A stretch of 64,000 bases of DNA from positions 163,584 through 227,583 of the IMG/VR virus record IMGVR_UViG_3300042359_000853. One strand, given 5' to 3'. Shown in pieces: positions 1 to 64,000 of the stretch (position 1 is the stretch's first letter; the number at the start of each line of letters is the position of its first letter). The notes under the pieces are model-generated. The model saw nothing but the letters and a program-made list of their open reading frames with translations. It was not told the DNA's origin and searched no databases. The position numbers and the translations under genes are program-made.

Positions 1-1
1 T

Positions 2-190
2 GATTCAAAACCTCAGACAAAAAGAAGACTTATATCTAAATATCAAGGTCTTTTCCTAGTTTCTACTCTATTAGACAAGTTGTTGGTTAGTAAAGAATCT
101 GTGGATAATGTTCTTCAAAAAATATTCTATTACGCTCTTGCTATTGAAAATCAAGAATATGAATGCCCTAAATACATTCGTATTATATGA
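2..190 (+). CDS. 3' end of a hypothetical protein (truncated by window start)
   Basis: Open frame from base 2 (DSKPQTKRRLISKY...CPKYIRII) to TGA at 188-190, directly followed by a terminator hairpin; not in the ORF track. Confidence 0.6.
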   Translation, partial: DSKPQTKRRLISKYQGLFLVSTLLDKLLVSKESVDNVLQKIFYYALAIENQEYECPKYIRII

Positions 191-218
191 AAAAACCCAG
201 ATTTCTCTGGGTTTTTTT
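190..218. terminator. Bidirectional intrinsic terminator
   Basis: aaaaaacccaga-tttc-tctgggttttttt inverted repeat between convergent genes. Confidence 0.8.
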
Positions 219-242
219 GTGCTGAAAAATAAAAAAAAGTAA

Positions 243-869
243 TTAAGAAACATAAACTTGTGGTGGTTGAATAGTAAATCCACCGTCAATATACTCATCA
301 ATGAAGTAATCCCAAACAAAAGTAGCATCGATACTGTTGATGATACCTGGTGTTGCCCAATCAAAATCAGCATAAGTCAAAGTTTGAAGTTGGCAATTTT
401 GGTAAGTTACTCTTCTAAGCACATATCCTTTTTTATCATGTTGATTAACAATTATTGTTCCGATAAGATCAGATTTATAATGAAGAGAACCGTTTTGAGA
501 GTTCCAAGCTAGATCATACCAAGCTTTGAGTGTAGTGAAGGTTTCCATATTCAATTGCTCATTAACATTCACGTTGAATGGAATTGTGATTGTTCCAGAG
601 GTTGTTTGTGGAGTATTCAAAAATTCACGAGTTGAGTATTTAAATCTTTGCGTTGAGTTTTGAAGGTTTCTAGTGAGCTGTGTTTGATTTATCGGAGCTT
701 TAAGACCTTGTTGAAGAAGAAGAACTGGATCTCTTCCTTGTGCTTGTAAAATTACCGGTAGAAGAAAAGTAATCTCAAAGAGATTGGTATATACCGGTTC
801 TTGTGGCTTGGTTCCAGGACCACCCGGAGAACCAGTCATATAAAGTTGTGTGAAATGTGGTAGAGGCAT
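243..869 (-). CDS. Tail tube protein (T4 gp19-like)
   Basis: MPLPH...EPVYTNLFEITF N-terminus, 'LKAWYDLAWNSQNG', 'IGTIIVNQHDKKG...RRVTY.NC' pattern typical of gp19-like tube proteins; size ~200 aa. Confidence 0.8.
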   Translation of the reverse strand: MPLPHFTQLYMTGSPGGPGTKPQEPVYTNLFEITFLLPVILQAQGRDPVLLLQQGLKAPINQTQLTRNLQNSTQRFKYSTREFLNTPQTTSGTITIPFNVNVNEQLNMETFTTLKAWYDLAWNSQNGSLHYKSDLIGTIIVNQHDKKGYVLRRVTYQNCQLQTLTYADFDWATPGIINSIDATFVWDYFIDEYIDGGFTIQPPQVYVS

Positions 870-953
870 ATTTCTAAAGTTTTTTTTAGTTATATATTAA
901 AGTTTTTTTTTCTCTATTCCTAACATTTTCATAAAAAATATTATAATTAGATT

Positions 954-2078
954 ATGAGTAAAATATTTTTAGTAGGTGATATACACCTAGGTATGGGTTG
1001 GCCTAATAGTTATACTAAATGGTCAAAGGTCCATCAAGATTATTTTTCCGATTTTCTATTTCCACTTCTTGAAAGTCAGTTAAGTAGCCAAGATATTATT
1101 GTATTACTTGGTGATTTTTTTGATAATCGTGAAGTGATACCTATAGATACCTTAAATTATGGAAAAAGTGTTATAGAAAGATTATCTCGGTTAGCTCCAA
1201 CACACATCATCGTTGGAAATCACGATCTTTGGACTAGAAGTTCATCCGAGATCAATTCAGTCAATATTTTTGGATGGATACCGAATGTTTCTATTTATCA
1301 AAAAACTTCCCAAATCCAATATAGAGATAAGAAGATTTGTATGATGCCCTATATTCACCATAAAGAAGAACAAATCAAAGAAATCGAAAAATTTAGAGAT
1401 AGTAACTATTTATTTTGTCATTCAGATCTGAATGGATGTAAAATGCACTTAACATCGACAGCGCATAGAAACTCGGATAAAATTGATCTAGATGAGTTCA
1501 GGTCTTTTGAAAAAGTAAGATCAGGTCATATTCACATTCGTCAAGAGACAGGTATATTCAAGTTTGTTGGTTCTATTTTTCAAATGGATAGAGCTGATAT
1601 GGGAGACCAGAAAGGTATTTGGATTATTGATACTGATGATGATTCCGAGGTTTTCATCCCCAACACGAAATCTCCTATTTTCGAAAAGGTTTATGTTAAA
1701 ACTCCTGAAGATGTTGAAGATTTATCTAACCTAAAAGATTCTAAAAACTGGATAGATCTCTATATCTCAAACTCACTTCTTATCAACAACAGAAAACTCA
1801 GAAGAAAGTTGGAGATTCTTTTAGAAACAATTAACTTTTTATCGGTAAGTTATATTGATGATATTCAAGTTTTAGAAAAATTAGAAGGTCAAAATGAGTC
1901 AGGAGTCTTGGACGAAGAGGTCATAGCAAGAGCTATCAATCTTGAACTCGAATATACAGAAGTTATTAAAAACTATATAGAAGAACAAAAGTGGGAATCA
2001 AAAAAGATCAAATCTGGTATTCTTACTGAGTTTGACGAAATTAGTAGAATATATCAAGATGGATTTCAAAAAAATTAA
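954..2078 (+). CDS. Recombination endonuclease subunit (T4 gp47 / SbcD-Mre11 metallophosphoesterase)
   Basis: GDIHLG, LGDFFDNR, VGNHD, FCH and SGHIH phosphoesterase motifs. Confidence 0.9.
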   Translation: MSKIFLVGDIHLGMGWPNSYTKWSKVHQDYFSDFLFPLLESQLSSQDIIVLLGDFFDNREVIPIDTLNYGKSVIERLSRLAPTHIIVGNHDLWTRSSSEINSVNIFGWIPNVSIYQKTSQIQYRDKKICMMPYIHHKEEQIKEIEKFRDSNYLFCHSDLNGCKMHLTSTAHRNSDKIDLDEFRSFEKVRSGHIHIRQETGIFKFVGSIFQMDRADMGDQKGIWIIDTDDDSEVFIPNTKSPIFEKVYVKTPEDVEDLSNLKDSKNWIDLYISNSLLINNRKLRRKLEILLETINFLSVSYIDDIQVLEKLEGQNESGVLDEEVIARAINLELEYTEVIKNYIEEQKWESKKIKSGILTEFDEISRIYQDGFQKN

Positions 2079-2081
2079 ACT

Positions 2082-2888
2082 ATGATACTTGTTACTGGAT
2101 ACAAAGGATTTATTGGTAAAAACCTATTTGATAAACTCATACAACTCAACTACTCCATCACAGGTTTAGATAGTGAATATTTTCTAGAAGAAGATTGGCA
2201 AGGTTGGCTAAAAAAGTACTTGAATGATAAATCACCAAGTTTCGTATTTCATGTAGGTGCGTGCTCCGATACACTAGAGACTGATGTAAATTATATGCTT
2301 ACTAGAAACTATGAATCTACTAGAATCATTTCTTCTTGGTGCGAAAGAAACGGTGTGGGTTTGGTTTATTCTTCCTCGGCTGCTAACTATGGATCGACTG
2401 GTCATCTTCCTACAAATCTTTATGGATGGAGTAAAAAAATAGCTGAAGATTTTGTATTATTAAAAGGTGGGGTTGCTCTTCGATATTTCAATGCCTTCGG
2501 ACCTGGTGAAGAAGGTAAAGGTAAAATGGCTTCTGTAGCCTATCAATCATGGATTAGAAATAAAGTGGGTGAGAAGATTAAACTCTTTCCAGGCCGTCCA
2601 ACTCGAGATTTTATCTATATAAGAGATATTGTAGAGGCGAATATATCTGCTATGAAAAACTACAGATCTATTTTTGGTAATTACTATGATATAGGAACTG
2701 GAGTTTCATCACCATTTGAAGATGTTTTAGAAAATTTAGATATACCTTTCACCTATACCGATAGTCTAGAAATACCAAAAGGATATCAATTTTTCACACA
2801 AGCTAATTCATCGAAATTTCTAAGAGGTTGGGAACCCAGATGGACTCTCTCAACTGCTCTAGCCGATTATAGAAAATATTTAGATTAA
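2082..2888 (+). CDS. hldD: ADP-L-glycero-D-manno-heptose 6-epimerase-like NAD-dependent epimerase
   Basis: TGYKGFIG Rossmann motif, FHVGACSDT, YSSSAANYG, YGWSK (YxxxK), LRYFN.FGPGE..KG.MAS, RDFIYI. Confidence 0.8.
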   Translation: MILVTGYKGFIGKNLFDKLIQLNYSITGLDSEYFLEEDWQGWLKKYLNDKSPSFVFHVGACSDTLETDVNYMLTRNYESTRIISSWCERNGVGLVYSSSAANYGSTGHLPTNLYGWSKKIAEDFVLLKGGVALRYFNAFGPGEEGKGKMASVAYQSWIRNKVGEKIKLFPGRPTRDFIYIRDIVEANISAMKNYRSIFGNYYDIGTGVSSPFEDVLENLDIPFTYTDSLEIPKGYQFFTQANSSKFLRGWEPRWTLSTALADYRKYLD

Positions 2889-3826
2889 GCAAATATCTTA
2901 TTCGCGTAGTTTCTGGTTTCTCTGCTCAATTGGTCCTGTATTTCTACAAAAGGAATTCCATCTTCTAGAGCTTTTTTATAAATATCTAGATTAGGACCAC
3001 TGTTGTATCCAGCAACAGCTAGGTCAAGTCTTTTCGGAAACCTATTTAGATGATCATTCATCATTTTTATATAGATTCTTAAAGATTCTTCTGAATTAGT
3101 TCTTAGACCACGACCACCATAGGAGTTCCAAGTTCCTATCAAAAACTGACACAGACCCACAGCTCCTGCACTAGATCTTGCCCTAGGATTAAAGTTAGAT
3201 TCAGTGTAGATTTGTCTTAGCGCTATAATATAGGGAAGACCTATTGAATTACAATCCCCCTCGAATTTTTTTGCTACTTCTTGGCCTACCACTTCTACGA
3301 ATTTATTCTTCAAGCTCTCATCATCAGGTAAAGGATCTCTAGAAGGGGCTTTAGCACCATCAAAAGTGGGAATACCCCCTTTCAGTGGAAGATCAAACTG
3401 TCTATTTAATACTGGTGATTCAGACTCCTTGCGAACAGGTCCTTCTGGTGGCATTTCAGTTGAGGGTTTTTTTGTAGTAGTAGAAGTTGTTGTTGCTTCT
3501 TTGGTTGTAGTTGTTGGTGTAGTATCTTGTTCTTTTGGTGTTCCGGCTGGTGTTTTCCAGGCCTGAGCTCTAGTTATCACTTTTTTTGGTGAGCCATCTT
3601 CTCTTTCATCTGGAAATTCAGTATCTAATATGTCGATTGATCTTTGATAAGAGTCTTTGAAATCTTTTCCAGTTATTTGATACCATTTCGTTGAACCCTT
3701 TCGTCTTGAGAGCCAATGTCCACCTTCTACCTTGTACTCAAAAGGATCGCCAGATCGTGTTTTAATTTCACCTACAGATTCGGTCAGATAGCTATAAAAT
3801 TGTTCCCAATTATGAAGTCTTCTCAT
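2885..3826 (-). CDS. Lytic transglycosylase (C-terminal SLT domain) with Thr-rich linker; putative virion protein
   Basis: IYTESNFNPRARSSAGAVGLCQF, AVAGYNSG and ETRNY SLT motifs; TTPTTTTKEATTTSTTT linker. Confidence 0.85.
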   Translation of the reverse strand: MRRLHNWEQFYSYLTESVGEIKTRSGDPFEYKVEGGHWLSRRKGSTKWYQITGKDFKDSYQRSIDILDTEFPDEREDGSPKKVITRAQAWKTPAGTPKEQDTTPTTTTKEATTTSTTTKKPSTEMPPEGPVRKESESPVLNRQFDLPLKGGIPTFDGAKAPSRDPLPDDESLKNKFVEVVGQEVAKKFEGDCNSIGLPYIIALRQIYTESNFNPRARSSAGAVGLCQFLIGTWNSYGGRGLRTNSEESLRIYIKMMNDHLNRFPKRLDLAVAGYNSGPNLDIYKKALEDGIPFVEIQDQLSRETRNYANKIFA

Positions 3827-3840
3827 AGATTTGTTTTTTT

Positions 3841-4407
3841 TTATCTAGAATAGTTAGGTGTTCTAGGCCCCTTTTTGCCCTCTTTTTCAACCTTTCTTTT
3901 ACGAGCAACAGATGCCTTTTTTTGTTTTTTTGTCATTTTAGCTGCTACTCTTACCTTACGACATTTTGGATATCCACCCCTCGACGCATCATCTCTACCA
4001 CATGGTGGATGTGATCCATCTGGATTTGTTTTAGAAATATCAACCCACTTTTCTTTAAACCACTTATCTAGACCACCGTGAGTATCTGAATAAGACCGTT
4101 TTTTTTCAAAGAACTGAGAATAGGATAGAATGTTATCTATAGATTCCTGTGTATTTTCTATTTGTTCTAGTTTATCGTAGTATTTCGGATCTTCCATCAG
4201 ATGATCAGTAGCTATTTCTCTAGCAATACTCTGGTCATCGGTGTGCTCCATTTCAACAGAAATACCCCTTTCTAGTTGCTTGTCGATCGTCTGATCTTCA
4301 ATAGGAAGATTGTGTTTCTTCTTGATATCTGCTAGAGTTTTACCATCGGATAGACCACCTGGTATTTTATCTTCTAAAAAAGATTGATATTTTAGAACGT
4401 CTTTCAT
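3841..4407 (-). CDS. Two-domain hypothetical protein (GIxVEMEHT...DHLxEDPKYY domain plus GLDKWFKEKWVD basic domain)
   Basis: Both motifs recur in large-phage hypothetical proteins; ORF is tightly packed with its neighbours. Confidence 0.7.
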   Translation of the reverse strand: MKDVLKYQSFLEDKIPGGLSDGKTLADIKKKHNLPIEDQTIDKQLERGISVEMEHTDDQSIAREIATDHLMEDPKYYDKLEQIENTQESIDNILSYSQFFEKKRSYSDTHGGLDKWFKEKWVDISKTNPDGSHPPCGRDDASRGGYPKCRKVRVAAKMTKKQKKASVARKRKVEKEGKKGPRTPNYSR

Positions 4408-5195
4408 TTTTTGGATCTTGATTTTTTCTTACCCTTTTTCCAGCGACCACCCTTTTCTTTGTATCTTTTAGCTGCTGCTCCTACAGCATAGGCTGAAGGC
4501 CAAACTTCGTATCTTGATTTGGCCCAACTCTTACAAGAAGCCCAAAGAGATGGATTGAGAGGTATGTTTTTCTCTAATAAAAAACTATATCCAACACTTT
4601 CATTATGTTGTATGTAAAGTTTCAGCTCATCTTGAATAAACCCAACCGCCTCTTCTATTCCAGAAAAGTATAACTCTTCAAATTCATCGTCTAAGTCTTC
4701 GAGATTAGTAGAGAATAGTTTATGTATTCTCACTAGACCTTCTTCACGATTTTCATCTATGTTGATAACCCACTCATAATAATAATCAAGATCGAGTTCA
4801 TCGCTAGTATATCTAACTTTCACAACAATATCATCATCTTGCATTTCCCAATCGAATTTAGATTCAAGCCCTGAAAAAAGTTCAGAAAATTCAATCATTT
4901 TTTCTTTTAGATAATTAATATCTTGAGATATATCTTCATTTATTTGATAAAATTGAGAAAATTTGTAAACAATACCCTCTTCTATCTGTGATTGAACTTG
5001 GGTATCTAAAATTTCATATTCATCTATATCGGGAAGAAGAGCTAATTTACTACCAGAATCCCAATCTACAAAAATACTTCCCATATCATCAATATAACTT
5101 ATTTTTCCCTCATCACCACTTCTAAGTTTAGTATAGGGATCTTCCAGTCGTATAATTCTTACTCTTTTTCCTATTAAATTGTCTTTTTCTTTCAT
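4404..5195 (-). CDS. Modular hypothetical protein (DUF4314-like N-terminus; basic VWPSAYA C-terminal domain)
   Basis: RVRIIRLEDPY..L..GDEG.I..IDDMGSIFVDWDSGSKLAL resembles DUF4314; C-terminus NPSLWASCK..AK.RYEVWPSAYA. Confidence 0.65.
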   Translation of the reverse strand: MKEKDNLIGKRVRIIRLEDPYTKLRSGDEGKISYIDDMGSIFVDWDSGSKLALLPDIDEYEILDTQVQSQIEEGIVYKFSQFYQINEDISQDINYLKEKMIEFSELFSGLESKFDWEMQDDDIVVKVRYTSDELDLDYYYEWVINIDENREEGLVRIHKLFSTNLEDLDDEFEELYFSGIEEAVGFIQDELKLYIQHNESVGYSFLLEKNIPLNPSLWASCKSWAKSRYEVWPSAYAVGAAAKRYKEKGGRWKKGKKKSRSKK

Positions 5196-5248
5196 ATCTG
5201 TATGTATATATATATTTTTTGAAAAATAGTAATTTTATATATAAACAA

Positions 5249-5935
5249 ATGATTACTACAAAAGATTTAGAAACAACATTCAAGGAAATATTCGAAACTG
5301 AAAAGGGGTTAGTTCAATCCATAGAAACTGTATTCGAATTATCAAGGGATAAAAGTTTTTACAAACTCGTAATTTCTATACATGGACTTTCTATCGAAGA
5401 TACACTTATTATTCATACTAAATTTATCTTCAAAACAAATTTAGAAAAAAACAAATTAATCGAAAACTCGTTTATCTATCTCTACGATATAAATTGTGAA
5501 TATCACAAAGTAGATTTTAGAAATATTATTGATCTTAGAAAAAAGATAGAAGATATTATTGAATCAAATGAGTTCGGAACAGATCTTCAAATACTCTCTG
5601 ATTTTATCGAGGCACCATCGATGTTCTTGAACTATTATCTTAAAAGAGCTAGAATAACAAACTACTCAATTTATGATGTTAAATATGATCCGAAATTTAA
5701 GACACTACCTTGTAGTCAAATAACATTTGATTTCAAGATAAATGTTAATAACGCTTATGATATTTCAGTTTCTATTCAGAAAAAAGAAAAAGAAGAGGTT
5801 GATGATATAGTGAGGTATAAATTCAGATTTCAATTTTTAGATAAAATCTTTAATAGAGAAACCGACACACTAACAAACATTCACTTTTTTATTGGATCAA
5901 ATATAGCAAAAACGCTCGATAAAATGATTAAATAA
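5249..5935 (+). CDS. Hypothetical protein
   Basis: Long ORF; start moved from 5219 to the in-frame ATG at 5249, just downstream of a TATATAAA element. Confidence 0.65.
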   Translation: MITTKDLETTFKEIFETEKGLVQSIETVFELSRDKSFYKLVISIHGLSIEDTLIIHTKFIFKTNLEKNKLIENSFIYLYDINCEYHKVDFRNIIDLRKKIEDIIESNEFGTDLQILSDFIEAPSMFLNYYLKRARITNYSIYDVKYDPKFKTLPCSQITFDFKINVNNAYDISVSIQKKEKEEVDDIVRYKFRFQFLDKIFNRETDTLTNIHFFIGSNIAKTLDKMIK

Positions 5936-5967
5936 TTTATATATACATAAAAATAAAAACTTCTACT

Positions 5968-6699
5968 ATGTTCAAACCAAATACCAATAACTATAGAACA
6001 AAATATTCTAAAATATCTCAATTTCATGATTTTACTGATAACATCTCATCTGAAAAAGATGATTTAGAAAGTGTAAAAAGAAGTTATGATCAAGATCATG
6101 ATTCAGATTATGAGCTACCTAATCTCTTCAAGTATAAATACAACCGTGTAACTCGAAAGATAGATGATAAAACGAAAGCTGAAGTTTTAGATGAGTTAGA
6201 AGAGATGCCAAATCCAAAAAAAGAAAAAGAATATACATTAGAACTTGAAAATTTAACTTCATTTGAGGATTTCGCAGATACACCGTCAAATGAAGTGAAT
6301 GAAGGACCAACTTCCTATATGTTTTTCAATAATCTTAAACTTATTCATAAACTTGTTAACGAAATGCTTACTTACGACCAAGAAGTAGTAAACTCTATTT
6401 TAGATCACGGTCACAACTGGGCCGAAGATCATATGTCAGTAGCAAAAGAAGCTATTTCTCATGTAAGAAACTATTTTGTTGGTGAAGTTGATGCTATCTC
6501 CGAATCTTACGAAGGTAACTATATGTTTTTCGGAAATCTAGTTTGTATTTCTGATATGATTGAAGAGATTATGGATAGAGATCCAAATAAAATTGACGTA
6601 GAGCTTAAAGAAAAACACGACTGGGCTGAAGATCATGTCTCAGCCGCTAAAGAAAATGTTACACAAGTTTATGATTTTCTAAAAAATGAAATTAAATAA
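5968..6699 (+). CDS. Hypothetical protein with two tandem (S/N)YMFF..NL...HxWAEDHxSxAKE domains
   Basis: Internal duplication is visible: SYMFFNNL...GHNWAEDHMSVAKE and NYMFFGNL...KHDWAEDHVSAAKE. Confidence 0.75.
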   Translation: MFKPNTNNYRTKYSKISQFHDFTDNISSEKDDLESVKRSYDQDHDSDYELPNLFKYKYNRVTRKIDDKTKAEVLDELEEMPNPKKEKEYTLELENLTSFEDFADTPSNEVNEGPTSYMFFNNLKLIHKLVNEMLTYDQEVVNSILDHGHNWAEDHMSVAKEAISHVRNYFVGEVDAISESYEGNYMFFGNLVCISDMIEEIMDRDPNKIDVELKEKHDWAEDHVSAAKENVTQVYDFLKNEIK

Positions 6700-6702
6700 G
6701 AT

Positions 6703-8124
6703 ATGATTGATAAATATTCCCAGTTTTTAGCACAAAAACTCTTATTAGAATCTGAAATCAAATATTCTGATGGTTTTAGAAAGATATTATCTGATATTGG
6801 TGACCCAGTAAGTAAAACACTATCTTCTCTGGAAAATCAAGATATTAAAACGAATGTTAATTTTATTGATATTCTCAAAGATGATAAAGAGCAATTATCG
6901 TTTATTCAAGATAAAAAAGCTTCAACTCTTTTAAGTAAACTCAAAAATGAAATAGATGTAACTTGGAATGGACAGGGTGGAATACTCAAGAACAACGCGG
7001 ATAATGAAGATGTTTTTTCAGCTCTTGGATATGTTAGACCTGAATCCGGTAATCTTCCAAGACCAGCTTCTACACAAACCAGAGGAAAATTATTGAGAGA
7101 TACGATTTCACCTAAAAGTGGTAAAATCTATGTTCTTGTAAAGTTTGGTGATATGGAAACAGTTCTCAATAAAGAGTTCTTAAATTTTGTTGATAGATCC
7201 GATGAGATCTGGACCCAATCAGTTAGACAACCCATGCGTGTAGGAAGAGCAGTGACTGCTCTATTACAAAATGCACCTGTGAAACACACTTCGGTTGAAA
7301 TTGCTGATTTTGTAAATAGATATAAAACAAAAGTTGATGAACTAAATGACGTATTTAGATTTATAGAAGTTGTAAGTGGTGATGATATAGCTAAGTGGTA
7401 TCATGTAGAAAACTATGAAGAAAAATCGGGTGGTTCAGAACTTCACCGATCATGTATGGCAAGAAAATCAGCAGGTGTCTTTGAAATCTATACCAAGAAT
7501 CCAGAAGTTTGTCAGTTAATTATTCAAAAAAGTGAGAGTGATCCCGACAAAATATCCGCTAGAGCTCTTCTGTGGACTTTGAATAGTGGAAAAAAGTTTA
7601 TGGATAGAGTTTATTTTAATGATCCTCAGTCTATTGAGTTATTTAGAAGTTATTGTAAAGAAAATAATATATGGGCTAAATATAATAATAATAGCGGAGC
7701 TTTTTCATCTGCTATTAATCCCGAAAATGGATCTAGAGAAGAGATCGAAATAGAAGTGGTTCTTGAATCGAGGAAGTACCGTCAGTTTCCCTATATGGAT
7801 ACACTGAAGTTTTTTCATCCGAAAAAAGCAATTCTAGACAACTCACATGAGGATGATCCGAACTGGTATAAATTAGAAGACACCGCTGGTGATTATATAA
7901 GTCAAGAAGATCAGGGGTGTGATAGGTGCTACGGTGAAGATTATGTTGATTGTTGGGAATGTGATGGAACGGCTTATTCTAGTTGTGATAATTGTGACGG
8001 AGACGGTAAAGTTGAAGATGAAGATGGAACAAAAGTTGAATGTGATGTATGCAATGGTAGTGGCAGAATCAATTGTGATACTTGTGATGGGGATGGAAGA
8101 CTTACTTGTCCTGAATGTGGTTAA
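6703..8124 (+). CDS. Hypothetical protein with C-terminal DnaJ-like CxxCxGxG zinc-finger repeats
   Basis: Six CxxC units in the last ~70 aa; SCM, ARALLW, FMDRVY and FPYMDT motifs upstream. Confidence 0.75.
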   Translation: MIDKYSQFLAQKLLLESEIKYSDGFRKILSDIGDPVSKTLSSLENQDIKTNVNFIDILKDDKEQLSFIQDKKASTLLSKLKNEIDVTWNGQGGILKNNADNEDVFSALGYVRPESGNLPRPASTQTRGKLLRDTISPKSGKIYVLVKFGDMETVLNKEFLNFVDRSDEIWTQSVRQPMRVGRAVTALLQNAPVKHTSVEIADFVNRYKTKVDELNDVFRFIEVVSGDDIAKWYHVENYEEKSGGSELHRSCMARKSAGVFEIYTKNPEVCQLIIQKSESDPDKISARALLWTLNSGKKFMDRVYFNDPQSIELFRSYCKENNIWAKYNNNSGAFSSAINPENGSREEIEIEVVLESRKYRQFPYMDTLKFFHPKKAILDNSHEDDPNWYKLEDTAGDYISQEDQGCDRCYGEDYVDCWECDGTAYSSCDNCDGDGKVEDEDGTKVECDVCNGSGRINCDTCDGDGRLTCPECG

Positions 8125-8126
8125 GA

Positions 8127-9068
8127 TTAAATCTTGATTCCTGTCACTGGATCGTAGTTTAAAATAAGAATCTCACGACCTTTTTCTTGTGGTTTTTTTG
8201 TTGATGCGTTATTTCCACCTGAGGCAGAGGATCGATTAACTTCTTTTTCATACCACACATATTTATCTTTCGGAAGAAGCTCTTCAAGTAATGGAAAGTA
8301 ATAATAAGATAGAGACCACCTTGAAGATGTAGTTTTAAGAAGTTCTAATAACCTTCTATGTGAAGCGGGACCGAATACACCTTCAGAATCTGCACCATAC
8401 CAAAATAATCTTTTAGCATCATCTTCACCCTTTTCATTTGGTCTAAAATAAGGTGGATCTAGATATAGATAAGTTGTTGGGCTATCCCATTTTCTAATCA
8501 GAACCTCGAAATCTAGATTATTAAATTCAGTGATTGAATTTAACTTCTGCTCATATTTGCCCTCTTTAAGTTTTTTTAGAAGTGTAAGAAGTTTTAGTCG
8601 GTCTTTATCTTTTTTGTAACCATTAAACCCAGCTCCTCTTGGATAAACCGAATTGTGAGAAGATGTGATTAAAAACGCGTAGATTGCTGCTCTCTTTAGG
8701 TCAGGAATCTCGAAATCTGTAATATCCAAGAAATCATTCTTGGTATATTTGTGGTAGATAGATTTGTAAAAATCCCATTTTTTTAAGGGGTCAGTTTCTG
8801 TCGTTCTTAGAGGACCAGATAAGAACTTTTCTAGAACATCTACGAATGCATCTTTTTGAGAAGCACATTTGAAGAGATTGACTTGGTGTCTGTTTTTATC
8901 ATTGAAGATGACTTTGTCAAAGACCAACTCTGGATCATCCATGTAAGTGGCAAAGCTACCACTGAATGGTTCAATATAACAATCTATACCGGTTTTGGGA
9001 ATTTTTTTATTGATAAATTCCATAAAAACATTCGAACTCTTGCCGCCAAAAAAACTGATAATTGACAT
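8127..9068 (-). CDS. DNA adenine methyltransferase (Dam/D12 class)
   Basis: FFGGKS, YIEPFSGS (motif I) and YLDPPY (motif IV). Confidence 0.9.
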   Translation of the reverse strand: MSIISFFGGKSSNVFMEFINKKIPKTGIDCYIEPFSGSFATYMDDPELVFDKVIFNDKNRHQVNLFKCASQKDAFVDVLEKFLSGPLRTTETDPLKKWDFYKSIYHKYTKNDFLDITDFEIPDLKRAAIYAFLITSSHNSVYPRGAGFNGYKKDKDRLKLLTLLKKLKEGKYEQKLNSITEFNNLDFEVLIRKWDSPTTYLYLDPPYFRPNEKGEDDAKRLFWYGADSEGVFGPASHRRLLELLKTTSSRWSLSYYYFPLLEELLPKDKYVWYEKEVNRSSASGGNNASTKKPQEKGREILILNYDPVTGIKI

Positions 9069-9137
9069 TTTACTTTCTATATTTAATTTTTGTCTTAGTT
9101 ATAGATACTACTCCATCGAAAGTTTCACTACTTTCAT

Positions 9138-9167
9138 AAAAAAACCCAACTCTTCTGGAGTTGGGTT
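9138..9167 (-). terminator. Intrinsic terminator of tmRNA
   Basis: aacccaactc-ttctg-gagttgggtt hairpin with a T-run on the minus strand, immediately 3' of the tmRNA CCA. Confidence 0.85.
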
Positions 9168-9170
9168 ACT

Positions 9171-9520
9171 TGGTGGAGGTGCTGGGATTCGAACCCAGGT
9201 TTCTACATTTACCTAAATAATCAATCATTCACAAGCTTAGAACTCTTTTCTAAGAGAACCAACTATCGGATTTTATCGAAGAACCTTCCGAAAAAACTTT
9301 TGAGGCTATTTATAGAGTTACCTCATTCTCGGAAACGTCTAGGCTACGGCCAATCTGTTTGCCTTTAGGATGTTGTTGCGTAGGGCGAATACTAAGTCTT
9401 CAACGCTTCCTACTTCATTCGTGTTGCCACTTAAAGTTTTCATACAACTTATGAATCGGTGAGTATGATCCGATGCTTGCTTGATTACCCGAATAAATGA
9501 GTCAAAAGCCATTCACCCCC
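9171..9520 (-). ncRNA. ssrA: tmRNA (one-piece, 350 nt)
   Basis: Minus strand starts GGGGGTGAATGGCTTTTGAC and ends CTGGG-TTCGAAT-CCCAG-CACCTCC-A-CCA. The 7-bp acceptor stem has the G3-U alanine wobble, a T-arm is present and CCA is encoded. Internal ORF 9428-9339 reads GNTNEVGSVEDLVFALRNNILKANRLAVA*. Confidence 0.95.
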
Positions 9521-9555
9521 GAGTGTTGATATATATAAAATCGAAAAGATAAGTT

Positions 9556-9852
9556 TTAATCAAAATTGAAAAAAACTTGAATGAATGGTTCACCAACTCC
9601 ATCCTCAAGACACATTTCTAAAACCCCATCGTATTTAGGAAAAAATCTCATCTCAATTTCATCTAGAAAATCTGTGATTTCAATAAGACGACTTATATCC
9701 TTTAATCCTGGATCATCCAAGAAGCACTGCATATAGAAACCCTCGTCTTCCCACCATACTGAATAGTTGCATATAGCGAACTCTTCAAGATAGGCTTCGA
9801 GCTCTGATAAGATCGCTTCTCTTTCAACTTCTTCCTTTTCACTCAAGGCCAT
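9556..9852 (-). CDS. Acidic hypothetical protein
   Basis: ORF directly downstream of the M28 peptidase gene, same strand. Confidence 0.65.
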   Translation of the reverse strand: MALSEKEEVEREAILSELEAYLEEFAICNYSVWWEDEGFYMQCFLDDPGLKDISRLIEITDFLDEIEMRFFPKYDGVLEMCLEDGVGEPFIQVFFNFD

Positions 9853-9857
9853 ATTGT

Positions 9858-11516
9858 TTAGTCAAATTTGAATTTTATAGTGCCGGTCTCAAATACAATA
9901 GTAGGTTTGAAACCCGTATCGTCAAAAAGTTTTTTGTAGGTTTCAAGCTCTCTTTTCACCGTTAGGATAGGAGTTTCATCTACTGGAAGCAATAGATAGA
10001 AGTTTTCATCATCGGTATAAACCTTTTTTGAGTTGAATAACCTTTGTCTTTTCATCTTCATAATCAGTGAGCCATATTTAGCTGAGATAGATGGATCTAG
10101 ACCTACTTTTCTAGCTATACGAAGATTATTCCAATTTACACCGAGAGTTGCTCTTGCTAATCTTTCGAGAAAAGAAATGTTTTGCATTTCAGTATGTGTA
10201 TGCTCTGAGAAATATCCAACAGAGATGTTTGTACATTCTGGTATAAGATCCATAAATGATGCTGAATCGGTGAACACACCGGTGTTATCTAACCTCATCT
10301 GCATACCATTCGCGTTAAGTTCATCACATAGACTTTGAGCAAAGACGTTTGAGCAACAAGTTTGAGAAAGTTGAGAAGTGATTACTGAGAAATAGTTTCT
10401 TCTATCAAAAGAAATACATTTTTTCATACCTCTAAGATGTTGTATAGTATCAAAGTTTTCAGCTACTTTACTAGATCCAATAGCCCCGCGCTCTTCACCA
10501 ATAAAGAAGTAATACACACCAGGTATTCTGTTAGCAATCATATAAAGAAGTATAGTAACACCAGCCTTATCATCAGCTCCAAGTATAGATGTTCCATCAG
10601 TTACAAAAATTTCATCTCCGTTCTCGGTATAGGAAAGAACTCTAACTGCACTTTTAGTTCTTGATGCTGTGTCAGTGTGACAAGTAAACATGGTATCAGA
10701 ATTTCCGATGACTAAGTAGTAGTTTCCCCACTGGTCCTTTTGTAGACCAGGAACAGGTAGATATTCCATGACTTCTTCTTCGTGTCCATGTGGATAAGTC
10801 TCAGTTGTAAGAGATAAGAAAGTAGATCGAACGTCTTTTGGATCATATTGAAATGGACGAACCGTTACTGGATCCCCTTTAGCTACTGAATAATATTTAC
10901 TACCATAACTAGATCCGTAACCATAAGATGTTCCGGTTCCCCAACTTTTGTTGCCACTTTTAGATGACCACGAACCCGAACCACCATACAATTCAACATC
11001 TGAACCATCGTAATAATCATAATCATCATCACGAGCACCTTTAGAAGTAGAAGTTGATCCAGAAGTTTTGCTCAAACTAGGAATAAGAGGTTTTTTCTGA
11101 ACCCAACGATTATAATAGATCAAAAAGTTCTGAACAAGGGAGTCTAATTGTTTTTTGGTGTATTTAGAAGAAAAATCCGGATTTTTACCCATGAAATATT
11201 TTAGAAGAGCACTCACACCAATCACACCGGTCTTTTCTCCAAGTACGACATCAAAATAATCAGGTGAAGTAGAGCAGTCTAAAGTTTTCAGATTTATCTT
11301 GTTTTCATACTTATCATTTTGGTGTAGATCGAAGAAAAACTCACAAACAACAATTGTTTCATCCAACGACTTTGATGTTTTATCATTAACTTTGGCTTTA
11401 TCATAGGATAAATCTGATAGATCGCCGAGCATCACCCAAAATCCATCTGTGAAATTAATTAGTGGCCCGGATTCTCCACCTTCTAACATTTCTATTTTTT
11501 CTTTTTCTTTTTGCAT
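9858..11516 (-). CDS. M28/M20-clan metallopeptidase with ~220-aa N-terminal extension
   Basis: CHTDT, LGADDKAG, GEERG, SFDRR and SEHT metal-ligand motifs. Confidence 0.85.
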   Translation of the reverse strand: MQKEKEKIEMLEGGESGPLINFTDGFWVMLGDLSDLSYDKAKVNDKTSKSLDETIVVCEFFFDLHQNDKYENKINLKTLDCSTSPDYFDVVLGEKTGVIGVSALLKYFMGKNPDFSSKYTKKQLDSLVQNFLIYYNRWVQKKPLIPSLSKTSGSTSTSKGARDDDYDYYDGSDVELYGGSGSWSSKSGNKSWGTGTSYGYGSSYGSKYYSVAKGDPVTVRPFQYDPKDVRSTFLSLTTETYPHGHEEEVMEYLPVPGLQKDQWGNYYLVIGNSDTMFTCHTDTASRTKSAVRVLSYTENGDEIFVTDGTSILGADDKAGVTILLYMIANRIPGVYYFFIGEERGAIGSSKVAENFDTIQHLRGMKKCISFDRRNYFSVITSQLSQTCCSNVFAQSLCDELNANGMQMRLDNTGVFTDSASFMDLIPECTNISVGYFSEHTHTEMQNISFLERLARATLGVNWNNLRIARKVGLDPSISAKYGSLIMKMKRQRLFNSKKVYTDDENFYLLLPVDETPILTVKRELETYKKLFDDTGFKPTIVFETGTIKFKFD

Positions 11517-11524
11517 GGTTTTAT

Positions 11525-12022
11525 TTATTTTTGATTGGTATAGTTTTTAAAACTTAATATTTTTGATTCGTTTTTGGGTGTCTCTTCAACTGATATTTTA
11601 ATAATACTTGGAAGATTTTTATACATATCGCAAAATTGATCTAGGCTATCAAAGTAGCAAAATATATATTTATGGATATCAATCTCGTCGAGAATGTATC
11701 TCACACCACCATGAAGAAGGTAACCACCCACATTCCTTCTTTTCAATAGATAACCTTTGAAATAAATTCTCTCCTTACCAAAACCACCATATCCACGTGA
11801 AAAATCATAGTGGGTAAAAGTTTTAGAAGGTTCTCCAAACTCAATACCTTTAAGATCTCCAGTAAGTAGATTTAGTTTATTTATTTCATCTTTTTCAAAG
11901 TGAGCCCTATATCTTGATTGATTAAGAAAATCAGTTATCTCAATCTCGTTGGGAAGTTCTAAAATTGTTGCATTTTTAGAGTCTTTTATCGACAAACGTT
12001 CTAAAGTAGAAATATTTTTCAT
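11525..12022 (-). CDS. Hypothetical protein
   Basis: ORF with upstream AATATATA element; C-terminal NESKILSFKNY motif. Confidence 0.65.
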   Translation of the reverse strand: MKNISTLERLSIKDSKNATILELPNEIEITDFLNQSRYRAHFEKDEINKLNLLTGDLKGIEFGEPSKTFTHYDFSRGYGGFGKERIYFKGYLLKRRNVGGYLLHGGVRYILDEIDIHKYIFCYFDSLDQFCDMYKNLPSIIKISVEETPKNESKILSFKNYTNQK

Positions 12023-12047
12023 ACAGGGTATATATTATTTTCAAAAC

Positions 12048-12377
12048 TTATAAAAGTCTATTTAGTTGAGATAAACCCTGATAAATATCAATAACTCGTA
12101 GTTTTAGAACAGATTGAGTTGATGGTGATGTCATCGATTGACCTTCTCTACGAATAAAGGCAGTTATATAAACAACATCCCCTCTTTTTACTTCTTTGTT
12201 AGCTAAATCTGTATTTACTGCTATTAAGTTTTCATTGGCACCAGAAGTAGATTCTTTTTCAGGTTCTACGAAAATATCAACAATAGATTCTATTTCGATT
12301 TTACCAGAAATCTCGTCAGAATCGAGATTTAATTTTTTATCTTCTACGTCAGAAGAGAGATTTGTAAATTTCTTCAT
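12048..12377 (-). CDS. Hypothetical protein
   Basis: ORF divergent from 12423 across an ATATATATA element. Confidence 0.65.
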   Translation of the reverse strand: MKKFTNLSSDVEDKKLNLDSDEISGKIEIESIVDIFVEPEKESTSGANENLIAVNTDLANKEVKRGDVVYITAFIRREGQSMTSPSTQSVLKLRVIDIYQGLSQLNRLL

Positions 12378-12422
12378 TAAACAATCGGTTTTTAATATAT
12401 ATATAAAATTTAAAGGAATAAA

Positions 12423-13739
12423 ATGTCAAAATTAGTAAACTTGAACACAATCAGTGATTCAGACCAAATCGATAAGATCTTGGATTCTGATCTGATGATA
12501 TTTGAAGATGTTCAAGGATCAAAAATATTAGTTCAATGGGATGGTGAAAAATTCACGATAAAACCAAAATCTTTATCTTCAGAACCTATCAACCTAGTTG
12601 ATTTAGCTATGCAGAACTATTATAACGCGGCTTTTGACTACCTTAATTCGTTAGATAAAAGAGTGAAAACATTACTCAATAAAAAGTGGTGGTATGTTTT
12701 TGAGTATTTCTCTGATAATCAACCTGCTAATATAGCTTACACAAGAACCCCAAAAAACGGATTAGTTCTAACATCCATCATTAAAGGTCGTGATTATAAC
12801 TATACTATCGAGGAGCTTGATGAATATTCCAGACTTTTCAATGTTGATCCTCTGCCGATTATTTTTCGGGGAAGACTTTCACAAAAAACAAGAGAAGCTA
12901 TTAAATATTTTCTCAACACCTCTGAGAAAGATTTAGAATATGTTTTTGGTGAAAAATCTTTTGCTTTTTTCTTTTACAAAATACTTAACCCTAACACACA
13001 AAACTCTTTTCTGATGGAAGATGAGTTTCAAAATAATCTAGAAAAACTGATTATTAAAACACCAGATACCGAAACAACATTTGCTATCTTAAATCCACTC
13101 TATAAAAAAATATCTGATAATGGATCTACTGAATTTGTTGAAGTATATACTCTTATTTTAGTTAACTTTTTGAGTTTTTGTCAATCCGTGGATCTGAAAC
13201 GTATAAAGTTGGATGCCACCAATCGTGAAGAAGCCTATATTAGCCTAATATGTAAACTATTTAATGTGTATATGACCGAGGTTAAATCTGATGTTTTAGA
13301 TTTTGAGTTTACGATACCTCATTTTTTCAATAAAGATAAGTTTAAAATAAATCGTGAGCTTATTTCTGATGTAGCTACAAAGAATATTATCTCACAAGAT
13401 CCGAAAATAGAATATATCTTCAAAGTGGTCCTGGGATCATTCAACAGAAAAAAGAAAAAACCGATTGGTGTTTTTAATAATAATACCTTAAATCTTTTCA
13501 ATAATTTTGTAGATACTTTAGAAGCTCGTGTTGATGAGTATCTTAACAAAAAATCAGAAATAGAACTCACCAAAAAGGGTCTTCTAGATTTTAGTGATTA
13601 TTTTGATATTAAATATGATACTGATTCACAAGGTCAAGTTTATCCAGATGTCTATAAAGAGTTTGAGAAGGGAGCTGATGAGAAATCTAAAAAAGATAAA
13701 TCACCAAAAGGATTCTCAATTCCAGAAAAAAAACCTTGA
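12423..13739 (+). CDS. Hypothetical protein with degenerate RNA-ligase-2-like nucleotidyltransferase motifs
   Basis: FEDVQGSKILVQWDG resembles motif I (EKxDGxN) without the Lys; YVFEYF, DPLPIIFRG and LEKLIIK resemble later motifs. The CDS is confident; the family assignment is tentative. Confidence 0.5.
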   Translation: MSKLVNLNTISDSDQIDKILDSDLMIFEDVQGSKILVQWDGEKFTIKPKSLSSEPINLVDLAMQNYYNAAFDYLNSLDKRVKTLLNKKWWYVFEYFSDNQPANIAYTRTPKNGLVLTSIIKGRDYNYTIEELDEYSRLFNVDPLPIIFRGRLSQKTREAIKYFLNTSEKDLEYVFGEKSFAFFFYKILNPNTQNSFLMEDEFQNNLEKLIIKTPDTETTFAILNPLYKKISDNGSTEFVEVYTLILVNFLSFCQSVDLKRIKLDATNREEAYISLICKLFNVYMTEVKSDVLDFEFTIPHFFNKDKFKINRELISDVATKNIISQDPKIEYIFKVVLGSFNRKKKKPIGVFNNNTLNLFNNFVDTLEARVDEYLNKKSEIELTKKGLLDFSDYFDIKYDTDSQGQVYPDVYKEFEKGADEKSKKDKSPKGFSIPEKKP

Positions 13740-13861
13740 ACTTTTAATCTATAATATCATACCTATTAGGTATTATAAATAATTATATTTTTTATAGTAA
13801 AATATAGAAAAAAAGTTGAAAAAATACTACTTTACAGATTTATATTTTAATATATAGATCT

Positions 13862-14431
13862 ATGAAATATAAAGTAAGTGAATATGCTAAATTGAAAAAC
13901 GTTACCTACCGAACCGTTTGGAACTGGATAAAATCAAATAAGATAGACTATCAAACTACAAACACCGGTGGTCTGGTTATAGTTGAAGAAGATCCCAATT
14001 CAAATAAAGAGGTAGCAGTTTATGCTCGTGTTTCTTCATCAGAGAATAAAGATAATCTAGAAAGACAGAAAAATAGATTATTGGACTATTGTGCTTCTAG
14101 AGGATATAAAGTTTCTAGTATAGTAACAGAGATTGGATCTGGATTGAACGATAAAAGACCAAAATTAGAAAAAATTCTAACAAATAGATCTATAAGTATA
14201 ATTGTAGTTGAACATCGGGATAGATTATCAAGATTTGGATTTAATTATATAGAAAAACTATTAAATTCAAATGATAGAAGGATAGAGGTAATAAATGAGC
14301 CTCTTAATGAAAAAGAAGATTTAATACAAGACTTTGTATCTATAATTACTAGTTTTACCGCTAGATTGTATGGACAAAGAAGAAGTAAAAGAAGAACCGA
14401 ATTTCTTATAAAAAATCTACAAAGTGAATGA
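13862..14431 (+). CDS. tnpA: IS607 transposase TnpA (MerR-like HTH + serine recombinase)
   Basis: N-terminal HTH, VAVYARVSS catalytic motif, EIGSGLN, VEHRDRLSRFG, EDLIQDFVSIITSF. Confidence 0.95.
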   Translation: MKYKVSEYAKLKNVTYRTVWNWIKSNKIDYQTTNTGGLVIVEEDPNSNKEVAVYARVSSSENKDNLERQKNRLLDYCASRGYKVSSIVTEIGSGLNDKRPKLEKILTNRSISIIVVEHRDRLSRFGFNYIEKLLNSNDRRIEVINEPLNEKEDLIQDFVSIITSFTARLYGQRRSKRRTEFLIKNLQSE

Positions 14432-15597
14432 TCCTAGTTGAAAAGCACATAATTAGATCAGGTAAATATTTCAATCAACTAATGGAAGTTACTAGATTGA
14501 GTAAAAATCTTTATAATTCTGGTTTGTATGCTGTGAGGCAGCACTATTTTGAATACAAGAAGTTCTTAAATTATGTAAATCTTAATAATATGTTTGTTGA
14601 ACAGAAACAACAAGATTATTACAAACTACCAGCAAAGGTTAGCCAACAAACACTGAAAATGGTGGAACAAAATTTCAAATCATTTTTTGGATTACTAAAA
14701 TCTGAAAAAACTAAAAAGGTAAAAATACCTAAATATCTGGATAAAAATTCCAGTTTTTTAACAATTTGGACAAATCAAGCAGTTTCTCTCAAAAAGAAGG
14801 GTTACTTAAAGCTATCAGGAACTGATGTCTATATCAAAACAGATATTGATCATATCAATCAAGTTAGAGTTGTTCCTAGAAATAATGAGTTAGTAGTAGA
14901 GATATTATATGAAGTCCGGGAAAATGATTTAAAGAAAGATAACGGAAAATATTCATCTATAGATCTTGGCATCAATAATCTCATGACTTTATCGGGAAAC
15001 ACAACAAAACCTATTATAGTCAATGGGAAACCACTAAAATCTATTAATCAGTATTACAACAAGAAAAAATCCGAAATTCAGGGTAAATTAGAAACAATCA
15101 ACAAAACAAAAAAGAGCAAAAAATTAAATAAACTAACAAACAAAAGAAACAACAAAATAAATGATTATCTACACAAATCAAGTAAAATAATTATCAATCA
15201 TTTAGTTTCCAAAGATATATGTACTTTAATAGTTGGATACAATCAATACTGGAAACAAGAGATAAATATTGGAAAAAAGAATAATCAGAATTTTGTTTCA
15301 ATTCCCTATCTAAAATTATTAAATATGTTAGAATACAAATGTAAAAAAGAAGGCATTAACTTTGTCAAAAACGAGGAGAGTTATACATCCAAGTGCTCGT
15401 TTATAGATGGTGAGGAAATTAAAAAACATACAAAATATTTAGGTAAAAGAATAAAAAGAGGATTATTCGAGAGCGCGTCTGGTAAATTGATAAATGCGGA
15501 TTTGAATGGATCTCTAAATATTCTCAAAAAAGTAGTTGGGGAATTTCAGTACCCAATAGAGGTGTGTAGCACGCCAAAAGTTATTAATTTAGCTTAG
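14428..15597 (+). CDS. tnpB: TnpB RNA-guided endonuclease (rearranged RuvC-II type)
   Basis: RuvC-I SIDLGINNL; IVGYN at the canonical RuvC-II site; downstream EESYTSK; RuvC-III INADLNGSLNI. Confidence 0.92.
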   Translation: MILVEKHIIRSGKYFNQLMEVTRLSKNLYNSGLYAVRQHYFEYKKFLNYVNLNNMFVEQKQQDYYKLPAKVSQQTLKMVEQNFKSFFGLLKSEKTKKVKIPKYLDKNSSFLTIWTNQAVSLKKKGYLKLSGTDVYIKTDIDHINQVRVVPRNNELVVEILYEVRENDLKKDNGKYSSIDLGINNLMTLSGNTTKPIIVNGKPLKSINQYYNKKKSEIQGKLETINKTKKSKKLNKLTNKRNNKINDYLHKSSKIIINHLVSKDICTLIVGYNQYWKQEINIGKKNNQNFVSIPYLKLLNMLEYKCKKEGINFVKNEESYTSKCSFIDGEEIKKHTKYLGKRIKRGLFESASGKLINADLNGSLNILKKVVGEFQYPIEVCSTPKVINLA

Positions 15598-15633
15598 AAA
15601 CTTTTTCTATGGATTTCCATAAAATTAGTAGCT

Positions 15634-16791
15634 ATGAACAAGGATTATTTACTTCACCATTATCCAACCTATTTAGATAGATATTTTTCTGGGAAAACTA
15701 TAAAATTTCGAGATCAAATTTTGAAGCGTGATTATTTTGTTCATCTGATCTCTTCGCTACTTACTAAATATTATTACACTAAAGAGAACGAGTTCAAGTT
15801 GAATGCTACTATCTTAAGAGAAACTTATGGTAAGTGGTATAACTATTATATGGAATATTTAGTTCATAACGGTATTCTTATTGTTTATAAAAATCATCAA
15901 AGGGGTAGGCGGTCAAGAATCTACCAGCTCTCTATCTCTATCTTAACGAGTCCTGTAAGTAGATATCTGAATGGTGATGAGATTTTGTTGAAAAAAAGAA
16001 AAAAATGGACAGATTATAATCTCAAATCAAGTGAATCACCTATTTGTATGGAGATAAGACAAAGGTTGATAGAAGATTTATATAGCGTTCAAATACAATA
16101 TGATAAGGCTTGTTTTGAACTCTTATCAAAAGAACACCTCTCTCGAGTTGAACTTGAAAGAAATAACTTCGCGGTGGAATGTATTCGTGAAGGCGAAATC
16201 TATTTTCACTTTGATGATTATGGAAGATTTCACACACCTTTCACTATACTTCCCAAAAACGTTAGAAATAACTGCCTTACTATTCAAAATAGTGATATCA
16301 CAGAGATTGATATACCAAACTCACAGCCACTATTCCTTCTAAAACTCATTCAGATGAATAGGCACATTCCGATAGAAGAGGTAGAGTATGAACTATTCTC
16401 AGAATTAGTTAGAGATGGAGTTTTCTATAAACATCTTTCTAAAATCTCTGGAAATAAAAATGTTAAAGAAGTGAAAAAAAATGTTTTTGAGATCTTTTTC
16501 GGACATAATAATCAAAACTCTACATCTAGATTATTTTCTGGTTTTTTTCCAAGTATCTTTAATTTTCTAAGGGTCATTAAAAGGGAACGTGGTGATTACC
16601 GATGGGTTTCCCATCAACTACAAAGATTAGAATCAGATTTTATTTTCAATAAAGTTATTAAAAAAATCTATAGTAGAGATCCCAATATCAAACTATTCAC
16701 GGTTCATGATAGTATTTTTTGTAGAAAAGATAGGGTTGGGTTTGTAGATAACATCTTTATTTCAGAAATAAAAAAAGAGTTTGATTTCTAA
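15634..16791 (+). CDS. Compact PolA/T7-RNA-polymerase-superfamily palm protein
   Basis: FHFDDYGRFH, EIDIPNSQP (motif A Asp), KKNVFEIFFG (Kx7FG, motif B), TVHDSI (motif C). Confidence 0.6.
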   Translation: MNKDYLLHHYPTYLDRYFSGKTIKFRDQILKRDYFVHLISSLLTKYYYTKENEFKLNATILRETYGKWYNYYMEYLVHNGILIVYKNHQRGRRSRIYQLSISILTSPVSRYLNGDEILLKKRKKWTDYNLKSSESPICMEIRQRLIEDLYSVQIQYDKACFELLSKEHLSRVELERNNFAVECIREGEIYFHFDDYGRFHTPFTILPKNVRNNCLTIQNSDITEIDIPNSQPLFLLKLIQMNRHIPIEEVEYELFSELVRDGVFYKHLSKISGNKNVKEVKKNVFEIFFGHNNQNSTSRLFSGFFPSIFNFLRVIKRERGDYRWVSHQLQRLESDFIFNKVIKKIYSRDPNIKLFTVHDSIFCRKDRVGFVDNIFISEIKKEFDF

Positions 16792-16815
16792 TCTTCTTTT
16801 TTAATATATACCTTC

Positions 16816-17355
16816 ATGTTTGATTCTCTACATCAGTCAAGTTTTATTATCTTTTTCGATTATGATCACGCTCAAAAATCTATTATAGAATCCATTCTTT
16901 ATTCAAGAAATTGGTTTATTCGTAATATATCTAAAGTGGACGATACACTTACAAGTGAAGCTCTTTTTTGCTACACACTTGATGATGTAAACTTGAAATC
17001 TGAAGCTCTGTATCTTTTACAAAAAACAGGCCTTCGTCACTGCGTTGTTTCTATTGAAAACTCTCTATTCATACTGACTCGTTCGAATGAATCTATAAAA
17101 ATTTCTAGAGTAGTAGATGAGAACGATATCGAGCCGGTGATATTATACTTTATCATTCAAAATATGCCCTATAGATTTGTAAGAGAAAAAACTTATAATC
17201 TGGTTTCTATGAAAGAAGATTTAGAAAATGGAACCCAAGTTCAAGTTTTAGACGGTAAGGTGTGGATTGACATGGTTGTAGAAGATTTAGATAGTGAATG
17301 GAAAAACCTCTACGGAATCCTATCTAAATACGGCAGGGTTCGTATTCAAAGATAA
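16816..17355 (+). CDS. Hypothetical protein
   Basis: ORF preceded by AATATATA. Confidence 0.65.
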   Translation: MFDSLHQSSFIIFFDYDHAQKSIIESILYSRNWFIRNISKVDDTLTSEALFCYTLDDVNLKSEALYLLQKTGLRHCVVSIENSLFILTRSNESIKISRVVDENDIEPVILYFIIQNMPYRFVREKTYNLVSMKEDLENGTQVQVLDGKVWIDMVVEDLDSEWKNLYGILSKYGRVRIQR

Positions 17356-17362
17356 AAAATAT

Positions 17363-18109
17363 TTAGGCCAATCGATTAGAAAGGCCTATTTTAGGTCTCG
17401 AGTTGTTGATATAAGCCTCTAAGTTCTTATCATCGATCATCCTGAATTGATTGAATAGTTGAAGATTTTTCTGGTAGAGTTCCATATCGGGTTGGCCTCT
17501 GTGGTGCCAAAAATGAAATGCTCGATAGGGCATTTGGTGGTTAGATAGAAGACGAGATACTTTAACACTCTGCGCATCGTCTTCGGCTCCCCAACCGATA
17601 TATTCTTCAGGCCATCCGGCAATTCTTTCGATAGCAGGTCTTCTAAAAATAGTAATACCTCCACAGAAAGGAACTTTTTGATGATCGTTTTCACCTCTAC
17701 CTGGACGGTTGATTCCTAAAATTTGATTGAAATCAAGATTATTCTCCCACTCCTCTAGATCAACTACTGATTTGTAGGGATTCACTACATCGTAGAACTG
17801 CGTTTGATTGAGTGAATCAATTAGTTCATTTGGATTCATAATCACATCGGCATCTCCAAAGACCACAACCTGACTAGTTGAGTGTTTAAGACCTACGTTA
17901 TAGGCTAAAGATTTAATGAAAGGCCCGTCGTTATACATAAAAATATGTTTACCTGGTAGGTTTAGATGATCGATTTTGGTGTTTCTATCTTGTTCTACTA
18001 CAATAATTTCAACACCCTGAAAACCGGACACCCATTCAAGGACTTTTCTTAGGTTCATAATCCTATCTTGTGAAAATCTGAAAGCTATAATAAATGAGAA
18101 TGGAGGCAC
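17363..18109 (-). CDS. GT-A fold glycosyltransferase (GT2/GT7C galactosyltransferase-like)
   Basis: IIVVEQD, K..AYNVG, FGDADV (DxD), GWPEEYIGWGAEDD, FHFWH. Confidence 0.85.
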   Translation of the reverse strand: MPPFSFIIAFRFSQDRIMNLRKVLEWVSGFQGVEIIVVEQDRNTKIDHLNLPGKHIFMYNDGPFIKSLAYNVGLKHSTSQVVVFGDADVIMNPNELIDSLNQTQFYDVVNPYKSVVDLEEWENNLDFNQILGINRPGRGENDHQKVPFCGGITIFRRPAIERIAGWPEEYIGWGAEDDAQSVKVSRLLSNHQMPYRAFHFWHHRGQPDMELYQKNLQLFNQFRMIDDKNLEAYINNSRPKIGLSNRLA

Positions 18110-18208
18110 TTTATGTTATTTTTTCTTTTTATAGTTTTTTTTAGACTATAAGTTTTTTTTTCATAGAATATAGCTGGAAATTAAAAAATATTCCGTAACT
18201 TTGCTATT

Positions 18209-19300
18209 ATGAAAATTATAGACACTTTTTTAGAGCTGACCTCTCAAACTTATCCACACGGTCACGAACGGGAACTTGAACGATTTTTACCGAAAGGTAT
18301 TTGTATCGATGAGTTTGGAAACTATTTTATGTATGTTGGAGATAAAACAACTACGACAATGTTTACTTGTCACTTAGATACCGCATCGTATGAAAAATCA
18401 AGAGTAACACATGTTATTCGTGATGATAAAATTTTTACCGATGGTCGAACCATTCTCGGAGCTGACGATAAATCTGGTATGACTATCCTTCTTTGGATGA
18501 TTCATAAAGGTGTTCAAGGTCTTTATTATTTTTTTCTAGGTGAAGAAAGAGGTTGTGTTGGTTCGGGAAAACTTAAAAGAGTATTTACCGAAATGTATCC
18601 ACTGATTACGAAAATAATTTCTTTCGATAGACGAGGCACACACTCGGTGATTACACACCAATCTTACGGAAGAACAGCCTCAGACGAGTTCGCTAGAGAT
18701 CTATCAAGGCGACTAAACGAAACCGGTTATGGTTTTAGGTATGAGCCGGATCCCACGGGTATTTACACCGATTCCAATCAGTTTGCCTCGATAGTTCCAG
18801 AATGCACAAATATTTCAGTAGGTTACCGAGACGAGCACTCAACTTATGAATCTCAAATTATTTCACACCTTGAAAATCTTTGCTACGCAGTTACTCAAAT
18901 TGATTGGGAATCAGTAGTAGTAGCTAGAGACCCTAAGGTAAAAGATAGTGGTTGGGGATACGACTATGGATATTGGGGGAGGAGCCAAAGCTATACTGAA
19001 CGAGATGAATGGTTCGATGATTACTTTAGTCAATCGGATAGTTCTACCTATTCTCACGGGAAAACTTACTATGACGGAATAACGATAGACGAATTCGGTG
19101 ATCCCGTTGATAGTAATGACGAAATTTCACTTGAAGATATTAAGATGGTCCTCGATAAAATGGAAGTCGAATACCAAAAAATCCACTGGAATGGTGAAGA
19201 ATGTTATGTTGAAATTGATGGTTCTATGCAGTATTTTGCCGATAGAGAAAACTTAGTTGATTTTATCGATTATTATCAACACTTCTCTAACCAAGAATAA
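18209..19300 (+). CDS. M28/M20-clan metallopeptidase (second copy)
   Basis: CHLDT, LGADDKSG, GEERG, SFDRR, DEHS; shares F..LT..TYPHGHE with the 9858 gene. Confidence 0.85.
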   Translation: MKIIDTFLELTSQTYPHGHERELERFLPKGICIDEFGNYFMYVGDKTTTTMFTCHLDTASYEKSRVTHVIRDDKIFTDGRTILGADDKSGMTILLWMIHKGVQGLYYFFLGEERGCVGSGKLKRVFTEMYPLITKIISFDRRGTHSVITHQSYGRTASDEFARDLSRRLNETGYGFRYEPDPTGIYTDSNQFASIVPECTNISVGYRDEHSTYESQIISHLENLCYAVTQIDWESVVVARDPKVKDSGWGYDYGYWGRSQSYTERDEWFDDYFSQSDSSTYSHGKTYYDGITIDEFGDPVDSNDEISLEDIKMVLDKMEVEYQKIHWNGEECYVEIDGSMQYFADRENLVDFIDYYQHFSNQE

Positions 19301-19472
19301 GTCCTGGGTTCTTGTATTCTCTGTTTTGAGAAATCTCTAAAAGTTGCTCGGTAGATAAATTTTCGGGGTTCCAACCTTTGTCTCTACAATACTGGTGAAT
19401 AAATCTTTCTCTTAGTAGAGAGATTTCTTCTTTTTTGAGTCCTGTTTCTGATTTGATTAGTTGGTCTTTCAT
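19287..19472 (-). CDS. Small hypothetical protein
   Basis: 61-aa ORF, divergent from 19525 across an ATATATA element. Confidence 0.55.
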   Translation of the reverse strand: MKDQLIKSETGLKKEEISLLRERFIHQYCRDKGWNPENLSTEQLLEISQNREYKNPGLILG

Positions 19473-19524
19473 AGTGGTTTTTTATTTTTTCTGGGAATAA
19501 TCCTTTTCATATATATAAAAATAT

Positions 19525-19896
19525 ATGATCATCACAAAAGAAATACGGGTAAAAATTACCGAGCAAAATATAAATCACTTTGAGAATCTCGGATATGAAA
19601 CAGCACTGGGAGAAGAAATATCCATACCGGTTGAACTACTTACTTCGGGAAGTCATCATAGAATTCGTTGTAAGTGTGATAGTTGTGGTATAGAAAAAGA
19701 TGTTATTTACAAGAACTATATCAAATACGATAATAACTGGGGAGAATATAAGTGTAGAAAGTGCTCTGAGTCAAAAAGAAAAGAATCACTAAAGAAATCT
19801 TTAGGTGTTGAATATCCAATACAAAACATTGAGATAAAAAAAAGAATATTATCTCGTTCAAGTGGCACGAAAGTCACTTCTAAACAACTAGATTAA
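19525..19896 (+). CDS. Zinc-ribbon protein (CxCDxC...CxxC) related to homing-endonuclease N-termini
   Basis: CKCDSCG and CRKC motifs; one KKSLGVEYPIQN repeat like those in the Hef-like ORFs. Confidence 0.6.
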   Translation: MIITKEIRVKITEQNINHFENLGYETALGEEISIPVELLTSGSHHRIRCKCDSCGIEKDVIYKNYIKYDNNWGEYKCRKCSESKRKESLKKSLGVEYPIQNIEIKKRILSRSSGTKVTSKQLD

Positions 19897-21599
19897 AACT
19901 CAAACTCTGTTCCGGGCTCTGGTGGAGTCTCAGTTCCACCTTGTGCTGGTGGTCCTTGTGCTGGTGGTCCTTGTGCTGGTGGCTCCTCTGTACCTGGTTC
20001 TGCTGGTGGCGTCTCTGCACCGGGTTCAGTAGCTCCACCCTCGGGAACACCACCCATATCCGGTGTTGCTTCTGATGAACCTTCTACTTTTTTATTTAAC
20101 CAATATCTTTCATTTTCATTTCTTTCTTCTTGAGAAAGACCATAGATATGTTCCATAAGATAATCAATATGGAAATAAGTTCTATCGTCTTTCATAAGAG
20201 AAAGAAGATTAGTAACAATAGATACTTTTTTATCCATATTTGACAGCTTTCTCCAATTCTCAAAAATTTGATTTACATTAAAAACAATATCACACTCATT
20301 TAAGAAAACTTCATCATCTTTGAGCTCGGGAAACTCCATACACATCTGAAGTCTTATGGGCTTAACGATGAGTTCTTTATAGATTGCACGAAGACGACCG
20401 ATAAAATTTCCAAATACAACTTCATCACGAGTCATCGAAGATATTTCTTCATAAATAGTTCCACCACCAGAGGTTTCATCAAATCTCTGAAAAGGAATTT
20501 TAGAAGCTGATTGAAGAGCTTTCTTAAAGTATCCAAGAATAACATCCTCGTTTAAGTTGTGACCTTGGGGTTGTTTAATTTCCATGGTAGGAGTTCCAGC
20601 ATCACTATCAGGAAACCAATATTGTTTGTTGTAGGGTAGATGTTTCGATCCACTAATCTGAAGAGTTCCTAGTGTATCATCCCATTCAACTTCTTCAGAG
20701 TAGTCAGAAATAAGTTGACCGATTTGCTCCTCTGCTCTTTGACGAGGAAGACCTTTCACAGGAATCGTAAATTGTTGATAAAGTGTAGCATTGATAACAT
20801 TGAACATTATTCTTGCTTGTTCAATAACTTTCAACTGGTTGTAAGGCTTGATAAGACCCTCAAGATAAGAAATCTCTGTGTAGTCGTTTTGTGTTGAATA
20901 AGAGATGAAGATTATCTGTGAATCAAGAAAAATTCTTCTTAGTTGTGGATCTTCGGGAAATTGAATCCAAAGATTTCCAATATTTGGTTCATAAGCTGGA
21001 ACTAATGTTTCCGGCTTTAATCTGTTGAAATGAACAACGTTTTGTTTTTTATCATCCCAAACAATTTCCATGGCTATGTAACCATCTATCAAAAAATCTT
21101 TCATTAGATTGAAAGCTGTTATGCCATCATTAAATCCGTATTTGTTATATATTTTCTCGAAAAACTCTTGATATTTATCTCTAATTTCTTGTGAATACGA
21201 GGCGGATATGTTTTTTGGTGTACAAAAATCTTTCTCACTATAAATAATTGCCTCTTCGGCTACTCTTGAAACATAATCTCTCAGGTAATCTTTGATCGAA
21301 TATTCACGAAGTATTCTTCTTTTATCAATATAAGCTCTATCAAGATAAGGTATTGATTTTTTGTTTAATACACTAGCAACTGCTCTTTGTGAGAAAAAAT
21401 CATAATACGATCCATCTTTTTGAGAATATGGATCCTCATTCATATTTACACCCACGGTGTTTCTTAAGATCATATCGTCGTATTTCATACCCCATGAACT
21501 CAAATTTCTTAAAAGTCGTGAGAAAAGACCACGATTTTCGACTGATGAACTCATTATCAGTCCAGAGCCTTCTCTATTTTGAGGATTGTATGATGCCAT
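19893..21599 (-). CDS. Portal protein (T4 gp20-like)
   Basis: FLIDGYIAME, SYLEGLIKPYNQLKVIEQARI, YFKKALQSASKIPFQRF, RDEVVFGNFIGRLR; Pro/Gly/acidic tail. Confidence 0.9.
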   Translation of the reverse strand: MASYNPQNREGSGLIMSSSVENRGLFSRLLRNLSSWGMKYDDMILRNTVGVNMNEDPYSQKDGSYYDFFSQRAVASVLNKKSIPYLDRAYIDKRRILREYSIKDYLRDYVSRVAEEAIIYSEKDFCTPKNISASYSQEIRDKYQEFFEKIYNKYGFNDGITAFNLMKDFLIDGYIAMEIVWDDKKQNVVHFNRLKPETLVPAYEPNIGNLWIQFPEDPQLRRIFLDSQIIFISYSTQNDYTEISYLEGLIKPYNQLKVIEQARIMFNVINATLYQQFTIPVKGLPRQRAEEQIGQLISDYSEEVEWDDTLGTLQISGSKHLPYNKQYWFPDSDAGTPTMEIKQPQGHNLNEDVILGYFKKALQSASKIPFQRFDETSGGGTIYEEISSMTRDEVVFGNFIGRLRAIYKELIVKPIRLQMCMEFPELKDDEVFLNECDIVFNVNQIFENWRKLSNMDKKVSIVTNLLSLMKDDRTYFHIDYLMEHIYGLSQEERNENERYWLNKKVEGSSEATPDMGGVPEGGATEPGAETPPAEPGTEEPPAQGPPAQGPPAQGGTETPPEPGTEFEF

Positions 21600-21639
21600 T
21601 AAAACTTTTAATCTTTATTTTTATATATTAAAATTTTGG

Positions 21640-22332
21640 TTATTGGTTGAACTTTTCTAAGTTTCTCTGGATTCTATCGTATCTTTCTTTTAACTCAACT
21701 GGAGTAAAGTTCTTACCCTCGGCTTCTTTATAGAGCTGCTCAAGAGATAACCTTTTCATTTCTGCGTCTCTTTGTTGTTGTTTATCTTTCTTGGCGAGCA
21801 TAATCTCGTATAATTTTTTTGGATCATATTTATTGATAGGGTGACCAGCGTATAGAAATCTTGGAACTAGATTGGTATTGATTCTGTGAGATTGAGTGAG
21901 CTGTGCCATATTATACTCCATGAGGCTATATTCAAATCCTATTTGTAAAAGTTTATTGTAGATGCCTTGAAAATCGACCGGTAGATCACGATTTTTTGTA
22001 AAATCATCCTCTATCATATAATCATCAAATATTCTCGCACGAAACTCTAGTGGTATAAAATTCAAGTTCAGAGCTAGTATAACAATTTTATTCTCAAATT
22101 TCTTGAACTCTACCGTAAATACCGGTGAATAACTCATCCAATTAGATTCATCTCGATAATGAAAAAAATAAAAACCACCGAAACTAATCTCACGAAAGGG
22201 AATGTTCTGGACCTCTTTATCACTACCTCGATATTTATTATAAAAAAATACAGAATTATTTTTATAGGCATCTGCGGTAGATACCTTTTTTAGATTATTA
22301 TCTGATTGAACTTTATCTAGAAGAATTCCCAT
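21640..22332 (-). CDS. DNA end protector protein (T4 gp2-like)
   Basis: FYFFHY...YSPVF...LALNLNFIPLEFRA parallels the gp2 F.Y....Y..FPL.....GLNLHYLP..R pattern; adjacent to gp4; start moved to MGILLDK at 22332. Confidence 0.6.
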   Translation of the reverse strand: MGILLDKVQSDNNLKKVSTADAYKNNSVFFYNKYRGSDKEVQNIPFREISFGGFYFFHYRDESNWMSYSPVFTVEFKKFENKIVILALNLNFIPLEFRARIFDDYMIEDDFTKNRDLPVDFQGIYNKLLQIGFEYSLMEYNMAQLTQSHRINTNLVPRFLYAGHPINKYDPKKLYEIMLAKKDKQQQRDAEMKRLSLEQLYKEAEGKNFTPVELKERYDRIQRNLEKFNQ

Positions 22333-22351
22333 TTCTTCTATATATAAAGAT
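22333..22351. promoter_or_regulatory. Type example of the recurrent (A)ATATATA upstream element (putative late promoter, bidirectional)
   Basis: 19-nt gap between the divergent gp2-like and gp4-like starts contains CTATATATAAAG; the same element occurs upstream of more than 25 genes. Confidence 0.65.
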
Positions 22352-22858
22352 ATGTTAAACCAAAAACCTACTAACACACAGAAATACCATCAAGGATTGT
22401 ATATTCCACAGAATCGTGATAAACTCATTAAAGCTAACAACGAAGGTGGCGTCTATTATAGAAGTGGTCTTGAGAAAAAAATGATGATCTATCTAGATCT
22501 TAATGATAAAATTTCAAGGTGGTGCTCAGAATATATTAAAATACCTTATGAGAAAACCGAATGGAGTTCTGTAAGAAAAGATTTTGAGACAACCCAACAT
22601 ACTTATTATCCTGATTTTTACTATGAACTTTATAAATCAGACGGTAGTCTTTCTAAAGTTGTAGCAGAGGTTAAACCACGCTCAGAAACAATTGAGCCAG
22701 TAATCAAGGAAAACATGACCTCGAAACAGATAAGAAATCTCGAATACAGCTTAAAAACATATAATAAAAACCTACAAAAGTGGAAGTATATGATAGAATA
22801 TTGTCAGAGAAAAGGGTTCGAGTTCATTATTATCACCGAAGAACATTTAGGAAATTGA
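22352..22858 (+). CDS. Head completion nuclease (T4 gp4-like, TnsA-type)
   Basis: YRSGLE..MM.YLD, WCSE...IPY, HTYYPDF, AEVKP, K.....EYC...GFEF.IITE. Confidence 0.88.
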   Translation: MLNQKPTNTQKYHQGLYIPQNRDKLIKANNEGGVYYRSGLEKKMMIYLDLNDKISRWCSEYIKIPYEKTEWSSVRKDFETTQHTYYPDFYYELYKSDGSLSKVVAEVKPRSETIEPVIKENMTSKQIRNLEYSLKTYNKNLQKWKYMIEYCQRKGFEFIIITEEHLGN

Positions 22859-24364
22859 GGGTCTTTTCCAGATCCATTTATCTTGACCACATCCCCAAAT
22901 TCTATAATAATTTTGTGAATGCATGATTTGAACTTCAGTAAGTGTTGAATCATGGCCTAGACTAACTAATTTTCTTTTATTGTAACCAAACCGATGTTTT
23001 CTCAAACCATCGACCACCCACCAGTAGTTCAATCCACTATTCTTATCAAAAATGAATCCGAGTCTAGAATATACTTCACCAGAATATAGGGAAAGATCTG
23101 CGTAGGTTTTGATCTCTTCAATATTTGTGTTATTTCTGATAAAATATTCGAACAATCTAGATGCCGAACCAGTGACCTGATAATCAATACCGTTACAAAA
23201 TCTTAGAAGTTCATATTCTTTTTTTCCATTGATCCAACGAAAGCCAAAAGTCATTAAGCTTACTAATCTATCTTCATAAAAAAGACCCAACGCTGTTGAA
23301 TAGTTGGAATAACCTTGTATATGATTATCATTTAAAAACTTAGAAACTATTTCTCTTTGAGTTACCCCTTTAATTTGGCATTTTCTAGCAAATATTCTAT
23401 TTTTAGATTTTTTACATCTATTTAATAAAATAGATTTAAGAACTTCTTTTCTATTTTTCCAGTCATCCTCCCAGATATGTATAAGTTGAACGCCTCTTTC
23501 TTTACATAAGTTTGTTTTCGTGAGATGATAGTTTTTATCTTTTTTAAATTCACTATGCCAATAAAGTCTGTTGAACTCAATAGCGAGATTGTGATCTGGT
23601 ATATAAATATCAAGAAGTAGAGGTGAAATAAGATCTCTTTCACTAATTTTATGGTTGATTTCTTTTTCGTTTAGAAAAGAAGAAATTTCATCTTCAAATT
23701 TACTTCTATTGTATGATTTTATATTATCTCTTGAATGTTTTGTGTTCAAGTATGTTTCAACTCCGTATTTTATGAGGCAAGTTTGTTTTATTTTTTCTTT
23801 GACCTGGTCGAGTTCTAGCTGGTGATTGACGCCCCATCTTTCTAAGTAATATTTTTTTGTTTTCAATTTAAATTCTTCAGTCTTAAAGTAATGATCTGTT
23901 CCCCATTTTTCAAGTGCCGTTTTCTTGTATTTTTCTTGTATTTCTGGGTTTTGAAAACTAGATTTATGACCCCATCTCTCTAGGTTAGTTTCTTCCTGTC
24001 TTTTTTTGATGGTATCTGACTTAGAAACGTTATCCACACCCCACTTTTCTATCGAGGTATTCATTCTCTTCTCTTTTGTAGATTGATCTGTGGCTGAACA
24101 TTTTGCTGAACAAAAGTCCCTATATCCATCTCTCCAGTTACGGTGAAAAGAGGTTTTACTCCCACACTTACAAGTATAATACTTCGGTTGGTTCGATACC
24201 CAATGCCAAATTTTCTGGATAAAGGGTAAGTCTTCAATATTTTTACAAAAACTTACGATCTCTTTGTATAGATCAGAGAAATTATTTCTGAGGAAATTTT
24301 CTCGTAATCTAACAGAGTGACCTTGTGTGACTTCATTTATCTTATTTAATCTTAGTTCATCCAT
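22847..24364 (-). CDS. Free-standing Hef-like homing endonuclease (E(K/R)WGV repeats + PD-(D/E)xK-like domain + C-terminal ARKC domain)
   Basis: Repeats IEKWGVDN/LERWGHKS/LEKWGTDH; LDIYIPDHNLAIEFNRLYWHS; IHIWEDDW; ARKCQI...NHIQG. Confidence 0.75.
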   Translation of the reverse strand: MDELRLNKINEVTQGHSVRLRENFLRNNFSDLYKEIVSFCKNIEDLPFIQKIWHWVSNQPKYYTCKCGSKTSFHRNWRDGYRDFCSAKCSATDQSTKEKRMNTSIEKWGVDNVSKSDTIKKRQEETNLERWGHKSSFQNPEIQEKYKKTALEKWGTDHYFKTEEFKLKTKKYYLERWGVNHQLELDQVKEKIKQTCLIKYGVETYLNTKHSRDNIKSYNRSKFEDEISSFLNEKEINHKISERDLISPLLLDIYIPDHNLAIEFNRLYWHSEFKKDKNYHLTKTNLCKERGVQLIHIWEDDWKNRKEVLKSILLNRCKKSKNRIFARKCQIKGVTQREIVSKFLNDNHIQGYSNYSTALGLFYEDRLVSLMTFGFRWINGKKEYELLRFCNGIDYQVTGSASRLFEYFIRNNTNIEEIKTYADLSLYSGEVYSRLGFIFDKNSGLNYWWVVDGLRKHRFGYNKRKLVSLGHDSTLTEVQIMHSQNYYRIWGCGQDKWIWKRPSIS

Positions 24365-24403
24365 AGACGAGGAGCGAATGTTTCATATTATATATATAGA
24401 AAT

Positions 24404-24433
24404 AAAAAAAGTCCCTCTTTTGGAGGGACTTTT
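24404..24433 (-). terminator. Terminator after major capsid gene
   Basis: aaaaaaagtccctc-ttttg-gagggactttt hairpin. Confidence 0.85.
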
Positions 24434-24455
24434 TCTTTTTTTGATTACAAGAAGG

Positions 24456-26114
24456 TTAGTTCAAGTATCCATTGGCGTCAGTAACGACCATAGTCATATA
24501 CTGCTTTTGTGGATACCAACCTACTTCAGTTACAGCGTATCTAGATCTTAAAAGCATTCTTGGTGCGAATGTAGCTTCTGAGATAATACTGATGGATTGT
24601 GCCATCAAGTAAGGAACAAAGATGATACCTGGTTGATCAGGGTTGTTCTTTCTTCCGATTACGATTCTGTTGTCGTTATACTTCATATAAGGATCAACAT
24701 ATACGGTGATATCACCAATTTGACCTACTGGGTAAAGCTGACCAGAACCACTCAATTTTGATTTTAGAGGGTTGATAGTATAACCAGCGATGTCCATAAG
24801 CGATGCAGCTAGACCTCCGTTTGTTACAGCGAATTGAGCTGGACCAACACGACCTTCTGTGGCTATGAAGTTAGATGCATGAACCATTTTGGTGATAAGT
24901 TTTCTCTGATAGGCGTGTGTTGTTTCACCACCTGGTGCGGTAGCATAACTTGTATTATAGTCGAAGATAGAAGCACCACCCCTTGTAGGAGCAGAAGTTC
25001 TGTTGAGGTTACCCATTTCGAAAATCTTAAATACAATTTGCTTAGAGATAGTCTGTGAAAGTTCATTCACAAGGATACTTTCCATTTTTTGAGTGATATC
25101 CATACCAGTGTTGGCTTTGATATCCTCAATTTCAGTTCTTCTAAGAGCTGATGATACTTCAATTGTACCTACAGCAACCGACTTAGTAGAAACTTTTGGT
25201 CCGATTACACCTGCGTATGAGTTGTCATCGTCACCACGACCCATTGGGTAATCACCAGAAGCAGAAGCTCCTGTCCAGTTTGCTGAGAAACCAGGAATGT
25301 GATCTTCAAGTGCTGAAACAAGTTCAACAGTAACACCAGATGCAGTTACACCAGCGATGTTACGAATTTGAGCTGCGATAGTAGCAGTTGGGCCAAATGT
25401 GTTTTTTGCTTGATCATATACGTTTAGAGATGTGAATGCTGACAAATTAGCCGAACCAACAGCGTTTGTTTGTCTGTAGGCTCTGAACATTGGGTATCCA
25501 TCGATACGTGAGAAACCTAAGAATTCAACAAGACCTTCTTTATTGTCAGAAGCAGCAGGTATAGCTTGAGTCATAGCTGTAGAGTTGAATACATTATCAA
25601 AAATTCTACCACCGGATAGACCACCAGTTGTTTCTGTGATGGCTGGGCTAGCACCTGCTAAAGAAGCTGTGATACCTGCTTTGATGGCATCCAAGTTTGA
25701 GGCATTAACCTTGAAAACTTGTGGTCTGCCTTCATTTTCTTCATCTACATCATCGTATCTGAAATCGATGAATAGAAGTTCAATTCTTGGGCCAGGGGTT
25801 GGTTTTACAGCTACAAGGTCAAGACCGATTGTTTGAGCTGCGATTTTCATAGCAACTGGTAGTAGATTCTGAGCTACGTCACCCGAACCAGGAGTTGCGT
25901 TGATGGTTTGACCAGCGAAGCTGGCTGGGTTTGGAGCTAATACGCTACCCATACCTTGAATACCTGCGTTTACGTAGGCATTTTCATTGATTGAGTGATA
26001 TTCAGCATATTCTGACATCCAACCCAAACGTTCACTATCTGTGACACCCATGTTCTCTAGAACAGGAGACCACTTCTTAAGTGCTTTTTGTGAATCAATT
26101 CTTATGTGAGACAT
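24456..26114 (-). CDS. Major capsid protein (T4 gp23-like)
   Basis: KKWSPVLE, SINE maturation site, AAQTIGLDLVAVKP..GP, ELSQTISKQI, VYVDPY, G.IFVPYL, RYAV. Confidence 0.93.
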   Translation of the reverse strand: MSHIRIDSQKALKKWSPVLENMGVTDSERLGWMSEYAEYHSINENAYVNAGIQGMGSVLAPNPASFAGQTINATPGSGDVAQNLLPVAMKIAAQTIGLDLVAVKPTPGPRIELLFIDFRYDDVDEENEGRPQVFKVNASNLDAIKAGITASLAGASPAITETTGGLSGGRIFDNVFNSTAMTQAIPAASDNKEGLVEFLGFSRIDGYPMFRAYRQTNAVGSANLSAFTSLNVYDQAKNTFGPTATIAAQIRNIAGVTASGVTVELVSALEDHIPGFSANWTGASASGDYPMGRGDDDNSYAGVIGPKVSTKSVAVGTIEVSSALRRTEIEDIKANTGMDITQKMESILVNELSQTISKQIVFKIFEMGNLNRTSAPTRGGASIFDYNTSYATAPGGETTHAYQRKLITKMVHASNFIATEGRVGPAQFAVTNGGLAASLMDIAGYTINPLKSKLSGSGQLYPVGQIGDITVYVDPYMKYNDNRIVIGRKNNPDQPGIIFVPYLMAQSISIISEATFAPRMLLRSRYAVTEVGWYPQKQYMTMVVTDANGYLN

Positions 26115-26188
26115 TTTTTTATTTTTTTTTGTTTTATATATTCCTTAAAAAACCATACTTTTTACAGAGGTGGATTTTTTATTGAATA

Positions 26189-28318
26189 TTAGATACTTTT
26201 GAATCTTTCTAGTATAGATCCGATTTCTTTTTCACTTAGTCTATCTTCTTGAATAAGAGCTTCGTGAGAAACTAACTTCTTAGAAGTTTGTTCTTTTTTG
26301 AATTGTCTTGTGTTCCAGAAGTGTTCAACTTTAAGTTCAGAATCAAGTTCTGGATAAAGTTTAGCTTGTGAAATAATCGATTTCTTACTTGATTCATCGA
26401 TCTTTGTCCAGATTGGCTTTATGTTATCAGGCATCAATCTGATTAGTCTTTCTTCTAAAGACTCGTTTTTGGCCGATAGAGCCTCGTTGATTAGTCTTAA
26501 AACCTCACCACCAGTAAAATAACTTCTTTCGTTTACATAAAGTTTTACTGTTTCCTGCTCTTCATTTGTAAGATTGTGGAAACTATCTACTTGTGTTTTG
26601 TTAAGGAATTTTAAGAAATTCAAATCATTATTCTCAGAAACTTTTCTTTTTTTAGCTTCTAAAATCAGTTTATCTATTTGTTTTGATAATTTAGATTCAT
26701 TGTAAACAGGGTTCTCTTCTTCTTCGAGTGGATCGGTTTCGATAGTATCTTCATCGTAACCACACTCCTCACAACCTTCTGTGTCCATATAGTATGCAGA
26801 AGTTGATTTTGGAAGATCTCCTTTCATTTTGCCATACATCGGAAGTTCTTCTTCTTCGTTTGGTTCGTCTGTTGGCATTTCATCCATAGCAACTACCTCT
26901 TCTTCTTCAAATCCGAAGTCTTCAAGTGTTGGAATAATTTTACCACCTTTTGATTCATTGATTCTTGAACCATTTAATTTTTCTGAAATAAGTCCAGCAT
27001 AAGAAATTGTCTTATCAACATTTTCAGCTAGATACTCAGAATAAGCGATGTTATCATCTAGATGCTCGGCGATGTATTCAGAGTAAGCGATGTTACCATC
27101 AAGGTTCTCAGCGATATACTCAGAATAAGCAATAGAGTTATCTAGATTTTCAGCTAGATATTCAGAGTAAGCGATGTTTGTATCAAGGTTCTCAGCAATA
27201 TACTCTGCGTATTTGATACTACTTTCTAGATTCTCAGCAATGTATTCTGAGTAGGAGATATTTCTATCCAAGTTCTCAGCTAGGTATTCTGAATAAGAAA
27301 TATTTCTATCCAAATTCTCGGCTAAATATTTAGAGTAAGAGATATTTCTATCTACGTTCTCAGCTAGATACTCAGAGTAAGAAATGTTCTTGTCTAGATT
27401 TTCGGCTAGATATTCCGAATAGTTGATTGCTTTTTCTAGATTTTCGGCTAGGTAATCGTTGTGAGAAATGATTTTCTCAGTTTTTGTTCTCAAGTCTTTG
27501 TTTTCATTAACAACAACTTGAATTTTCTCAGCTAGATAATCTAAATATTTAACTACTTGGCCGTTAGTCTTATTAAGTTCTTCATAATACTCAATAAGTT
27601 TTTCAACTTTCTTAGGTTCAACACTACCTTTGGTGATAGCTGTTTTTACCTGTTGCTTTGTTGAAGCGATTTCATTAATTAGATAATTAGAATAGTCCGT
27701 GAGTTGTCTTTTTGTAACAAATTCATTTTTGTTCATATTAAAAAGTTCATTTATTTTGGACTCGTTGGATACTTCGTATATCCTAAAGTTGCTTTTATTA
27801 TTAAATCCTAGGGATTCATTGATCGAAGACATACGAGCTGATGCAAATCCAGGATCTGCTACGATATCGTAAGTAAATAGTTTCTTGAGTGTTACTGATC
27901 CGTCGGATTCAGTAATACCAGCTGCTCTTGAGGAAACAAAGATTGGGCAACCATCATCAACAAGTGACTTAGCTTCTTTACCCCAATAAGTAGAAAGTAG
28001 TTTAATTCTACCATCAACTCTGTTTTCATTTTTGAGATATTTTGCCTCTAAAACAAGGTGTGAAGCTCTAGAAAGAGATGTATCAAAAACATCTGGGTGA
28101 TCAAATTCGCCATAGACGACACCCATGTTTTGAATTCTTTCTGTTAGTTCAGTTAAGGCCGGAACGAATTTATCGGCTGTGTATATCCTCTCATTTCTGT
28201 TCTTTTTATCGAACTCGGTGAAGATACCACCTAGAACATAACTGTTTTTTTGTGATGTTGCACTCTCATTGACCTCTAAAGGATTAGTGTTGTTTTCAAC
28301 AATTAATATTGGTTTCAT
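26189..28318 (-). CDS. Prohead core protease (gp21-like) fused to a scaffold-like repeat/coiled-coil region
   Basis: LGGIF...KNRNERIY, GEFDHP, SH, VSSRAAG, FTYDIVADPGF; 709 aa versus ~210 aa for T4 gp21. Confidence 0.88.
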   Translation of the reverse strand: MKPILIVENNTNPLEVNESATSQKNSYVLGGIFTEFDKKNRNERIYTADKFVPALTELTERIQNMGVVYGEFDHPDVFDTSLSRASHLVLEAKYLKNENRVDGRIKLLSTYWGKEAKSLVDDGCPIFVSSRAAGITESDGSVTLKKLFTYDIVADPGFASARMSSINESLGFNNKSNFRIYEVSNESKINELFNMNKNEFVTKRQLTDYSNYLINEIASTKQQVKTAITKGSVEPKKVEKLIEYYEELNKTNGQVVKYLDYLAEKIQVVVNENKDLRTKTEKIISHNDYLAENLEKAINYSEYLAENLDKNISYSEYLAENVDRNISYSKYLAENLDRNISYSEYLAENLDRNISYSEYIAENLESSIKYAEYIAENLDTNIAYSEYLAENLDNSIAYSEYIAENLDGNIAYSEYIAEHLDDNIAYSEYLAENVDKTISYAGLISEKLNGSRINESKGGKIIPTLEDFGFEEEEVVAMDEMPTDEPNEEEELPMYGKMKGDLPKSTSAYYMDTEGCEECGYDEDTIETDPLEEEENPVYNESKLSKQIDKLILEAKKRKVSENNDLNFLKFLNKTQVDSFHNLTNEEQETVKLYVNERSYFTGGEVLRLINEALSAKNESLEERLIRLMPDNIKPIWTKIDESSKKSIISQAKLYPELDSELKVEHFWNTRQFKKEQTSKKLVSHEALIQEDRLSEKEIGSILERFKSI
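26987..27448 (-). repeat. Eleven tandem 42-nt / 14-aa repeats (AENLDxNIxYSEYL)
   Basis: Counted in the translated protease ORF. Confidence 0.9.
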
Positions 28319-28347
28319 GAAGGCTTTTTTTTGTTTATATATTAATT

Positions 28348-28380
28348 AAAAAATCCACTATTAAAGAAGGTGGATTTTTT
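28348..28380. terminator. Hairpin / probable terminator between Hef-like gene and protease promoter
   Basis: aaaaaatccac-tattaaagaag-gtggatttttt. Confidence 0.6.
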
Positions 28381-28396
28381 ATATAAACTCAAAAAC

Positions 28397-30103
28397 CTAC
28401 TTATTCAAGATCCATTTTCTGTTACCACAATTCCAAACTCTTGAGTATCCAAGTTCTTGTGTTATTTGCTCTTCTGTTTTGTTTGGATCAGCTCCTTTTT
28501 TTACAAGTAAGTGTTTTCTATAGTTGAAACGATGTTTTCTAATACCATTAACAACATACCAATATCCGGGTTGTGATTGTCCTGAATAGTCAAAACCCAA
28601 TGTTTCGTATAGTTCTCCCTGAGAAATCATATTATCTGAGTAGGTTTGTATCTGTATCCAAGAATAGTTGTTTTTAAAGTGTTTTAGTAATTTTGAGGCA
28701 CTTCCTGGACAACTAACATAATTTTTGTTACAAAATCTAGTTAGTTCCCATATACCTTCACCACCTTTTCTAGAAATAGGTAATCTTATTTTGGAAAAAC
28801 ACATAAGTGATATTAGTTCGCCTTCATAATACAATCCTAATCTTACAGAAGATTTACAATCTCCTTGTAAATGATTATCTTCTAAGAATTTTTTTGATTC
28901 TAGATAGAGAACTTCTCTTATCTGACATTTTCTAGCCCAAATACGAGTAGTTGGTCTTTTCAACTTGTTTAAAATGAAAGATTTCACGATATCTTGTTTG
29001 GTCAAATAATCATCTTCCCATATAGTATAAAGTTTTATTCCTAGTTTTTCACACACTTTCATTTTTTCTAGATGATAATCTTTGGACTTGAATCTAGATG
29101 AGTGCCAAAAAACTCCATTAAATTCAAATGCAATTTTAAGATCTGGTAGATAAAAATCAAGCTCTTTGGGATATATTACTGATTTATCATTCATAAGAAC
29201 TTCGCCATCAAAATTTTCCTGAAATATTTTTAACAATTCTTCTTGTTTTAGTGAGATAGTCTCACCTATAGGATGGCATATAGTGCATATAGGTGTTGAA
29301 TTTTTTACTCTTGTATAGAACTGATAGGTTAAAATATTGAAATTCTTAAAACACTTATTACAACCAAAATGTAGCGAAGTAGTATCTGTATCTTTATCAA
29401 ATCCAAGAAAAGTATAGTCTGATGGATTTATTTTTTCTTCAATTCTATCTCTATAGTTTTTGTAAAACTCGAAGATTGTTTTTTTATGAACTTCTGGATT
29501 AGACCAGGGGTGTTCTGTACCCCATCTTTCTATAGACGTTTTTTTATAGGATTCTTTCCAGATCTGGATGTTTTCTTTGAAACTTTCAACTCTTTTATCT
29601 AATATATCTCTATTCTTTGATGGATTATCAACTCCCCAATTTTTGATAAGTGTTTCTTTTGATTTATTTTTAACCACATCACTAGACATAGGTGAATTAC
29701 CGCCCCATTTGGTTTGATTAGTTTGTATTATCTTGTTCCGAATGGTCGGGGATTCACTTGGTGTTTTAGTTCCCCATTTTTCAAGTGAATTATTTATTTT
29801 TTTATTTTTTACATTAGGATCAGAAGAAATACATTTTGTAGAACAATATGAAATATATCCTAGAGTTGAATTTTTATATTTTGTAAAATTCTTACAATCA
29901 TCTCTTTTACATTTTGGTTGAGTAGTAATTCCGTGATATGATAAGTAAACCTTTTCTTTGAACGGTAAGTCATTCAATCCATTTTCTTTGCAAAAATTTA
30001 AGATAGCTAAATAATGATCCGGATAGTGATATTTGACATAAGATTCTTTTGACATCTTACCTGAACTATCATTTTTTAATAAGTTGCCTAAATCTTCTAA
30101 CAT
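28397..30103 (-). CDS. Free-standing Hef-like homing endonuclease (second copy)
   Basis: KWG repeats, CNKC/CTIC zinc motifs, LDFYLPDLKIAFEFNGVFWHS, IWEDDY, ARKCQI...NHLQG. Confidence 0.75.
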   Translation of the reverse strand: MLEDLGNLLKNDSSGKMSKESYVKYHYPDHYLAILNFCKENGLNDLPFKEKVYLSYHGITTQPKCKRDDCKNFTKYKNSTLGYISYCSTKCISSDPNVKNKKINNSLEKWGTKTPSESPTIRNKIIQTNQTKWGGNSPMSSDVVKNKSKETLIKNWGVDNPSKNRDILDKRVESFKENIQIWKESYKKTSIERWGTEHPWSNPEVHKKTIFEFYKNYRDRIEEKINPSDYTFLGFDKDTDTTSLHFGCNKCFKNFNILTYQFYTRVKNSTPICTICHPIGETISLKQEELLKIFQENFDGEVLMNDKSVIYPKELDFYLPDLKIAFEFNGVFWHSSRFKSKDYHLEKMKVCEKLGIKLYTIWEDDYLTKQDIVKSFILNKLKRPTTRIWARKCQIREVLYLESKKFLEDNHLQGDCKSSVRLGLYYEGELISLMCFSKIRLPISRKGGEGIWELTRFCNKNYVSCPGSASKLLKHFKNNYSWIQIQTYSDNMISQGELYETLGFDYSGQSQPGYWYVVNGIRKHRFNYRKHLLVKKGADPNKTEEQITQELGYSRVWNCGNRKWILNK

Positions 30104-30146
30104 ACCTTTCTACATATATATAAAATACTCCAAAAGTTTTTTGCAT

Positions 30147-30178
30147 AAAAAAACCAGACACTTTGGTCTGGTTTTTTT
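30147..30178 (-). terminator. Terminator after tail sheath gene
   Basis: aaaaaaaccagac-actttg-gtctggttttttt. Confidence 0.85.
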
Positions 30179-30193
30179 GTTTTGCACTTTTTG

Positions 30194-33100
30194 TTATGCT
30201 GTGATAAATCCACCACTTTGTATTGCCCCGGTTCTGAGAATTGTTACGTTGTTTACTATAACACCCATCGCCTTTATAGGTTCTACATAAGTATCCAATA
30301 CACCAATCTGATTATCAATAATATCAGGTGTGTTGTTTTCTTCATCACATTTGTTAAAGTAGTTATACAAACCAGCTCTGTTGACATAGGTTTCGCAGAT
30401 TACATCAGCTCTGAGTTTAATTTCAGCTCTAATTTCTGGAGTATTAAATTTCCATTGGAAATCAAGTAACATATCAGCTAGTTCTCTCTCAAGTTCAATA
30501 AGAACTTCTCTAACGTGAATATAAGATAGAGCAGATACAAACTGAGTTTGTGCTGTATTTTCTGTTTCAATTACGAATCCTCTGTTTCTCTTGAATACAA
30601 TAGGGTTCATTTTAGCTCCGTTCAAGTTTTCAATATCTGTTAGTGAAAAGTCTATTTCTAGATTATTGATGCCAAGAACTCTACCGTTTGTAACACCTGC
30701 AACAACTGTCCAAGGAGTGATTGTTGAGTTTGTTGTAACAATTTTTCTCAAATAAGATCCTGCTACATACATAGCTGGTGGAATATCAATTATTCTACCA
30801 TTATCATCAATTGTAACGTAAGGTGCAAAATATCCAACAGCTGATACACCTTTACCCTGTCCAAATGAATATAGGAAAGCAGCTGCTGTGTCTGGGTCTC
30901 CACCCTGAGCTATAAAGCTTGTCTGAAGAACACCTTCGCTATCTACGAAGCTTGGTGATACAGAAGTTCTGAAACTTCTCATCGATGGCATATTAATGAT
31001 ACCGAACGCGTCAAGTCTTTCTCCACAAATATCAACTAATTGTTGTTTTGAATTTTCGATAAGACCAAGACCAAATGAGTCAACTACATATCTGAAGTCA
31101 AGAGCTTCTTTATTTGTAAGAGCTCTAAATAGTGGAGTCCCTTTAGCTACAAGATTCAAGATTTGGTTTTGACGAGTTTCTGTTCCATCCGGCATCGATG
31201 CTTCTCTAATTTGGAATCCTTCGAATGCAAGGCCCTTATAAGTGGTTACATAATTTTCGATTGAACTATATCTCTTGGTAATATAATCACCGTTCACAGT
31301 TGTTTTCTTAATTGCTGAATCACAAGTAAGCTCTGTGAGTGCGGTATTTCCACTCCATCTTCTTTTTGTTAAAATTCTAGTGAGTTTTCTTGGAACTTCA
31401 CCAGTAGCCAATGAAGCAGTTGAATAATCAGCTTCAAGAAAATCTCCAATCTTAATCTCAGGATATCTAGTAGAATCCACTAAGATCTTATTTGTATTTT
31501 CAGTCCATCCTGTTGGAACTAGAATATCGACTGTTTGATCGAAGTTACCTCTCTTAGAATAGGGGAAAAAGTTTGTATTATAGTCTAAATTAGTAAGAGA
31601 TTGTGTTCCAACTAAAGTTTCATCTGTAAATTTACAGATAAGATTTTCATTAGAACTTGTATCTGAAGTATACATTTTCAGATAGTGTTTTGTATCAGCA
31701 TCCCAAATATATTTAGCAACTCCACTCTCATTCGACACAGATTTGTCTAGAACATAATATGATCCACTAGCCGCTGTAATTTCATAAATAGATGTATTGA
31801 GTGTTGAATCTGGTAGAACAAAAGAAAATCCTACTCCAACTTCAGATGGAACACTACCACCTGAAAATAATATCAAATCAAGATCTGAATCTAAAAACTG
31901 ATAACTAATCGTTCCTGATAGAACATTAGGGTGAAAATAATCACCAGTATTGATAAATCCGTCGTAGTAGTTTCTAAAGAACGTTGACCACTCACCAACT
32001 GAACCCATATCTGTTGTCTCGGCTACTTCGGTCTTTGTTTCAAAACCATTTATACCTAATATCAACTCATTATCTACTCTATATAGAACAAGAACACCAG
32101 ACTGCATCATTGAGGTTACTGCCTCTGGTAATACGAGTTGGAAAGATTTGTTTTGTGTTTGTGTATTGACTACATTTTGAACTTCAGTATTTTGTAAACT
32201 TAGTTTGTCAAAATCTGTATTCAATAAAATAGAACCTTTATACTTATCGGTCGATTGTAAGAAACTTACAAGAGAATTGAAAGTTTTAATTCTTCTATAG
32301 TTCTCGTAATCAGATGTTGCGATTGTTCCAGTTGTTGATGGGAATAATACATTAAGTGTTTTAAGGTCTGAACCAGTCGCCGTGATATAGTAGTCTGAAC
32401 TCGAACCATGTGAAAGCTCTCTGTAACCACTATGACCTACCGTAACATTTGAATATGTTACGCTACTAAATGAACCAGACACAATATCATAAGTAGTATA
32501 TCCTAGAACAATATCCGTAGCAGCTACTGTTGGTTTAGAAGAACCTCTTAAGGTCTTGAATTCACCACTTGAATTCAAGTAGAATACTTGTGAATAAGTT
32601 CCGTTGGATAGTGTCCCGGCACTTACTGTGTATGTGAAATTATCCGTTAGTGATATAGTTGAAGATCCTATAACTACAAATGAATCAACACCAACTTTAT
32701 ATTCGAAGTTGAAACTTGTGTCACCCATCAAACTGAAAGACCATGTATATCCACTAATTGTTCCTGCCACTAAATCATAGATGTATCCATCTGAGTAGAA
32801 AGCAGTTCTTTCTTCTCTTGTTGGTGCTACACGAAAATCTGCTGAGAAAGTTCCAGCTAGACCGATAACATTACCAGGAGAATCCAAAAACTTTTCAGAA
32901 TATGAAAGTTTTTCAATAAGTGTTTCTTTGTAAGAAAGAAATTCTACTGAAGTAGCTGAGCTTCCTACTAAATTAGCACCGATTAAATCAACAAGTCCAT
33001 TTGGATAATCTGTCTCGAATAGATCGTTGTCAAAAGTACAAAATAGACCCGATCTATCGGTATCGTTATTTATAATAGTTTCAATAAAGATATTTCTACC

Positions 33101-33913
33101 ATTTGCATCCCTAAAGTATGGAACAAGTGATAGACCTTCATAATAGGCTAAAAGATTGATATTTCTATCGTTTGCGAAATTTCTAAGTTCACTCTTTTTG
33201 ATACCTTCTGTTGTAAAATACTGTGACCATCTCGGATCAGAAGTTAATTCAACATAATTAGTCCAATCACCACCAATTACAACAACATCAACCATATAAT
33301 CGGATGCGTAATCGTGCATATTTAAATATCTTGGCATATTTTCTACATTACCATACCATTCGATCATTGTTCTGTCAAAACCTGTTAGGGAAGACTTCAC
33401 AACAAAAACTGTTATTGTTCTATCTGAAAAGTTTGTAAATGAGAGAATTTGTTTAGTGTAGTCACCTTGATTTTGTTTTGTATAGAGGCCAAAAGATTGT
33501 TCATCTCTCTTCCAAAAACCAGTAGTATCAAAAAATCTCCTGTAGGGAGCAGTTCTCTTGACCAAATTGGTATTATCCGTTGAGGTAGAAAGACTTCTAT
33601 ATCGTAGTAAATCTTCTGTATCTGAAGTCGATAAAAGATTAACCGCTGTTACTGGTGTTTGTTCAAGTAACTTGGTGATAGTTCTGTGAAAAAAAGATCC
33701 CTTTCTTTCTAAGTTTCTATCGATAGGACCAAAAATCCTTTCTAGATCAGAGGTGTTCTGTATTAGAACAGCCGTATTTACTGGACCTTTTCTAGAAAAT
33801 CCCACAACTAAAGTACTGAAAGTATCGATAATTGTTGGTGACTCGACTATTGACCTATCAATTTCTTCTAAAAAGACACCGGGTCTTTTATATTTTCCAA
33901 TTTGAATTGCCAT
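30194..33913 (-). CDS. Tail sheath protein (T4 gp18-like), enlarged
   Basis: YKRPGVFLEEID, GFSRKGPVN, FGPID N-terminus; C-terminal PW..VAG..NG, NPIVF, SYIHVREVL, CDEENNTPDIID. Confidence 0.92.
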   Translation of the reverse strand: MAIQIGKYKRPGVFLEEIDRSIVESPTIIDTFSTLVVGFSRKGPVNTAVLIQNTSDLERIFGPIDRNLERKGSFFHRTITKLLEQTPVTAVNLLSTSDTEDLLRYRSLSTSTDNTNLVKRTAPYRRFFDTTGFWKRDEQSFGLYTKQNQGDYTKQILSFTNFSDRTITVFVVKSSLTGFDRTMIEWYGNVENMPRYLNMHDYASDYMVDVVVIGGDWTNYVELTSDPRWSQYFTTEGIKKSELRNFANDRNINLLAYYEGLSLVPYFRDANGRNIFIETIINNDTDRSGLFCTFDNDLFETDYPNGLVDLIGANLVGSSATSVEFLSYKETLIEKLSYSEKFLDSPGNVIGLAGTFSADFRVAPTREERTAFYSDGYIYDLVAGTISGYTWSFSLMGDTSFNFEYKVGVDSFVVIGSSTISLTDNFTYTVSAGTLSNGTYSQVFYLNSSGEFKTLRGSSKPTVAATDIVLGYTTYDIVSGSFSSVTYSNVTVGHSGYRELSHGSSSDYYITATGSDLKTLNVLFPSTTGTIATSDYENYRRIKTFNSLVSFLQSTDKYKGSILLNTDFDKLSLQNTEVQNVVNTQTQNKSFQLVLPEAVTSMMQSGVLVLYRVDNELILGINGFETKTEVAETTDMGSVGEWSTFFRNYYDGFINTGDYFHPNVLSGTISYQFLDSDLDLILFSGGSVPSEVGVGFSFVLPDSTLNTSIYEITAASGSYYVLDKSVSNESGVAKYIWDADTKHYLKMYTSDTSSNENLICKFTDETLVGTQSLTNLDYNTNFFPYSKRGNFDQTVDILVPTGWTENTNKILVDSTRYPEIKIGDFLEADYSTASLATGEVPRKLTRILTKRRWSGNTALTELTCDSAIKKTTVNGDYITKRYSSIENYVTTYKGLAFEGFQIREASMPDGTETRQNQILNLVAKGTPLFRALTNKEALDFRYVVDSFGLGLIENSKQQLVDICGERLDAFGIINMPSMRSFRTSVSPSFVDSEGVLQTSFIAQGGDPDTAAAFLYSFGQGKGVSAVGYFAPYVTIDDNGRIIDIPPAMYVAGSYLRKIVTTNSTITPWTVVAGVTNGRVLGINNLEIDFSLTDIENLNGAKMNPIVFKRNRGFVIETENTAQTQFVSALSYIHVREVLIELERELADMLLDFQWKFNTPEIRAEIKLRADVICETYVNRAGLYNYFNKCDEENNTPDIIDNQIGVLDTYVEPIKAMGVIVNNVTILRTGAIQSGGFITA

Positions 33914-33971
33914 ATTTTTTTATTTATTTTGATACTATATATATTTATTTAAAAGTGATTTTTTACACTTT

Positions 33972-34826
33972 TTAGGATAGTAGAGCGAAATACTCTTTAA
34001 AATGTTTCAAACGATCCGCAAGACCGATTGTTCCACCATTTACTCTTTTCGTTACCGCAGTTACTGTCGCTTCATCACTACCTTTATCACAAATAGCCCA
34101 GAGTTTGTTAGAGTCAAAGAAAAAAGCTGCTGATGCTAGAGGATATTTACTAGCTACAAGATCAGGATTGGCAACTGTATCTTCACCTATAAACTTAGCA
34201 AAATTAGTATAGTTCGATTTACCGGTGAGTTGGATATAACCACGACCTCTAAACTTATAACCTTCTTTTGTAGATTCGTCACCATTACCCATACGACCAC
34301 CGTATACTTTAGATGCTATTTTTTCTGGATTTTTAGCGTAAGAATCAGCAGTGGTGCCAGGGAAATATTTTGGAAATATCTTTTTAAGACCATCAGCTGA
34401 GTAATTGAGATTTTCTTGGATGTGCTTGAATCCACCAGATTCATGACCACACTGTGCTAGAAAATGAGCTAAACGAAGTGGTGTAGTAATATTGAATTTC
34501 TTAGCAGTGTCAGGTATTTGAGCTATTACGGCATCAGGAATATGACCTTTTAGTTTTTCAAGTTTGAACGTAGAATCTGTTGGAAATACGACATCTTCTT
34601 TGATTGGTTTTGCTGCGGCCGGTGCTGTAGGTGCAGTAGTTGCTGCTGGAAACATTTTCGCCCAAGTTCCATCACCAACAATACCATCTGCTGTAAGTCC
34701 GTTAGCTGCTTGCCACTCTTTTACTTTCTTTTCAGTTCCAGGACCGAATACTCCATCAGCAGCCAATCCTAATTTTTGTTGAAGTTTTTTTACTTCTTCA
34801 CCTTTTGAATTTAATTTAATGACCAT
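33972..34826 (-). CDS. Endolysin: peptidoglycan-binding domain + GH19 lysozyme
   Basis: GEEVKKLQQKLG..ADG.FGPGTE..VK.WQ...GL.ADGIVG (PG_binding_1); AHFLAQCGHESGGF, FRGRGYIQLTGK.NY, VNGG.IGLADR. Confidence 0.92.
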   Translation of the reverse strand: MVIKLNSKGEEVKKLQQKLGLAADGVFGPGTEKKVKEWQAANGLTADGIVGDGTWAKMFPAATTAPTAPAAAKPIKEDVVFPTDSTFKLEKLKGHIPDAVIAQIPDTAKKFNITTPLRLAHFLAQCGHESGGFKHIQENLNYSADGLKKIFPKYFPGTTADSYAKNPEKIASKVYGGRMGNGDESTKEGYKFRGRGYIQLTGKSNYTNFAKFIGEDTVANPDLVASKYPLASAAFFFDSNKLWAICDKGSDEATVTAVTKRVNGGTIGLADRLKHFKEYFALLS

Positions 34827-34872
34827 AGTTTTTTATTTTTTTTTTTTAGGATATATATAAAATCAAAAATTA

Positions 34873-35274
34873 TTATTTTTTCATGGCGTTTTCAAGTGAC
34901 TGACGAAGAGCTGAAGAAAACTCAGTTCTCTCGAAAGGAAGTTTTTCATCTTGAAGTTGAAGTAAGGTTGAGGATACAGAAGTTTTGTTTGATCCTTCAC
35001 CGATATACTCTTTGCCGTCGATAATAATTTTTGTTTTAACAATCGTTTTCTTTTGCTTGAACTCGAAAGGTCCGATACGAATACCTTTTGTTGGTGCTTC
35101 GATTGAAAGTATTTCTACGTTAATAGCTCTGCCGCTATCACATAAGGTATATCTATCGTTAGCAAGTTCCGTAACGATTTGTTTTGCTCCGTAGGTTAGT
35201 TTTGTATCTTGGACACCGTTCATGTGAGCGAGTGTTATAACACTCGCTATAAAGTAACAAATAATTGAATCCAT
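34873..35274 (-). CDS. Small CsgG-fold-like protein (reduced paralogue of the 39603 gene)
   Basis: Visual similarity to the CsgG ORF: GAKQIVTEL/GVSNRIVENL, KQKKTIV/KKTNTTIM, GEGSNKT/GQGQST, FERTEFSSALRQSLENA/FDQSTVGIATQKALEVA. Confidence 0.45.
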   Translation of the reverse strand: MDSIICYFIASVITLAHMNGVQDTKLTYGAKQIVTELANDRYTLCDSGRAINVEILSIEAPTKGIRIGPFEFKQKKTIVKTKIIIDGKEYIGEGSNKTSVSSTLLQLQDEKLPFERTEFSSALRQSLENAMKK

Positions 35275-35335
35275 TTTTAATTTCTAGATTTTATCTTGAA
35301 ATTTTTAATTTCAAGTATAGTTATATATCTAGAAA

Positions 35336-36505
35336 TTAATCTTGAATTTTAGAAGCAGTTGTTGTAGTTCTGTGTTTACCTTTTGAAACTATCCATATTA
35401 GTGAAGTATTCTCAAAGGTTCTAGTATGACTCAGAGGTCTTGTCAGGTAGTAATTTGGTAAAGTAGAGTTTTGTTCTATATCGAGTTTTTCGGCGTTGGA
35501 AAACACTAGATTTTGATTTAATGTTGAATTATTCCAAAATATATTCCAAGCAGATTTAATATCAAAATAATTTGTTGTAGAGTCTGAGGTTATATCACAA
35601 GTGTAAAAATCCCAACTTCTCATCTCTGATGGAAAAGTTTTCATAAAGAGTAAATAATTCAGTTCTGATTCTATTATTGTGTTAGAGTATTGTGAACTAT
35701 TTATTGTAGCTCTGAACGTATAGTTTTGTGGATTAGAAAATGAAGAATTACCCTGCGTATTTGTAAGAATAGTTCCTTGTGGTATCCAAGTTGAACTCTG
35801 AACGAAAGGCGTAAAAAGGACGGAGGAGTTAGAGGTTCCGCTCCAATTTGAACCATTCCTTCCTGGTGTGGTGATTATTTGAGAGTTATCACTATTTGAA
35901 ATACCCTGTAATGAAGATAGAGAAGCGCAACCAGGGTGCGAGAGTAGATTTATTCTTACAGTGTTGGTAGTTTCTGATAATACTATTTGAAAATCAGTAA
36001 AGAGAGTAGTAGTTGTTCTACAATTATAATATCCAATGTGATAACTTACTATAAATCTTCTATTTGGTTGTGATCCGGTAGTTTGGTATCTAACAAAATA
36101 TCCGGATATCGGAAAGAGATCCATAGCGTTTGCGTGTATTCCGTTTCTTACTGTATTATTTGGAGAACCACCAACGATATCACCACCCGTATTGGTAAAT
36201 GAAATCCATCCGTTAGAGCAGATATTTACAGTTGTAAAATTAGTTCCCCAGTAATTGAAAGTAAAACCAATTGGTAGATTTGATATAGTCTGGTCATCAC
36301 CGAGAGTAAGTGAAGTTCCTGATGTTGATTCATAAGCATATGGAACAGATCCTTGTGTGTATCCAGTCTGACCTGGAACAAAATGTTCAACCGTTACTGG
36401 AATTCCCTGTGGTATTCTACCATCAATAGTAGAAATAGTAATAACTTGGCCAAATACAACACTTGATAAAAAGAGAAAATACGTAACAATTCTAAATATT
36501 TTCAT
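35336..36505 (-). CDS. Secreted protein with nidogen-like domain and degenerate dockerin-like tail
   Basis: Signal peptide MKIFRIVTYFLFLSSVVFGQ (start moved to 36505); LGDD....LPIGFTFNYWG..FT.VNICSNGWISF; CDITSDSTTNYFD. Confidence 0.6.
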   Translation of the reverse strand: MKIFRIVTYFLFLSSVVFGQVITISTIDGRIPQGIPVTVEHFVPGQTGYTQGSVPYAYESTSGTSLTLGDDQTISNLPIGFTFNYWGTNFTTVNICSNGWISFTNTGGDIVGGSPNNTVRNGIHANAMDLFPISGYFVRYQTTGSQPNRRFIVSYHIGYYNCRTTTTLFTDFQIVLSETTNTVRINLLSHPGCASLSSLQGISNSDNSQIITTPGRNGSNWSGTSNSSVLFTPFVQSSTWIPQGTILTNTQGNSSFSNPQNYTFRATINSSQYSNTIIESELNYLLFMKTFPSEMRSWDFYTCDITSDSTTNYFDIKSAWNIFWNNSTLNQNLVFSNAEKLDIEQNSTLPNYYLTRPLSHTRTFENTSLIWIVSKGKHRTTTTASKIQD

Positions 36506-36543
36506 TTTAATATATATAAACAAAAAAATAAAAGTCCAAAAAA

Positions 36544-36969
36544 ATGAAACTTATAAAAAAATTTGAAGAGTTTTCACCAGGTGAAAGTTGGGATAATCTT
36601 TCTAAAAAAAGGGGCAGAAAATTAGATCATTTAGTAGGTCAAACACTTAATTTTAATATCATAACTTATCGCACTGAGGATTTCACCAAAGACGAATTAG
36701 AATATAAAAGAAAAACTAACTATGTCGGCACTATAAAACAAGTTCTAGATTGGGATATTTACGAAGAGCCAAAACTTGTTATTGAGTTACCGGAAAGAAC
36801 ATACAAAATAGGATATAACAAAGCAAAAGATATCTTCTACATAAGTAGATACTATCTAGCTAATCAAATTTTAGGAAAACGAGATGTTGATAAAAATATT
36901 TTAGAAGAGTTTAAACAATTTTTCTATAGTCAACTTTTCGATCTTGACAAACAATACAGAGATCAATAA
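36544..36969 (+). CDS. Hypothetical protein (MKLIKKFEEF N-terminus) interrupting the minus-strand envelope cassette
   Basis: ORF with its own AATATATA element. Confidence 0.7.
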   Translation: MKLIKKFEEFSPGESWDNLSKKRGRKLDHLVGQTLNFNIITYRTEDFTKDELEYKRKTNYVGTIKQVLDWDIYEEPKLVIELPERTYKIGYNKAKDIFYISRYYLANQILGKRDVDKNILEEFKQFFYSQLFDLDKQYRDQ

Positions 36970-38117
36970 ACTAAATTCTGTTGATTAGTAAAACCCGGTG
37001 TTAGTAAATAAAAATTTGACACACCACCATTTGTAGGTGTAAAAGTGTAAGTAGATTGAATACCAGGTATCGTATTTCTTAGATCTCCAGTGCTAGAAAT
37101 AAGAGTATTCCACTGAGTTTGTGTGAAAAGAAGTGTTCTTTTTTGATAGGATAATCCACCTATTCTTCTTGATGTTAAATAAATATCACCAATAGTTATA
37201 CTATTATCACCCGTAATCTCGTATTTATGGAAATGGATAGAACGTAATGGTATTCTTTGTAAAACAATACTATCAATACCTAAAAAATCAGAACTTGTTA
37301 GATTTGACAAAGTTGTCGGTATAGTCACTTCTACAGACCATTCATCACCAATTAGTCCTGTTGAAGAAAGAGAATATTGACCAGAACTATTTGTTTGTGA
37401 AGTTGATTGTAAAGTCCAAGAGCCAGGTGATGAAGTTGGAATACCAATTTCCGAAGTTTGTAGAGAGTGAGTTGATTGACCGGGTCTTCTCCAAACAACA
37501 CTAAGACCATCACCTCCGGCATACTCCTGCATTCTAGCTCGAAAGGTGTATTGAACACCACTTGTTAAGTTAATATTTCCATAAATTGGACCACTCATTC
37601 CGTGACCACCGTAATAACTAACTACAAAATTTCCACCAATAAATAGATCAGATCCATCATCTGAGTTGATACCAAAAGAATATTGACCACTTGTTTGTGG
37701 TATAAATGTTCCAGTAACCTCAACTGAATAATACTCTCCGTTATTAGGGACTGTGGCTCCTGCGTTTCTGATTGTTGTGAAAGTCGTAAAATTTAGGCAA
37801 GTAGTAGTAGGTAGTGTTCCAGTCCATCTAAGTTGTGTATTTGAAAAACTAGTATTGAATAGTCGATCGAATTCAGATGTTACTGTAGGATATGCTCCGT
37901 ATTGTGAGGTATTTCCATTTCCCAAGTGTGTTGAGTATATTTTCACGTTCATCGTATTAGATAAAACTATAGTAGGTGTTCTTCTGAACAACTTTGTGAT
38001 AATATTCTGAACAGGAGCATCGCCTTCAGTTCTAATAAAACCTGAATGTGTAAAACTTTGCCCTTGAGTCGATAGAGATAAAAAAATAAGTAGTAGTGGA
38101 AATATAACTTTTTTCAT
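36963..38117 (-). CDS. Secreted PA14-domain protein with dockerin-like tail
   Basis: Signal peptide ending QGQ; PA14 pattern TG.FIP..SG.YSFG..SDDGS.L.IGG..V...G.HG...G.I.L.SG..Y.....E..GG..L.V.W; YEITGDNSITIGDIY. Confidence 0.8.
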   Translation of the reverse strand: MKKVIFPLLLIFLSLSTQGQSFTHSGFIRTEGDAPVQNIITKLFRRTPTIVLSNTMNVKIYSTHLGNGNTSQYGAYPTVTSEFDRLFNTSFSNTQLRWTGTLPTTTCLNFTTFTTIRNAGATVPNNGEYYSVEVTGTFIPQTSGQYSFGINSDDGSDLFIGGNFVVSYYGGHGMSGPIYGNINLTSGVQYTFRARMQEYAGGDGLSVVWRRPGQSTHSLQTSEIGIPTSSPGSWTLQSTSQTNSSGQYSLSSTGLIGDEWSVEVTIPTTLSNLTSSDFLGIDSIVLQRIPLRSIHFHKYEITGDNSITIGDIYLTSRRIGGLSYQKRTLLFTQTQWNTLISSTGDLRNTIPGIQSTYTFTPTNGGVSNFYLLTPGFTNQQNLVY

Positions 38118-39613
38118 AATAGAATTTTAGTTCCTGTCAGGACTTGCCAGTTTAAAAATGACTGATTTACTTGATAAACACCAGAAAAACTAATAGTCCA
38201 TTTAAACTTAGAAGTTACTTTCATATCTGTATTTATCATAGGAATGAACAATAAACCACTCTGATACCACTGACCTTGGTAATAATAGGTGTAGGGTGAA
38301 TAAACACCAAGACCTAAAAAATTAATTCCAAGAGATCTACCACCCTTGAAATTAGTAAAACCACCACCCATCAATGCCCAGTTTCTAAAATCTTGATCTG
38401 ATAATTTTCCGGTCGTGAAGGTAGTGCCTGCCATTAGTGTTACTTTATTAACTTTCTGAGCGTTGAGTAGTGAGGCTGTTAAAAACCAATCGTTGTTAAA
38501 ATTAGTCATATAAGATGTCGAAAAAATACCCATATAGTTTTTCATCTTCAAAGAACCATAACCGGACAAATTAAGAATATTCTGACCTGTCTGGTAGTTG
38601 ATATTTAGACCTTTGATGAAGGTTTGTTCAGTATTTACATGTGTTAGTGATGTGTTGAAACGGAAGTTATCATTACCTGTTTTGGTGATATCAGAATCAT
38701 TTCTAATAACAACTATATCACCTGTAGCAATGAGAGCACCAGAAGCAACACGTGATGAACCTCGAGATGATTTACCACCACCAGAAGATCCCCCACCATC
38801 ACTACCTCCACTTTCACCACCACTAGAAACTTGTTGGTTTTGTTCTCCCAGTGCGGTTACGCCACCAGATTCGGAATTATTTTCTGTAGAACTACCGTTT
38901 TGAGTTGAACCACCTCGCTGATTTGACCCACCACCCCCTCCTGTGTTGTTACCGGGAGCAGAACCATTTCCGGTTCCACCAGTTCCACTACCTGATCCAG
39001 AACCACCACCAGAACCAGATCCACCAGTATTTGAACCAGATCCACCAGTATTTGAACCAGATGCACCTGAGTTGTTTCCTGAACCATCACCAGCATTACC
39101 ACCACTGCCACCTGAGTTGTTTCCCGAACCACCACTAGATGATCCTGAAGAGTTTGAGTTAGATCCATTACCGTTTTGACCTGTAGTTCCTCCAGTTGTG
39201 CCGGATCCGATACCACCGACCGAATTTCCTATCGAGCTAGCCATCGATACAACAGAAGTAAGAGATGCTACATTGTTAGCAGATACACTTCCCAAAAAAT
39301 TACTTAAATTCGTAGATGCTCCAGAAGCTGCTTGACCTCTTTCTGAAGCACACGGATCAGTTCCTGGTGGGAGAGAACTTATAATTCCCTCTCTCCATCT
39401 CTCAAGTTCACCATTTTCCATTTCAGCCTGAGTGAAAGTTCTGAATCTTCCTAAAAAATTAATTGTTACAGAACCACCTATGGGTATTTGAATAGTTTCA
39501 TTTCTTTGTAAACAACTATTATAATAAGTATAGGTGAAACTTTGAGCTTTTACACTCAAAATTCCACCTATACAAAGTGTTAAAATAAACGATAATAAAA
39601 ATTTACCAACCAT
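38114..39613 (-). CDS. Secreted Gly/Ser/Asn-rich protein with C-terminal predicted outer-membrane beta-barrel
   Basis: Signal peptide ending VKAQ; ~150-aa GSGN-rich linker; C-terminal ~200 aa of alternating hydrophobic/aromatic strands. Confidence 0.6.
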   Translation of the reverse strand: MVGKFLLSFILTLCIGGILSVKAQSFTYTYYNSCLQRNETIQIPIGGSVTINFLGRFRTFTQAEMENGELERWREGIISSLPPGTDPCASERGQAASGASTNLSNFLGSVSANNVASLTSVVSMASSIGNSVGGIGSGTTGGTTGQNGNGSNSNSSGSSSGGSGNNSGGSGGNAGDGSGNNSGASGSNTGGSGSNTGGSGSGGGSGSGSGTGGTGNGSAPGNNTGGGGGSNQRGGSTQNGSSTENNSESGGVTALGEQNQQVSSGGESGGSDGGGSSGGGKSSRGSSRVASGALIATGDIVVIRNDSDITKTGNDNFRFNTSLTHVNTEQTFIKGLNINYQTGQNILNLSGYGSLKMKNYMGIFSTSYMTNFNNDWFLTASLLNAQKVNKVTLMAGTTFTTGKLSDQDFRNWALMGGGFTNFKGGRSLGINFLGLGVYSPYTYYYQGQWYQSGLLFIPMINTDMKVTSKFKWTISFSGVYQVNQSFLNWQVLTGTKILL

Positions 39614-40295
39614 TTTGCTCCAGACGCTTTACTAGGTTCATTGTAGCAACCTCCAAAGCTTTCTGAGTAGCAATACCAACAGTTGATTGGTCAAATCCCA
39701 TTTCTGGGTTCTTAAAGTAACCTTCACCGAATTGTGTAGATTGACCTTGACCAGAAGCAACGATATATTGTGAATTTTCTACATTAACTAAACGAATCTG
39801 AATACCCATAATAGTAGTATTGGTTTTCTTCAACTTACCTTTATCGTAGTTTTCTGAGTATGATACAGAAAAATCATAAATCTCTGCGTAAACGATATAT
39901 TTTGGTAAGCGAATACCCTGCATTTTTAGTTTAGTTTTACCATCGTCAAGACCGTCGATTTTCTTTTCCCAGGCGTCGAGCATTTGATTGACTACGGCGT
40001 CTTTTTCTTCGGTAAATTCAAAACGATTGGTATATAATAGATTTTCTACAATACGGTTAGATACACCAAGACCTAGTCTTTTTTCCCTAAGTTCAGGAAA
40101 AGTTTCCCAGAGTTCTTTGTTGACATTCAATTTTGAAAGCTGCACGGTTTGTTTTTTACCCGTGTAGGTTGAGATAGATTCTAGTGTTCTATCAGTTTTT
40201 TCAAAATCCGCTTGATATTGTGTGGTCGAAATACTAGATTTACAACCAACTACCATCAAGAAACTTAGTGAGAGAATCGATAACCAGTTTTTCAT
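39603..40295 (-). CDS. CsgG/HfaB-family outer-membrane lipoprotein
   Basis: Lipobox VVGC; LGVSNRIVENLLYTNRFEFTEE, IVYAEIYDFSV, IQIRLVNVENSQY..ASGQG. Confidence 0.75.
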   Translation of the reverse strand: MKNWLSILSLSFLMVVGCKSSISTTQYQADFEKTDRTLESISTYTGKKQTVQLSKLNVNKELWETFPELREKRLGLGVSNRIVENLLYTNRFEFTEEKDAVVNQMLDAWEKKIDGLDDGKTKLKMQGIRLPKYIVYAEIYDFSVSYSENYDKGKLKKTNTTIMGIQIRLVNVENSQYIVASGQGQSTQFGEGYFKNPEMGFDQSTVGIATQKALEVATMNLVKRLEQNGW

Positions 40296-40696
40296 TCTTC
40301 TCCCTCCTGTTCTTGTTGTTTTTGTCTGAGTCTTTTCATTCTCTCGGCTGGTGTTTCTTTCTTTTCCTCAGCAGGCGCAGCGGCTGGCTGAGCCTGTGGT
40401 TGAGATGCTGGCGCTACTTCTCTGATAGTTTCTTTCTCTCTGATGACGGTCGTTCCACCACCTCCAGAGTTACTCGATGCGTTGTTTTGGTTGTTGTTTT
40501 CCAAGTTGAGATTTATAACCGGAGCAGCCGCTGGTGCTACTTGTTCAGTTTTTGTCTCTTCACTGTCGTTTCCACCACCTCCGAAGAGAGTAGTAGAAAT
40601 CCATACACCACCACCTGTTACCACAGTTGCTAGTGTGCCTACGATGGTCTTTTTCAATCCACCCCAGGTTCCGTCATTTTCGGTTTCTTCTGCCAT
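40292..40696 (-). CDS. Membrane-anchored hypothetical protein
   Basis: One hydrophobic Gly-rich segment (residues ~17-38), then an APVINLNLENNN and APA-rich tail; 4-nt overlap with the CsgG-like gene. Confidence 0.65.
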   Translation of the reverse strand: MAEETENDGTWGGLKKTIVGTLATVVTGGGVWISTTLFGGGGNDSEETKTEQVAPAAAPVINLNLENNNQNNASSNSGGGGTTVIREKETIREVAPASQPQAQPAAAPAEEKKETPAERMKRLRQKQQEQEGEE

Positions 40697-40715
40697 AGTT
40701 TTTTTTTGTTTTTTT

Positions 40716-42617
40716 TTATTTTTTAATAAACTTATATATTTTTTGTTTTGTTCCTGTAGTTAATCTAACAAAATATAAGCCTGGCTTAAGAGTATTTGTT
40801 TCAATTCTTCTAGTGACGGTCTGATCTTGTGCTACAAACTGTGTTTCAGCGCTGTGTAGTTTTCCAGATAGATCGTAGATTTCTGAAGTTAGATTGTCTG
40901 GTGTTGTTTGAAAATAATCTACATACATTTCATCTACAACTGGGTTTGGATACACTCTGAAACCATTTACAAGTTGATCTACAAGATCTCTAGCTCTTCT
41001 ACCGTTTACGATTGTAGCATCGGTTGGTGAAGGAATGATATTCAAATCTTGTGCTTTATCACTACCAGCTGCTTTATTGATTATTTGTATAGGTGATTCT
41101 TCCCAGTTATTGTTTAGGATTTCAAATTTGAAGTTAAACATCTGAGTTGGATTAGTGATTAGAGAAGGTGACATTTTTGATTCGTGACCACCCCATAGAA
41201 TTTCACCTGTTTTCGATGAGATAAATGAGTTCCAAGCACTTGCCTCTTGTCCTACATTAACACCTACAAATTTAAAGATTTGAGGATTGTATTTTAGACC
41301 GATTTGAGAAGCACCTACTTTGTTACCATGTGTAATAAGTGTTACATTAACATCAACGGTATTATCACCAGAAATAGTAAGTTTAGGTATTCTAAACTGA
41401 ACTGAATCTTTGATGTTTTGGTAGATCATACCTTGATCAAGAACATAAGATGTTCCAGATGTGCCGGTGTTAAGTCTTTGTATTTGAAAAGAAACGTTAT
41501 TAAGACCCGTTCCAGTAACGTCACCAAGAACATATCCAAGATAAGTCATTGAGCTCATACCATTAAGTAAGAGATCTACGAGAGTTGTTCCGATGATCGA
41601 GGTTTGAAAAGTGTTAGGGTTTGTTATTATTGCATCAAATTCTGCCTGAGTATAATATCTAACATTGTATTCGTTAGCAACAACTGGTGACCAAGTCGTT
41701 CTTCCGGTAGCTAGACGATTAAATATAAGATACGCGTCAGAAACCGAAATTGAACCACTTCTGTTTACGTCAGCTTGTTGAAACTCATAAGATTGTGCTG
41801 TGTCAGCATAAATACTCATATCAGAAAGACGATAAGCATCTGTGATATTGATAGCTGAGTTATCAGAAAGTGTATCTAAATTTGATACTAATTTCACGTC
41901 ATAGAAAGAAGTATCGTAAGGTATTTTGATACCAGCAATACCAAAGGTGTTGGTAGTGAATCTTTGACCTCTTTGATAAGCTTGTGCTGACTTTAGTTTA
42001 TAGTCAAAGGCAAATGGCATTCCACTTGCAGGAGTTCCATCAACATTTAATACCGATACTGGTATTAAAAGAGTATCCATCTGAAATCTACCACCAAGAT
42101 TGTAAGTTCCTAGTGTGTTATCAATACCACTTGTAGTTGTAGCGATATTGTTGTAGGTTGGTGTTCCAGTGACTCTAAGTGAGTCTACAGATGAAGGATT
42201 GAAACCAACATTATGTGGAAGTAAAACCTCGAATACTGCGCCATCTGGCCAATCAAAAACAGCCGAAGATCCGGTGTAGATGGCTGTTGCATTTACCCAA
42301 CCTGGTTGTGAATAATAAGAACCATATTTGGTGGATATCGATGTTGTTGTAGGCCCCCATTTAACAATTGGTTGTTTGAATGAAGCCTGTGGATAAAAAA
42401 ATCTAACCTGAAAACCAGCATAGTTTGTAAGGGTTGGATTGTGATAGTGAAGATAAACTTTAGTAGTATCTTGAAGAATACTACCAAGTGTAAACACAGT
42501 GTCGATAATAAAGTGTGGAGAAGATGAGTTTGGTGATATCAAAACTTCATTTCTACCATTTTGGCCGAACGCATTGAGCGTTATTAGGGCAAAAAGCCCT
42601 ACAAGAAACTTTTTCAT
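40716..42617 (-). CDS. T9SS-sorted protein: cohesin-like + dockerin + cohesin + Por C-terminal domain
   Basis: Signal peptide ending AFGQ; ADVNRSGSISVSDAY dockerin/EF-hand-like motif; GASQIGLKYNP..F.F.GV cohesin-like motif; FRVYPNPV...IYDLSGK...LKPGLYFVRL....YKFIKK type-A CTD. Confidence 0.85.
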   Translation of the reverse strand: MKKFLVGLFALITLNAFGQNGRNEVLISPNSSSPHFIIDTVFTLGSILQDTTKVYLHYHNPTLTNYAGFQVRFFYPQASFKQPIVKWGPTTTSISTKYGSYYSQPGWVNATAIYTGSSAVFDWPDGAVFEVLLPHNVGFNPSSVDSLRVTGTPTYNNIATTTSGIDNTLGTYNLGGRFQMDTLLIPVSVLNVDGTPASGMPFAFDYKLKSAQAYQRGQRFTTNTFGIAGIKIPYDTSFYDVKLVSNLDTLSDNSAINITDAYRLSDMSIYADTAQSYEFQQADVNRSGSISVSDAYLIFNRLATGRTTWSPVVANEYNVRYYTQAEFDAIITNPNTFQTSIIGTTLVDLLLNGMSSMTYLGYVLGDVTGTGLNNVSFQIQRLNTGTSGTSYVLDQGMIYQNIKDSVQFRIPKLTISGDNTVDVNVTLITHGNKVGASQIGLKYNPQIFKFVGVNVGQEASAWNSFISSKTGEILWGGHESKMSPSLITNPTQMFNFKFEILNNNWEESPIQIINKAAGSDKAQDLNIIPSPTDATIVNGRRARDLVDQLVNGFRVYPNPVVDEMYVDYFQTTPDNLTSEIYDLSGKLHSAETQFVAQDQTVTRRIETNTLKPGLYFVRLTTGTKQKIYKFIKK

Positions 42618-42622
42618 GGCTA

Positions 42623-42973
42623 TTATTCTTCAGTATTTCCAGATGAGAGAGACACTCCGTCTTCTTCATCCATCTTTTGAACAAGCATTTTATCTCTGTC
42701 TTCATTTGAGAACCAGAAATCAATTACTTTGTTCAAATTACCTACGAACGCACCTAAAAGAATAAGTAAAAGTTCTTTCCAGGCTTCAGCAATTGTAGCT
42801 TTGAATAGTACGGCCATTACTATACCAAAGATTATAAAGAAAAATGTTGATAGAATAATCAAAGTGATTTTCCATCTGTTAGACTGCATAGTTTGCAGCA
42901 TGAAGTTAAACCGTTCATCCGGCTCAACTTTTTGATACTCCGTGTTGTAGAGTAGTTTTGTAAGTAGTCCCAT
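42623..42973 (-). CDS. Two-TM membrane protein, possibly holin-like
   Basis: Two hydrophobic helices (ITLIILSTFFFIIFGIVMAVLF; ELLLILLGAFVGNL) and an acidic C-terminus. Confidence 0.5.
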   Translation of the reverse strand: MGLLTKLLYNTEYQKVEPDERFNFMLQTMQSNRWKITLIILSTFFFIIFGIVMAVLFKATIAEAWKELLLILLGAFVGNLNKVIDFWFSNEDRDKMLVQKMDEEDGVSLSSGNTEE

Positions 42974-43041
42974 AACTTATTTTTTTTTATTTTTATATAT
43001 TAAAACAAAAAAATGGGTTTTTTTACGAAAAACTCGGTTTT

Positions 43042-43596
43042 TTACTTGAAATTATCTATTTGTAATCTAAGATCAGATAATTTTTTTTTAGAATCCGTAA
43101 TTAATTTTTGATGTTTAGTTTCTTCTTCTGAAATTCTTCTTTTCAGAAGATTTATTTCCGAATCTTTTTTTGAAACCTGATCAGATATAAGTTTTGACTG
43201 AGCCGCCAAATCTTCAGCTTGTTGAGGTAGGGTAGTTTCTTTTTTTCCTTTATCTTGAGCTTCTTTTTGAGATTGAGATTTGAAAGTTTCTAAATCTTTA
43301 ACTTTCCTTTTAAGATCAAGAATAGATGCATAACTAGAAAAAAGTGGATTGATATATGATATTTCTTGTTGTTGTGTATCTTTAATATACTTTCCTAGTT
43401 TTAGCCTATTTATCAAATCTCTTTTATCTAAATAAGTGTTATAAATTGTTTCAAGTCCTGGTTTTTGACTCTCAAATTCTTTTATTTGTTCTTCTAGAGT
43501 ATTATAGTGGTTCTTTTTATCTACTAGATTTACATTTTCATCAGGTTGAATAGTATATTTTTCAAGAAAACTTCTAAAACTTTGGAGTATTTTCAT
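43042..43596 (-). CDS. Coiled-coil hypothetical protein
   Basis: Heptad-rich C-terminus; MKILQSFRSFLE N-terminus. Confidence 0.7.
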   Translation of the reverse strand: MKILQSFRSFLEKYTIQPDENVNLVDKKNHYNTLEEQIKEFESQKPGLETIYNTYLDKRDLINRLKLGKYIKDTQQQEISYINPLFSSYASILDLKRKVKDLETFKSQSQKEAQDKGKKETTLPQQAEDLAAQSKLISDQVSKKDSEINLLKRRISEEETKHQKLITDSKKKLSDLRLQIDNFK

Positions 43597-43598
43597 TG

Positions 43599-46184
43599 TT
43601 ATATTTCAATTACATCCAATCTGCCAGTATTTGATGGATTTGAATCATCAGTAATCTCTAACATAAAACTCTTAAAACTTTTACCCGTGGATTCTACTTC
43701 TCTTTCATAGAAATTTTGGTAAGTTTCTAAATCTATTGTTGATAATCTTTGATTTGGTGCACTTAAGAATTTATTATTTTGATCATAAAGTGCTGATAGT
43801 TGAATATTAGCCTCTCCTTCTTTACCATCTCCTTCGGGATCTTTTCTTCCAGAATAAAGTTGTGGATTTATTTTAACTTTTTGATAATGAACAGATCTAA
43901 AAGGAGATTCATTTATATCACAATAGAATATCCAAATTATACCATTTTTTTCGTACAAATATCCATAGTATATGTTAGGGTCAAGTTGTGTAACATCACT
44001 CCAATCTGTGTATCCAGTATAACTCGATCTATTATCTTCATAAAATTTATTTGCAGATAATGGAGTCTTAAAAGTTATTTTGACAGGATAAAACTTTATC
44101 GACACACCACCTGATTTTGTTTCAACTTTATCTACTAATGATGTATCAAGAAAATTAACATAAATAGGAACATTACTTCCTGATTTATTTTGTAGAATAT
44201 TACCGTAAGAAGTATTTTGTATTTCTGATTCCTCTTGTTGTGATATAGGATCTTTAGTAGTTGGGATGCACCACATGAATCTTTGTGTTGTTAGCGATGG
44301 TTTTACGTTCCAATATAAAAAATTTTGATTTGTATCACTGTTTTTACTCTTGTCGGCGGAATATCTCAAATCGGGTAATTTTTCTTGAATTTCTTGTCCA
44401 AAATATTTACGAGTGGCTTCGTCTATTAAATCTTCACCTCTACATTTTGATGGGGTTGCTAAATCTTGAAGTAAGTTGAACAATACTGGTCCCATCTTGC
44501 CCTTCCCTTGAATTTTTGGTGTTGATGAGTCCTGATTTTCCAATAATAATTTCCATTTGTATGAATCATTGAATTTATCCTCTGCTCCTGGATAATCAAA
44601 GTTTATATTTGCAAATATCTTCCTTAATTTTTGGTCTTGAAGTAGTCGATTTACGAAAGTCTGAAACTTTCTATAGACGATCTTTTTTGCCCAAGGTCCG
44701 AAATCAGGAATTACAGCTTCTCCACCCGCATCTTTTAGTGTAGAACTAGCGTCTCTACCTTTAGATGGACCACCTCCCAATTTTTCATATTCTTGAAAAG
44801 TTTTCATCGAAACTCTACCACCTGGTCTACCCGAAGGTATATAATCTGTTGCAAATAATCTATATGCTACTGTTAATAAGTTAAATAGTCTTACCATAGC
44901 ATCCGAAGCTATTTGATAGTCGAGTGTGAATGTTCCAGCGGAAAGTTGATTCTCTAGTTCTTCTAGTTCTCTTTCATCATCTCTAGTAAGTCTGAAAGCT
45001 GTTAAATTTTTCTCATTTACCATAGAATATTCATAATGAAAATTCTCATTGATGCCTGCTTTTGGGAAATAACTTTTCCAAATATTAGCAATTGTTTCCG
45101 GTTTTAGTGTTGTTGTTGAGGTTGTTATTGTTGGCGTTGGAACTGGTGTTGTAGTAGTTGATGTTGTAATACTCTGTGTTGTAGTTGATGTATTTGTTTG
45201 CGTTACAGTTGAAGTATTTGTTTGAGTTACAGTTGAGGTATTTGTTTGAGTTACAGTTGAGGTATTTGTTTGCGTTACAGCTGGTGTAGAAGTATTGGTT
45301 TGTGTAACAACTGGTGTTGTTTTTATATTTTTTTTATTATATGAAGTAGAACCAAAACCTATTTTTCCCCTACCGTAATCCGTATTTTTAATACCTATTT
45401 GAGATTTTGTTTTTATTTCTTCTAATAATAATCTATATTCTTCAAATTCAGAAAATTTACGGAAAATTCCTTTATTTAGTGATTCATTTTTTACAGAAAT
45501 TTCTTTTCTCAATACTTCGTCTGAATCAGACACAACAGTTCTCTCTTTCCACTGTTGTTTTCTAGCATTATCGCCTCCTAGATCTCTAGTTGGATTACAT
45601 TTTTTCCATCTAAATCTTCTAAGTTCGATAGCGAAATCCGAGTGAATATCTCTCAAATCATTCAATTCTTCTCTTTTGAAAAGTTTTTTTAGTTCTTCTA
45701 AAGTTTCTAATTCTAGTAATAAATCACCAATTAGTGAGCCTGGTGGTAGGTCTTTCCATTTATCTGTTATATCTTTATTGGAAATAAATTTAGCATCTGA
45801 TGAATCGATGCCAATTAATAATTTTAGCTTTGTGTCATCTGTGCCCGTGCCATCACAATCTACGTCTTCTTTCCAATCAGGTAGAGCATCATTTGTTGTT
45901 AAGCAAACATCTTTTATTTTAGCAACGTGATTTTTTATTCTTAGTCGATACAACTTTACTCTCAAATCTTTATTCATACTTTCTCTGAGAATCTCATAGA
46001 TAGTATTTTCTATTTCTTGTAAAACCCCATCCATCCTCATAGAATCATATTGAAGTTTTAATTTTCTCAAAGTTGAGTTTATTAGCCTTCCAAATAAAGA
46101 ACCACCCCAAGTTACTTCATTTTTGAATACTTCATTCATTTTATCTTTTTGTAAAAAAGTATCTCTTTTAAGAATATATCTCAT
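43599..46184 (-). CDS. Large hypothetical protein with Thr-rich repeat linker; putative head protein
   Basis: 861-aa ORF; repeated xNE/LLE sites and a KFSEF motif. Confidence 0.75.
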   Translation of the reverse strand: MRYILKRDTFLQKDKMNEVFKNEVTWGGSLFGRLINSTLRKLKLQYDSMRMDGVLQEIENTIYEILRESMNKDLRVKLYRLRIKNHVAKIKDVCLTTNDALPDWKEDVDCDGTGTDDTKLKLLIGIDSSDAKFISNKDITDKWKDLPPGSLIGDLLLELETLEELKKLFKREELNDLRDIHSDFAIELRRFRWKKCNPTRDLGGDNARKQQWKERTVVSDSDEVLRKEISVKNESLNKGIFRKFSEFEEYRLLLEEIKTKSQIGIKNTDYGRGKIGFGSTSYNKKNIKTTPVVTQTNTSTPAVTQTNTSTVTQTNTSTVTQTNTSTVTQTNTSTTTQSITTSTTTTPVPTPTITTSTTTLKPETIANIWKSYFPKAGINENFHYEYSMVNEKNLTAFRLTRDDERELEELENQLSAGTFTLDYQIASDAMVRLFNLLTVAYRLFATDYIPSGRPGGRVSMKTFQEYEKLGGGPSKGRDASSTLKDAGGEAVIPDFGPWAKKIVYRKFQTFVNRLLQDQKLRKIFANINFDYPGAEDKFNDSYKWKLLLENQDSSTPKIQGKGKMGPVLFNLLQDLATPSKCRGEDLIDEATRKYFGQEIQEKLPDLRYSADKSKNSDTNQNFLYWNVKPSLTTQRFMWCIPTTKDPISQQEESEIQNTSYGNILQNKSGSNVPIYVNFLDTSLVDKVETKSGGVSIKFYPVKITFKTPLSANKFYEDNRSSYTGYTDWSDVTQLDPNIYYGYLYEKNGIIWIFYCDINESPFRSVHYQKVKINPQLYSGRKDPEGDGKEGEANIQLSALYDQNNKFLSAPNQRLSTIDLETYQNFYEREVESTGKSFKSFMLEITDDSNPSNTGRLDVIEI
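45190..45315 (-). repeat. About five 24-nt coding repeats (VTQTNTST)
   Basis: gtatttgtttg(a/c)gttacagttga(a/g) tandem units. Confidence 0.85.
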
Positions 46185-46210
46185 AATAATATTAAATTTG
46201 TTCTATATAT

Positions 46211-46648
46211 TTATTTAAGCATCTCGTTTTTCAGTGCGAACTCATAGATATCCAAAAAATTAACCTCTTTAAGAAATCCACTTCTTACATCTGAGAGTGT
46301 TTTTGCTTTTTTTGAGATTTTTACAATTTTATCTGACCACTTTTCTGAAAATTTAGAGGAGAATCTACCCCAATTACCTCGATAATGCTCTGGTTGTCTC
46401 CATTCTTTGTGACCACCTGTTAGCCAATAAAGTGATTTTACGGGGTTTATATTTCTATCAAAAACAATTTTTGTAGACCATATCGGATCATCTTTTCTTA
46501 TCTTTGTCATCATTATAGCCACTGCTTCACAAAAATCTATTGTTATTTCATTTCCAATCTCGAAGAAAAATTGACCGTTGGCCTCTTTTTCGATAAGAAC
46601 TACTTTAGTAGTTTTTAGGTTTTCTTTGCTCTCTAAATTCTTTTTCAT
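46211..46648 (-). CDS. Hypothetical protein
   Basis: ORF within the minus-strand run. Confidence 0.65.
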   Translation of the reverse strand: MKKNLESKENLKTTKVVLIEKEANGQFFFEIGNEITIDFCEAVAIMMTKIRKDDPIWSTKIVFDRNINPVKSLYWLTGGHKEWRQPEHYRGNWGRFSSKFSEKWSDKIVKISKKAKTLSDVRSGFLKEVNFLDIYEFALKNEMLK

Positions 46649-46677
46649 ATCCGTAAATTATTTTTTTTTTTAAGTGT

Positions 46678-46962
46678 TTATTCTCGAACACCACTTATGA
46701 ACTTCCCATAAAATTGACCACCTTCGATAATACCATTATGAAAAGTTCCCCAGAACTTTCCACCTTTCAAAATACCATAATACCAGTCACCTGAATAGAA
46801 AAATCCATCCCACCATATAAGAGTTCCCTTTTTTATTTCTATTTTGGCCATCTCTATTTCCGAGTCTATTAGCCAGTGAAAACCTTCAGATTTCAGGATT
46901 TCATCAATACGATCCTGATCAGTTATTATCGAAGTAGCGAATTTTAGTTGTGAATACCTCAT
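46678..46962 (-). CDS. Hypothetical protein with GxW/F short repeats
   Basis: DGFFYSGDWYYGILKGGKFWGTFHNGIIEGGQFYGKF. Confidence 0.65.
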   Translation of the reverse strand: MRYSQLKFATSIITDQDRIDEILKSEGFHWLIDSEIEMAKIEIKKGTLIWWDGFFYSGDWYYGILKGGKFWGTFHNGIIEGGQFYGKFISGVRE

Positions 46963-47007
46963 AGATCAGATACTCTATATATAAAAAATAATATATAACT
47001 TCAAGAT

Positions 47008-47847
47008 ATGAAATCACACTTTTTCGATATAGATTGTTTATTGAAGGTTAATCAAAAAGCCTGGATTGTTGATAAGCTTAAACCAAACAAGCCTATCATG
47101 AAAATTTCACCCGAAGATTTCAATTTATTTGAATCGGGTATCTACCAAAAAATGGGTCATAAAATAGATTTTAATGGAAAAAATTTCTATTTAGACACCG
47201 ATACCTACAACCGTCTTCGTGTAAAAATAAAAAAATCAGGTGTTAATCTGGGAAATTTAGGTATTTCTCTACAAGAGTTCTTGAATCCAGATATTATTAA
47301 TGAACTCGAATATAAAATAAACTATCAAATACTAGAACCTCTGAAAAATTCACCGGATGATATTTATATTATACTATCAAAACAAACTAGAAACTCATAC
47401 AAAAAAATGCTTGAAAAAATAAAAGAAGCCTTTAGAGAGTTCGGTGTAAATATAAAGAGGTATTATTTTGTTGCGGAAACTTTTTATTCTCAAAACAGAG
47501 ATGATGTGAAATATGCTAAACTTAAATTATTAGCCGAACATCTCACGGGTCACAAAATCGAAGAGGATAAATTTGTTGATAAAGAAGTTGAAGAATATCG
47601 TGTAGTGAACTATTGGGATAACTCAATAGAAACTCAAAAATATGGTAGTTATATTAATGATGTTATCAGACATTGTTTAAGGGGTTCGACTCCATCTATA
47701 CAAGAAGTTATCAAAGAAAATCTTATTCAACTTCCTTGTAAGTTTATTACTCATCAAGTATTTGATAATGGTGTAAATCCAGTCTTAACTCGGGAAAATG
47801 ATATTATACTTCAGAAGTTCATAAAAACTTTCGAGTCTTTCAAATAA
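47008..47847 (+). CDS. Hypothetical protein, possibly HAD-like
   Basis: N-terminal FFDID (DxD) and late YWDN; weak family evidence. Confidence 0.5.
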   Translation: MKSHFFDIDCLLKVNQKAWIVDKLKPNKPIMKISPEDFNLFESGIYQKMGHKIDFNGKNFYLDTDTYNRLRVKIKKSGVNLGNLGISLQEFLNPDIINELEYKINYQILEPLKNSPDDIYIILSKQTRNSYKKMLEKIKEAFREFGVNIKRYYFVAETFYSQNRDDVKYAKLKLLAEHLTGHKIEEDKFVDKEVEEYRVVNYWDNSIETQKYGSYINDVIRHCLRGSTPSIQEVIKENLIQLPCKFITHQVFDNGVNPVLTRENDIILQKFIKTFESFK

Positions 47848-48274
47848 TTTTGTTACTATCTAAAAGTATTACACCTCTAGATTTTGCACTCTCTATAATA
47901 TGTGGTCTTATTTTTTTCCAACCTTCTTTTGAATAATATCCGGTTACAAGAGTAACCTCATTTTTTTTAGACCAATCTAAAATTTCATCGATAATGCTCC
48001 TTGCTAATCCCCTTGATTCATATCCTAAACGAGTAGAAATAAAAGTTATTTTCCAGGGATTTGGATGTCTAAAAGAAGATGTTTTTTGTGAAAAATCATA
48101 ATCTTTGGATAGATGAGCTACACAAACTGGATTTGAATCCTTTTCAATTACAAAAAAAATTACCGAATTCTCTGGATATAAAAACTTATCAAGTGAAGTA
48201 AAAAATTTGAATTGACCAGAAAAGCAATCCATTTTCCAGAAATAATTTGATGCTTCCGAAGAGTTCAGTTTCAT
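47840..48274 (-). CDS. GNAT-family acetyltransferase
   Basis: ITFISTRLGYESRGLARSII acetyl-CoA-binding motif; ~145 aa. Confidence 0.7.
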   Translation of the reverse strand: MKLNSSEASNYFWKMDCFSGQFKFFTSLDKFLYPENSVIFFVIEKDSNPVCVAHLSKDYDFSQKTSSFRHPNPWKITFISTRLGYESRGLARSIIDEILDWSKKNEVTLVTGYYSKEGWKKIRPHIIESAKSRGVILLDSNKII

Positions 48275-48882
48275 TCCTTATTCTTGAGATATTTATCAAT
48301 CATATCGTTTAGTGAGCGATTATCCATAAGTCCAGTAGTTGAACCGCCTTGGTCATCTCCATCGGAAATTAGTTCTTCTCCTGTTGAAATTTCATTCAAT
48401 CCAAAATCTTTACGCATATCTTTGTAAAATTTCTCAAGTTCAGTTCTTTGCGATTGAGAGAATTTAGTATTTTCCCTAATTTGTGAAATAGATTGATTGA
48501 TAACTTCATGCATTCTAGCTGAATTATCACCGTTATCTACTTGTTTAAGTTGAGTTAGAAAATTACGCCTTGCCATTCTCTGTAAAAAAAGAGCCTCTGC
48601 GTAAATATTGGCATCTTCCTTTAGTTTATTGATAACATAGGGATGCTTTCTAATTGAAGGATTATCACCCAGGTAAAGATCCACCAAACTCTCTAGTATT
48701 TCAATAGATTGTTCACTTGTTTCATCAATATCTTTGTCATAATCATAGATCTGAATGGTTCCAAGATCGGGTAAATCATCTCTGGTTGCTAGATATTTAC
48801 CTATTTCAATCTCTTTACTCTCGTTTTGTAATCTTGCGTATTCCTCTTGAAGTTGAGACATTTTTTGCTCTTTTTTATCCAT
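48271..48882 (-). CDS. Putative terminase small subunit (gp16-like)
   Basis: GDNSARMHEV resembles the gp16 G..(P/A)R(M/A)YEV motif; helical; divergent from TerL. Confidence 0.45.
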   Translation of the reverse strand: MDKKEQKMSQLQEEYARLQNESKEIEIGKYLATRDDLPDLGTIQIYDYDKDIDETSEQSIEILESLVDLYLGDNPSIRKHPYVINKLKEDANIYAEALFLQRMARRNFLTQLKQVDNGDNSARMHEVINQSISQIRENTKFSQSQRTELEKFYKDMRKDFGLNEISTGEELISDGDDQGGSTTGLMDNRSLNDMIDKYLKNKE

Positions 48883-48935
48883 TTACTTAAAAAACCGTTT
48901 TTTTTATATATATTATTAAAAACATACTGGTTCAT

Positions 48936-51080
48936 ATGGCAGTAGCAAAAAAAGAAGAAGTTGTTAAGCAGATAGTATTCACAACCAAAATGGTTGAGAA
49001 TGTTACCAAAAATATAAACGACGGTGTAGTCGTAAAAAGATTTCAAAACCCTTGGTTTCAAAACGAAATCGGTGTAAGAAGAAGTGGAGTTGTATTCAAT
49101 AGAACAGAAGAAGAACTTCAAGAATACATTAAATGTAAACTTGATATTAAATATTTTGCACAAAAATATTGTAAAATAAAAACAGAAGATGGAACGATAA
49201 CACATATCGAGCTTCGTGATTACCAAAAAGAAATCTTAGATCTATTCTCAAAAAATAGATTTTCTATACTTTGTTCGAGTAGACAAATAGGAAAAACCGT
49301 AAACACCGCGATCACGATATTACATTTTCTACTTTTCAACAACGATAAAAACGCGATGATCGTAGCAAACGTAGCTGCTACAACAATTGAAATCGTAGAT
49401 AAGATTAAGGCTATTTATGTTCTTCTACCTTTCTTTCTGAAGGCTGGTATAAAAAACTGGAATCAACGAAGTATTGTATTTGATAATGGTTGTAGAATAA
49501 AAACTGCGGCTAGGTCTAAAACACCAGCTATTGGTTTTACGATTGACCTACTTTATATGGACGAATTTGCGCATATTCCCTCGAATATCATCGAACCCTA
49601 CTACACGGCTGCCTATCCAACGGTATCTGCTATACAGAACTCAAAAATTATTATTACTTCAACCCCGAACGGTATGAACCTGTTCTATAAACTTTTAACA
49701 GCTGCTGAAAGACCTGAGGGAGATCCACTCAAGAACAACTACAAAGCTATGAGAGTTTATTGGTATCAAGTTCCTGGTAGGTTCGTGACTTACTACCGAT
49801 TGAATCCATTTAAAATGAGAGATTTTGATCTTACCAAAGAAATGGTCTTCAATATAGCTCGTGAAGAGTTTGAAGATTCTACAAAAGTTCTACTTAAATA
49901 CAATCCAGATTTCGAGAAAGATGTTGTTCATGTTTATAACAACGATATTATTACGGAGGATGTATCTAAAGGATTTAGATTCTTAACACCATCGGGTAAA
50001 GAAATACACATTTCACAGATAGCTGAAGTTTCAACTTGGAAAGAAGAAGCTATCAAAGATATTGGTGGAGAAGATGCATTTAATCAAGAGTTTGGATTGA
50101 GATTTATTAACTCTTCAAGATCCCTACTTTCAGAGAGTGTAATAGAGGGTCTTATAAAGGCTAAGAAAAACTATCAGTGGCAAGAGATTGATAAGATGGA
50201 GACTTTGCTTAATTTTTCCTATCAAGATCTTAAATGGATCGATGATCCTGATATTTTTTCTCAAGAAAGAAGAAAGTTAGTTAAAGGTGTAATATCAATC
50301 GATATATCTGAAGGTTTAGGTCAAGATTATTCTGTTATGAATATATTTAAGATCTCACCGAAATCACTAGACACGGTAGAAGCTTTCAGCGTTGATTATA
50401 AAAATTTATCTGATTTCTTTTGTCTAGAACAAATAGGTTTATTTAGAAGTAATGTTATTTCAGTAAAGCAACTAGCTGAACTTTTCTATGTTTTAGCTTT
50501 TGAGTTTTTTGATCCCGATAACTTTAAGGTTGTTCTAGAAATTAATACCTACGGAAATGAGTTTTTAGCTCATCTACCACATGTGTTTGATGGTAACAAC
50601 AATTACGGTAGTAATATTTTCTTTAGATATAAGCATAAATCCGACGCTATAGAAGAAAAAGTCGGTCTTAAACTAGGTGAAAACAAAAATCTTTTAGTGA
50701 AAGATTATCAAGATAACATGAATAAGAAAAATATTATCATCAATAACGAAGATAATATTAGAGAAATAACTACTTTTGTTAAGCACACAACAGCTCACGG
50801 CAACACTCGTTACGCCGCAGATATTGGAAATGATGATATAGTTATGACCGTAGTAAACTCATCGTCGGTTTTCCAAAAACATCCGTTCAGAGAAATTGTT
50901 GAAGATGCTGCTCCTGTCATAGCTGGAACCGAGTTATACAAACATTTTCAGGCAATATTAGGAAATCAAGTTGATGAAAACTCAATCAACTACTCGTCGA
51001 TTATTAGAGAGCAGAAGTTCAGAAAGGATAGACTAAAGAAGATGTCAAGTTACGAAAAAAGTCCTTGGGCTAGAGATTAA
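48936..51080 (+). CDS. terL: Terminase large subunit (T4 gp17-like)
   Basis: YFAQKYCKI, LRDYQ, SRQIGKT (Walker A), LLYMDEFAH (Walker B), STPNGMN.FY, IDISEGLGQDYS, NDDIVM. Confidence 0.95.
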   Translation: MAVAKKEEVVKQIVFTTKMVENVTKNINDGVVVKRFQNPWFQNEIGVRRSGVVFNRTEEELQEYIKCKLDIKYFAQKYCKIKTEDGTITHIELRDYQKEILDLFSKNRFSILCSSRQIGKTVNTAITILHFLLFNNDKNAMIVANVAATTIEIVDKIKAIYVLLPFFLKAGIKNWNQRSIVFDNGCRIKTAARSKTPAIGFTIDLLYMDEFAHIPSNIIEPYYTAAYPTVSAIQNSKIIITSTPNGMNLFYKLLTAAERPEGDPLKNNYKAMRVYWYQVPGRFVTYYRLNPFKMRDFDLTKEMVFNIAREEFEDSTKVLLKYNPDFEKDVVHVYNNDIITEDVSKGFRFLTPSGKEIHISQIAEVSTWKEEAIKDIGGEDAFNQEFGLRFINSSRSLLSESVIEGLIKAKKNYQWQEIDKMETLLNFSYQDLKWIDDPDIFSQERRKLVKGVISIDISEGLGQDYSVMNIFKISPKSLDTVEAFSVDYKNLSDFFCLEQIGLFRSNVISVKQLAELFYVLAFEFFDPDNFKVVLEINTYGNEFLAHLPHVFDGNNNYGSNIFFRYKHKSDAIEEKVGLKLGENKNLLVKDYQDNMNKKNIIINNEDNIREITTFVKHTTAHGNTRYAADIGNDDIVMTVVNSSSVFQKHPFREIVEDAAPVIAGTELYKHFQAILGNQVDENSINYSSIIREQKFRKDRLKKMSSYEKSPWARD

Positions 51081-51361
51081 ACAGATTCGATTGTTACTGA
51101 GAGACCGTTCAGCTTCAAGGCTTCGTAGGGTTTTTCAACTTCTGATTTCGATCCACGTTTTACATCACAAATGCCACGAAAATGAACAATATGAGCACAT
51201 TGATTAGCTTGATCATAATCATGATCACAAAACTCTATCAAGCAGTTTATAACATGTTGAAAACTATTATGGTCATCGTTATGAAGATAAAGAATATATC
51301 CTGAAGAATAGATCTGATCTAGTTTTTCTTCGGTTTTATCTCTGGTGATTGTTTTAGACAT
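51077..51361 (-). CDS. clpS: ATP-dependent Clp protease adaptor ClpS
   Basis: LYLHNDDHNSFQHVI.CL...C.H...QA.QCA.IVH.RG.C.VK.G......L...GLSVTIE. Confidence 0.9.
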   Translation of the reverse strand: MSKTITRDKTEEKLDQIYSSGYILYLHNDDHNSFQHVINCLIEFCDHDYDQANQCAHIVHFRGICDVKRGSKSEVEKPYEALKLNGLSVTIESV

Positions 51362-51411
51362 AGTGATTAATTTTTTTGTAAAGATAATGGATTTTTTTTA
51401 TATATAAAAAT

Positions 51412-51849
51412 ATGAACGAACAAGATAACTCAAAAAAAGAAGCTCTCTGGAAGATTCATCTTATCTATCTACTTATTATTATTCTTTTAGGTGGATGGAT
51501 AGTTTATACTCAAATCAAATCAGAAGAAACCAATCCAGAAAATAAAAAACTACACGAGGAGATTCAAAAACTCGAAGATCAAAGAGATTCACTTAGAACT
51601 GAAAGAGAAGGATTAAGGTCTAGAATACTAGGTATTGAATCTGATATCGAAAAGAAAGAACTCGAAATCAAAATAGTTAAGCAAAAAGTAGCTTCTCTTG
51701 AGGGAAAATTGACTTCGGCGACAACAGATTTAAAAAACTCCGATAAAAAAGTTTCTCAAGTAAGATCTGAAATTCAAAACCTTGAAAAAAATATACCTCT
51801 TAAAGAAGGAGATGATCTTCTAAACTCATTAAAAGATAAATACAAATGA
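51412..51849 (+). CDS. N-terminal TM + coiled-coil protein (possibly spanin-like)
   Basis: IHLIYLLIIILLGGWIVY TM segment followed by long heptads. Confidence 0.5.
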   Translation: MNEQDNSKKEALWKIHLIYLLIIILLGGWIVYTQIKSEETNPENKKLHEEIQKLEDQRDSLRTEREGLRSRILGIESDIEKKELEIKIVKQKVASLEGKLTSATTDLKNSDKKVSQVRSEIQNLEKNIPLKEGDDLLNSLKDKYK

Positions 51850-52343
51850 AAAAAATATTATTAACCCTACTTACAACTTTTTTATTTTTCTCCCTCTCTG
51901 GCGCACAAACAACTGAAGAGAGTTTTCCACAACTTTACAAGCAAAATGGTAGTGTTGTGGGTATTGTTTTTAGTGTAAAACAAGCTCAACAGATTGATAG
52001 AGATAGAGAACTATTAGAACTACTAAAAACACTGACCTCGGAGCTAGAAACCAACAAAGTAGCTAGTCTAGAAGTTATAAATGTTCAAAAGCAAACAATA
52101 GAAGCAAAAAATGATCAAATAAAAATCCTTGAGGATGAGATACTTGATTATAAACTGGATATCAAAACAAGAGATTCTTTAGAAAATAATCTACAGACTG
52201 ATGTTAAGTATTGTGATGAACAATCAAAGAAAAAAGACCAGATTATATCAAATAAAGATAAAGAAATTACTAAACTAAAAGGTCATAGATTACTTCTTGG
52301 TGGAACTACTTTATTATTTTTAGTTGTATCAATAATTTTCTAA
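51846..52343 (+). CDS. Signal peptide + coiled-coil + C-terminal TM protein
   Basis: Signal ending SGAQ; C-terminal LLLGGTTLLFLVVSIIF; 4-nt overlap with the previous gene. Confidence 0.5.
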   Translation: MKKILLTLLTTFLFFSLSGAQTTEESFPQLYKQNGSVVGIVFSVKQAQQIDRDRELLELLKTLTSELETNKVASLEVINVQKQTIEAKNDQIKILEDEILDYKLDIKTRDSLENNLQTDVKYCDEQSKKKDQIISNKDKEITKLKGHRLLLGGTTLLFLVVSIIF

Positions 52344-52392
52344 AAAAGTGATTTTTAAAAATAATATATAAACAAAAAAAAACGAACAATTT

Positions 52393-53028
52393 ATGAAAAG
52401 TTATGTAGCTAGATTTGATTCTTACCAAAAACAAAAAAGAAGAGAAGATATCATCAAAGAATCGGTTCTTCAAGTAAATGATATTTACAAGGTGAGAACC
52501 ATGGTTGATATTCCACAGAGTCTTATCAACGCTTATGTTAAAAAAGTAAAAGATGTTACTGGTAACAATCTTAGACAATTTTTCGGTGATGTTGATATCG
52601 CTGAAGAAATAATCAAGCATATCAATCTTAATTATTTAGATGCTGATAAAATTCCAGCAAATGCTTTGATGGGTGGTCCATCACAAACACAAACACAGAC
52701 ACAAGGACAAGCTCAAGGACAAGCCCAGACACAAGCACAACCACAAGCCCAGCCACAAGCACAACCACAAGGACAATCCCAGCCACAAGGTCAAGCTCAG
52801 GGACAAGTCGAGCCACAAGGTCAAGCTCAGGGACGACCACAAGCCGAGCCACAAGCTCAACCACAAGCACAACCAGAAGATGAAGGACAATCACAGGGTC
52901 AAGTTCAAGTTCAAACCCAAGTTCAAGGACAAGGCGAGCCTGAAGATGAAGATTTTGAAGATCTAGAAGATGAAGAAACTGGTGAAGATGAAGAAGAGAG
53001 AGAAGAAGATACGGAAGAACTTCCTTAA
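52393..53028 (+). CDS. Hypothetical protein with Gln/Ala/Pro repeat and acidic tail
   Basis: QAQPQ/QGQ repeats (~52681-52935) then EDEDFEDLEDEE. Confidence 0.75.
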   Translation: MKSYVARFDSYQKQKRREDIIKESVLQVNDIYKVRTMVDIPQSLINAYVKKVKDVTGNNLRQFFGDVDIAEEIIKHINLNYLDADKIPANALMGGPSQTQTQTQGQAQGQAQTQAQPQAQPQAQPQGQSQPQGQAQGQVEPQGQAQGRPQAEPQAQPQAQPEDEGQSQGQVQVQTQVQGQGEPEDEDFEDLEDEETGEDEEEREEDTEELP

Positions 53029-53050
53029 CATATAAAAAAAAATAGAAAAT

Positions 53051-53080
53051 GACCTCACTTTTTCAAGTGGGGTTTTTTTC
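53051..53080 (+). terminator. Intrinsic terminator
   Basis: acctcactt-tttc-aagtggggt followed by a T-run. Confidence 0.75.
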
Positions 53081-53108
53081 TGCCTCAAATATTTCAATAT
53101 ATAGAATT

Positions 53109-53720
53109 ATGATGATAAAAACCTTCGAAAAGTTCAGGCACCAGGAGATACTCATTATTGTGGATGTTCAGAAAAGTTTCCGTAAATTTTTTACAGAGAT
53201 GTATCTGAACGAGTTGAAAAAATACTGCAAAGAGTTTGATAAGGTCTATTATATTTTTGATAATCATGTTGATGGTAAAAATGTTGATCAAGATTATCTC
53301 TATGATAGAAATGTTCAGGTCGAAGGTCATCCGGATCTCTATGAGTTTCCTAATATGGAAGATATGATTGAAAAAAGATATAATTATGATGTTGATGTTG
53401 AATTTTTCAAAGATGTTCTCACTCACAAAACTTATCAAGAGATTAAAAAATTAGAATCAAGAAAAAAATTGAAACGTGGAGATTTTTTCAGAACAAAAGA
53501 AAATACGATACTCGTCTATATCGGAAATAATCATCAGTGGTTTCACTGCCCGAAGAAACTCTACGAAGTTTTAGTAGAGAACACAGAAAATACCATTACA
53601 ATTGTGGGTGGTAGTGATAAAGAGTGCCTAGAAGATGTTTTTATCACTGCCTCTGCACTTGGCGTTGAGATGAAAAGAAATTGGAAATATATCTACTCGG
53701 GATCTCATTGTCCTTTATAA
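53109..53720 (+). CDS. Isochorismatase-like cysteine hydrolase
   Basis: LIIVDVQ (Asp), EKRY (Lys), IVGGSDKEC (Cys). Start moved to 53109 because the tracked start runs through the terminator. Confidence 0.65.
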   Translation: MMIKTFEKFRHQEILIIVDVQKSFRKFFTEMYLNELKKYCKEFDKVYYIFDNHVDGKNVDQDYLYDRNVQVEGHPDLYEFPNMEDMIEKRYNYDVDVEFFKDVLTHKTYQEIKKLESRKKLKRGDFFRTKENTILVYIGNNHQWFHCPKKLYEVLVENTENTITIVGGSDKECLEDVFITASALGVEMKRNWKYIYSGSHCPL

Positions 53721-53727
53721 ATAAGTA

Positions 53728-54117
53728 TTGAAGATGAGAAATATACTCGATTTTTACATACTTTATCCGGGTCATCCAAGATACGAAAGTGCTAATTTAA
53801 TTGAAGACGATCTTATACGTATCATTATTCAAAAATATGAGATGATTATTTTTACTATTAAAGGAGATGTTCTTGGTGATCCAAATTTTGGAGCTTCCCT
53901 AGAAAGTCTTCTTCATACCACTCTATTATCAGGAATTGCGGTAGAAGAGAGTATCAAGGCTCAAATAGACACTTATATACCAGAGCTACAGGGAAGAAAA
54001 TACACATTAAGAGTTGAATTTATTCAAGATAATACCGACTTCAGAGAAGTTATGGTAATTTATTTTCAAATCGCTGACTATGATGTCTATTCCATATTCG
54101 GCGAGAGTTCTATGTAA
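53728..54117 (+). CDS. Baseplate wedge protein (gp25-like)
   Basis: IIFTIKGDVLGDPNFGASLESLL...I..QI..YIPE. Confidence 0.75.
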   Translation: MKMRNILDFYILYPGHPRYESANLIEDDLIRIIIQKYEMIIFTIKGDVLGDPNFGASLESLLHTTLLSGIAVEESIKAQIDTYIPELQGRKYTLRVEFIQDNTDFREVMVIYFQIADYDVYSIFGESSM

Positions 54118-55093
54118 GGCTGATTTCTCTCATACGACCTATGAACGCAACTGCTACTACTAGAGGATCAGAGGAAGTTTGTAAAAATCTCTGAGATTCA
54201 CTCAAAATCCAATTGTATTTGAATAATTTTTCAGAATCTACTTTTTTGTTTTCTAGATGCCAAAGTATAAAGCTCTTACCCCATAAATCTAAAAATTCTA
54301 CTACACGATCAGAACCAAATTTATCTGATATAAAAAAATATATCTTTTCATAATCTATATTTTTGTCATAAATAAGAGAATAGCACTCTCTGATCAAATC
54401 ATTTGAAATACTTATACCTGAAAAATTAGATTGACCAGAATTTTTATAATACTCAAGTTCAACTAGTATAGATCTGAAATCTGGGAATTTTTTTTTGATG
54501 AGAGAGACCAAATCTTCTTTGGACATCGACAGATTTTCACTAGGTAAGATTTGATCGTTGATCTTTCTGAACATTTCTATTTTTAGTGCTCTCTCCTCAT
54601 CAATACTTTGACACTCAAGATTAATTTGTATGAAACGACTTCGAATACCTTCAGATATTTTACTAAGATGATTTGTAGATAGTATAAACCGAACATTCTT
54701 GGTAGAGTAATCTTCTATGTATGCTTTAAGAGCGTCTTGATATTGAATTGAAGTTCTATCGAATTCATCTAAAAAAACATACTTAATCAGATTGGTCTCT
54801 GATTGTTCTATATCAAAGTCGAGAAATACTTTAGAGCAGAACTCGTCTATTTTTCCTCTCAAAATATCTATAGAAGTATAGAAAGAAGAGTTTATCTCGA
54901 TGTGTGGTGAATTTTTAGAGTATTTACCAATAAGAATTCTTGCAAGAGAAGTTTTACCTATGCCGTAATGTCCATGTAGAATAACATTTTGGGTGAGGCC
55001 AGATGAAAAATAATCTCTGACTCTTTTTGGTAATAGAAGATCTTCGAACTTTTTAGGTCTCCACTTATCAGAAATAAGAAGTTGTCTGTCCAT
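54110..55093 (-). CDS. Sliding-clamp loader ATPase (gp44/RFC-like)
   Basis: DKWRPKKFEDLLLP, GHYGIGKTS, YVFLDEFD, FILSTN, IRSRF, PDFRS; ATG at 55093 (tracked TTG at 55132 also possible). Confidence 0.9.
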   Translation of the reverse strand: MDRQLLISDKWRPKKFEDLLLPKRVRDYFSSGLTQNVILHGHYGIGKTSLARILIGKYSKNSPHIEINSSFYTSIDILRGKIDEFCSKVFLDFDIEQSETNLIKYVFLDEFDRTSIQYQDALKAYIEDYSTKNVRFILSTNHLSKISEGIRSRFIQINLECQSIDEERALKIEMFRKINDQILPSENLSMSKEDLVSLIKKKFPDFRSILVELEYYKNSGQSNFSGISISNDLIRECYSLIYDKNIDYEKIYFFISDKFGSDRVVEFLDLWGKSFILWHLENKKVDSEKLFKYNWILSESQRFLQTSSDPLVVAVAFIGRMREISLT

Positions 55094-55163
55094 TGGGTTG
55101 ATTATATGTGGAGGATTTCCGATTGTTTTCAAGAAAGATTAAAAAACAAATATATACAAAAAT

Positions 55164-55898
55164 ATGATAGGAAACAAATTTAATTTTGATGATGTCTATT
55201 TCAGGGATTTGACTATTTGTCTTTTAGACTTATTACAAGGTAAGTTGAAATGGATAAATAGGTTTTCTGAAGGAGATAGACAAGTTGAAGTTCCTATGTA
55301 TTATTCTCTAACAGGTGATGAAAGATACCTACTTGATTCTTTTTCCGATGACGTAGTTTCTAACAATCGTCTTGTTGAGATAAATACCGATATTATCCCA
55401 CGAGGTCATATAACACTCAAGTCTTGGAACATCAAATCTGATGATTTCACGAATCCAAACGTTTGGCTTAAAACCATAGTTGAAAATGAAAGTGAAATAA
55501 AAACGATGCTTTCAAAAGTTAGAGCTATACCAATACAAGCTAGTTACGACCTTTCAATAAAAGTTAAAAGTGAAATAGACGTATTCAAATGTTCTCAAGC
55601 AATTATGAACACTCTGTGGTTGTATCGATATATGTATTTTGAGTATAATTATATGAACATCGATGCGGTGGTTATAGTTCCAGATACAGAACAAGTAACC
55701 ATTTCTAGAGAAAAGAATTTAACTTCAGATAATACAATAAAAATTGATGTATCACTTGAGGTTCACTCTTACTACCCAGCTTTTATGGAAAATTTAGAAG
55801 ATTATAACTCTGCAGCTCTTTCACAATGGCGAGGTAATCTATATACAACAAAAAGTAGATCTGGTAAATCAACCAACGATTTGGTCCAAAAAATATAA
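55164..55898 (+). CDS. Tail sheath stabilizer / tail completion protein (gp15-like)
   Basis: YFRDL.I...DL......RF......VPMYY, IPRG, P....YDLSI pattern. Confidence 0.6.
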   Translation: MIGNKFNFDDVYFRDLTICLLDLLQGKLKWINRFSEGDRQVEVPMYYSLTGDERYLLDSFSDDVVSNNRLVEINTDIIPRGHITLKSWNIKSDDFTNPNVWLKTIVENESEIKTMLSKVRAIPIQASYDLSIKVKSEIDVFKCSQAIMNTLWLYRYMYFEYNYMNIDAVVIVPDTEQVTISREKNLTSDNTIKIDVSLEVHSYYPAFMENLEDYNSAALSQWRGNLYTTKSRSGKSTNDLVQKI

Positions 55899-55968
55899 TT
55901 TAAAAAAAGGTAAAAAACACACTTTTTAAATAATATATATAGTTTAAAAAAAATAAACATTTTTTAAT

Positions 55969-57252
55969 ATGAAGAACTTGAAATTAGAATTATTTAACTT
56001 TGTAAGAAGTTTAAATTTAGATCAGGAAGAAATCTCGACCATAGTAAATTCACATATGGGTGCTATAGGTAGAGTATCTGAAAAGCAGGTAATTTCCTCC
56101 TTGAACGAATCATTGAAAATTCATACCTATGATAGATCAGTAAAGAATTTACTCGAATCACTCAATGATGACGTGGCAAATCATAGCCTTATTTATGAAC
56201 TAAAGCACCTCTATAATGTTCTTAATTCTAAGAATCAAGGTGAGCTTTATAGACAACCTATTAATGTTGTTCTTGAAGTTATCAACATGGAGTCTGATCA
56301 AGATAGATTAGGAAAAATTGTAAATGAGCTAGCTATTTATGACTGGGTTCCTGAAATTAAACTATTTGTTCATAATCTTACTAAATCTCCTGAGCAAAGA
56401 TCAAATCTTCTATCAGGGGGTAGTTCAGAAAGTGTCTATACTATAGTTGAGCAAGTAGAAGGTGGTTATTGTGCATTTATCAACGGCAGTTGGTTCCTTC
56501 TAACCGAGAGTGGCGTTGAAAAGACCCTTCTTGAAAACTGGGTTAAAAATGATGAAGATCTTAGAACTCTTAGAAACATCGAAACTGGTCTAAGGTATTC
56601 AATGATTCATGAAGATAGAATTAATTTCAGAATCTCTGAAAACTTAACTATCGGTCTTTCTGTAGCTAACGAAGGACTTATCTATATCAATGATGATAAG
56701 ATGAACAAAGAAACTACACTAGAGACCTTATTTCAATCACCTATTATTCCTATTGCTAACAAAAACTTCTATCCCATTCTATTAGAAACACAGAAGAATA
56801 TCGATAAGTTCGTTGAACTTGATGTAGTTAAAAGAGTAACTAATTTAGTTAATCCATATTTAGAATGCTTTGTATTCAATTACAAAGCAGGCAACTATGT
56901 TTATCGTTGCGATCAAAGATACGGCAATTCATTCTATAAATACGACACGGCACTTGAGCTTGTAAATGAAATCAAAAATGAATTAAATAGCGATCTTACC
57001 TATTTCTTTGAGAATAAGTTAGATAAAGAAATTGTAAAAAATAGAAGATTAGAAGATAAAGAAAGAGAAATAACTCTAAAATTAGAAGACGTAAATATAA
57101 ATCTATCAAAAATCAATAATTCACTAAGAGTTACCGGAGAGTCAAAAATTCTTTTAGAGGCTCGTCAAAATCTTACAAAAAGAAAAGAACATTTAGAAGA
57201 AGAGTTGATGGCAGTCAAAGAAGTAAAGAGTTCAAATAAGTATAAAATGTAA
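55969..57252 (+). CDS. Hypothetical protein with coiled-coil C-terminus
   Basis: 427-aa ORF with its own AATATATA element. Confidence 0.75.
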   Translation: MKNLKLELFNFVRSLNLDQEEISTIVNSHMGAIGRVSEKQVISSLNESLKIHTYDRSVKNLLESLNDDVANHSLIYELKHLYNVLNSKNQGELYRQPINVVLEVINMESDQDRLGKIVNELAIYDWVPEIKLFVHNLTKSPEQRSNLLSGGSSESVYTIVEQVEGGYCAFINGSWFLLTESGVEKTLLENWVKNDEDLRTLRNIETGLRYSMIHEDRINFRISENLTIGLSVANEGLIYINDDKMNKETTLETLFQSPIIPIANKNFYPILLETQKNIDKFVELDVVKRVTNLVNPYLECFVFNYKAGNYVYRCDQRYGNSFYKYDTALELVNEIKNELNSDLTYFFENKLDKEIVKNRRLEDKEREITLKLEDVNINLSKINNSLRVTGESKILLEARQNLTKRKEHLEEELMAVKEVKSSNKYKM

Positions 57253-57273
57253 AAAAAAAGTTCGGGAAGATGT

Positions 57274-57302
57274 AAAAACCTCTATATAACATAGGGGTTT
57301 TT
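57274..57302 (+). terminator. Probable terminator
   Basis: aaaaacctctat-ataac-ataggggttttt. Confidence 0.65.
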
Positions 57303-57362
57303 ACTTTTTAAACAAAAATTGAAAACTTTTAACAAATTATACAATAAAAAAAATTAAAACCT

Positions 57363-57728
57363 GTGTATCTTCATAATAAAGATCTTTACATGGAGATAAT
57401 TGTCTCCAAAGCAACTGGAAAACTCACCAATAAATCTAAACTTATGCTAGAAATTCTAGCAAAAAGAACGATTAAAAAAATGAGATATAGAAGTAACGAT
57501 GATAAACTTGACTGCTATCAGTCGGGAATTCTGGATATGTTCTCTAACTGGTATAATTTCAATGAAGAAAAATCAGATAATGCCTTTGCTTACTTTACCG
57601 AAATATTTAAAAGAGGTATTGCTCGTGGTTACAACGATTTATACAAGAAAAAAGGAGATAATGATCATCAAATAAGACTTATTTCTATAGAATCATCAAA
57701 CGATGGACAAGGATTACATTCTATTTAA
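57363..57728 (+). CDS. Late-transcription sigma factor (T4 gp55-like), short
   Basis: YLHNKDLY and D.....I.DM..NW.NFNEEKS.NAFAYFT.I match the gp55-family YV.NK.L and NFDPEKS.NPFAYFTQI motifs; GTG start. Confidence 0.7.
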   Translation: MYLHNKDLYMEIIVSKATGKLTNKSKLMLEILAKRTIKKMRYRSNDDKLDCYQSGILDMFSNWYNFNEEKSDNAFAYFTEIFKRGIARGYNDLYKKKGDNDHQIRLISIESSNDGQGLHSI

Positions 57729-57742
57729 GAAAAAATATTACT

Positions 57743-58180
57743 ATGAATAAAGTATCACTTCGTAAAAAAATACAACTTTATCTTACTTATAGAAAAACTT
57801 TGGAAAAAAACAGAGAAGATCTATTTCAAAATTTCACTAGTCGTATCGATAAAGTTTATAGGATTTATACGGTAATAAATTTGCCTAAAGAAGAAATGGA
57901 AGAACCCTATAATTTCAGAAAAAGAGATTTAGATATTTTTGCAGAAAAATACATTCGAGAATATTCACAAAATATGGGTAAATATCTCAATAATTTAGGA
58001 TTGAATGAACTTTATGATATTTATGAAGTAAAAAAAGTAGATAAATTTTCGTATTTAATTGTTATAGGATTCAGATTATTCAACACAGATAAACTAGCAA
58101 AGAATTTTTGGTTGAAAGTATTACCCTGGAGTCTCGGAACATTGATTTTAGGCTCTATAATTTTGAAACTTCTTCTATAG
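57743..58180 (+). CDS. Hypothetical protein with C-terminal TM helix
   Basis: VLPWSLGTLILGSIILKLLL C-terminus. Confidence 0.7.
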   Translation: MNKVSLRKKIQLYLTYRKTLEKNREDLFQNFTSRIDKVYRIYTVINLPKEEMEEPYNFRKRDLDIFAEKYIREYSQNMGKYLNNLGLNELYDIYEVKKVDKFSYLIVIGFRLFNTDKLAKNFWLKVLPWSLGTLILGSIILKLLL

Positions 58181-58209
58181 GGTTTATATAAGTTACAAAC
58201 AATTTAAAA

Positions 58210-58665
58210 ATGTCAAAATATTATAATCTTTCACAAGACTCAATTAACCTATTCAATCAGATTTTTGATACCAAAGCATTTCCATTAGGAATAAACTTTG
58301 CTTTTATTGGTCACGAAGAGCAAAAAGAACTTATTAAAATCTCAAAAGTTCCCGATCAGTATAACTTTCTACTTCAAAATGAACTTCTTGTTTGTATGAA
58401 CGAAGAGCTTATCTCTAAGTTTGATGAAGAAAGTGTTACTATTCTTATAGAACAAGAACTTGATAAAATAAGTATCAATCTAGATACTGGTAAAATTAAG
58501 TTTGTAAAACCTAATCTCTCTACTTTCACTTCTCTTATCTCGAAATATGGTCTTGAAAAAGTAGGAAGAGCTAATCAAATTGAAGATTTATACAACGAAC
58601 AACAACTCGATTCTGAACAAGGATTTGTAGAACAAAAAAAATCACACTATGGAAAACGAAAATAA
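58210..58665 (+). CDS. Degenerate phage-metallopeptidase-like protein
   Basis: ILIEQELDKI...KPNLSTF..LISKYG parallels LxxHELxHI...HDxxEF...VxRYG, but the His ligands are missing. Confidence 0.4.
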   Translation: MSKYYNLSQDSINLFNQIFDTKAFPLGINFAFIGHEEQKELIKISKVPDQYNFLLQNELLVCMNEELISKFDEESVTILIEQELDKISINLDTGKIKFVKPNLSTFTSLISKYGLEKVGRANQIEDLYNEQQLDSEQGFVEQKKSHYGKRK

Positions 58666-59317
58666 AAAACTAATTGAAACCGCTACGGTAAAGCCAAAAC
58701 TTACAATATTCGAAAACGAAATCGAATATAGACTTCTTGATCTAGAGGATGAAGTTCAAATGGATAGACTCATAAGTCAAATAGAAGACTATATGAAAAA
58801 CAACAACGGATATGGTGAAAGTGATAACACGAAAGATATTCTTTATGCTGACGCACAAGGATTATGGAACGAATACGCTAAAATCTTGAGAGATGTAAAA
58901 TTTACTTTTTATATTAATAGAAAGCAGTATCAATTTTTGACTGAACTTCTTCGTGATAAACTTGAATATGACGTTAATACAATATTTATAGCTATTGAAC
59001 TGACCGATATGCTTGGAACTTGGGTCTCTGAAGGCACTAACAAAGATGATACTTCAGTAAAAGGGTACCAGGCTAATGCTACCGAAATGACCTATATGTA
59101 TCACCTTATCGCAAAACATAAAGTAAAAGGTCTCGGATATTCTACCTATATTTTTGCTGATATTTTAAGGAGAATTGGTGAAATCTCTAAGATTATCAAC
59201 TATTATGATAATCACGCTAAGCAACTCTCTACAGATATACAAAAATGGGTTGCTTCTTTTGAAGATCCAGAAACAGGTGATGATGTAGCACCACCAGAAG
59301 GTCAAGAAACAAAATAA
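58649..59317 (+). CDS. Hypothetical protein
   Basis: 222-aa ORF overlapping the previous stop region. Confidence 0.7.
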   Translation: MENENKKLIETATVKPKLTIFENEIEYRLLDLEDEVQMDRLISQIEDYMKNNNGYGESDNTKDILYADAQGLWNEYAKILRDVKFTFYINRKQYQFLTELLRDKLEYDVNTIFIAIELTDMLGTWVSEGTNKDDTSVKGYQANATEMTYMYHLIAKHKVKGLGYSTYIFADILRRIGEISKIINYYDNHAKQLSTDIQKWVASFEDPETGDDVAPPEGQETK

Positions 59318-59342
59318 AATCCCAACAGATTTTATCTATCCG

Positions 59343-59376
59343 AAAAAAAAACACACCTTAGGGTGTGTTTTTTTTT
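59343..59376. terminator. Bidirectional terminator
   Basis: a9-cacacc-ttag-ggtgtg-t8 between convergent genes. Confidence 0.85.
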
Positions 59377-59378
59377 GA

Positions 59379-61106
59379 TCAAATACAGTAGTAAGAGGAC
59401 ATAATCGACCCATTTGTATTGATCTGTAGAGGTCTTTTTGTCCCTACACCACCAACTGTAAGTGCTATCCACTTTCCACCACCATTTGTAGGTGTGGTAA
59501 GTGCGGCATCATCATAGATAATATCTCCATTAATTAAAAACGCTAATGATTTAGTGCTATAATAAGCTCTGACTGTTTGATAAGTTGAACAAGCACCAGC
59601 TGCGTTTATAGCATCCGGAGTAGTTCTACCTAAGAATGTAAATAAGGTTGGAGTTGGTGTGGGTGTTCTTGTTGGAGTAACAGTTGGTGTTTTGGTTACT
59701 GTAGGAGTTGGGGTTTTAGTTGATGTTATTGTGGGTGTAGGTGTAGGACTCATAACAGGATTTTCATTCTGTGGCAAACCCCAAACGAGTTTAATGGATT
59801 TACTTTGTGAGTACAAATTGGAAAGATTAACAGAAATCTGAGAGAAAGTTCCAGAGAATTTTATTATACCTGTAGCCATGTTAGCACCACTTAAAATATA
59901 ACTAGATTCTGATACTAATGAAGATTTTAGTTCTGGACAATCGTTACAATCACAACACATAGAATAAGTTGAGCTAAATTGTAAATATTCCGTATTCGTA
60001 ATACCTGATTGGGAGAAACCTAGATGATAGATAGCTAAAACAGGATCAGATACGGGAGAATTGAAGACAAAACTATGTGTTCCATTACAAACCATCCTGA
60101 ATCCACCTGTTCTTTCAGGATTTCTAATATCACAACTCATGTAATTGTAGGCACTCGAATAAGTATTTCCACCACAAGAGAACGTAGCACAAGATCCAGC
60201 ACCAATTTCGCAGTTGTGGCCAGCTATATCTATTGGATAAATTGTTCTACTTGGTGTTGTGCACAAACCAGATACGTTATTCTCTACCGTGTTTATGAAT
60301 TGAGAAACTAAATTGTAAAGACTAGAAGATGATGTTGGTGAACTATAGAAATTTGCTGTTCTAGGAACAGGATCTACAAAACTACCACCGTTGGGTTGAG
60401 ACCAGTCAAGACCATTCAAGTAAGACCATAAATAAACTCCATCACCTTGTGTACATTCAGGACAACCAGGTGTTGCGCTAGGTGTCTGTGTTAATGTAGG
60501 TGTCAGGCTCGGTGTTAAAGTTGATGTGATTGATGGAGTAGGTGTGTTGGTGGGTGTCGCTTCTGGTGATGCACCGGGTGATCTTGTTATACTAGGTGTT
60601 ACTGTTATTGTGGGTGTTAATGTAGGTGTAACTGTTGAGGTTGAACTTGGTGTGGATGTAGGTGTGTCAGTTGGTATTGGACTCTCAGTTGATGATGGTG
60701 TAGAAGTATTCGTTGGTGTTGGATCTGGGGATATACCGGGAGTTTTAGTTAAAGTTGGTGTTGGTGTCGGGGTAGAAGTGACAGTGGATGTTACAGTTAG
60801 TGTTGGTGATACAGCAGGCAAAGAAGTGTGCGATGGAGATGGTGTAATAGAAGGTGTCAAAGTTATAGTAGGTGATGGTGTTGGTGTTAGAATATAGTTA
60901 GATACTAAAACTGTATAATCACAACCATCACAGGTAAAAATATAAGTTCCATTTAACTCATCCGATCCTCGGCCGTATAAAATAGGATCAAAAGTCCAAG
61001 GAAAACTAAAAGTAGAACTAATATTTAAGACACCTCCACCACTGGGAAAAATAAGTTGTAATGTGCAGTTTGTAAGCGGACTAGCCTCAAAAGTTACTGT
61101 AGCCAT
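59379..61106 (-). CDS. Pro/Thr-rich (TPTP) modular protein, putative virion surface protein
   Basis: Two TPTPS/T linkers (~60480-60890 and ~59650-59750) separating Cys-containing beta-rich domains; no signal peptide. Confidence 0.7.
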   Translation of the reverse strand: MATVTFEASPLTNCTLQLIFPSGGGVLNISSTFSFPWTFDPILYGRGSDELNGTYIFTCDGCDYTVLVSNYILTPTPSPTITLTPSITPSPSHTSLPAVSPTLTVTSTVTSTPTPTPTLTKTPGISPDPTPTNTSTPSSTESPIPTDTPTSTPSSTSTVTPTLTPTITVTPSITRSPGASPEATPTNTPTPSITSTLTPSLTPTLTQTPSATPGCPECTQGDGVYLWSYLNGLDWSQPNGGSFVDPVPRTANFYSSPTSSSSLYNLVSQFINTVENNVSGLCTTPSRTIYPIDIAGHNCEIGAGSCATFSCGGNTYSSAYNYMSCDIRNPERTGGFRMVCNGTHSFVFNSPVSDPVLAIYHLGFSQSGITNTEYLQFSSTYSMCCDCNDCPELKSSLVSESSYILSGANMATGIIKFSGTFSQISVNLSNLYSQSKSIKLVWGLPQNENPVMSPTPTPTITSTKTPTPTVTKTPTVTPTRTPTPTPTLFTFLGRTTPDAINAAGACSTYQTVRAYYSTKSLAFLINGDIIYDDAALTTPTNGGGKWIALTVGGVGTKRPLQINTNGSIMSSYYCI

Positions 61107-61150
61107 ATTAAACTATATATTCTAAAACAGAGCTATCACACAAACAAAAT

Positions 61151-61417
61151 TCATGAAAGTTTTATAAGTTTTATTTTTAGATCTCCTGAACCTTTGATTA
61201 CTCGATGATAGACACCTTTTGGTATAAAAATTTTACCGGATATTATTTTAGGAAGTTCATTATCCATTTGTATCATCCAATCTGTTCCAGATAATGACTC
61301 AATTATTCTATCTTCTCGATCTCTATGCCAAACATAATCACCAGAATCAACATCTTGATCGAAAGTTCTTAGGAAGATATTTTCACCTATCGTTTTTTCT
61401 TTGAAAGGTAAATTCAT
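61151..61417 (-). CDS. Small cupin-like protein
   Basis: WHRDREDR...IFIPKGVYHRVIKG cupin-type His pattern. Confidence 0.6.
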   Translation of the reverse strand: MNLPFKEKTIGENIFLRTFDQDVDSGDYVWHRDREDRIIESLSGTDWMIQMDNELPKIISGKIFIPKGVYHRVIKGSGDLKIKLIKLS

Positions 61418-61443
61418 AAATTTTTTTTTTAATATTTTTTATT

Positions 61444-62025
61444 TTACCAGAACCCCGGATATGACTTACCCCAAAGAGAGGAGAATCTGTTAGCACGACA
61501 TGCCCAGTAACCAGGTGTCATTTTATCCTTTTTTTCACGACAATTATGTCTTTTCGAAAATCTAGCTCTTGCTTTCGGATCACTAACTTTAGCATTTAGA
61601 CCACCTTTTACATCACCAAAATGAACTACTTTCACATTTCCAGTCTTGGGGTTTTTAACATAAACTTTATACTTTTTAGGTCCTGAACTTCTCATAGGTT
61701 TTCCAAGACTTACTTTTTTTCCTTTATATTCAGCTTCTGTAATAAACTCATCACAAAGTATCGGAAAATCAAGTGGCACCATTTCCCCTTCGAACTTTGC
61801 CCAAAGACCTAGATCACTCTCTTCAAAAAGAACTCGATCAGCATCACTCAATAATTCTTGATGATTTCTTGATTCTCTTATCAACTCGAAAAATGAAGTA
61901 GATCCAGGTCTAAATATATTTTCCAAAACTGATATCTTATTTTCTAAGTGATAAACTAGATTATTACTTGGCTTCTTATCGATGAAGTCCTCGAATTTTA
62001 ATATATTCTCGTAAATATTTTCCAT
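61444..62025 (-). CDS. Two-domain hypothetical protein (basic KKYKVYV...HFGD...HNC...GYWAC C-terminal domain)
   Basis: Motif recurs in large-phage hypothetical proteins; KFEDF N-terminal motif and an ITE^AEYKG junction. Confidence 0.7.
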   Translation of the reverse strand: MENIYENILKFEDFIDKKPSNNLVYHLENKISVLENIFRPGSTSFFELIRESRNHQELLSDADRVLFEESDLGLWAKFEGEMVPLDFPILCDEFITEAEYKGKKVSLGKPMRSSGPKKYKVYVKNPKTGNVKVVHFGDVKGGLNAKVSDPKARARFSKRHNCREKKDKMTPGYWACRANRFSSLWGKSYPGFW

Positions 62026-62086
62026 AACTTTATCCAGGGGTATTTTTTGTTAGTTTATATATATATCTAAATTTGAAACTCAGAAA

Positions 62087-64000
62087 GTGATAGAAGAAAA
62101 ACTTATTTTCTTTGATAAAGAAGGTAACCAGATTAATACCAAATGGAATGACGAATCCCAAGTGTGGGAGGCTGATTTAATATTTTCTGAAAACTCTTCA
62201 GACACCTTTAGAACTTATGGTCTTTATTCATTTGAAAAAATTGATGCCTTTAATTATCTCTCAGATAAGATGGTGCTTGAAAAATGGCAACTTTTCAATG
62301 AAAGAGGATTTGATTACTATGGATCTTCTACTCAAAGTTACAAAGTATCAAAAATAGAACCAGAGAATAGAGATAACACATTCTATTCTAAATGGATCTA
62401 TGGTCCTAATTTTGAAAGAAATTTTCCAAAAGGTTCCTATTTGAGATTTGAAAGTAATATTTTTAATCTAGGAGATACCAATACAATTTATCAAATTATC
62501 GATACTAAGAAAGATGCGGTGATGATTATATCAACACAAAGTAATTCTAGTTTTTATACAAATTGGTCTGGTTCTTATTCAAATTCAAATACTTACCTAG
62601 GTGTTACAGTTTCTGGGGTAAATTTTCTTTCGGTTGGGGATTATAGATATTCTGATGGTTCAACCAAATTATCAAGTTGGTCAGAACAATATTTCGATAA
62701 AAGAGTTTTTAACGGCAGAAAACTAACCGTTGTTAATTCTACAGAAAACGACGGCATCTATACTATATTAAATAAAGATCTTAAAGATAGTGAATATACT
62801 GAATATTACTTTTTTGAAGACTCAGTAGATACAGATGATAATATCATAGCTCGACTAACACTTCTTACAAGACTTCCTATTGTTTACCAGGGAAATATAG
62901 GTCTGAGTGGTAGTAATATATTTTTTTCGAATAGTATAGGAGATTTTCTAAAGCCAGGGAGCGTATTCTACATACCTGAATCTTCTTTGAATACTTCAAC
63001 ACTTCAAGTTGATAATATCTTAAATTTCAATCAGATTCTAACAGGTAGACTTTTTGATCAACGTGATTTGGTTGTTTATAATGGAAAAATTTATCAGTGT
63101 ATTCAATCTTATACACATAGTATAAACTCACCAGTATATCCATCAGATACTCTCTATTGGTCAGATTCACCAGATTATCTACCACTTACCTCAACAGTAA
63201 CTACAGAAAATTTATCCAATGCTACTATTCAATTAAATAATAATGTTTTGATATTTGAGGGTGGAACTTATTCACCAGCAAATATTACTAATACCCAAAA
63301 CATAGCAAAATTTGTAGATAAGTTTGAAGATGAATTTCTTAAGTTCGGTCTTATTTTAACATTTGATGGTAGAAAACTACTCGTAAAACCACAATATTCA
63401 TCGAAATACTTTGATATAAAATTCTATAAGAATAGTTACCTTACCGAAATCACCTCGAGTGAAATCACATACAATAGAAATTTAGAGATCACTGAAAAAC
63501 TAGTTCTAGAGAAAAATAGAGATTTTTCCCAAATTTTCAATTATAATATTTACCTTTCAGATATAGATGATTTTGGTATCGAAATTACTGTAAACTCACA
63601 GATTTATCATCAAGATACTGTTTGGGCTTATAATGGAGTGAGTGTAGATATTGAAAAAACAATAAATCTTACTCTTAAAGCTTGGAGAGATAAACATTTT
63701 GCCGAGCTTTCTAAGCTAGGTGTGGTTATTACTCTATCAAGTAAATGGGGAACATCCTACTACAACATTATAAATCTATCTAGTTTTTATCCAAATGTCG
63801 AGTTAAGATTCTCAGTTAGGGTAGGAACTACAGCAAAATATGATATTCTCTATTATGTTGGTGAGTTTTCACGCGTAGGGCCAAGATTAGGGTTAGTGCT
63901 TAACGGTCAAGAATTTACTGTAACATCAGCAACATCTAATTCTGGGTACTTAGTGAAAGAGACCATCGATAGTTTAATTACAACTTGGCAAGCTTATTTG
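62087..64000 (+). CDS. Large probable structural (baseplate/tail-associated) protein, truncated by window end
   Basis: GTG at 62087 after a TATATATA element reads MIEEKLIFFDKEGNQINTKWNDESQVWEADLIFSENSSDTFRTYGLYSFEK. Appears open to the window edge (spot-checked, not fully translated). Contains a DLVVYNGKIYQCIQSYTH CBM5/12-like motif. Function inferred. Confidence 0.65.
   Translation, partial: MIEEKLIFFDKEGNQINTKWNDESQVWEADLIFSENSSDTFRTYGLYSFEKIDAFNYLSDKMVLEKWQLFNERGFDYYGSSTQSYKVSKIEPENRDNTFYSKWIYGPNFERNFPKGSYLRFESNIFNLGDTNTIYQIIDTKKDAVMIISTQSNSSFYTNWSGSYSNSNTYLGVTVSGVNFLSVGDYRYSDGSTKLSSWSEQYFDKRVFNGRKLTVVNSTENDGIYTILNKDLKDSEYTEYYFFEDSVDTDDNIIARLTLLTRLPIVYQGNIGLSGSNIFFSNSIGDFLKPGSVFYIPESSLNTSTLQVDNILNFNQILTGRLFDQRDLVVYNGKIYQCIQSYTHSINSPVYPSDTLYWSDSPDYLPLTSTVTTENLSNATIQLNNNVLIFEGGTYSPANITNTQNIAKFVDKFEDEFLKFGLILTFDGRKLLVKPQYSSKYFDIKFYKNSYLTEITSSEITYNRNLEITEKLVLEKNRDFSQIFNYNIYLSDIDDFGIEITVNSQIYHQDTVWAYNGVSVDIEKTINLTLKAWRDKHFAELSKLGVVITLSSKWGTSYYNIINLSSFYPNVELRFSVRVGTTAKYDILYYVGEFSRVGPRLGLVLNGQEFTVTSATSNSGYLVKETIDSLITTWQAYL

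What the first reader, a model, noticed from the sequence alone, without database searches (positions are those of the whole stretch)
15634..16791. 385-aa minimal T7-type polymerase-like protein in a phage that also has a gp55-like sigma
Motifs appear in T7-RNAP order: FHFDDYGRFH (cf. YNMDWRGRVY), DIPNSQP (motif A Asp), K-x7-FG (cf. K631-x7-Y639G) and VHDSI (cf. IHDSF; PolA has HDE). There is an N-terminal wHTH-like part. It is less than half the size of T7 RNAP and has no exonuclease domain. It could be a compact RNA polymerase, a primase-like enzyme or a replication-origin protein. T4-like phages are not known to need a single-subunit RNAP.
Basis: partly seen in the sequence, partly recalled or inferred. 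Interest (0 to 1): 0.65.

Follow-up and report, generated by a model that had tools for sequence, protein, structure and literature searches.

The report
Compact family-A polymerase with winged-helix head
A 385-residue gene of a huge phage is predicted with high confidence to fold as a stripped-down family-A nucleic-acid polymerase with all catalytic residues and a DNA-binding winged-helix domain in front; it belongs to a very large, uncharacterised family that best fits the previously proposed "TV-Pol" mini-polymerases, so it is a new member of a known kind, not a new kind of enzyme.

Summary
The ORF (15634-16791, +, 385 aa) and all four motifs are real and in the stated order. An AlphaFold2 model (pLDDT 90.8) has an N-terminal winged helix (about residues 11-112) and a 265-residue thumb/palm/fingers core. 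[quoted passage not shown] DNA polymerases score higher (Pol theta Z 14.0, T7 DNAP 13.5, Klenow 13.1) than T7 RNAP (10.6) or N4 RNAPII (8.4). R198, D226, K281, Q330, E333, H358 and D359 are invariant across distant relatives, and dN/dS is 0.10-0.18. No Pfam, PHROG, NCBIfam or PADLOC model hits it, yet a profile finds 5,672 cluster representatives in phages and bacterial mobile elements. The host record is a 228-kb fragment of a huge phage that replicates with PolB. The adjacent IS607-like TnpA/TnpB element is a recent insertion at the gene's start codon, not a partner. The downstream 179-aa protein has a SAM-lyase-like fold, not an SSB fold. Best reading: a TV-Pol-type, low-processivity DNA primase-polymerase aimed by its winged helix. 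The substrate (dNTP or NTP) and the biological role are unproven. The "T7-type RNAP" label is only partly supported. Interest is moderate.

The parts
15634..16791 (+). Complete ORF of 385 aa: winged-helix head plus minimal family-A polymerase core
   Evidence: ORF list. AF2 pLDDT 90.8, pTM 0.85. 389 word-search homologs. dN/dS 0.10-0.18.
15664..15969 (+). N-terminal winged helix-turn-helix domain (residues about 11-112)
   Evidence: VIA-align matches to ORC/Cdc6 WH (7jgr_B Z 4.9, 5ujm_A 4.7), RepA-like initiator 4pta_D (Z 4.7), TubR 4asn_A (Z 4.6) and MCM8 WH (Z 4.5). Z values are modest, so this is a fold-level assignment only.
15979..16191 (+). Short helical thumb-like segment (residues about 116-186)
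   Evidence: DSSP helices 116-131, 139-149, 156-164 and 171-186. Structural alignments to PolA start at residues 121-137.
16204..16233 (+). T/DxxGR motif, FHFDDYGRFH (residues 191-200), with invariant R198
   Evidence: It corresponds to the beta-hairpin arginine that PMC2579912 lists as a defining feature.
16303..16338 (+). Motif A, EIDIPNSQPLFL (residues 224-235), with catalytic D226
   Evidence: D226 is invariant; S230, Q231 and P232 are at least 90% conserved in the divergent set. The strand at 220-225 followed by the helix at 230-241 matches the PolA motif A layout.
16465..16503 (+). Motif B / O-helix (residues 278-290): K278, K281, F285, F289, G290
   Evidence: K281 is invariant. Relatives carry R-x3-K here. 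The sub-threshold PDB sequence hits N4 RNAPII and phiLo PolA align this motif in register.
16618..16650 (+). LQRLESDFIFN helix (residues 329-339) with invariant Q330 and E333
   Evidence: The same LQ(R)xE signature aligns with the Ma-LMM01 MAP_030 family (hhalign E 0.006; 0 of 60 shuffles reach it).
16699..16716 (+). Motif C, TVHDSI (residues 356-361), with catalytic D359
   Evidence: T356, H358 and D359 are invariant. They sit at the beta-hairpin turn between strands 354-357 and 360-364.

Best explanation
The gene encodes an active, minimal nucleic-acid polymerase of the family-A (PolA / T7-RNAP) superfamily. A winged-helix DNA-binding domain of about 115 residues is fused to a 265-residue thumb/palm/fingers core, with no exonuclease and only a stub of a thumb. 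It is best filed with the TV-Pol type of transposon- and virus-borne mini-polymerases. The most likely mode of action, which is inferred, runs as follows. The winged helix places the enzyme on a particular DNA site or structure. The palm (D226, D359 plus a metal ion) and the O-helix (K281, F285, F289) then make short, low-processivity, DNA-templated products. These are probably DNA, and probably include de novo priming as shown for CcPol-MP. The phage's own PolB replisome then extends them, or they fill gaps. Shown here: the ORF, motif conservation, purifying selection, the fold, the family's size and distribution, and independence from the neighbouring IS element. Inferred: catalytic activity, the substrate (dNTP over NTP), priming, and the role in phage replication.
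For: Fold: the AF2 model has pLDDT 90.8. Foldseek's significant PDB hits (E <= 0.001) and nearly all its top 50 are family-A DNA polymerases. VIA-align gives apPol Z 13.1, Klenow 12.8, T7 DNAP 12.5 and Pol theta 12.2. The second look gives Pol theta Z 14.0 at rmsd 2.8 A over 237 of about 255 core residues, and all top 50 rows are family-A DNAPs.

Active site: R198, D226, K281, Q330, E333, H358 and D359 are invariant in a 23-47%-identity set. dN/dS is 0.10-0.18.

Family: 5,672 representatives at E <= 1e-3. Relatives occur in huge phages and in bacterial islands beside a tyrosine integrase, Fic and DNA methylases. These are the lineages and settings described for TV-Pols (PMC2579912).

Link to a likely TV-Pol: hhalign against the Ma-LMM01 MAP_030 family gives E 0.019 for the N-terminal half and E 0.006 for the LQRxE helix. 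Each exceeds all 60 block-shuffled controls, and the two matches are collinear. BFVD also lists the Zamilon virophage replication protein, at E 8.7e-3 over 284 columns.

Prior annotation: a 37%-identical marine-phage protein is named 'Putative DNA polymerase I', and ESM Atlas cluster neighbours are named 'family A palm domain'.

Precedent for priming: CcPol, the only TV-Pol tested, is a DNA polymerase that primes de novo with its partner MP (PMC7581432, PMC10061031). The complete huge-phage relatives carry PolB and no Pfam PolA or T7-type RNAP, so this enzyme is accessory.
Against: No biochemical data exist for any close relative. No Pfam, PHROG, NCBIfam, PADLOC or PDB sequence match was found. 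The sequence link to TV-Pol is weak (hhalign probability 2.5-6%), and MAP_030 is only my inferred candidate for the Ma-LMM01 TV-Pol. No helicase, SSB or other replication gene is conserved next to the gene. The downstream 179-aa protein has a SAM-lyase-like fold, not an OB fold, so there is no CcPol-MP-like pairing. No iterons or repeats lie nearby. Motif C is HDS as in T7 RNAP, not HDE. The steric-gate residue could not be assigned without model coordinates; it is Q231 by the D+5 rule or L233 by helix register, so the choice between dNTP and NTP is open.
Confidence: 0.5

Rival explanations
1. It is a minimal DNA-dependent RNA polymerase, in the way N4 RNAPII is a minimal T7-like enzyme. The winged helix replaces the T7 N-terminal promoter-binding domain. 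The enzyme transcribes a small set of phage genes or makes an RNA primer or R-loop at an origin.
For: Motif C is HDS, as in T7 RNAP. The best sequence hit in the PDB, though sub-threshold, is N4 RNAPII (E 0.69), with motifs B and C in register, including TVHD. T7 RNAP and the mitochondrial RNAP reach Z 10.6 and N4 RNAPII Z 8.4 on its large chain alone. One ESM Atlas neighbour cluster is auto-named 'DNA-directed RNA polymerase family protein'. A DNA-binding head is what a promoter-specific enzyme would need.
Against: DNA polymerases outrank RNA polymerases in every structural search. Pfam RNA_pol is not matched. The specificity loop, intercalating hairpin and AT-rich recognition loop cannot fit, because only about 65 residues lie between motifs B and C. 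The Tyr that senses the 2'-OH in T7 RNAP is Phe here, and the position equivalent to H784 is variable (residue roles are from my knowledge). The phage has sigma-like genes, which suggests it uses the host RNAP.
Confidence: 0.22
2. It is a repair or gap-filling polymerase that works with the RNA-ligase-like protein encoded 33 nt upstream, forming a fill-and-seal module analogous to bacterial LigD.
For: In uninterrupted relatives the 438-aa gene, the polymerase gene and the 179-aa gene are packed 33 and 24 nt apart. The 438-aa protein's nearest language-model clusters carry RNA_ligase / T4 Rnl2 domains. The order is kept in LR745206, LR756502 and several metagenomic relatives.
Against: The adjacency is confined to one clade with overall synteny. 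In LR756501, LR756504, LR756511 and the bacterial relatives no homolog of the 438-aa protein lies within about 5-8 kb. The ligase-like assignment rests on features only, with no Pfam or PDB sequence hit. A winged-helix head is not expected for a general repair enzyme.
Confidence: 0.1
3. It is the leftover replicase of a selfish TV-Pol-type element that settled in an ancestor of these phages. It serves the element rather than the phage.
For: TV-Pols were described as genes of mobile elements, often next to resolvases or IS605-type transposases. The gene evolves faster than its neighbours: 39-47% identity against 64-75% for the upstream gene. The spacer in front of it has taken up different mobile genes: IS607 here and a DUF723 gene in L002 and L004.
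Against: It has been inherited in the same syntenic slot across phages whose portals are only 69% identical. There is one copy per genome. It is under purifying selection. No recombinase is conserved next to it, and the IS607 is a separate, recent arrival.
Confidence: 0.12
4. It is a catalytically dead polymerase fold used only as a DNA-binding regulator.
For: None specific; no activity has been shown.
Against: Both metal-binding aspartates, the O-helix lysine and the template-contacting arginine are invariant across very distant relatives.
Confidence: 0.03

Closest known systems
TV-Pol family (Iyer, Abhiman and Aravind 2008, PMC2579912)
   Same: Both are stand-alone minimal family-A cores of 400-600 aa with a short thumb, a beta-hairpin Arg, two palm Asp and an R/K-x3-K fingers helix. 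Neither has a nuclease. A subset of TV-Pols has an extra N-terminal domain. Both occur in phages (Ma-LMM01) and in mobile islands of Bacteroidota, Planctomycetes and Proteobacteria, sometimes beside resolvases or IS605-type transposases. There is a weak but above-null, collinear profile match to the Ma-LMM01 candidate.
   Different: At 385 aa it is slightly below the published size range. Here it is a vertically inherited, single-copy gene of huge phages, with no D5 helicase or recombinase partner. The N-terminal domain is a winged helix, whereas TV-PolN was predicted to be all-helical. Sequence-level membership could not be proven with the sequences at hand.
CcPol-MP primase-polymerase of SCCmec (PMC7581432, PMC10061031)
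   Same: Both are truncated family-A polymerases on a mobile genome. CcPol-MP is the only biochemical precedent that such an enzyme can prime DNA synthesis de novo.
   Different: CcPol needs the OB-fold partner MP and sits next to a helicase. Here the downstream small protein has a SAM-lyase-like fold and no helicase is nearby. In this protein, DNA binding is presumably supplied in cis by the winged helix.
Family-A DNA polymerases (Klenow, Taq, T7 gp5, Pol theta, apicoplast Pol)
   Same: These are the best structural matches (Z 12-14, rmsd about 3 A over about 240 residues). Motifs A (D..SQ), B (K-x3-F/Y-x3-F-G) and C (HD) appear in the same order.
   Different: There is no Pfam DNA_pol_A match and about 10-13% identity. 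The pol domain is about 265 residues against about 410. There is no 3'-5' exonuclease. Motif C is HDS, not HDE. The thumb is very short.
Phage N4 RNAPII (gp15/gp16; PDB 6dt7) and T7 RNAP
   Same: They belong to the same superfamily. Motif C is TVHD(S/C). N4 RNAPII is the precedent for a pared-down enzyme that depends on an added DNA-binding function.
   Different: Their structural scores are lower (8.4 and 10.6). There are no promoter-recognition elements. Phe replaces the ribose-sensing Tyr. The core is far smaller than even N4 RNAPII.

Membership tests
TV-Pol (PMC2579912) | Minimal family-A catalytic core without any nuclease domain | tested here: met
   385 aa. The core, residues about 121-385, aligns to PolA thumb base, palm and fingers. 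No other domain is present except the N-terminal winged helix.
TV-Pol (PMC2579912) | Beta-hairpin with an absolutely conserved arginine before the palm | tested here: met
   R198 in D-x-x-G-R is invariant.
TV-Pol (PMC2579912) | Two conserved metal-binding aspartates in the RRM-like palm | tested here: met
   D226 and D359 are invariant, at the strand end and the hairpin turn of the model.
TV-Pol (PMC2579912) | Fingers helix with an RxxxK motif | tested here: met
   K281 is invariant. Position -4 is R in bacterial relatives and K (or V277/K278) in the phage clade.
TV-Pol (PMC2579912) | Significant sequence-profile match to recognised TV-Pol members | tested here: inconclusive
   Against the Ma-LMM01 MAP_030 family (my inferred TV-Pol candidate), hhalign gives E 0.019 and 0.006 at probability 2.5-6%. 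Both exceed all 60 block shuffles. An HMMER scan of the Ma-LMM01 genome found nothing. The published alignment was not available.
TV-Pol (PMC2579912) | Residence in transposons or viruses, often with a D5 helicase, resolvase, integrase or IS605-type transposase | tested here: met
   Relatives occur in huge phages and in bacterial islands with an integrase, Fic and methylases. No D5 helicase was seen. The resolvase/TnpB pair beside this copy is an independent insertion.
T7-like single-subunit RNA polymerase | Match to Pfam RNA_pol (PF00940) | tested here: not met
   No hit for the protein or for the genomes. The genome control search was uninformative.
T7-like single-subunit RNA polymerase | Promoter-recognition elements: N-terminal domain with AT-rich loop and intercalating hairpin, plus a specificity loop between motifs B and C | tested here: not met
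   The N-terminal part is a 100-residue winged helix. Only about 65 residues separate motif B from motif C. The list of T7 features is from established knowledge.
T7-like single-subunit RNA polymerase | Ribose-discriminating Tyr in motif B (T7 Y639) and His before the Q/D motif (T7 H784) | tested here: not met
   F289 is invariant in the phage clade, and F or Y occurs in distant relatives. Position 328 is variable. The equivalence is by motif spacing, not by superposition.
T7-like single-subunit RNA polymerase | Motif C H-D-S | tested here: met
   H358 and D359 are invariant; S360 is at least 90% conserved.
Family-A DNA polymerase (Pfam DNA_pol_A) | Sequence match to PF00476 | tested here: not met
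   No hit even at E <= 1, and none among 49 divergent members.
Family-A DNA polymerase (Pfam DNA_pol_A) | Right-hand thumb/palm/fingers fold with motifs A, B and C | tested here: met
   Z 12-14, with all top rows family-A DNAPs.
Family-A DNA polymerase (Pfam DNA_pol_A) | Steric-gate Glu in motif A and H-D-E in motif C | tested here: not met
   Motif A reads D-I-P-N-S-Q-P-L, with no Glu. Motif C is H-D-S.
PolA-SSB primase (CcPol-MP type, PMC10061031) | Adjacent small OB-fold partner protein | tested here: not met
   The conserved downstream 179-aa protein folds like phage SAM lyases (7ock Z 9.1; 6zm9) and not like an OB fold.

The most novel reading that the evidence does not exclude
The winged-helix/mini-PolA fusion is a self-sufficient, site-specific primase-polymerase. 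It would be a one-chain enzyme that recognises a phage origin through its winged helix and starts DNA (or RNA) chains de novo with a polymerase core of only about 265 residues. That would make it the smallest templated family-A enzyme known, and a third, widespread class of primase used by huge phages beside their T4-type replisome.
Probability: 0.2. Interest if true: 0.7.

Novelty: new member of a known kind. Interest (0 to 1): 0.4.

Why it matters
The family is very large: 5,672 cluster representatives at 50% identity. Its members have no Pfam model and no experimental data, and most appear in databases as 'hypothetical'. If they are active, they define how small a templated family-A polymerase can be, about 265 residues. 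They would also test the 2008 prediction that TV-Pols are primase-polymerases, and could yield very compact enzymes for biotechnology. For huge-phage biology, the question is why a genome with a full PolB replisome keeps a second, DNA-targeted mini-polymerase under purifying selection.

Tried and rejected
- Family libraries gave nothing for the protein: Pfam, PHROGs, NCBIfam and PADLOC. PDB sequence searches with the single sequence and with two profiles gave only sub-threshold hits.
- hhalign of the shallow alignment A1 against single sequences (T7 RNAP, Ma-LMM01 MAP_030) found nothing. An HMMER scan of the Ma-LMM01 genome with A2 found nothing.
- The idea that the gene is cargo or a partner of the IS607-like TnpA/TnpB pair is rejected. 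Relatives 97% identical have only a 33-nt spacer there, and the element's junction lies at the start codon.
- The idea that the 179-aa neighbour is an MP-like SSB partner is rejected: its fold is SAM-lyase-like. For that reason I did not spend the complex-prediction job, and I claim no binding.
- A conserved replication neighbourhood was not found in distant huge phages or in bacteria. Iterons or repeats near the gene: none convincing. Rfam found nothing relevant.
- The search for related loci with the divergent alignment failed for lack of conserved stretches; it was rerun with A1.
- Three distant metagenomic members lay on contigs too short to show context.
- The supplement of PMC2579912 with the TV-Pol alignment is not held.
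- The steric-gate residue could not be assigned, because the tools return no residue-level superposition.
Full report

Yes. Window 15634..16791 (+) is an intact ORF of 385 aa.
- FHFDDYGRFH at residues 191-200;
- DIPNSQP at residues 226-232;
- K281-x7-F289-G290;
- VHDSI at residues 357-361.

A word-index search found 389 homologs of about 400-420 aa. All are 'hypothetical' and none has a precomputed Pfam domain. In an alignment of 49 of them the motif residues are invariant. In a second alignment drawn from a profile search, where all but one row are 23-47% identical to the window protein, R198, H200, T204, D226, Y265, K281, Q330, E333, T356, H358 and D359 remain invariant. Codon comparisons with three relatives give dN/dS of 0.10-0.18. 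This is a functional gene under purifying selection, and the motifs are not chance.

**2. What is it?**

Sequence libraries are silent:
- Pfam, PHROGs and NCBIfam give no hit, and neither does PADLOC.
- The PDB sequence search with the protein itself finds nothing.
- A PDB search with a divergent profile gives only two sub-threshold hits: N4 RNAPII (E 0.69) and the phiLo family-A DNA polymerase (E 1.2). Both align motif B, and N4 RNAPII also aligns motif C, in the expected register.

Structure prediction decides the matter. The AF2 model built on the 49-sequence alignment has mean pLDDT 90.8 and pTM 0.85.
- Foldseek against the PDB returns family-A DNA polymerases in nearly all of its top 50 rows (Plasmodium apicoplast Pol, Aquifex and M. 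smegmatis Pol I, Taq, Klenow, Bst, Pol theta, T7 gp5). Human mitochondrial RNAP appears at rank 44.
- An independent all-against-representatives search gives apPol Z 13.1, Klenow 12.8, Aquifex Pol I 12.7, T7 DNAP 12.5, Pol theta 12.2, Pol nu 12.2, DpoZ 10.8, T7 RNAP 10.6, yeast mtRNAP 10.6 and N4 RNAPII 8.4. B-family polymerases follow at Z of about 5.
- A second look at Foldseek's best 1,000 chains raises the top to Pol theta at Z 14.0, rmsd 2.8 A, over 237 residues. Every one of the 50 rows shown is a family-A DNA polymerase.
- These alignments cover residues about 121-385, which is essentially the whole C-terminal 265 residues.
- Residues about 11-112 separately match winged-helix domains: ORC/Cdc6 WH, the RepA-like initiator 4pta, TubR and MCM8 WH, at Z 4.5-4.9. 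That is a fold-level match only.

The anatomy is therefore: winged helix; four short thumb-like helices; the T/DxxGR hairpin (R198); motif A strand and helix (D226); a small helical fingers module containing the O-helix (K281, F285, F289); the LQRxES helix (Q330, E333); and the motif C hairpin (H358, D359).

**3. Genomic setting**

The window is the last 64 kb of a 227,583-bp IMG/VR virus record that CheckV rates as 39% complete. Its T4-type portal is 69% identical to those of the 642-kb and 635-kb uncultured phages LR756502 and LR745206, and 47-49% identical to those of three further huge-phage records of 636-735 kb. tblastn finds one copy of the polymerase-like gene in each of six such huge-phage records, at 28-42% identity.

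Four of these complete relatives carry PolB genes and have no Pfam DNA_pol_A match. Pfam RNA_pol also gave no match, but that search's control was uninformative. The enzyme is therefore accessory to a PolB replisome. The own record has a strong Sigma70_r2 ORF outside the window.

**4. The neighbours are not partners**

*Upstream IS element.* Immediately upstream lie a serine recombinase (13862-14431; Pfam Resolvase, phrog_6620 'transposase') and a TnpB (14428-15597; OrfB_IS605 plus the Cas12f-like TNB domain). Together they form an IS607-type element.
- In three metagenomic contigs whose polymerase gene is 97% identical, the upstream 438-aa gene is followed after 33 nt by the polymerase gene. 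No IS is present.
- DNA alignment puts the left junction after ...TATTAGGTAT (about window 13773) and the right junction directly at the ATG at 15634.
- Imperfect terminal inverted repeats lie at 13790-13812 and 15602-15624.
- The element is thus a recent insertion of about 1.86 kb at the start codon. Other relatives carry different insertions in this spacer: small ORFs, or a DUF723 gene.

*Synteny.* The order 438 aa, polymerase, 179 aa, glycosyltransferase, 363 aa is kept in LR745206 and LR756502 and, at least in part, in the metagenomic relatives examined. It is not kept in the three more distant huge phages, nor in short-contig or bacterial relatives.

*Downstream 179-aa protein.* I folded it (pLDDT 83.5). 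Its best matches in both aligners are T3 SAM lyase (7ock; Z 9.1 over 121 residues) and phage SAM lyase Svi3-3. It is not an OB-fold SSB, so the CcPol-MP-type 'PolA-SSB' arrangement does not apply.

*Upstream 438-aa protein.* It resembles RNA-ligase clusters by language-model features only.

*Repeats.* No iterons or other repeats mark the locus.

**5. Size and reach of the family**

A profile search of 1.84 billion representatives finds 5,672 proteins at E <= 1e-3, 3,677 at E <= 1e-10 and 360 at E <= 1e-30. In species genomes, relatives of 472-514 aa occur in a deltaproteobacterial MAG, a Planctomycetia MAG, Moheibacter stercoris and a Weeksellaceae MAG. The three neighbourhoods I scanned hold a tyrosine integrase, a Fic protein and DNA methyltransferases, that is, mobile islands. 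These relatives keep D-x-x-G-R, (E)IDIKNSQP, R-x3-K, LQRxES and HDS.

Database names already point to the fold:
- BFVD holds a 403-aa, 37%-identical 'Putative DNA polymerase I [uncultured marine phage]' with TM 0.92. It also lists the Zamilon virophage replication protein at E 8.7e-3.
- ESM Atlas neighbours are auto-named 'family A palm domain-containing protein'.

**6. Comparison with what is known**

Iyer, Abhiman and Aravind (2008; PMC2579912) described the TV-Pol family. These are minimal family-A-like polymerases of 400-600 residues in transposons and viruses.
- They are found in Bacteroidetes, Planctomycetes and Proteobacteria, in phage Ma-LMM01 and in Sputnik.
- They have a short thumb, an Arg-bearing hairpin, two palm Asp and an RxxxK fingers helix.
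- Some have an extra N-terminal domain.
- They are often next to resolvases, integrases or IS605-type transposases.
- They were predicted to be primase-polymerases.

All structural features listed there are met here. For a sequence test I took the Ma-LMM01 ORF that sits beside two transposase genes (MAP_030) as the likely TV-Pol, and built a six-row alignment of it (five homologs). Profile-profile comparison with the present family gives E 0.019 for the N-terminal domain and thumb region. With the N-terminal halves removed it gives E 0.006 for the LQRxE helix. The two matches are collinear, and each exceeds all 60 block-shuffled controls. HH-suite probabilities are only 2.5-6%, however. I therefore call membership likely but not proven.

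The only TV-Pol tested biochemically, CcPol of SCCmec, is a DNA polymerase that primes de novo when bound to the OB-fold protein MP (PMC7581432, PMC10061031).

**7. DNA or RNA product?**

This is unresolved.

For DNA:
- DNA polymerases consistently outrank RNA polymerases structurally.
- The motif-B position of T7 RNAP Y639 is Phe.
- No conserved His sits at the H784-equivalent position.
- A bulky residue (Q231 by the D+5 spacing shared by Klenow E710 and T7 G542, or L233 by helix register) lies where T7 RNAP has Gly.

For RNA:
- Motif C is HDS.
- N4 RNAPII gives the best, though non-significant, sequence hit.

The residue roles come from my knowledge of the Klenow and T7 literature. The equivalences rest on motif spacing, not on superposition.

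**8. Verdict**

Most likely it is a low-processivity, DNA-targeted primase-polymerase that is accessory to the PolB replisome of a huge phage (confidence about 0.5). Rivals are a minimal RNA polymerase (0.22), a selfish-element relic (0.12), a repair polymerase paired with the ligase-like neighbour (0.1) and a dead fold (0.03). It is a new member of a known kind. Interest is moderate, because the family is very large, compact and wholly uncharacterised.

Noticed in passing
window about 13773-15633 (TnpA 13862-14431, TnpB 14428-15597): An IS607-type element (serine recombinase plus TnpB) is inserted exactly at the start codon of the polymerase-like gene. It has imperfect terminal inverted repeats at 13790-13812 and 15602-15624. 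It is absent from relatives 97% identical, which have a 33-nt spacer instead. In Ma-LMM01 a TnpB-like gene also lies just upstream of, and co-oriented with, the likely TV-Pol gene. This echoes the association reported in 2008, which may reflect target preference rather than function.
   Followed up: partly
window 16816-17355 (+), 179 aa: The conserved downstream protein folds (pLDDT 83.5) like phage SAM lyases: T3 SAMase 7ock at Z 9.1 over 121 residues, and Svi3-3 6zm9. It has an extra small beta-rich C-terminal part. It is a candidate anti-restriction or anti-BREX protein. It evolves very fast (23-33% identity in relatives).
   Followed up: partly
window 12423-13739 (+), 438 aa: The upstream protein has no Pfam, PHROG or PDB sequence hit. 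Its nearest language-model clusters carry RNA_ligase / T4 Rnl2 domains. By eye, its motif-I-like stretch lacks a lysine at the canonical position. It is well conserved (64-75%) among huge-phage relatives.
   Followed up: partly
L018 (LR756511) 4911-6074 and 6071-7357: In this 595-kb phage the family member overlaps by 4 nt the start of a 428-aa protein that does match Pfam DNA_pol_A (E 1.2e-19). This is a tandem of two exonuclease-less family-A-type polymerases. A NUDIX gene and a MoxR-like AAA gene follow.
   Followed up: partly
A strong Sigma70_r2 ORF (59.9 bits, 217 aa) lies outside the window in the same record.
   Followed up: partly
L022 (JALOAD010000086.1, 'Candidatus Muiribacterium halophilum' MAG): This 8.8-kb contig, binned as bacterial, carries the polymerase-like gene (39% identity) and the glycosyltransferase (47%) of the phage synteny block. 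It is probably a phage contig mis-binned into the MAG.
   Followed up: no
window 19893-21599 (-), C-terminus of the T4-type portal: The portal ends in a proline-rich tandem repeat, encoded by 15-nt direct repeats at 19939-19983, that the huge-phage portals do not align to (the matches stop near residue 499).
   Followed up: no
window 954-2078 (+) and 48936-51080 (+): An SbcD-like nuclease subunit (phrog_100, E 3e-54) and a large terminase (phrog_5989, E 5e-46) lie in the window. Both are typical of jumbo-phage core genes.
   Followed up: no

What the first reader, a model, noticed from the sequence alone, without database searches (positions are those of the whole stretch)
34873..42973. Phage-encoded cell-envelope cassette: T9SS cohesin-dockerin scaffold, dockerin-tailed lectin-like subunits, CsgG pore and Gly-rich beta-barrel
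Seen: eight minus-strand genes between a 2-TM gene and the GH19 endolysin; most carry Sec signal peptides, a lipobox or a TM segment, so the products should enter the host envelope rather than the cytoplasmic virion pathway. Established: type-A CTDs (YPNP...GLYFVR) route proteins through the Bacteroidota T9SS; cohesin-dockerin pairs assemble surface complexes; CsgG/HfaB form outer-membrane secretion or anchoring pores; csgG has been reported in some marine myophages. Inference: the phage builds an adhesive or shielding surface complex on infected cells, for aggregation, superinfection exclusion or grazer avoidance. I do not know of a described phage system combining these parts.
Basis: partly seen in the sequence, partly recalled or inferred. 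Interest (0 to 1): 0.88.

Follow-up and report, generated by a model that had tools for sequence, protein, structure and literature searches.

The report
Phage-borne cell-surface lectin display cassette
A large phage of Bacteroidota carries a conserved block of genes for secreted and outer-membrane proteins that probably builds a sugar-binding complex on the infected cell; no paper found here describes such a cassette, its role is untested, and it is common in aquatic metagenomes.

Summary
Between a 2-TM gene and a PG_binding_1/GH19 endolysin lie eight minus-strand genes. Five have Sec signal peptides, one of them with a lipobox. These five are 5 of the 7 signal-bearing genes among 65 in the window.

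Most domain calls survive testing.
- g7: signal peptide, sub-threshold dockerin, cohesin and a T9SS type-A CTD.
- g3: PA14 plus a C-terminal "dockerin-X" module homologous to g7's. g2 matches that module only weakly.
- g5: a lipoprotein with a CsgG fold. Pfam CsgG does not hit it, but a 41%-identical bacterial homologue passes Pfam's CsgG threshold.
- g4: a small hypervariable Cys domain, a Gly/Ser linker and a C-terminal outer-membrane beta-barrel.
- g1: a small paralogue of g5.

The gene order is kept in 63 viral contigs down to 26-40% identity, and in the cultured Flavobacterium phage immuto. There the scaffold is split into a dockerin protein and a cohesin+CTD anchor. The cassette is nearly absent from 185,579 cellular genomes, so it is a phage module and not a captured host operon.

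Its function is inferred: a T9SS-anchored cohesin-dockerin lectin complex on infected cells, for adhesion or receptor masking. Frequent linkage to lysis genes keeps a lysis-related role open.

The parts
42623..42973 (-). g8: 116-aa inner-membrane protein with 2 TM segments and a charged C-terminus. Holin-like or a cassette component.
   Evidence: TM segments at about residues 33 and 68. 61-70% identical even in loci where g7 is only 26-29% identical. Its position moves within the cassette. It is mostly complementary to a second 2-TM family, 'h82', that sits next to the endolysin in other loci. No Pfam holin family hit.
40716..42617 (-). g7: scaffold protein, 633 aa. Signal peptide, conserved N-domain, dockerin-X module, cohesin, T9SS type-A CTD.
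   Evidence: Por_Secre_tail 43.5 bits (cut-off 27), Cohesin 28.4 (24.1), Dockerin_1 19.3 (22.9). TIGR04183 48.7 bits. In 18 homologues: CTD 18/18, cohesin 17/18, dockerin 6/18. PNP, G and GxY motifs are invariant. The profile hits solved T9SS CTD chains 8glj_D and 8glk_D.
40719..40955 (-). g7 residues 555-633: T9SS type-A C-terminal sorting domain.
41016..41396 (-). g7 residues 408-534: cohesin domain.
   Evidence: Weak profile hit to cohesin 3ul4.
41712..41864 (-). g7 residues 252-302: dockerin-like pair of Ca-loop repeats, the start of the 'dockerin-X' module (about residues 245-370).
   Evidence: Dockerin_1 below threshold. D260, A261, D283, N285 and D294 are invariant. An HMM of this segment finds the tails of the lectin subunits.
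40292..40696 (-). g6: 134-aa protein with a conserved Gly/Thr-rich hydrophobic segment near the N-terminus and a low-complexity charged remainder. Probably anchored in the inner membrane.
   Evidence: Translation. Directly upstream of g5 in most loci, with a 4-nt overlap here; in some loci g8 lies between them. No family hits.
39603..40295 (-). g5: lipoprotein of the short CsgG/HfaB type, 230 aa.
   Evidence: Lipobox VVGC. AF2 model pLDDT 65, pTM 0.62. Foldseek top hits are CsgG 4uv2, 6l7a and 4uv3: E 4e-8, TM about 0.55, 216-230 columns. A viral CsgG is the top hit in BFVD. Bacterial homologue L076, 41% identical, passes Pfam CsgG at 28.6 bits against 20.8; its relatives are named CsgG/HfaB family protein.
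38114..39613 (-). g4: outer-membrane protein, 499 aa. Signal peptide, small two-Cys N-domain, Gly/Ser/Asn linker, C-terminal beta-barrel.
   Evidence: Alignments A2/A3: C34 and C88 invariant; the linker is almost entirely deleted in L004 and L011. AF2: 13 predicted strands in residues 293-497, pLDDT mostly 65-85 through residue 440 and 45-66 after it; residues 93-289 disordered. Foldseek finds only outer-membrane barrels, e.g. KdgM, NanC, NalP, intimin, FapF, PgaA.
38123..38737 (-). g4 residues 293-497: beta-barrel domain, an orphan family.
   Evidence: A profile search of 1.84 billion representatives gives only 83 hits; nearly all carry the match at their C-terminal end and many are short, partial proteins. 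None of the seven hits scanned matched a known Pfam barrel family.
39338..39541 (-). g4 residues 25-92: hypervariable N-terminal Cys domain.
   Evidence: Only 48-49% identical in relatives whose g5 is 99-100% and whose barrel is 91-92% identical.
36963..38117 (-). g3: secreted lectin-like subunit. PA14 domain (37464-37742) plus C-terminal dockerin-X module (36993-37301).
   Evidence: PA14 42.9 bits, cut-off 24. The dockerin-X HMM built from g7 matches residues 273-375, E 1.3e-4; orthologues reach 2.6e-17. Orthologues swap the lectin part for Lectin_C, Laminin_G_3 or Ig_7.
35336..36505 (-). g2: second secreted subunit with an unknown N-domain and a degenerate dockerin-like tail.
   Evidence: Signal peptide. 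Dockerin HMM E 0.088 at residues 293-311; relatives in other loci matched by both g2 and g3 reach 2e-5. The start is set at the ATG because an ATATATA box lies 12 nt upstream of it.
34873..35274 (-). g1: small paralogue of g5 (CsgG-fold family). No signal peptide in this phage.
   Evidence: hhalign g1 against g5: probability 53%, E 1.4e-4. The g1 HMM hits g5-like proteins at 2e-7 to 8e-9. g1 against the gene after or near the bacterial CsgG-like gene: probability 95.6% and 89.5%. Distant orthologues carry signal peptides.
33972..34826 (-). Endolysin (PG_binding_1 + GH19). A neighbour, often linked to the cassette.
   Evidence: An endolysin lies within 6.5 kb of g5 in 36 of 46 loci with enough flank.
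42994..43000 (-). ATATATA promoter-like box upstream of g8. Further boxes at 40733-40739 (before g6), 36511-36517 (g2), 35322-35328 (g1) and 34852-34858 (endolysin).
   Evidence: The same box lies 12-54 nt upstream of portal, MCP, protease, sheath, TerL and others. 54 of 72 occurrences lie within 80 nt upstream of a same-strand start.

Best explanation
The cassette is a conserved, phage-specific envelope module. It is driven by the phage's own promoter-like boxes and places a multi-protein, sugar-binding complex on the outer membrane of an infected Bacteroidota cell.

Shown:
- g7 has a Sec signal, a cohesin and a T9SS type-A CTD.
- g3 and its relatives pair interchangeable lectin domains (PA14, C-type lectin, LamG, Ig) with the same dockerin-X module found in g7. 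g2 has only a weak match to that module.
- g5 and g1 are paralogues of a short CsgG/HfaB family.
- g4 ends in an outer-membrane beta-barrel.

Inferred mechanism:
1. g7 crosses the inner membrane by Sec and the outer membrane by the host T9SS, and stays on the surface through its CTD.
2. Its cohesin captures the dockerin-X tails of the lectin subunits, and possibly of other g7 molecules, giving chains.
3. g5, g1 and g4 form the outer-membrane export or anchoring part for subunits that lack a CTD. g4 holds out its hypervariable N-domain on a Gly-rich tether.
4. g6 and g8 are inner-membrane partners.

The likeliest purpose is binding to surface glycans around the time of release. The complex would either stick neighbouring host cells to the infected cell or coat the cell's own glycans.
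For: - Domain calls.
- Dockerin-X homology between g7 and the lectin tails.
- Natural split in the cultured Flavobacterium phage immuto. gp015 is signal peptide + cohesin + CTD. gp014 is N-domain + dockerin-X. gp013 is C-type lectin + dockerin-X. This is what an assembly between separate proteins predicts.
- CsgG fold and family.
- g1-g5 paralogy, and a cellular operon of CsgG-like gene, OMP-like gene and second CsgG-like gene.
- Barrel.
- Gene order kept across 63 viral loci down to 26-40% identity.
- At least 6,255 protein clusters for g5 in metagenomes, against 6 MAG contigs in 185,579 genomes.
- The likely exposed parts evolve fastest: g4 N-domain 48-49% and g3/g2 71-86% identical where g5 is 99-100%.
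- Lectin domains differ between lineages.
- Signal peptides are clustered.
- Shared promoter-like boxes.
Against: - No binding, localisation or expression was tested.
- The g7 dockerin is below Pfam's threshold, and the match in g2 is weak (E 0.088).
- Pfam CsgG does not hit g5 itself. Its lipobox Cys is missing in several lineages. It is about 50 residues shorter than E. coli CsgG, so the transmembrane hairpins and a pore are unproven.
- g1 has no signal peptide in this phage.
- The route by which CTD-less lectins would reach the surface is a guess.
- Structure models are of moderate confidence only (pLDDT 65 and 55).
- Frequent adjacency to holin-like and endolysin genes could point to a lysis role instead.
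Confidence: 0.5

Rival explanations
1. Lysis accessory. The CsgG-like lipoprotein, the barrel and the inner-membrane proteins g6 and g8 belong to the lysis programme. They would breach or permeabilise the outer membrane, or time lysis, alongside the neighbouring endolysin.
For: - An endolysin lies within 6.5 kb of g5 in 36 of 46 loci, and a 2-TM holin-like gene (g8 or h82) in 39 of 46.
- Variant cassettes in L077 and L079 also sit next to an endolysin.
- g6 (membrane segment) is directly followed by g5 (lipoprotein), the order seen in spanin pairs.
- A lysis-timing role was proposed for phage CsgGF in Melnitz (PMC9004378).
Against: - A T9SS-exported cohesin scaffold and interchangeable lectins have no obvious part in lysis.
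- g5 is far larger than o-spanins, and g6 shows a low-complexity rather than a coiled-coil periplasmic part.
- The window holds a separate spanin-like pair at 51412-52343.
- Seven loci in three distinct versions (L022/23, L028, L029/33/34/45) show no endolysin or holin-like match in the ±10 kb fetched, and immuto's endolysin lies about 8 kb away.
Confidence: 0.2
2. Superinfection exclusion or receptor masking. The lectins and the g4 N-domain coat or block the surface structures that related phages, or the phage's own progeny, bind. This would protect the infected cell or keep progeny from sticking to debris.
For: - The likely exposed parts are hypervariable between close relatives, as expected for parts that track variable surface receptors.
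- Lectin domains are swapped between lineages.
- From paper titles only: Flavobacterium phage resistance maps to gliding and T9SS genes (PMC9804748, listed).
Against: - No similarity to any PADLOC defence model.
- No paralogy between the lectins and other window proteins such as fibres.
- The cassette shares its promoter-like box with the virion genes, whereas classic exclusion genes act early. The box's timing class is not known, however.
Confidence: 0.15
3. Virion parts. The genes encode tail fibres, baseplate or decoration proteins, given their place between the sheath and other structural genes.
For: The cassette lies between the sheath and endolysin genes and large unknown genes near TerL in this window. 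Lectin-like, fast-evolving domains resemble receptor-binding proteins.
Against: - Signal peptides are conserved across g7, g4, g3 and g2 and their orthologues; g5 keeps a lipobox in this phage's clade; g7 carries a T9SS CTD and g4 an outer-membrane barrel.
- The sheath neighbourhood is kept only in the closest relatives.
- In immuto the cassette lies among replication and nucleotide-metabolism genes.
- No PHROG structural family matches.
Confidence: 0.04
4. An inert, recently captured host operon.
For: g5 and g1 have cellular relatives in a CsgG/HfaB-type operon.
Against: - Gene order is conserved at 26-40% identity across viral loci.
- Only 6 hits in 185,579 genomes. Only L076 and L081 were seen in a cellular gene context, and they hold the CsgG-like genes alone.
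- ORFs are intact and tightly packed behind phage promoter-like boxes.
Confidence: 0.02

Closest known systems
Curli-like csgG/csgF clusters of pelagimyophages and OM43 phage Melnitz (PMC7029224, PMC9004378)
   Same: Large aquatic myophages carry a CsgG-type outer-membrane lipoprotein in a small operon with unknown secreted partners. The function is unknown; 'sibling capture', uptake and lysis timing have been proposed.
   Different: Those clusters match CsgG and CsgF directly and were placed phylogenetically nearest Alphaproteobacteria curli proteins (PMC7029224). Here CsgF, CsgE, CsgA and CsgB are absent. g5 belongs to a short CsgG/HfaB subfamily that Pfam misses. The cassette adds a T9SS cohesin scaffold, dockerin-tailed lectins and a barrel protein.
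CsgG (curli, type VIII secretion) and HfaB (Caulobacter holdfast anchor)
   Same: Fold: CsgG is the top Foldseek hit, E 4e-8, TM about 0.55. A lipobox is present. Family membership follows by transitivity through a bacterial homologue.
   Different: No direct HMM match. g5 is about 50 residues shorter. The lipobox is lost in some lineages. No amyloid subunit genes. The nonameric pore is untested.
Cohesin-dockerin scaffoldins of cellulosomes, and non-cellulosomal cohesin/dockerin modules
   Same: One cohesin-bearing anchor protein and several subunits share a dockerin-like tail with D-x-N-x-S/D Ca-loop motifs. The split scaffold in immuto mirrors anchor plus subunits.
   Different: The cargo is lectin-like, not enzymatic. 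Anchoring is by T9SS CTD, not SLH or sortase. The dockerin is sub-threshold and fused to a conserved extra 'X' segment. The system is encoded by a phage.
T9SS type-A cargo of Bacteroidota, e.g. the surface adhesins of Flavobacterium johnsoniae (own knowledge)
   Same: N-terminal Sec signal plus a C-terminal Por_Secre_tail domain with conserved motifs. Adhesin-like content.
   Different: The gene is phage-borne and would depend wholly on the host's secretion machine. No T9SS component is encoded nearby.
Classical autotransporters (type Va) and FapF-type amyloid channels
   Same: g4 has an N-terminal small domain, a long flexible linker and a C-terminal outer-membrane barrel (13 predicted strands). 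NalP, EspP and FapF are among the fold hits.
   Different: No Pfam Autotransporter or Fap match. No confident helix before the barrel. The barrel family is an orphan, with 83 representatives.
Two-component spanins and holins of phage lysis cassettes
   Same: A membrane protein directly followed by a lipoprotein, a 2-TM protein with a charged tail, and a neighbouring endolysin.
   Different: Sizes, folds and the low-complexity periplasmic part do not fit spanins. No holin family match.

Membership tests
T9SS type-A cargo (g7) | C-terminal sorting domain matching Por_Secre_tail / TIGR04183 above the curated cut-off | tested here: met
   43.5 bits against 27, and 48.7 against 23. Found in 18 of 18 homologues. 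The profile hits solved CTD chains 8glj_D and 8glk_D.
T9SS type-A cargo (g7) | N-terminal Sec signal peptide | tested here: met
   A hydrophobic N-terminus ending AFGQ, conserved in all homologues. Judged by a sequence rule, not a trained predictor.
T9SS type-A cargo (g7) | Export and surface attachment that depend on the host T9SS | not testable with these tools
   The host phylum is inferred from the cultured relative on Flavobacterium sp. LMO8.
Cohesin (PF00963) | HMM match above the gathering score | tested here: met
   28.4 against 24.1 bits. Found in 17 of 18 homologues, best E 9.5e-14. Immuto gp015 scores 36.7 bits.
Cohesin-dockerin system | Ca-dependent binding of dockerin to cohesin | not testable with these tools
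   Only indirect support: a shared dockerin-X module on several subunits and the split scaffold in immuto.
Dockerin type I (PF00404) | HMM match above the gathering score | tested here: not met
   g7 scores 19.3 against 22.9 bits. 6 of 18 homologues match at E no better than 4e-4. g3 and g2 have no Pfam hit.
Dockerin type I (PF00404) | Two Ca-binding loop-helix repeats | tested here: inconclusive
   The second repeat, D-V-N-x-S-x-x-I-S-x-S-D-A-Y, is well conserved. The first is reduced to I-T-D-A-Y.
CsgG/HfaB family (PF03783), g5 | HMM match above the gathering score | tested here: not met
   No hit for g5 or for 16 phage homologues even at E 10. Met only by transitivity: L076, 41% identical, scores 28.6 against 20.8 bits.
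CsgG/HfaB family (PF03783), g5 | CsgG fold | tested here: met
   Foldseek top 19 hits are all CsgG, E 4e-8, probability 1.0, TM about 0.55 over 216-230 columns. The model has pLDDT of only 65.
CsgG/HfaB family (PF03783), g5 | Lipoprotein signal | tested here: inconclusive
   VVGC is present here and in most of the clade. The Cys is absent in L056, L059, immuto, L079 and L080.
CsgG/HfaB family (PF03783), g5 | Oligomeric channel with transmembrane hairpins | not tested
   Needs multimer modelling or experiment. The long hairpin at residues 133-171 has a polar tip.
Curli (type VIII) system | CsgA/CsgB amyloid subunits and CsgE/CsgF accessory proteins | tested here: not met
   No Pfam or NCBIfam match in any cassette protein.
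Outer-membrane beta-barrel (g4 C-terminus) | Closed antiparallel barrel fold | tested here: met
   13 predicted strands in residues 293-497. The Foldseek hits listed are almost all outer-membrane barrels, with TM up to 0.60 against KdgM.
Outer-membrane beta-barrel (g4 C-terminus) | C-terminal aromatic beta-signal residue | tested here: not met
   It ends in ..KILL in nearly all homologues. Only immuto ends in F.
Classical autotransporter | Match to the autotransporter beta-domain family | tested here: not met
   No Pfam hit for 17 homologues at E 1. Only the architecture is alike.
Two-component spanin (g6/g5) | Type II inner-membrane protein with a coiled-coil periplasmic domain, plus a small outer-membrane lipoprotein | tested here: not met
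   Gene order fits. However, g6 is low-complexity and g5 is a 230-aa CsgG-fold protein.
Holin (g8) | Small protein with TM segments and a charged C-terminus, next to an endolysin | tested here: inconclusive
   Its topology and linkage fit. No holin family match. It is unusually conserved.
PA14 (g3) | HMM match above the gathering score | tested here: met
   42.9 against 24 bits.

The most novel reading that the evidence does not exclude
A widespread group of large aquatic Bacteroidota phages uses the host's type IX secretion system to plant a cohesin anchor on the infected cell. On that anchor it assembles, cellulosome-style, a set of fast-evolving lectins, helped by a phage-owned outer-membrane unit of a CsgG-like protein and a barrel. 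This makes the dying cell sticky for neighbouring hosts, or masks its receptors. It would be a virus-built extracellular organelle.
Probability: 0.4. Interest if true: 0.85.

Novelty: new variant of a known kind. Interest (0 to 1): 0.72.

Why it matters
Phages are known to carry single envelope genes such as exclusion lipoproteins. Some marine myophages carry an unexplained csgG/csgF cluster. This cassette is larger, with seven to eight co-ordered genes for exported proteins, and it has a legible logic: an anchor, plug-in lectins and an outer-membrane unit.

It is very common: at least 6,255 protein clusters for one component in public metagenomes.

If the model is right, three things follow.
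- A virus can route its own cargo through the host T9SS.
- Cohesin-dockerin assembly is used outside polysaccharide degradation.
- Infected cells change their surface in a way that could affect aggregation, particle attachment and phage transmission in lakes and seas.

The cassette also occurs in a cultured phage-host pair, Flavobacterium sp. LMO8 and phage immuto. The open question of what phage CsgG-type clusters do therefore becomes testable at the bench.

Tried and rejected
- Megablast of the cassette against the phage collection: no match.
- PHROGs and NCBIfam gave nothing for the unknown genes.
- Pfam CsgG on g5 and 16 homologues at E 10: no hit.
- PDB sequence profiles for g5, g4 and g1: only noise.
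- Tested whether the g4 barrel is homologous to the middle gene of the cellular CsgG-like operon. Profile-profile probability was 3%, so only the architecture is alike.
- Looked for a link from the g4 barrel to PorP/SprF, autotransporter or other known barrels. The full-library profile search gave 83 hits; the seven scanned matched no known barrel family.
- Looked for paralogues of the lectins among other window proteins, such as fibres: none.
- PADLOC defence models: none.
- Literature searches for a phage T9SS, cohesin or dockerin cassette found nothing relevant.
- The virion-part and captured-host-operon readings were rejected for the reasons given under the rival explanations.
It was rerun without that row.
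The N-domains of g7 and g2, and g1, g6 and g8, were therefore not modelled.

Full report
**1. What is there**

The window is a myovirus-type phage. It has a portal, a major capsid protein, a prohead protease, a 1,239-aa sheath and TerL. It also encodes a tmRNA. It is identical to part of a 227,583-bp IMG/VR contig.

From 42973 down to 34873, eight minus-strand ORFs (g8 to g1) end just before a PG_binding_1/GH19 endolysin. g8 to g3 are packed with 4-11-nt overlaps or gaps of 19 nt or less. A 440-nt gap between g3 and g2 holds a conserved plus-strand ORF.

A simple N-terminal hydrophobicity rule flags 7 of 65 window genes. Five of the seven are g7, g5, g4, g3 and g2, and g8 has two TM segments. 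The hypergeometric P is 1.3e-4.

**2. The parts**

*g7* passes the curated thresholds for the T9SS type-A sorting domain and for cohesin. It has a sub-threshold dockerin. Across 18 homologues the CTD is found in 18, the cohesin in 17 and the dockerin in 6. The PNP, G and GxY motifs of the CTD and the Asp/Asn positions of the dockerin loops are invariant. The family profile hits solved T9SS CTD chains.

*g3* carries a PA14 domain. An HMM built from g7 residues 245-405 matches the last 105 or so residues of g3-type proteins, with E from 2.6e-17 to 1.3e-4. The window's g3 matches at residues 273-375. The window's g2 gave no hit below E 1 with this HMM, and only E 0.088 with the shorter dockerin HMM. 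The g3-type subunits thus share a "dockerin-X" tail with the scaffold. The part in front of the tail differs between lineages: PA14, C-type lectin + LamG, or Ig_7 + C-type lectin.

*g5* has a lipobox. Its model (pLDDT 65) has CsgG as its best structural match: E 4e-8, TM about 0.55, near full length. PelC, GNA1162, LptE and LpoB follow. In the viral structure library the top hit is a phage protein named CsgG. Pfam's CsgG model misses g5. It does accept a 41%-identical bacterial homologue, whose relatives are named CsgG/HfaB family proteins.

*g1* is a small paralogue of g5. It matches the gene that follows, or lies one gene beyond, the cellular CsgG-like gene.

*g4* has four parts: a signal peptide, a roughly 70-aa domain with two invariant Cys, a Gly/Ser/Asn linker of very variable length, and about 205 residues modelled as 13 beta-strands. 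Those strands match only outer-membrane barrels. A full-library profile search finds only 83 representatives. Nearly all carry the match at their C-terminal end, and none of the seven scanned matched a known barrel family.

*g6* has a conserved Gly/Thr-rich hydrophobic segment. *g8* has two TM segments and a charged tail.

**3. Distribution**

g5 retrieves 63 viral loci. The order g7-g6-g5-g4-lectin(s)-g1 holds down to 26-40% identity. Flanking genes change and g8 moves about.

The g5 family has at least 6,255 clusters in metagenome proteins, all unnamed. Among 185,579 species genomes only six MAG contigs hit. L078 carries the whole cassette, L077 and L079 a variant of it, and L080 is a 2.7-kb fragment with g5 and g6. 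L076 and L081 lie in a cellular gene context and hold only a CsgG-like gene with a second CsgG-like gene beside it.

Cellular relatives sit in a three-gene unit: a short CsgG-like gene, a secreted OMP-like protein with a small Cys domain that ends in F, and a second CsgG-like gene. This mirrors g5, g4 and g1 in architecture. Homology of the middle gene to g4 was not detected.

The cultured Flavobacterium phage immuto (160 kb) carries the cassette among replication genes. Its scaffold is split into gp014 (N-domain + dockerin-X) and gp015 (signal peptide + cohesin + CTD), next to gp013 (C-type lectin + dockerin-X).

**4. Regulation and evolution**

An ATATATA box lies 12-54 nt upstream of g8, g6, g2, g1 and the endolysin. 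The same box precedes the portal, capsid, protease, sheath and TerL genes. 54 of 72 occurrences lie within 80 nt upstream of a same-strand start. This suggests phage-controlled transcription, but the timing class is not known.

In the closest relatives g5 is 99-100% and the g4 barrel 91-92% identical. The g4 N-domain is only 48-49% identical and g3/g2 are 71-86%. That pattern is expected for exposed, ligand-facing parts.

**5. Interpretation**

The best reading is a phage-built surface complex. It would consist of a T9SS-exported cohesin anchor, dockerin-X-tailed lectins, and an outer-membrane unit made of CsgG-like proteins and a barrel. The split scaffold in immuto is the strongest indirect support for assembly between separate proteins. 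Purpose (adhesion or masking), pore formation and the export route of CTD-less subunits are all inferences.

A lysis-linked role stays open. An endolysin lies within 6.5 kb of g5 in 36 of 46 loci, and a 2-TM gene in 39 of 46. Against it, the lectin-scaffold part does not fit lysis, one group of loci lacks the linkage, and the window has a separate spanin-like pair at 51412-52343.

The virion-part and captured-operon readings are poorly supported.

**6. Comparison and novelty**

Phage csgG/csgF clusters are described in pelagimyophages and in phage Melnitz, with unknown function. No paper in the searched library describes a phage cassette with a T9SS cargo, cohesin-dockerin parts and lectins. 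In GenBank the immuto genes are only labelled hypothetical, cohesin-domain or C-type-lectin-domain proteins.

I rate this a new variant of a known kind: phage-encoded envelope or secretion clusters. It is of high interest because it is abundant, has a clear architecture and can be tested in culture.

Noticed in passing
window 9171-9520 (-): Phage-encoded tmRNA. ARAGORN gives a tag peptide, and Rfam RF00023 scores 65.3 bits against a gathering score of 47.
   Followed up: partly
window 51412-51849 (+) and 51846-52343 (+): Two overlapping genes just after TerL. The first has an N-terminal TM segment plus a coiled coil, like an i-spanin. The second has a signal peptide, a coiled coil and a C-terminal TM segment, with no lipobox Cys. 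They are a candidate spanin-like pair, far from the endolysin.
   Followed up: partly
window 22847-24364 (-) and 28397-30103 (-): Two large HNH homing-endonuclease genes (phrog_3339, E about 1e-117). Together they bracket the capsid and protease genes.
   Followed up: no
window-wide, e.g. 26135-26141, 28336-28342, 33936-33944, 42994-43000: An ATATATA box lies almost only in intergenic DNA, 12-54 nt before start codons on either strand. In several cases a GC-poor hairpin with a T-run precedes it. It is a likely phage promoter element, with terminators.
   Followed up: partly
window 36544-36969 (+): A 141-aa ORF on the opposite strand sits inside the cassette, between g3 and g2. It is conserved in L002 (98%) and L007 (82%). 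It has no family match.
   Followed up: partly
window 43599-46184 (-): An 861-aa protein with a tandem Thr-rich repeat (VTQTNTST units). It shares phrog_15511 with the 575-aa protein at 59379-61106.
   Followed up: no
window 24456-26114 (-): The major capsid protein is 54-69% identical to those of uncultured 634-735-kb phages (LR745206, LR756501-LR756504). It is about 30% identical to Lak megaphages and Tenacibaculum phage PTm1. tblastn of g5, g7 and g4 finds none of those records, only phage immuto.
   Followed up: partly
L082 6001-8275; L076 9980-11283; L081 2368-3722: A cellular unit in FCB-group and other bacteria, of unknown function: a short CsgG/HfaB-like lipoprotein, a secreted OMP-like protein with a two-Cys N-domain, and a second CsgG-like protein.
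   Followed up: partly
L035 14534-14776, L049 14062-14310, L018 7333-7581: An 80-82-aa 2-TM protein family ('h82') lies directly before the endolysin in L035 and L049, and just upstream of g7 in L018. These loci lack g8, and the family is a likely holin.
   Followed up: partly
L054 13924-16530: In the most divergent lineage, further signal-peptide proteins follow the cassette. One is a DUF481 outer-membrane barrel at 15787-16530.
   Followed up: no
L077 5915-11951; L079 4033-7763: A variant cassette. The g7-like protein has no CTD hit and ends in ..GYNNF; L077's copy has a weak cohesin match. An extra small lipoprotein is present. In L077 a 139-aa OMP-like protein takes the place of g4. An endolysin is again adjacent.
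   Followed up: partly
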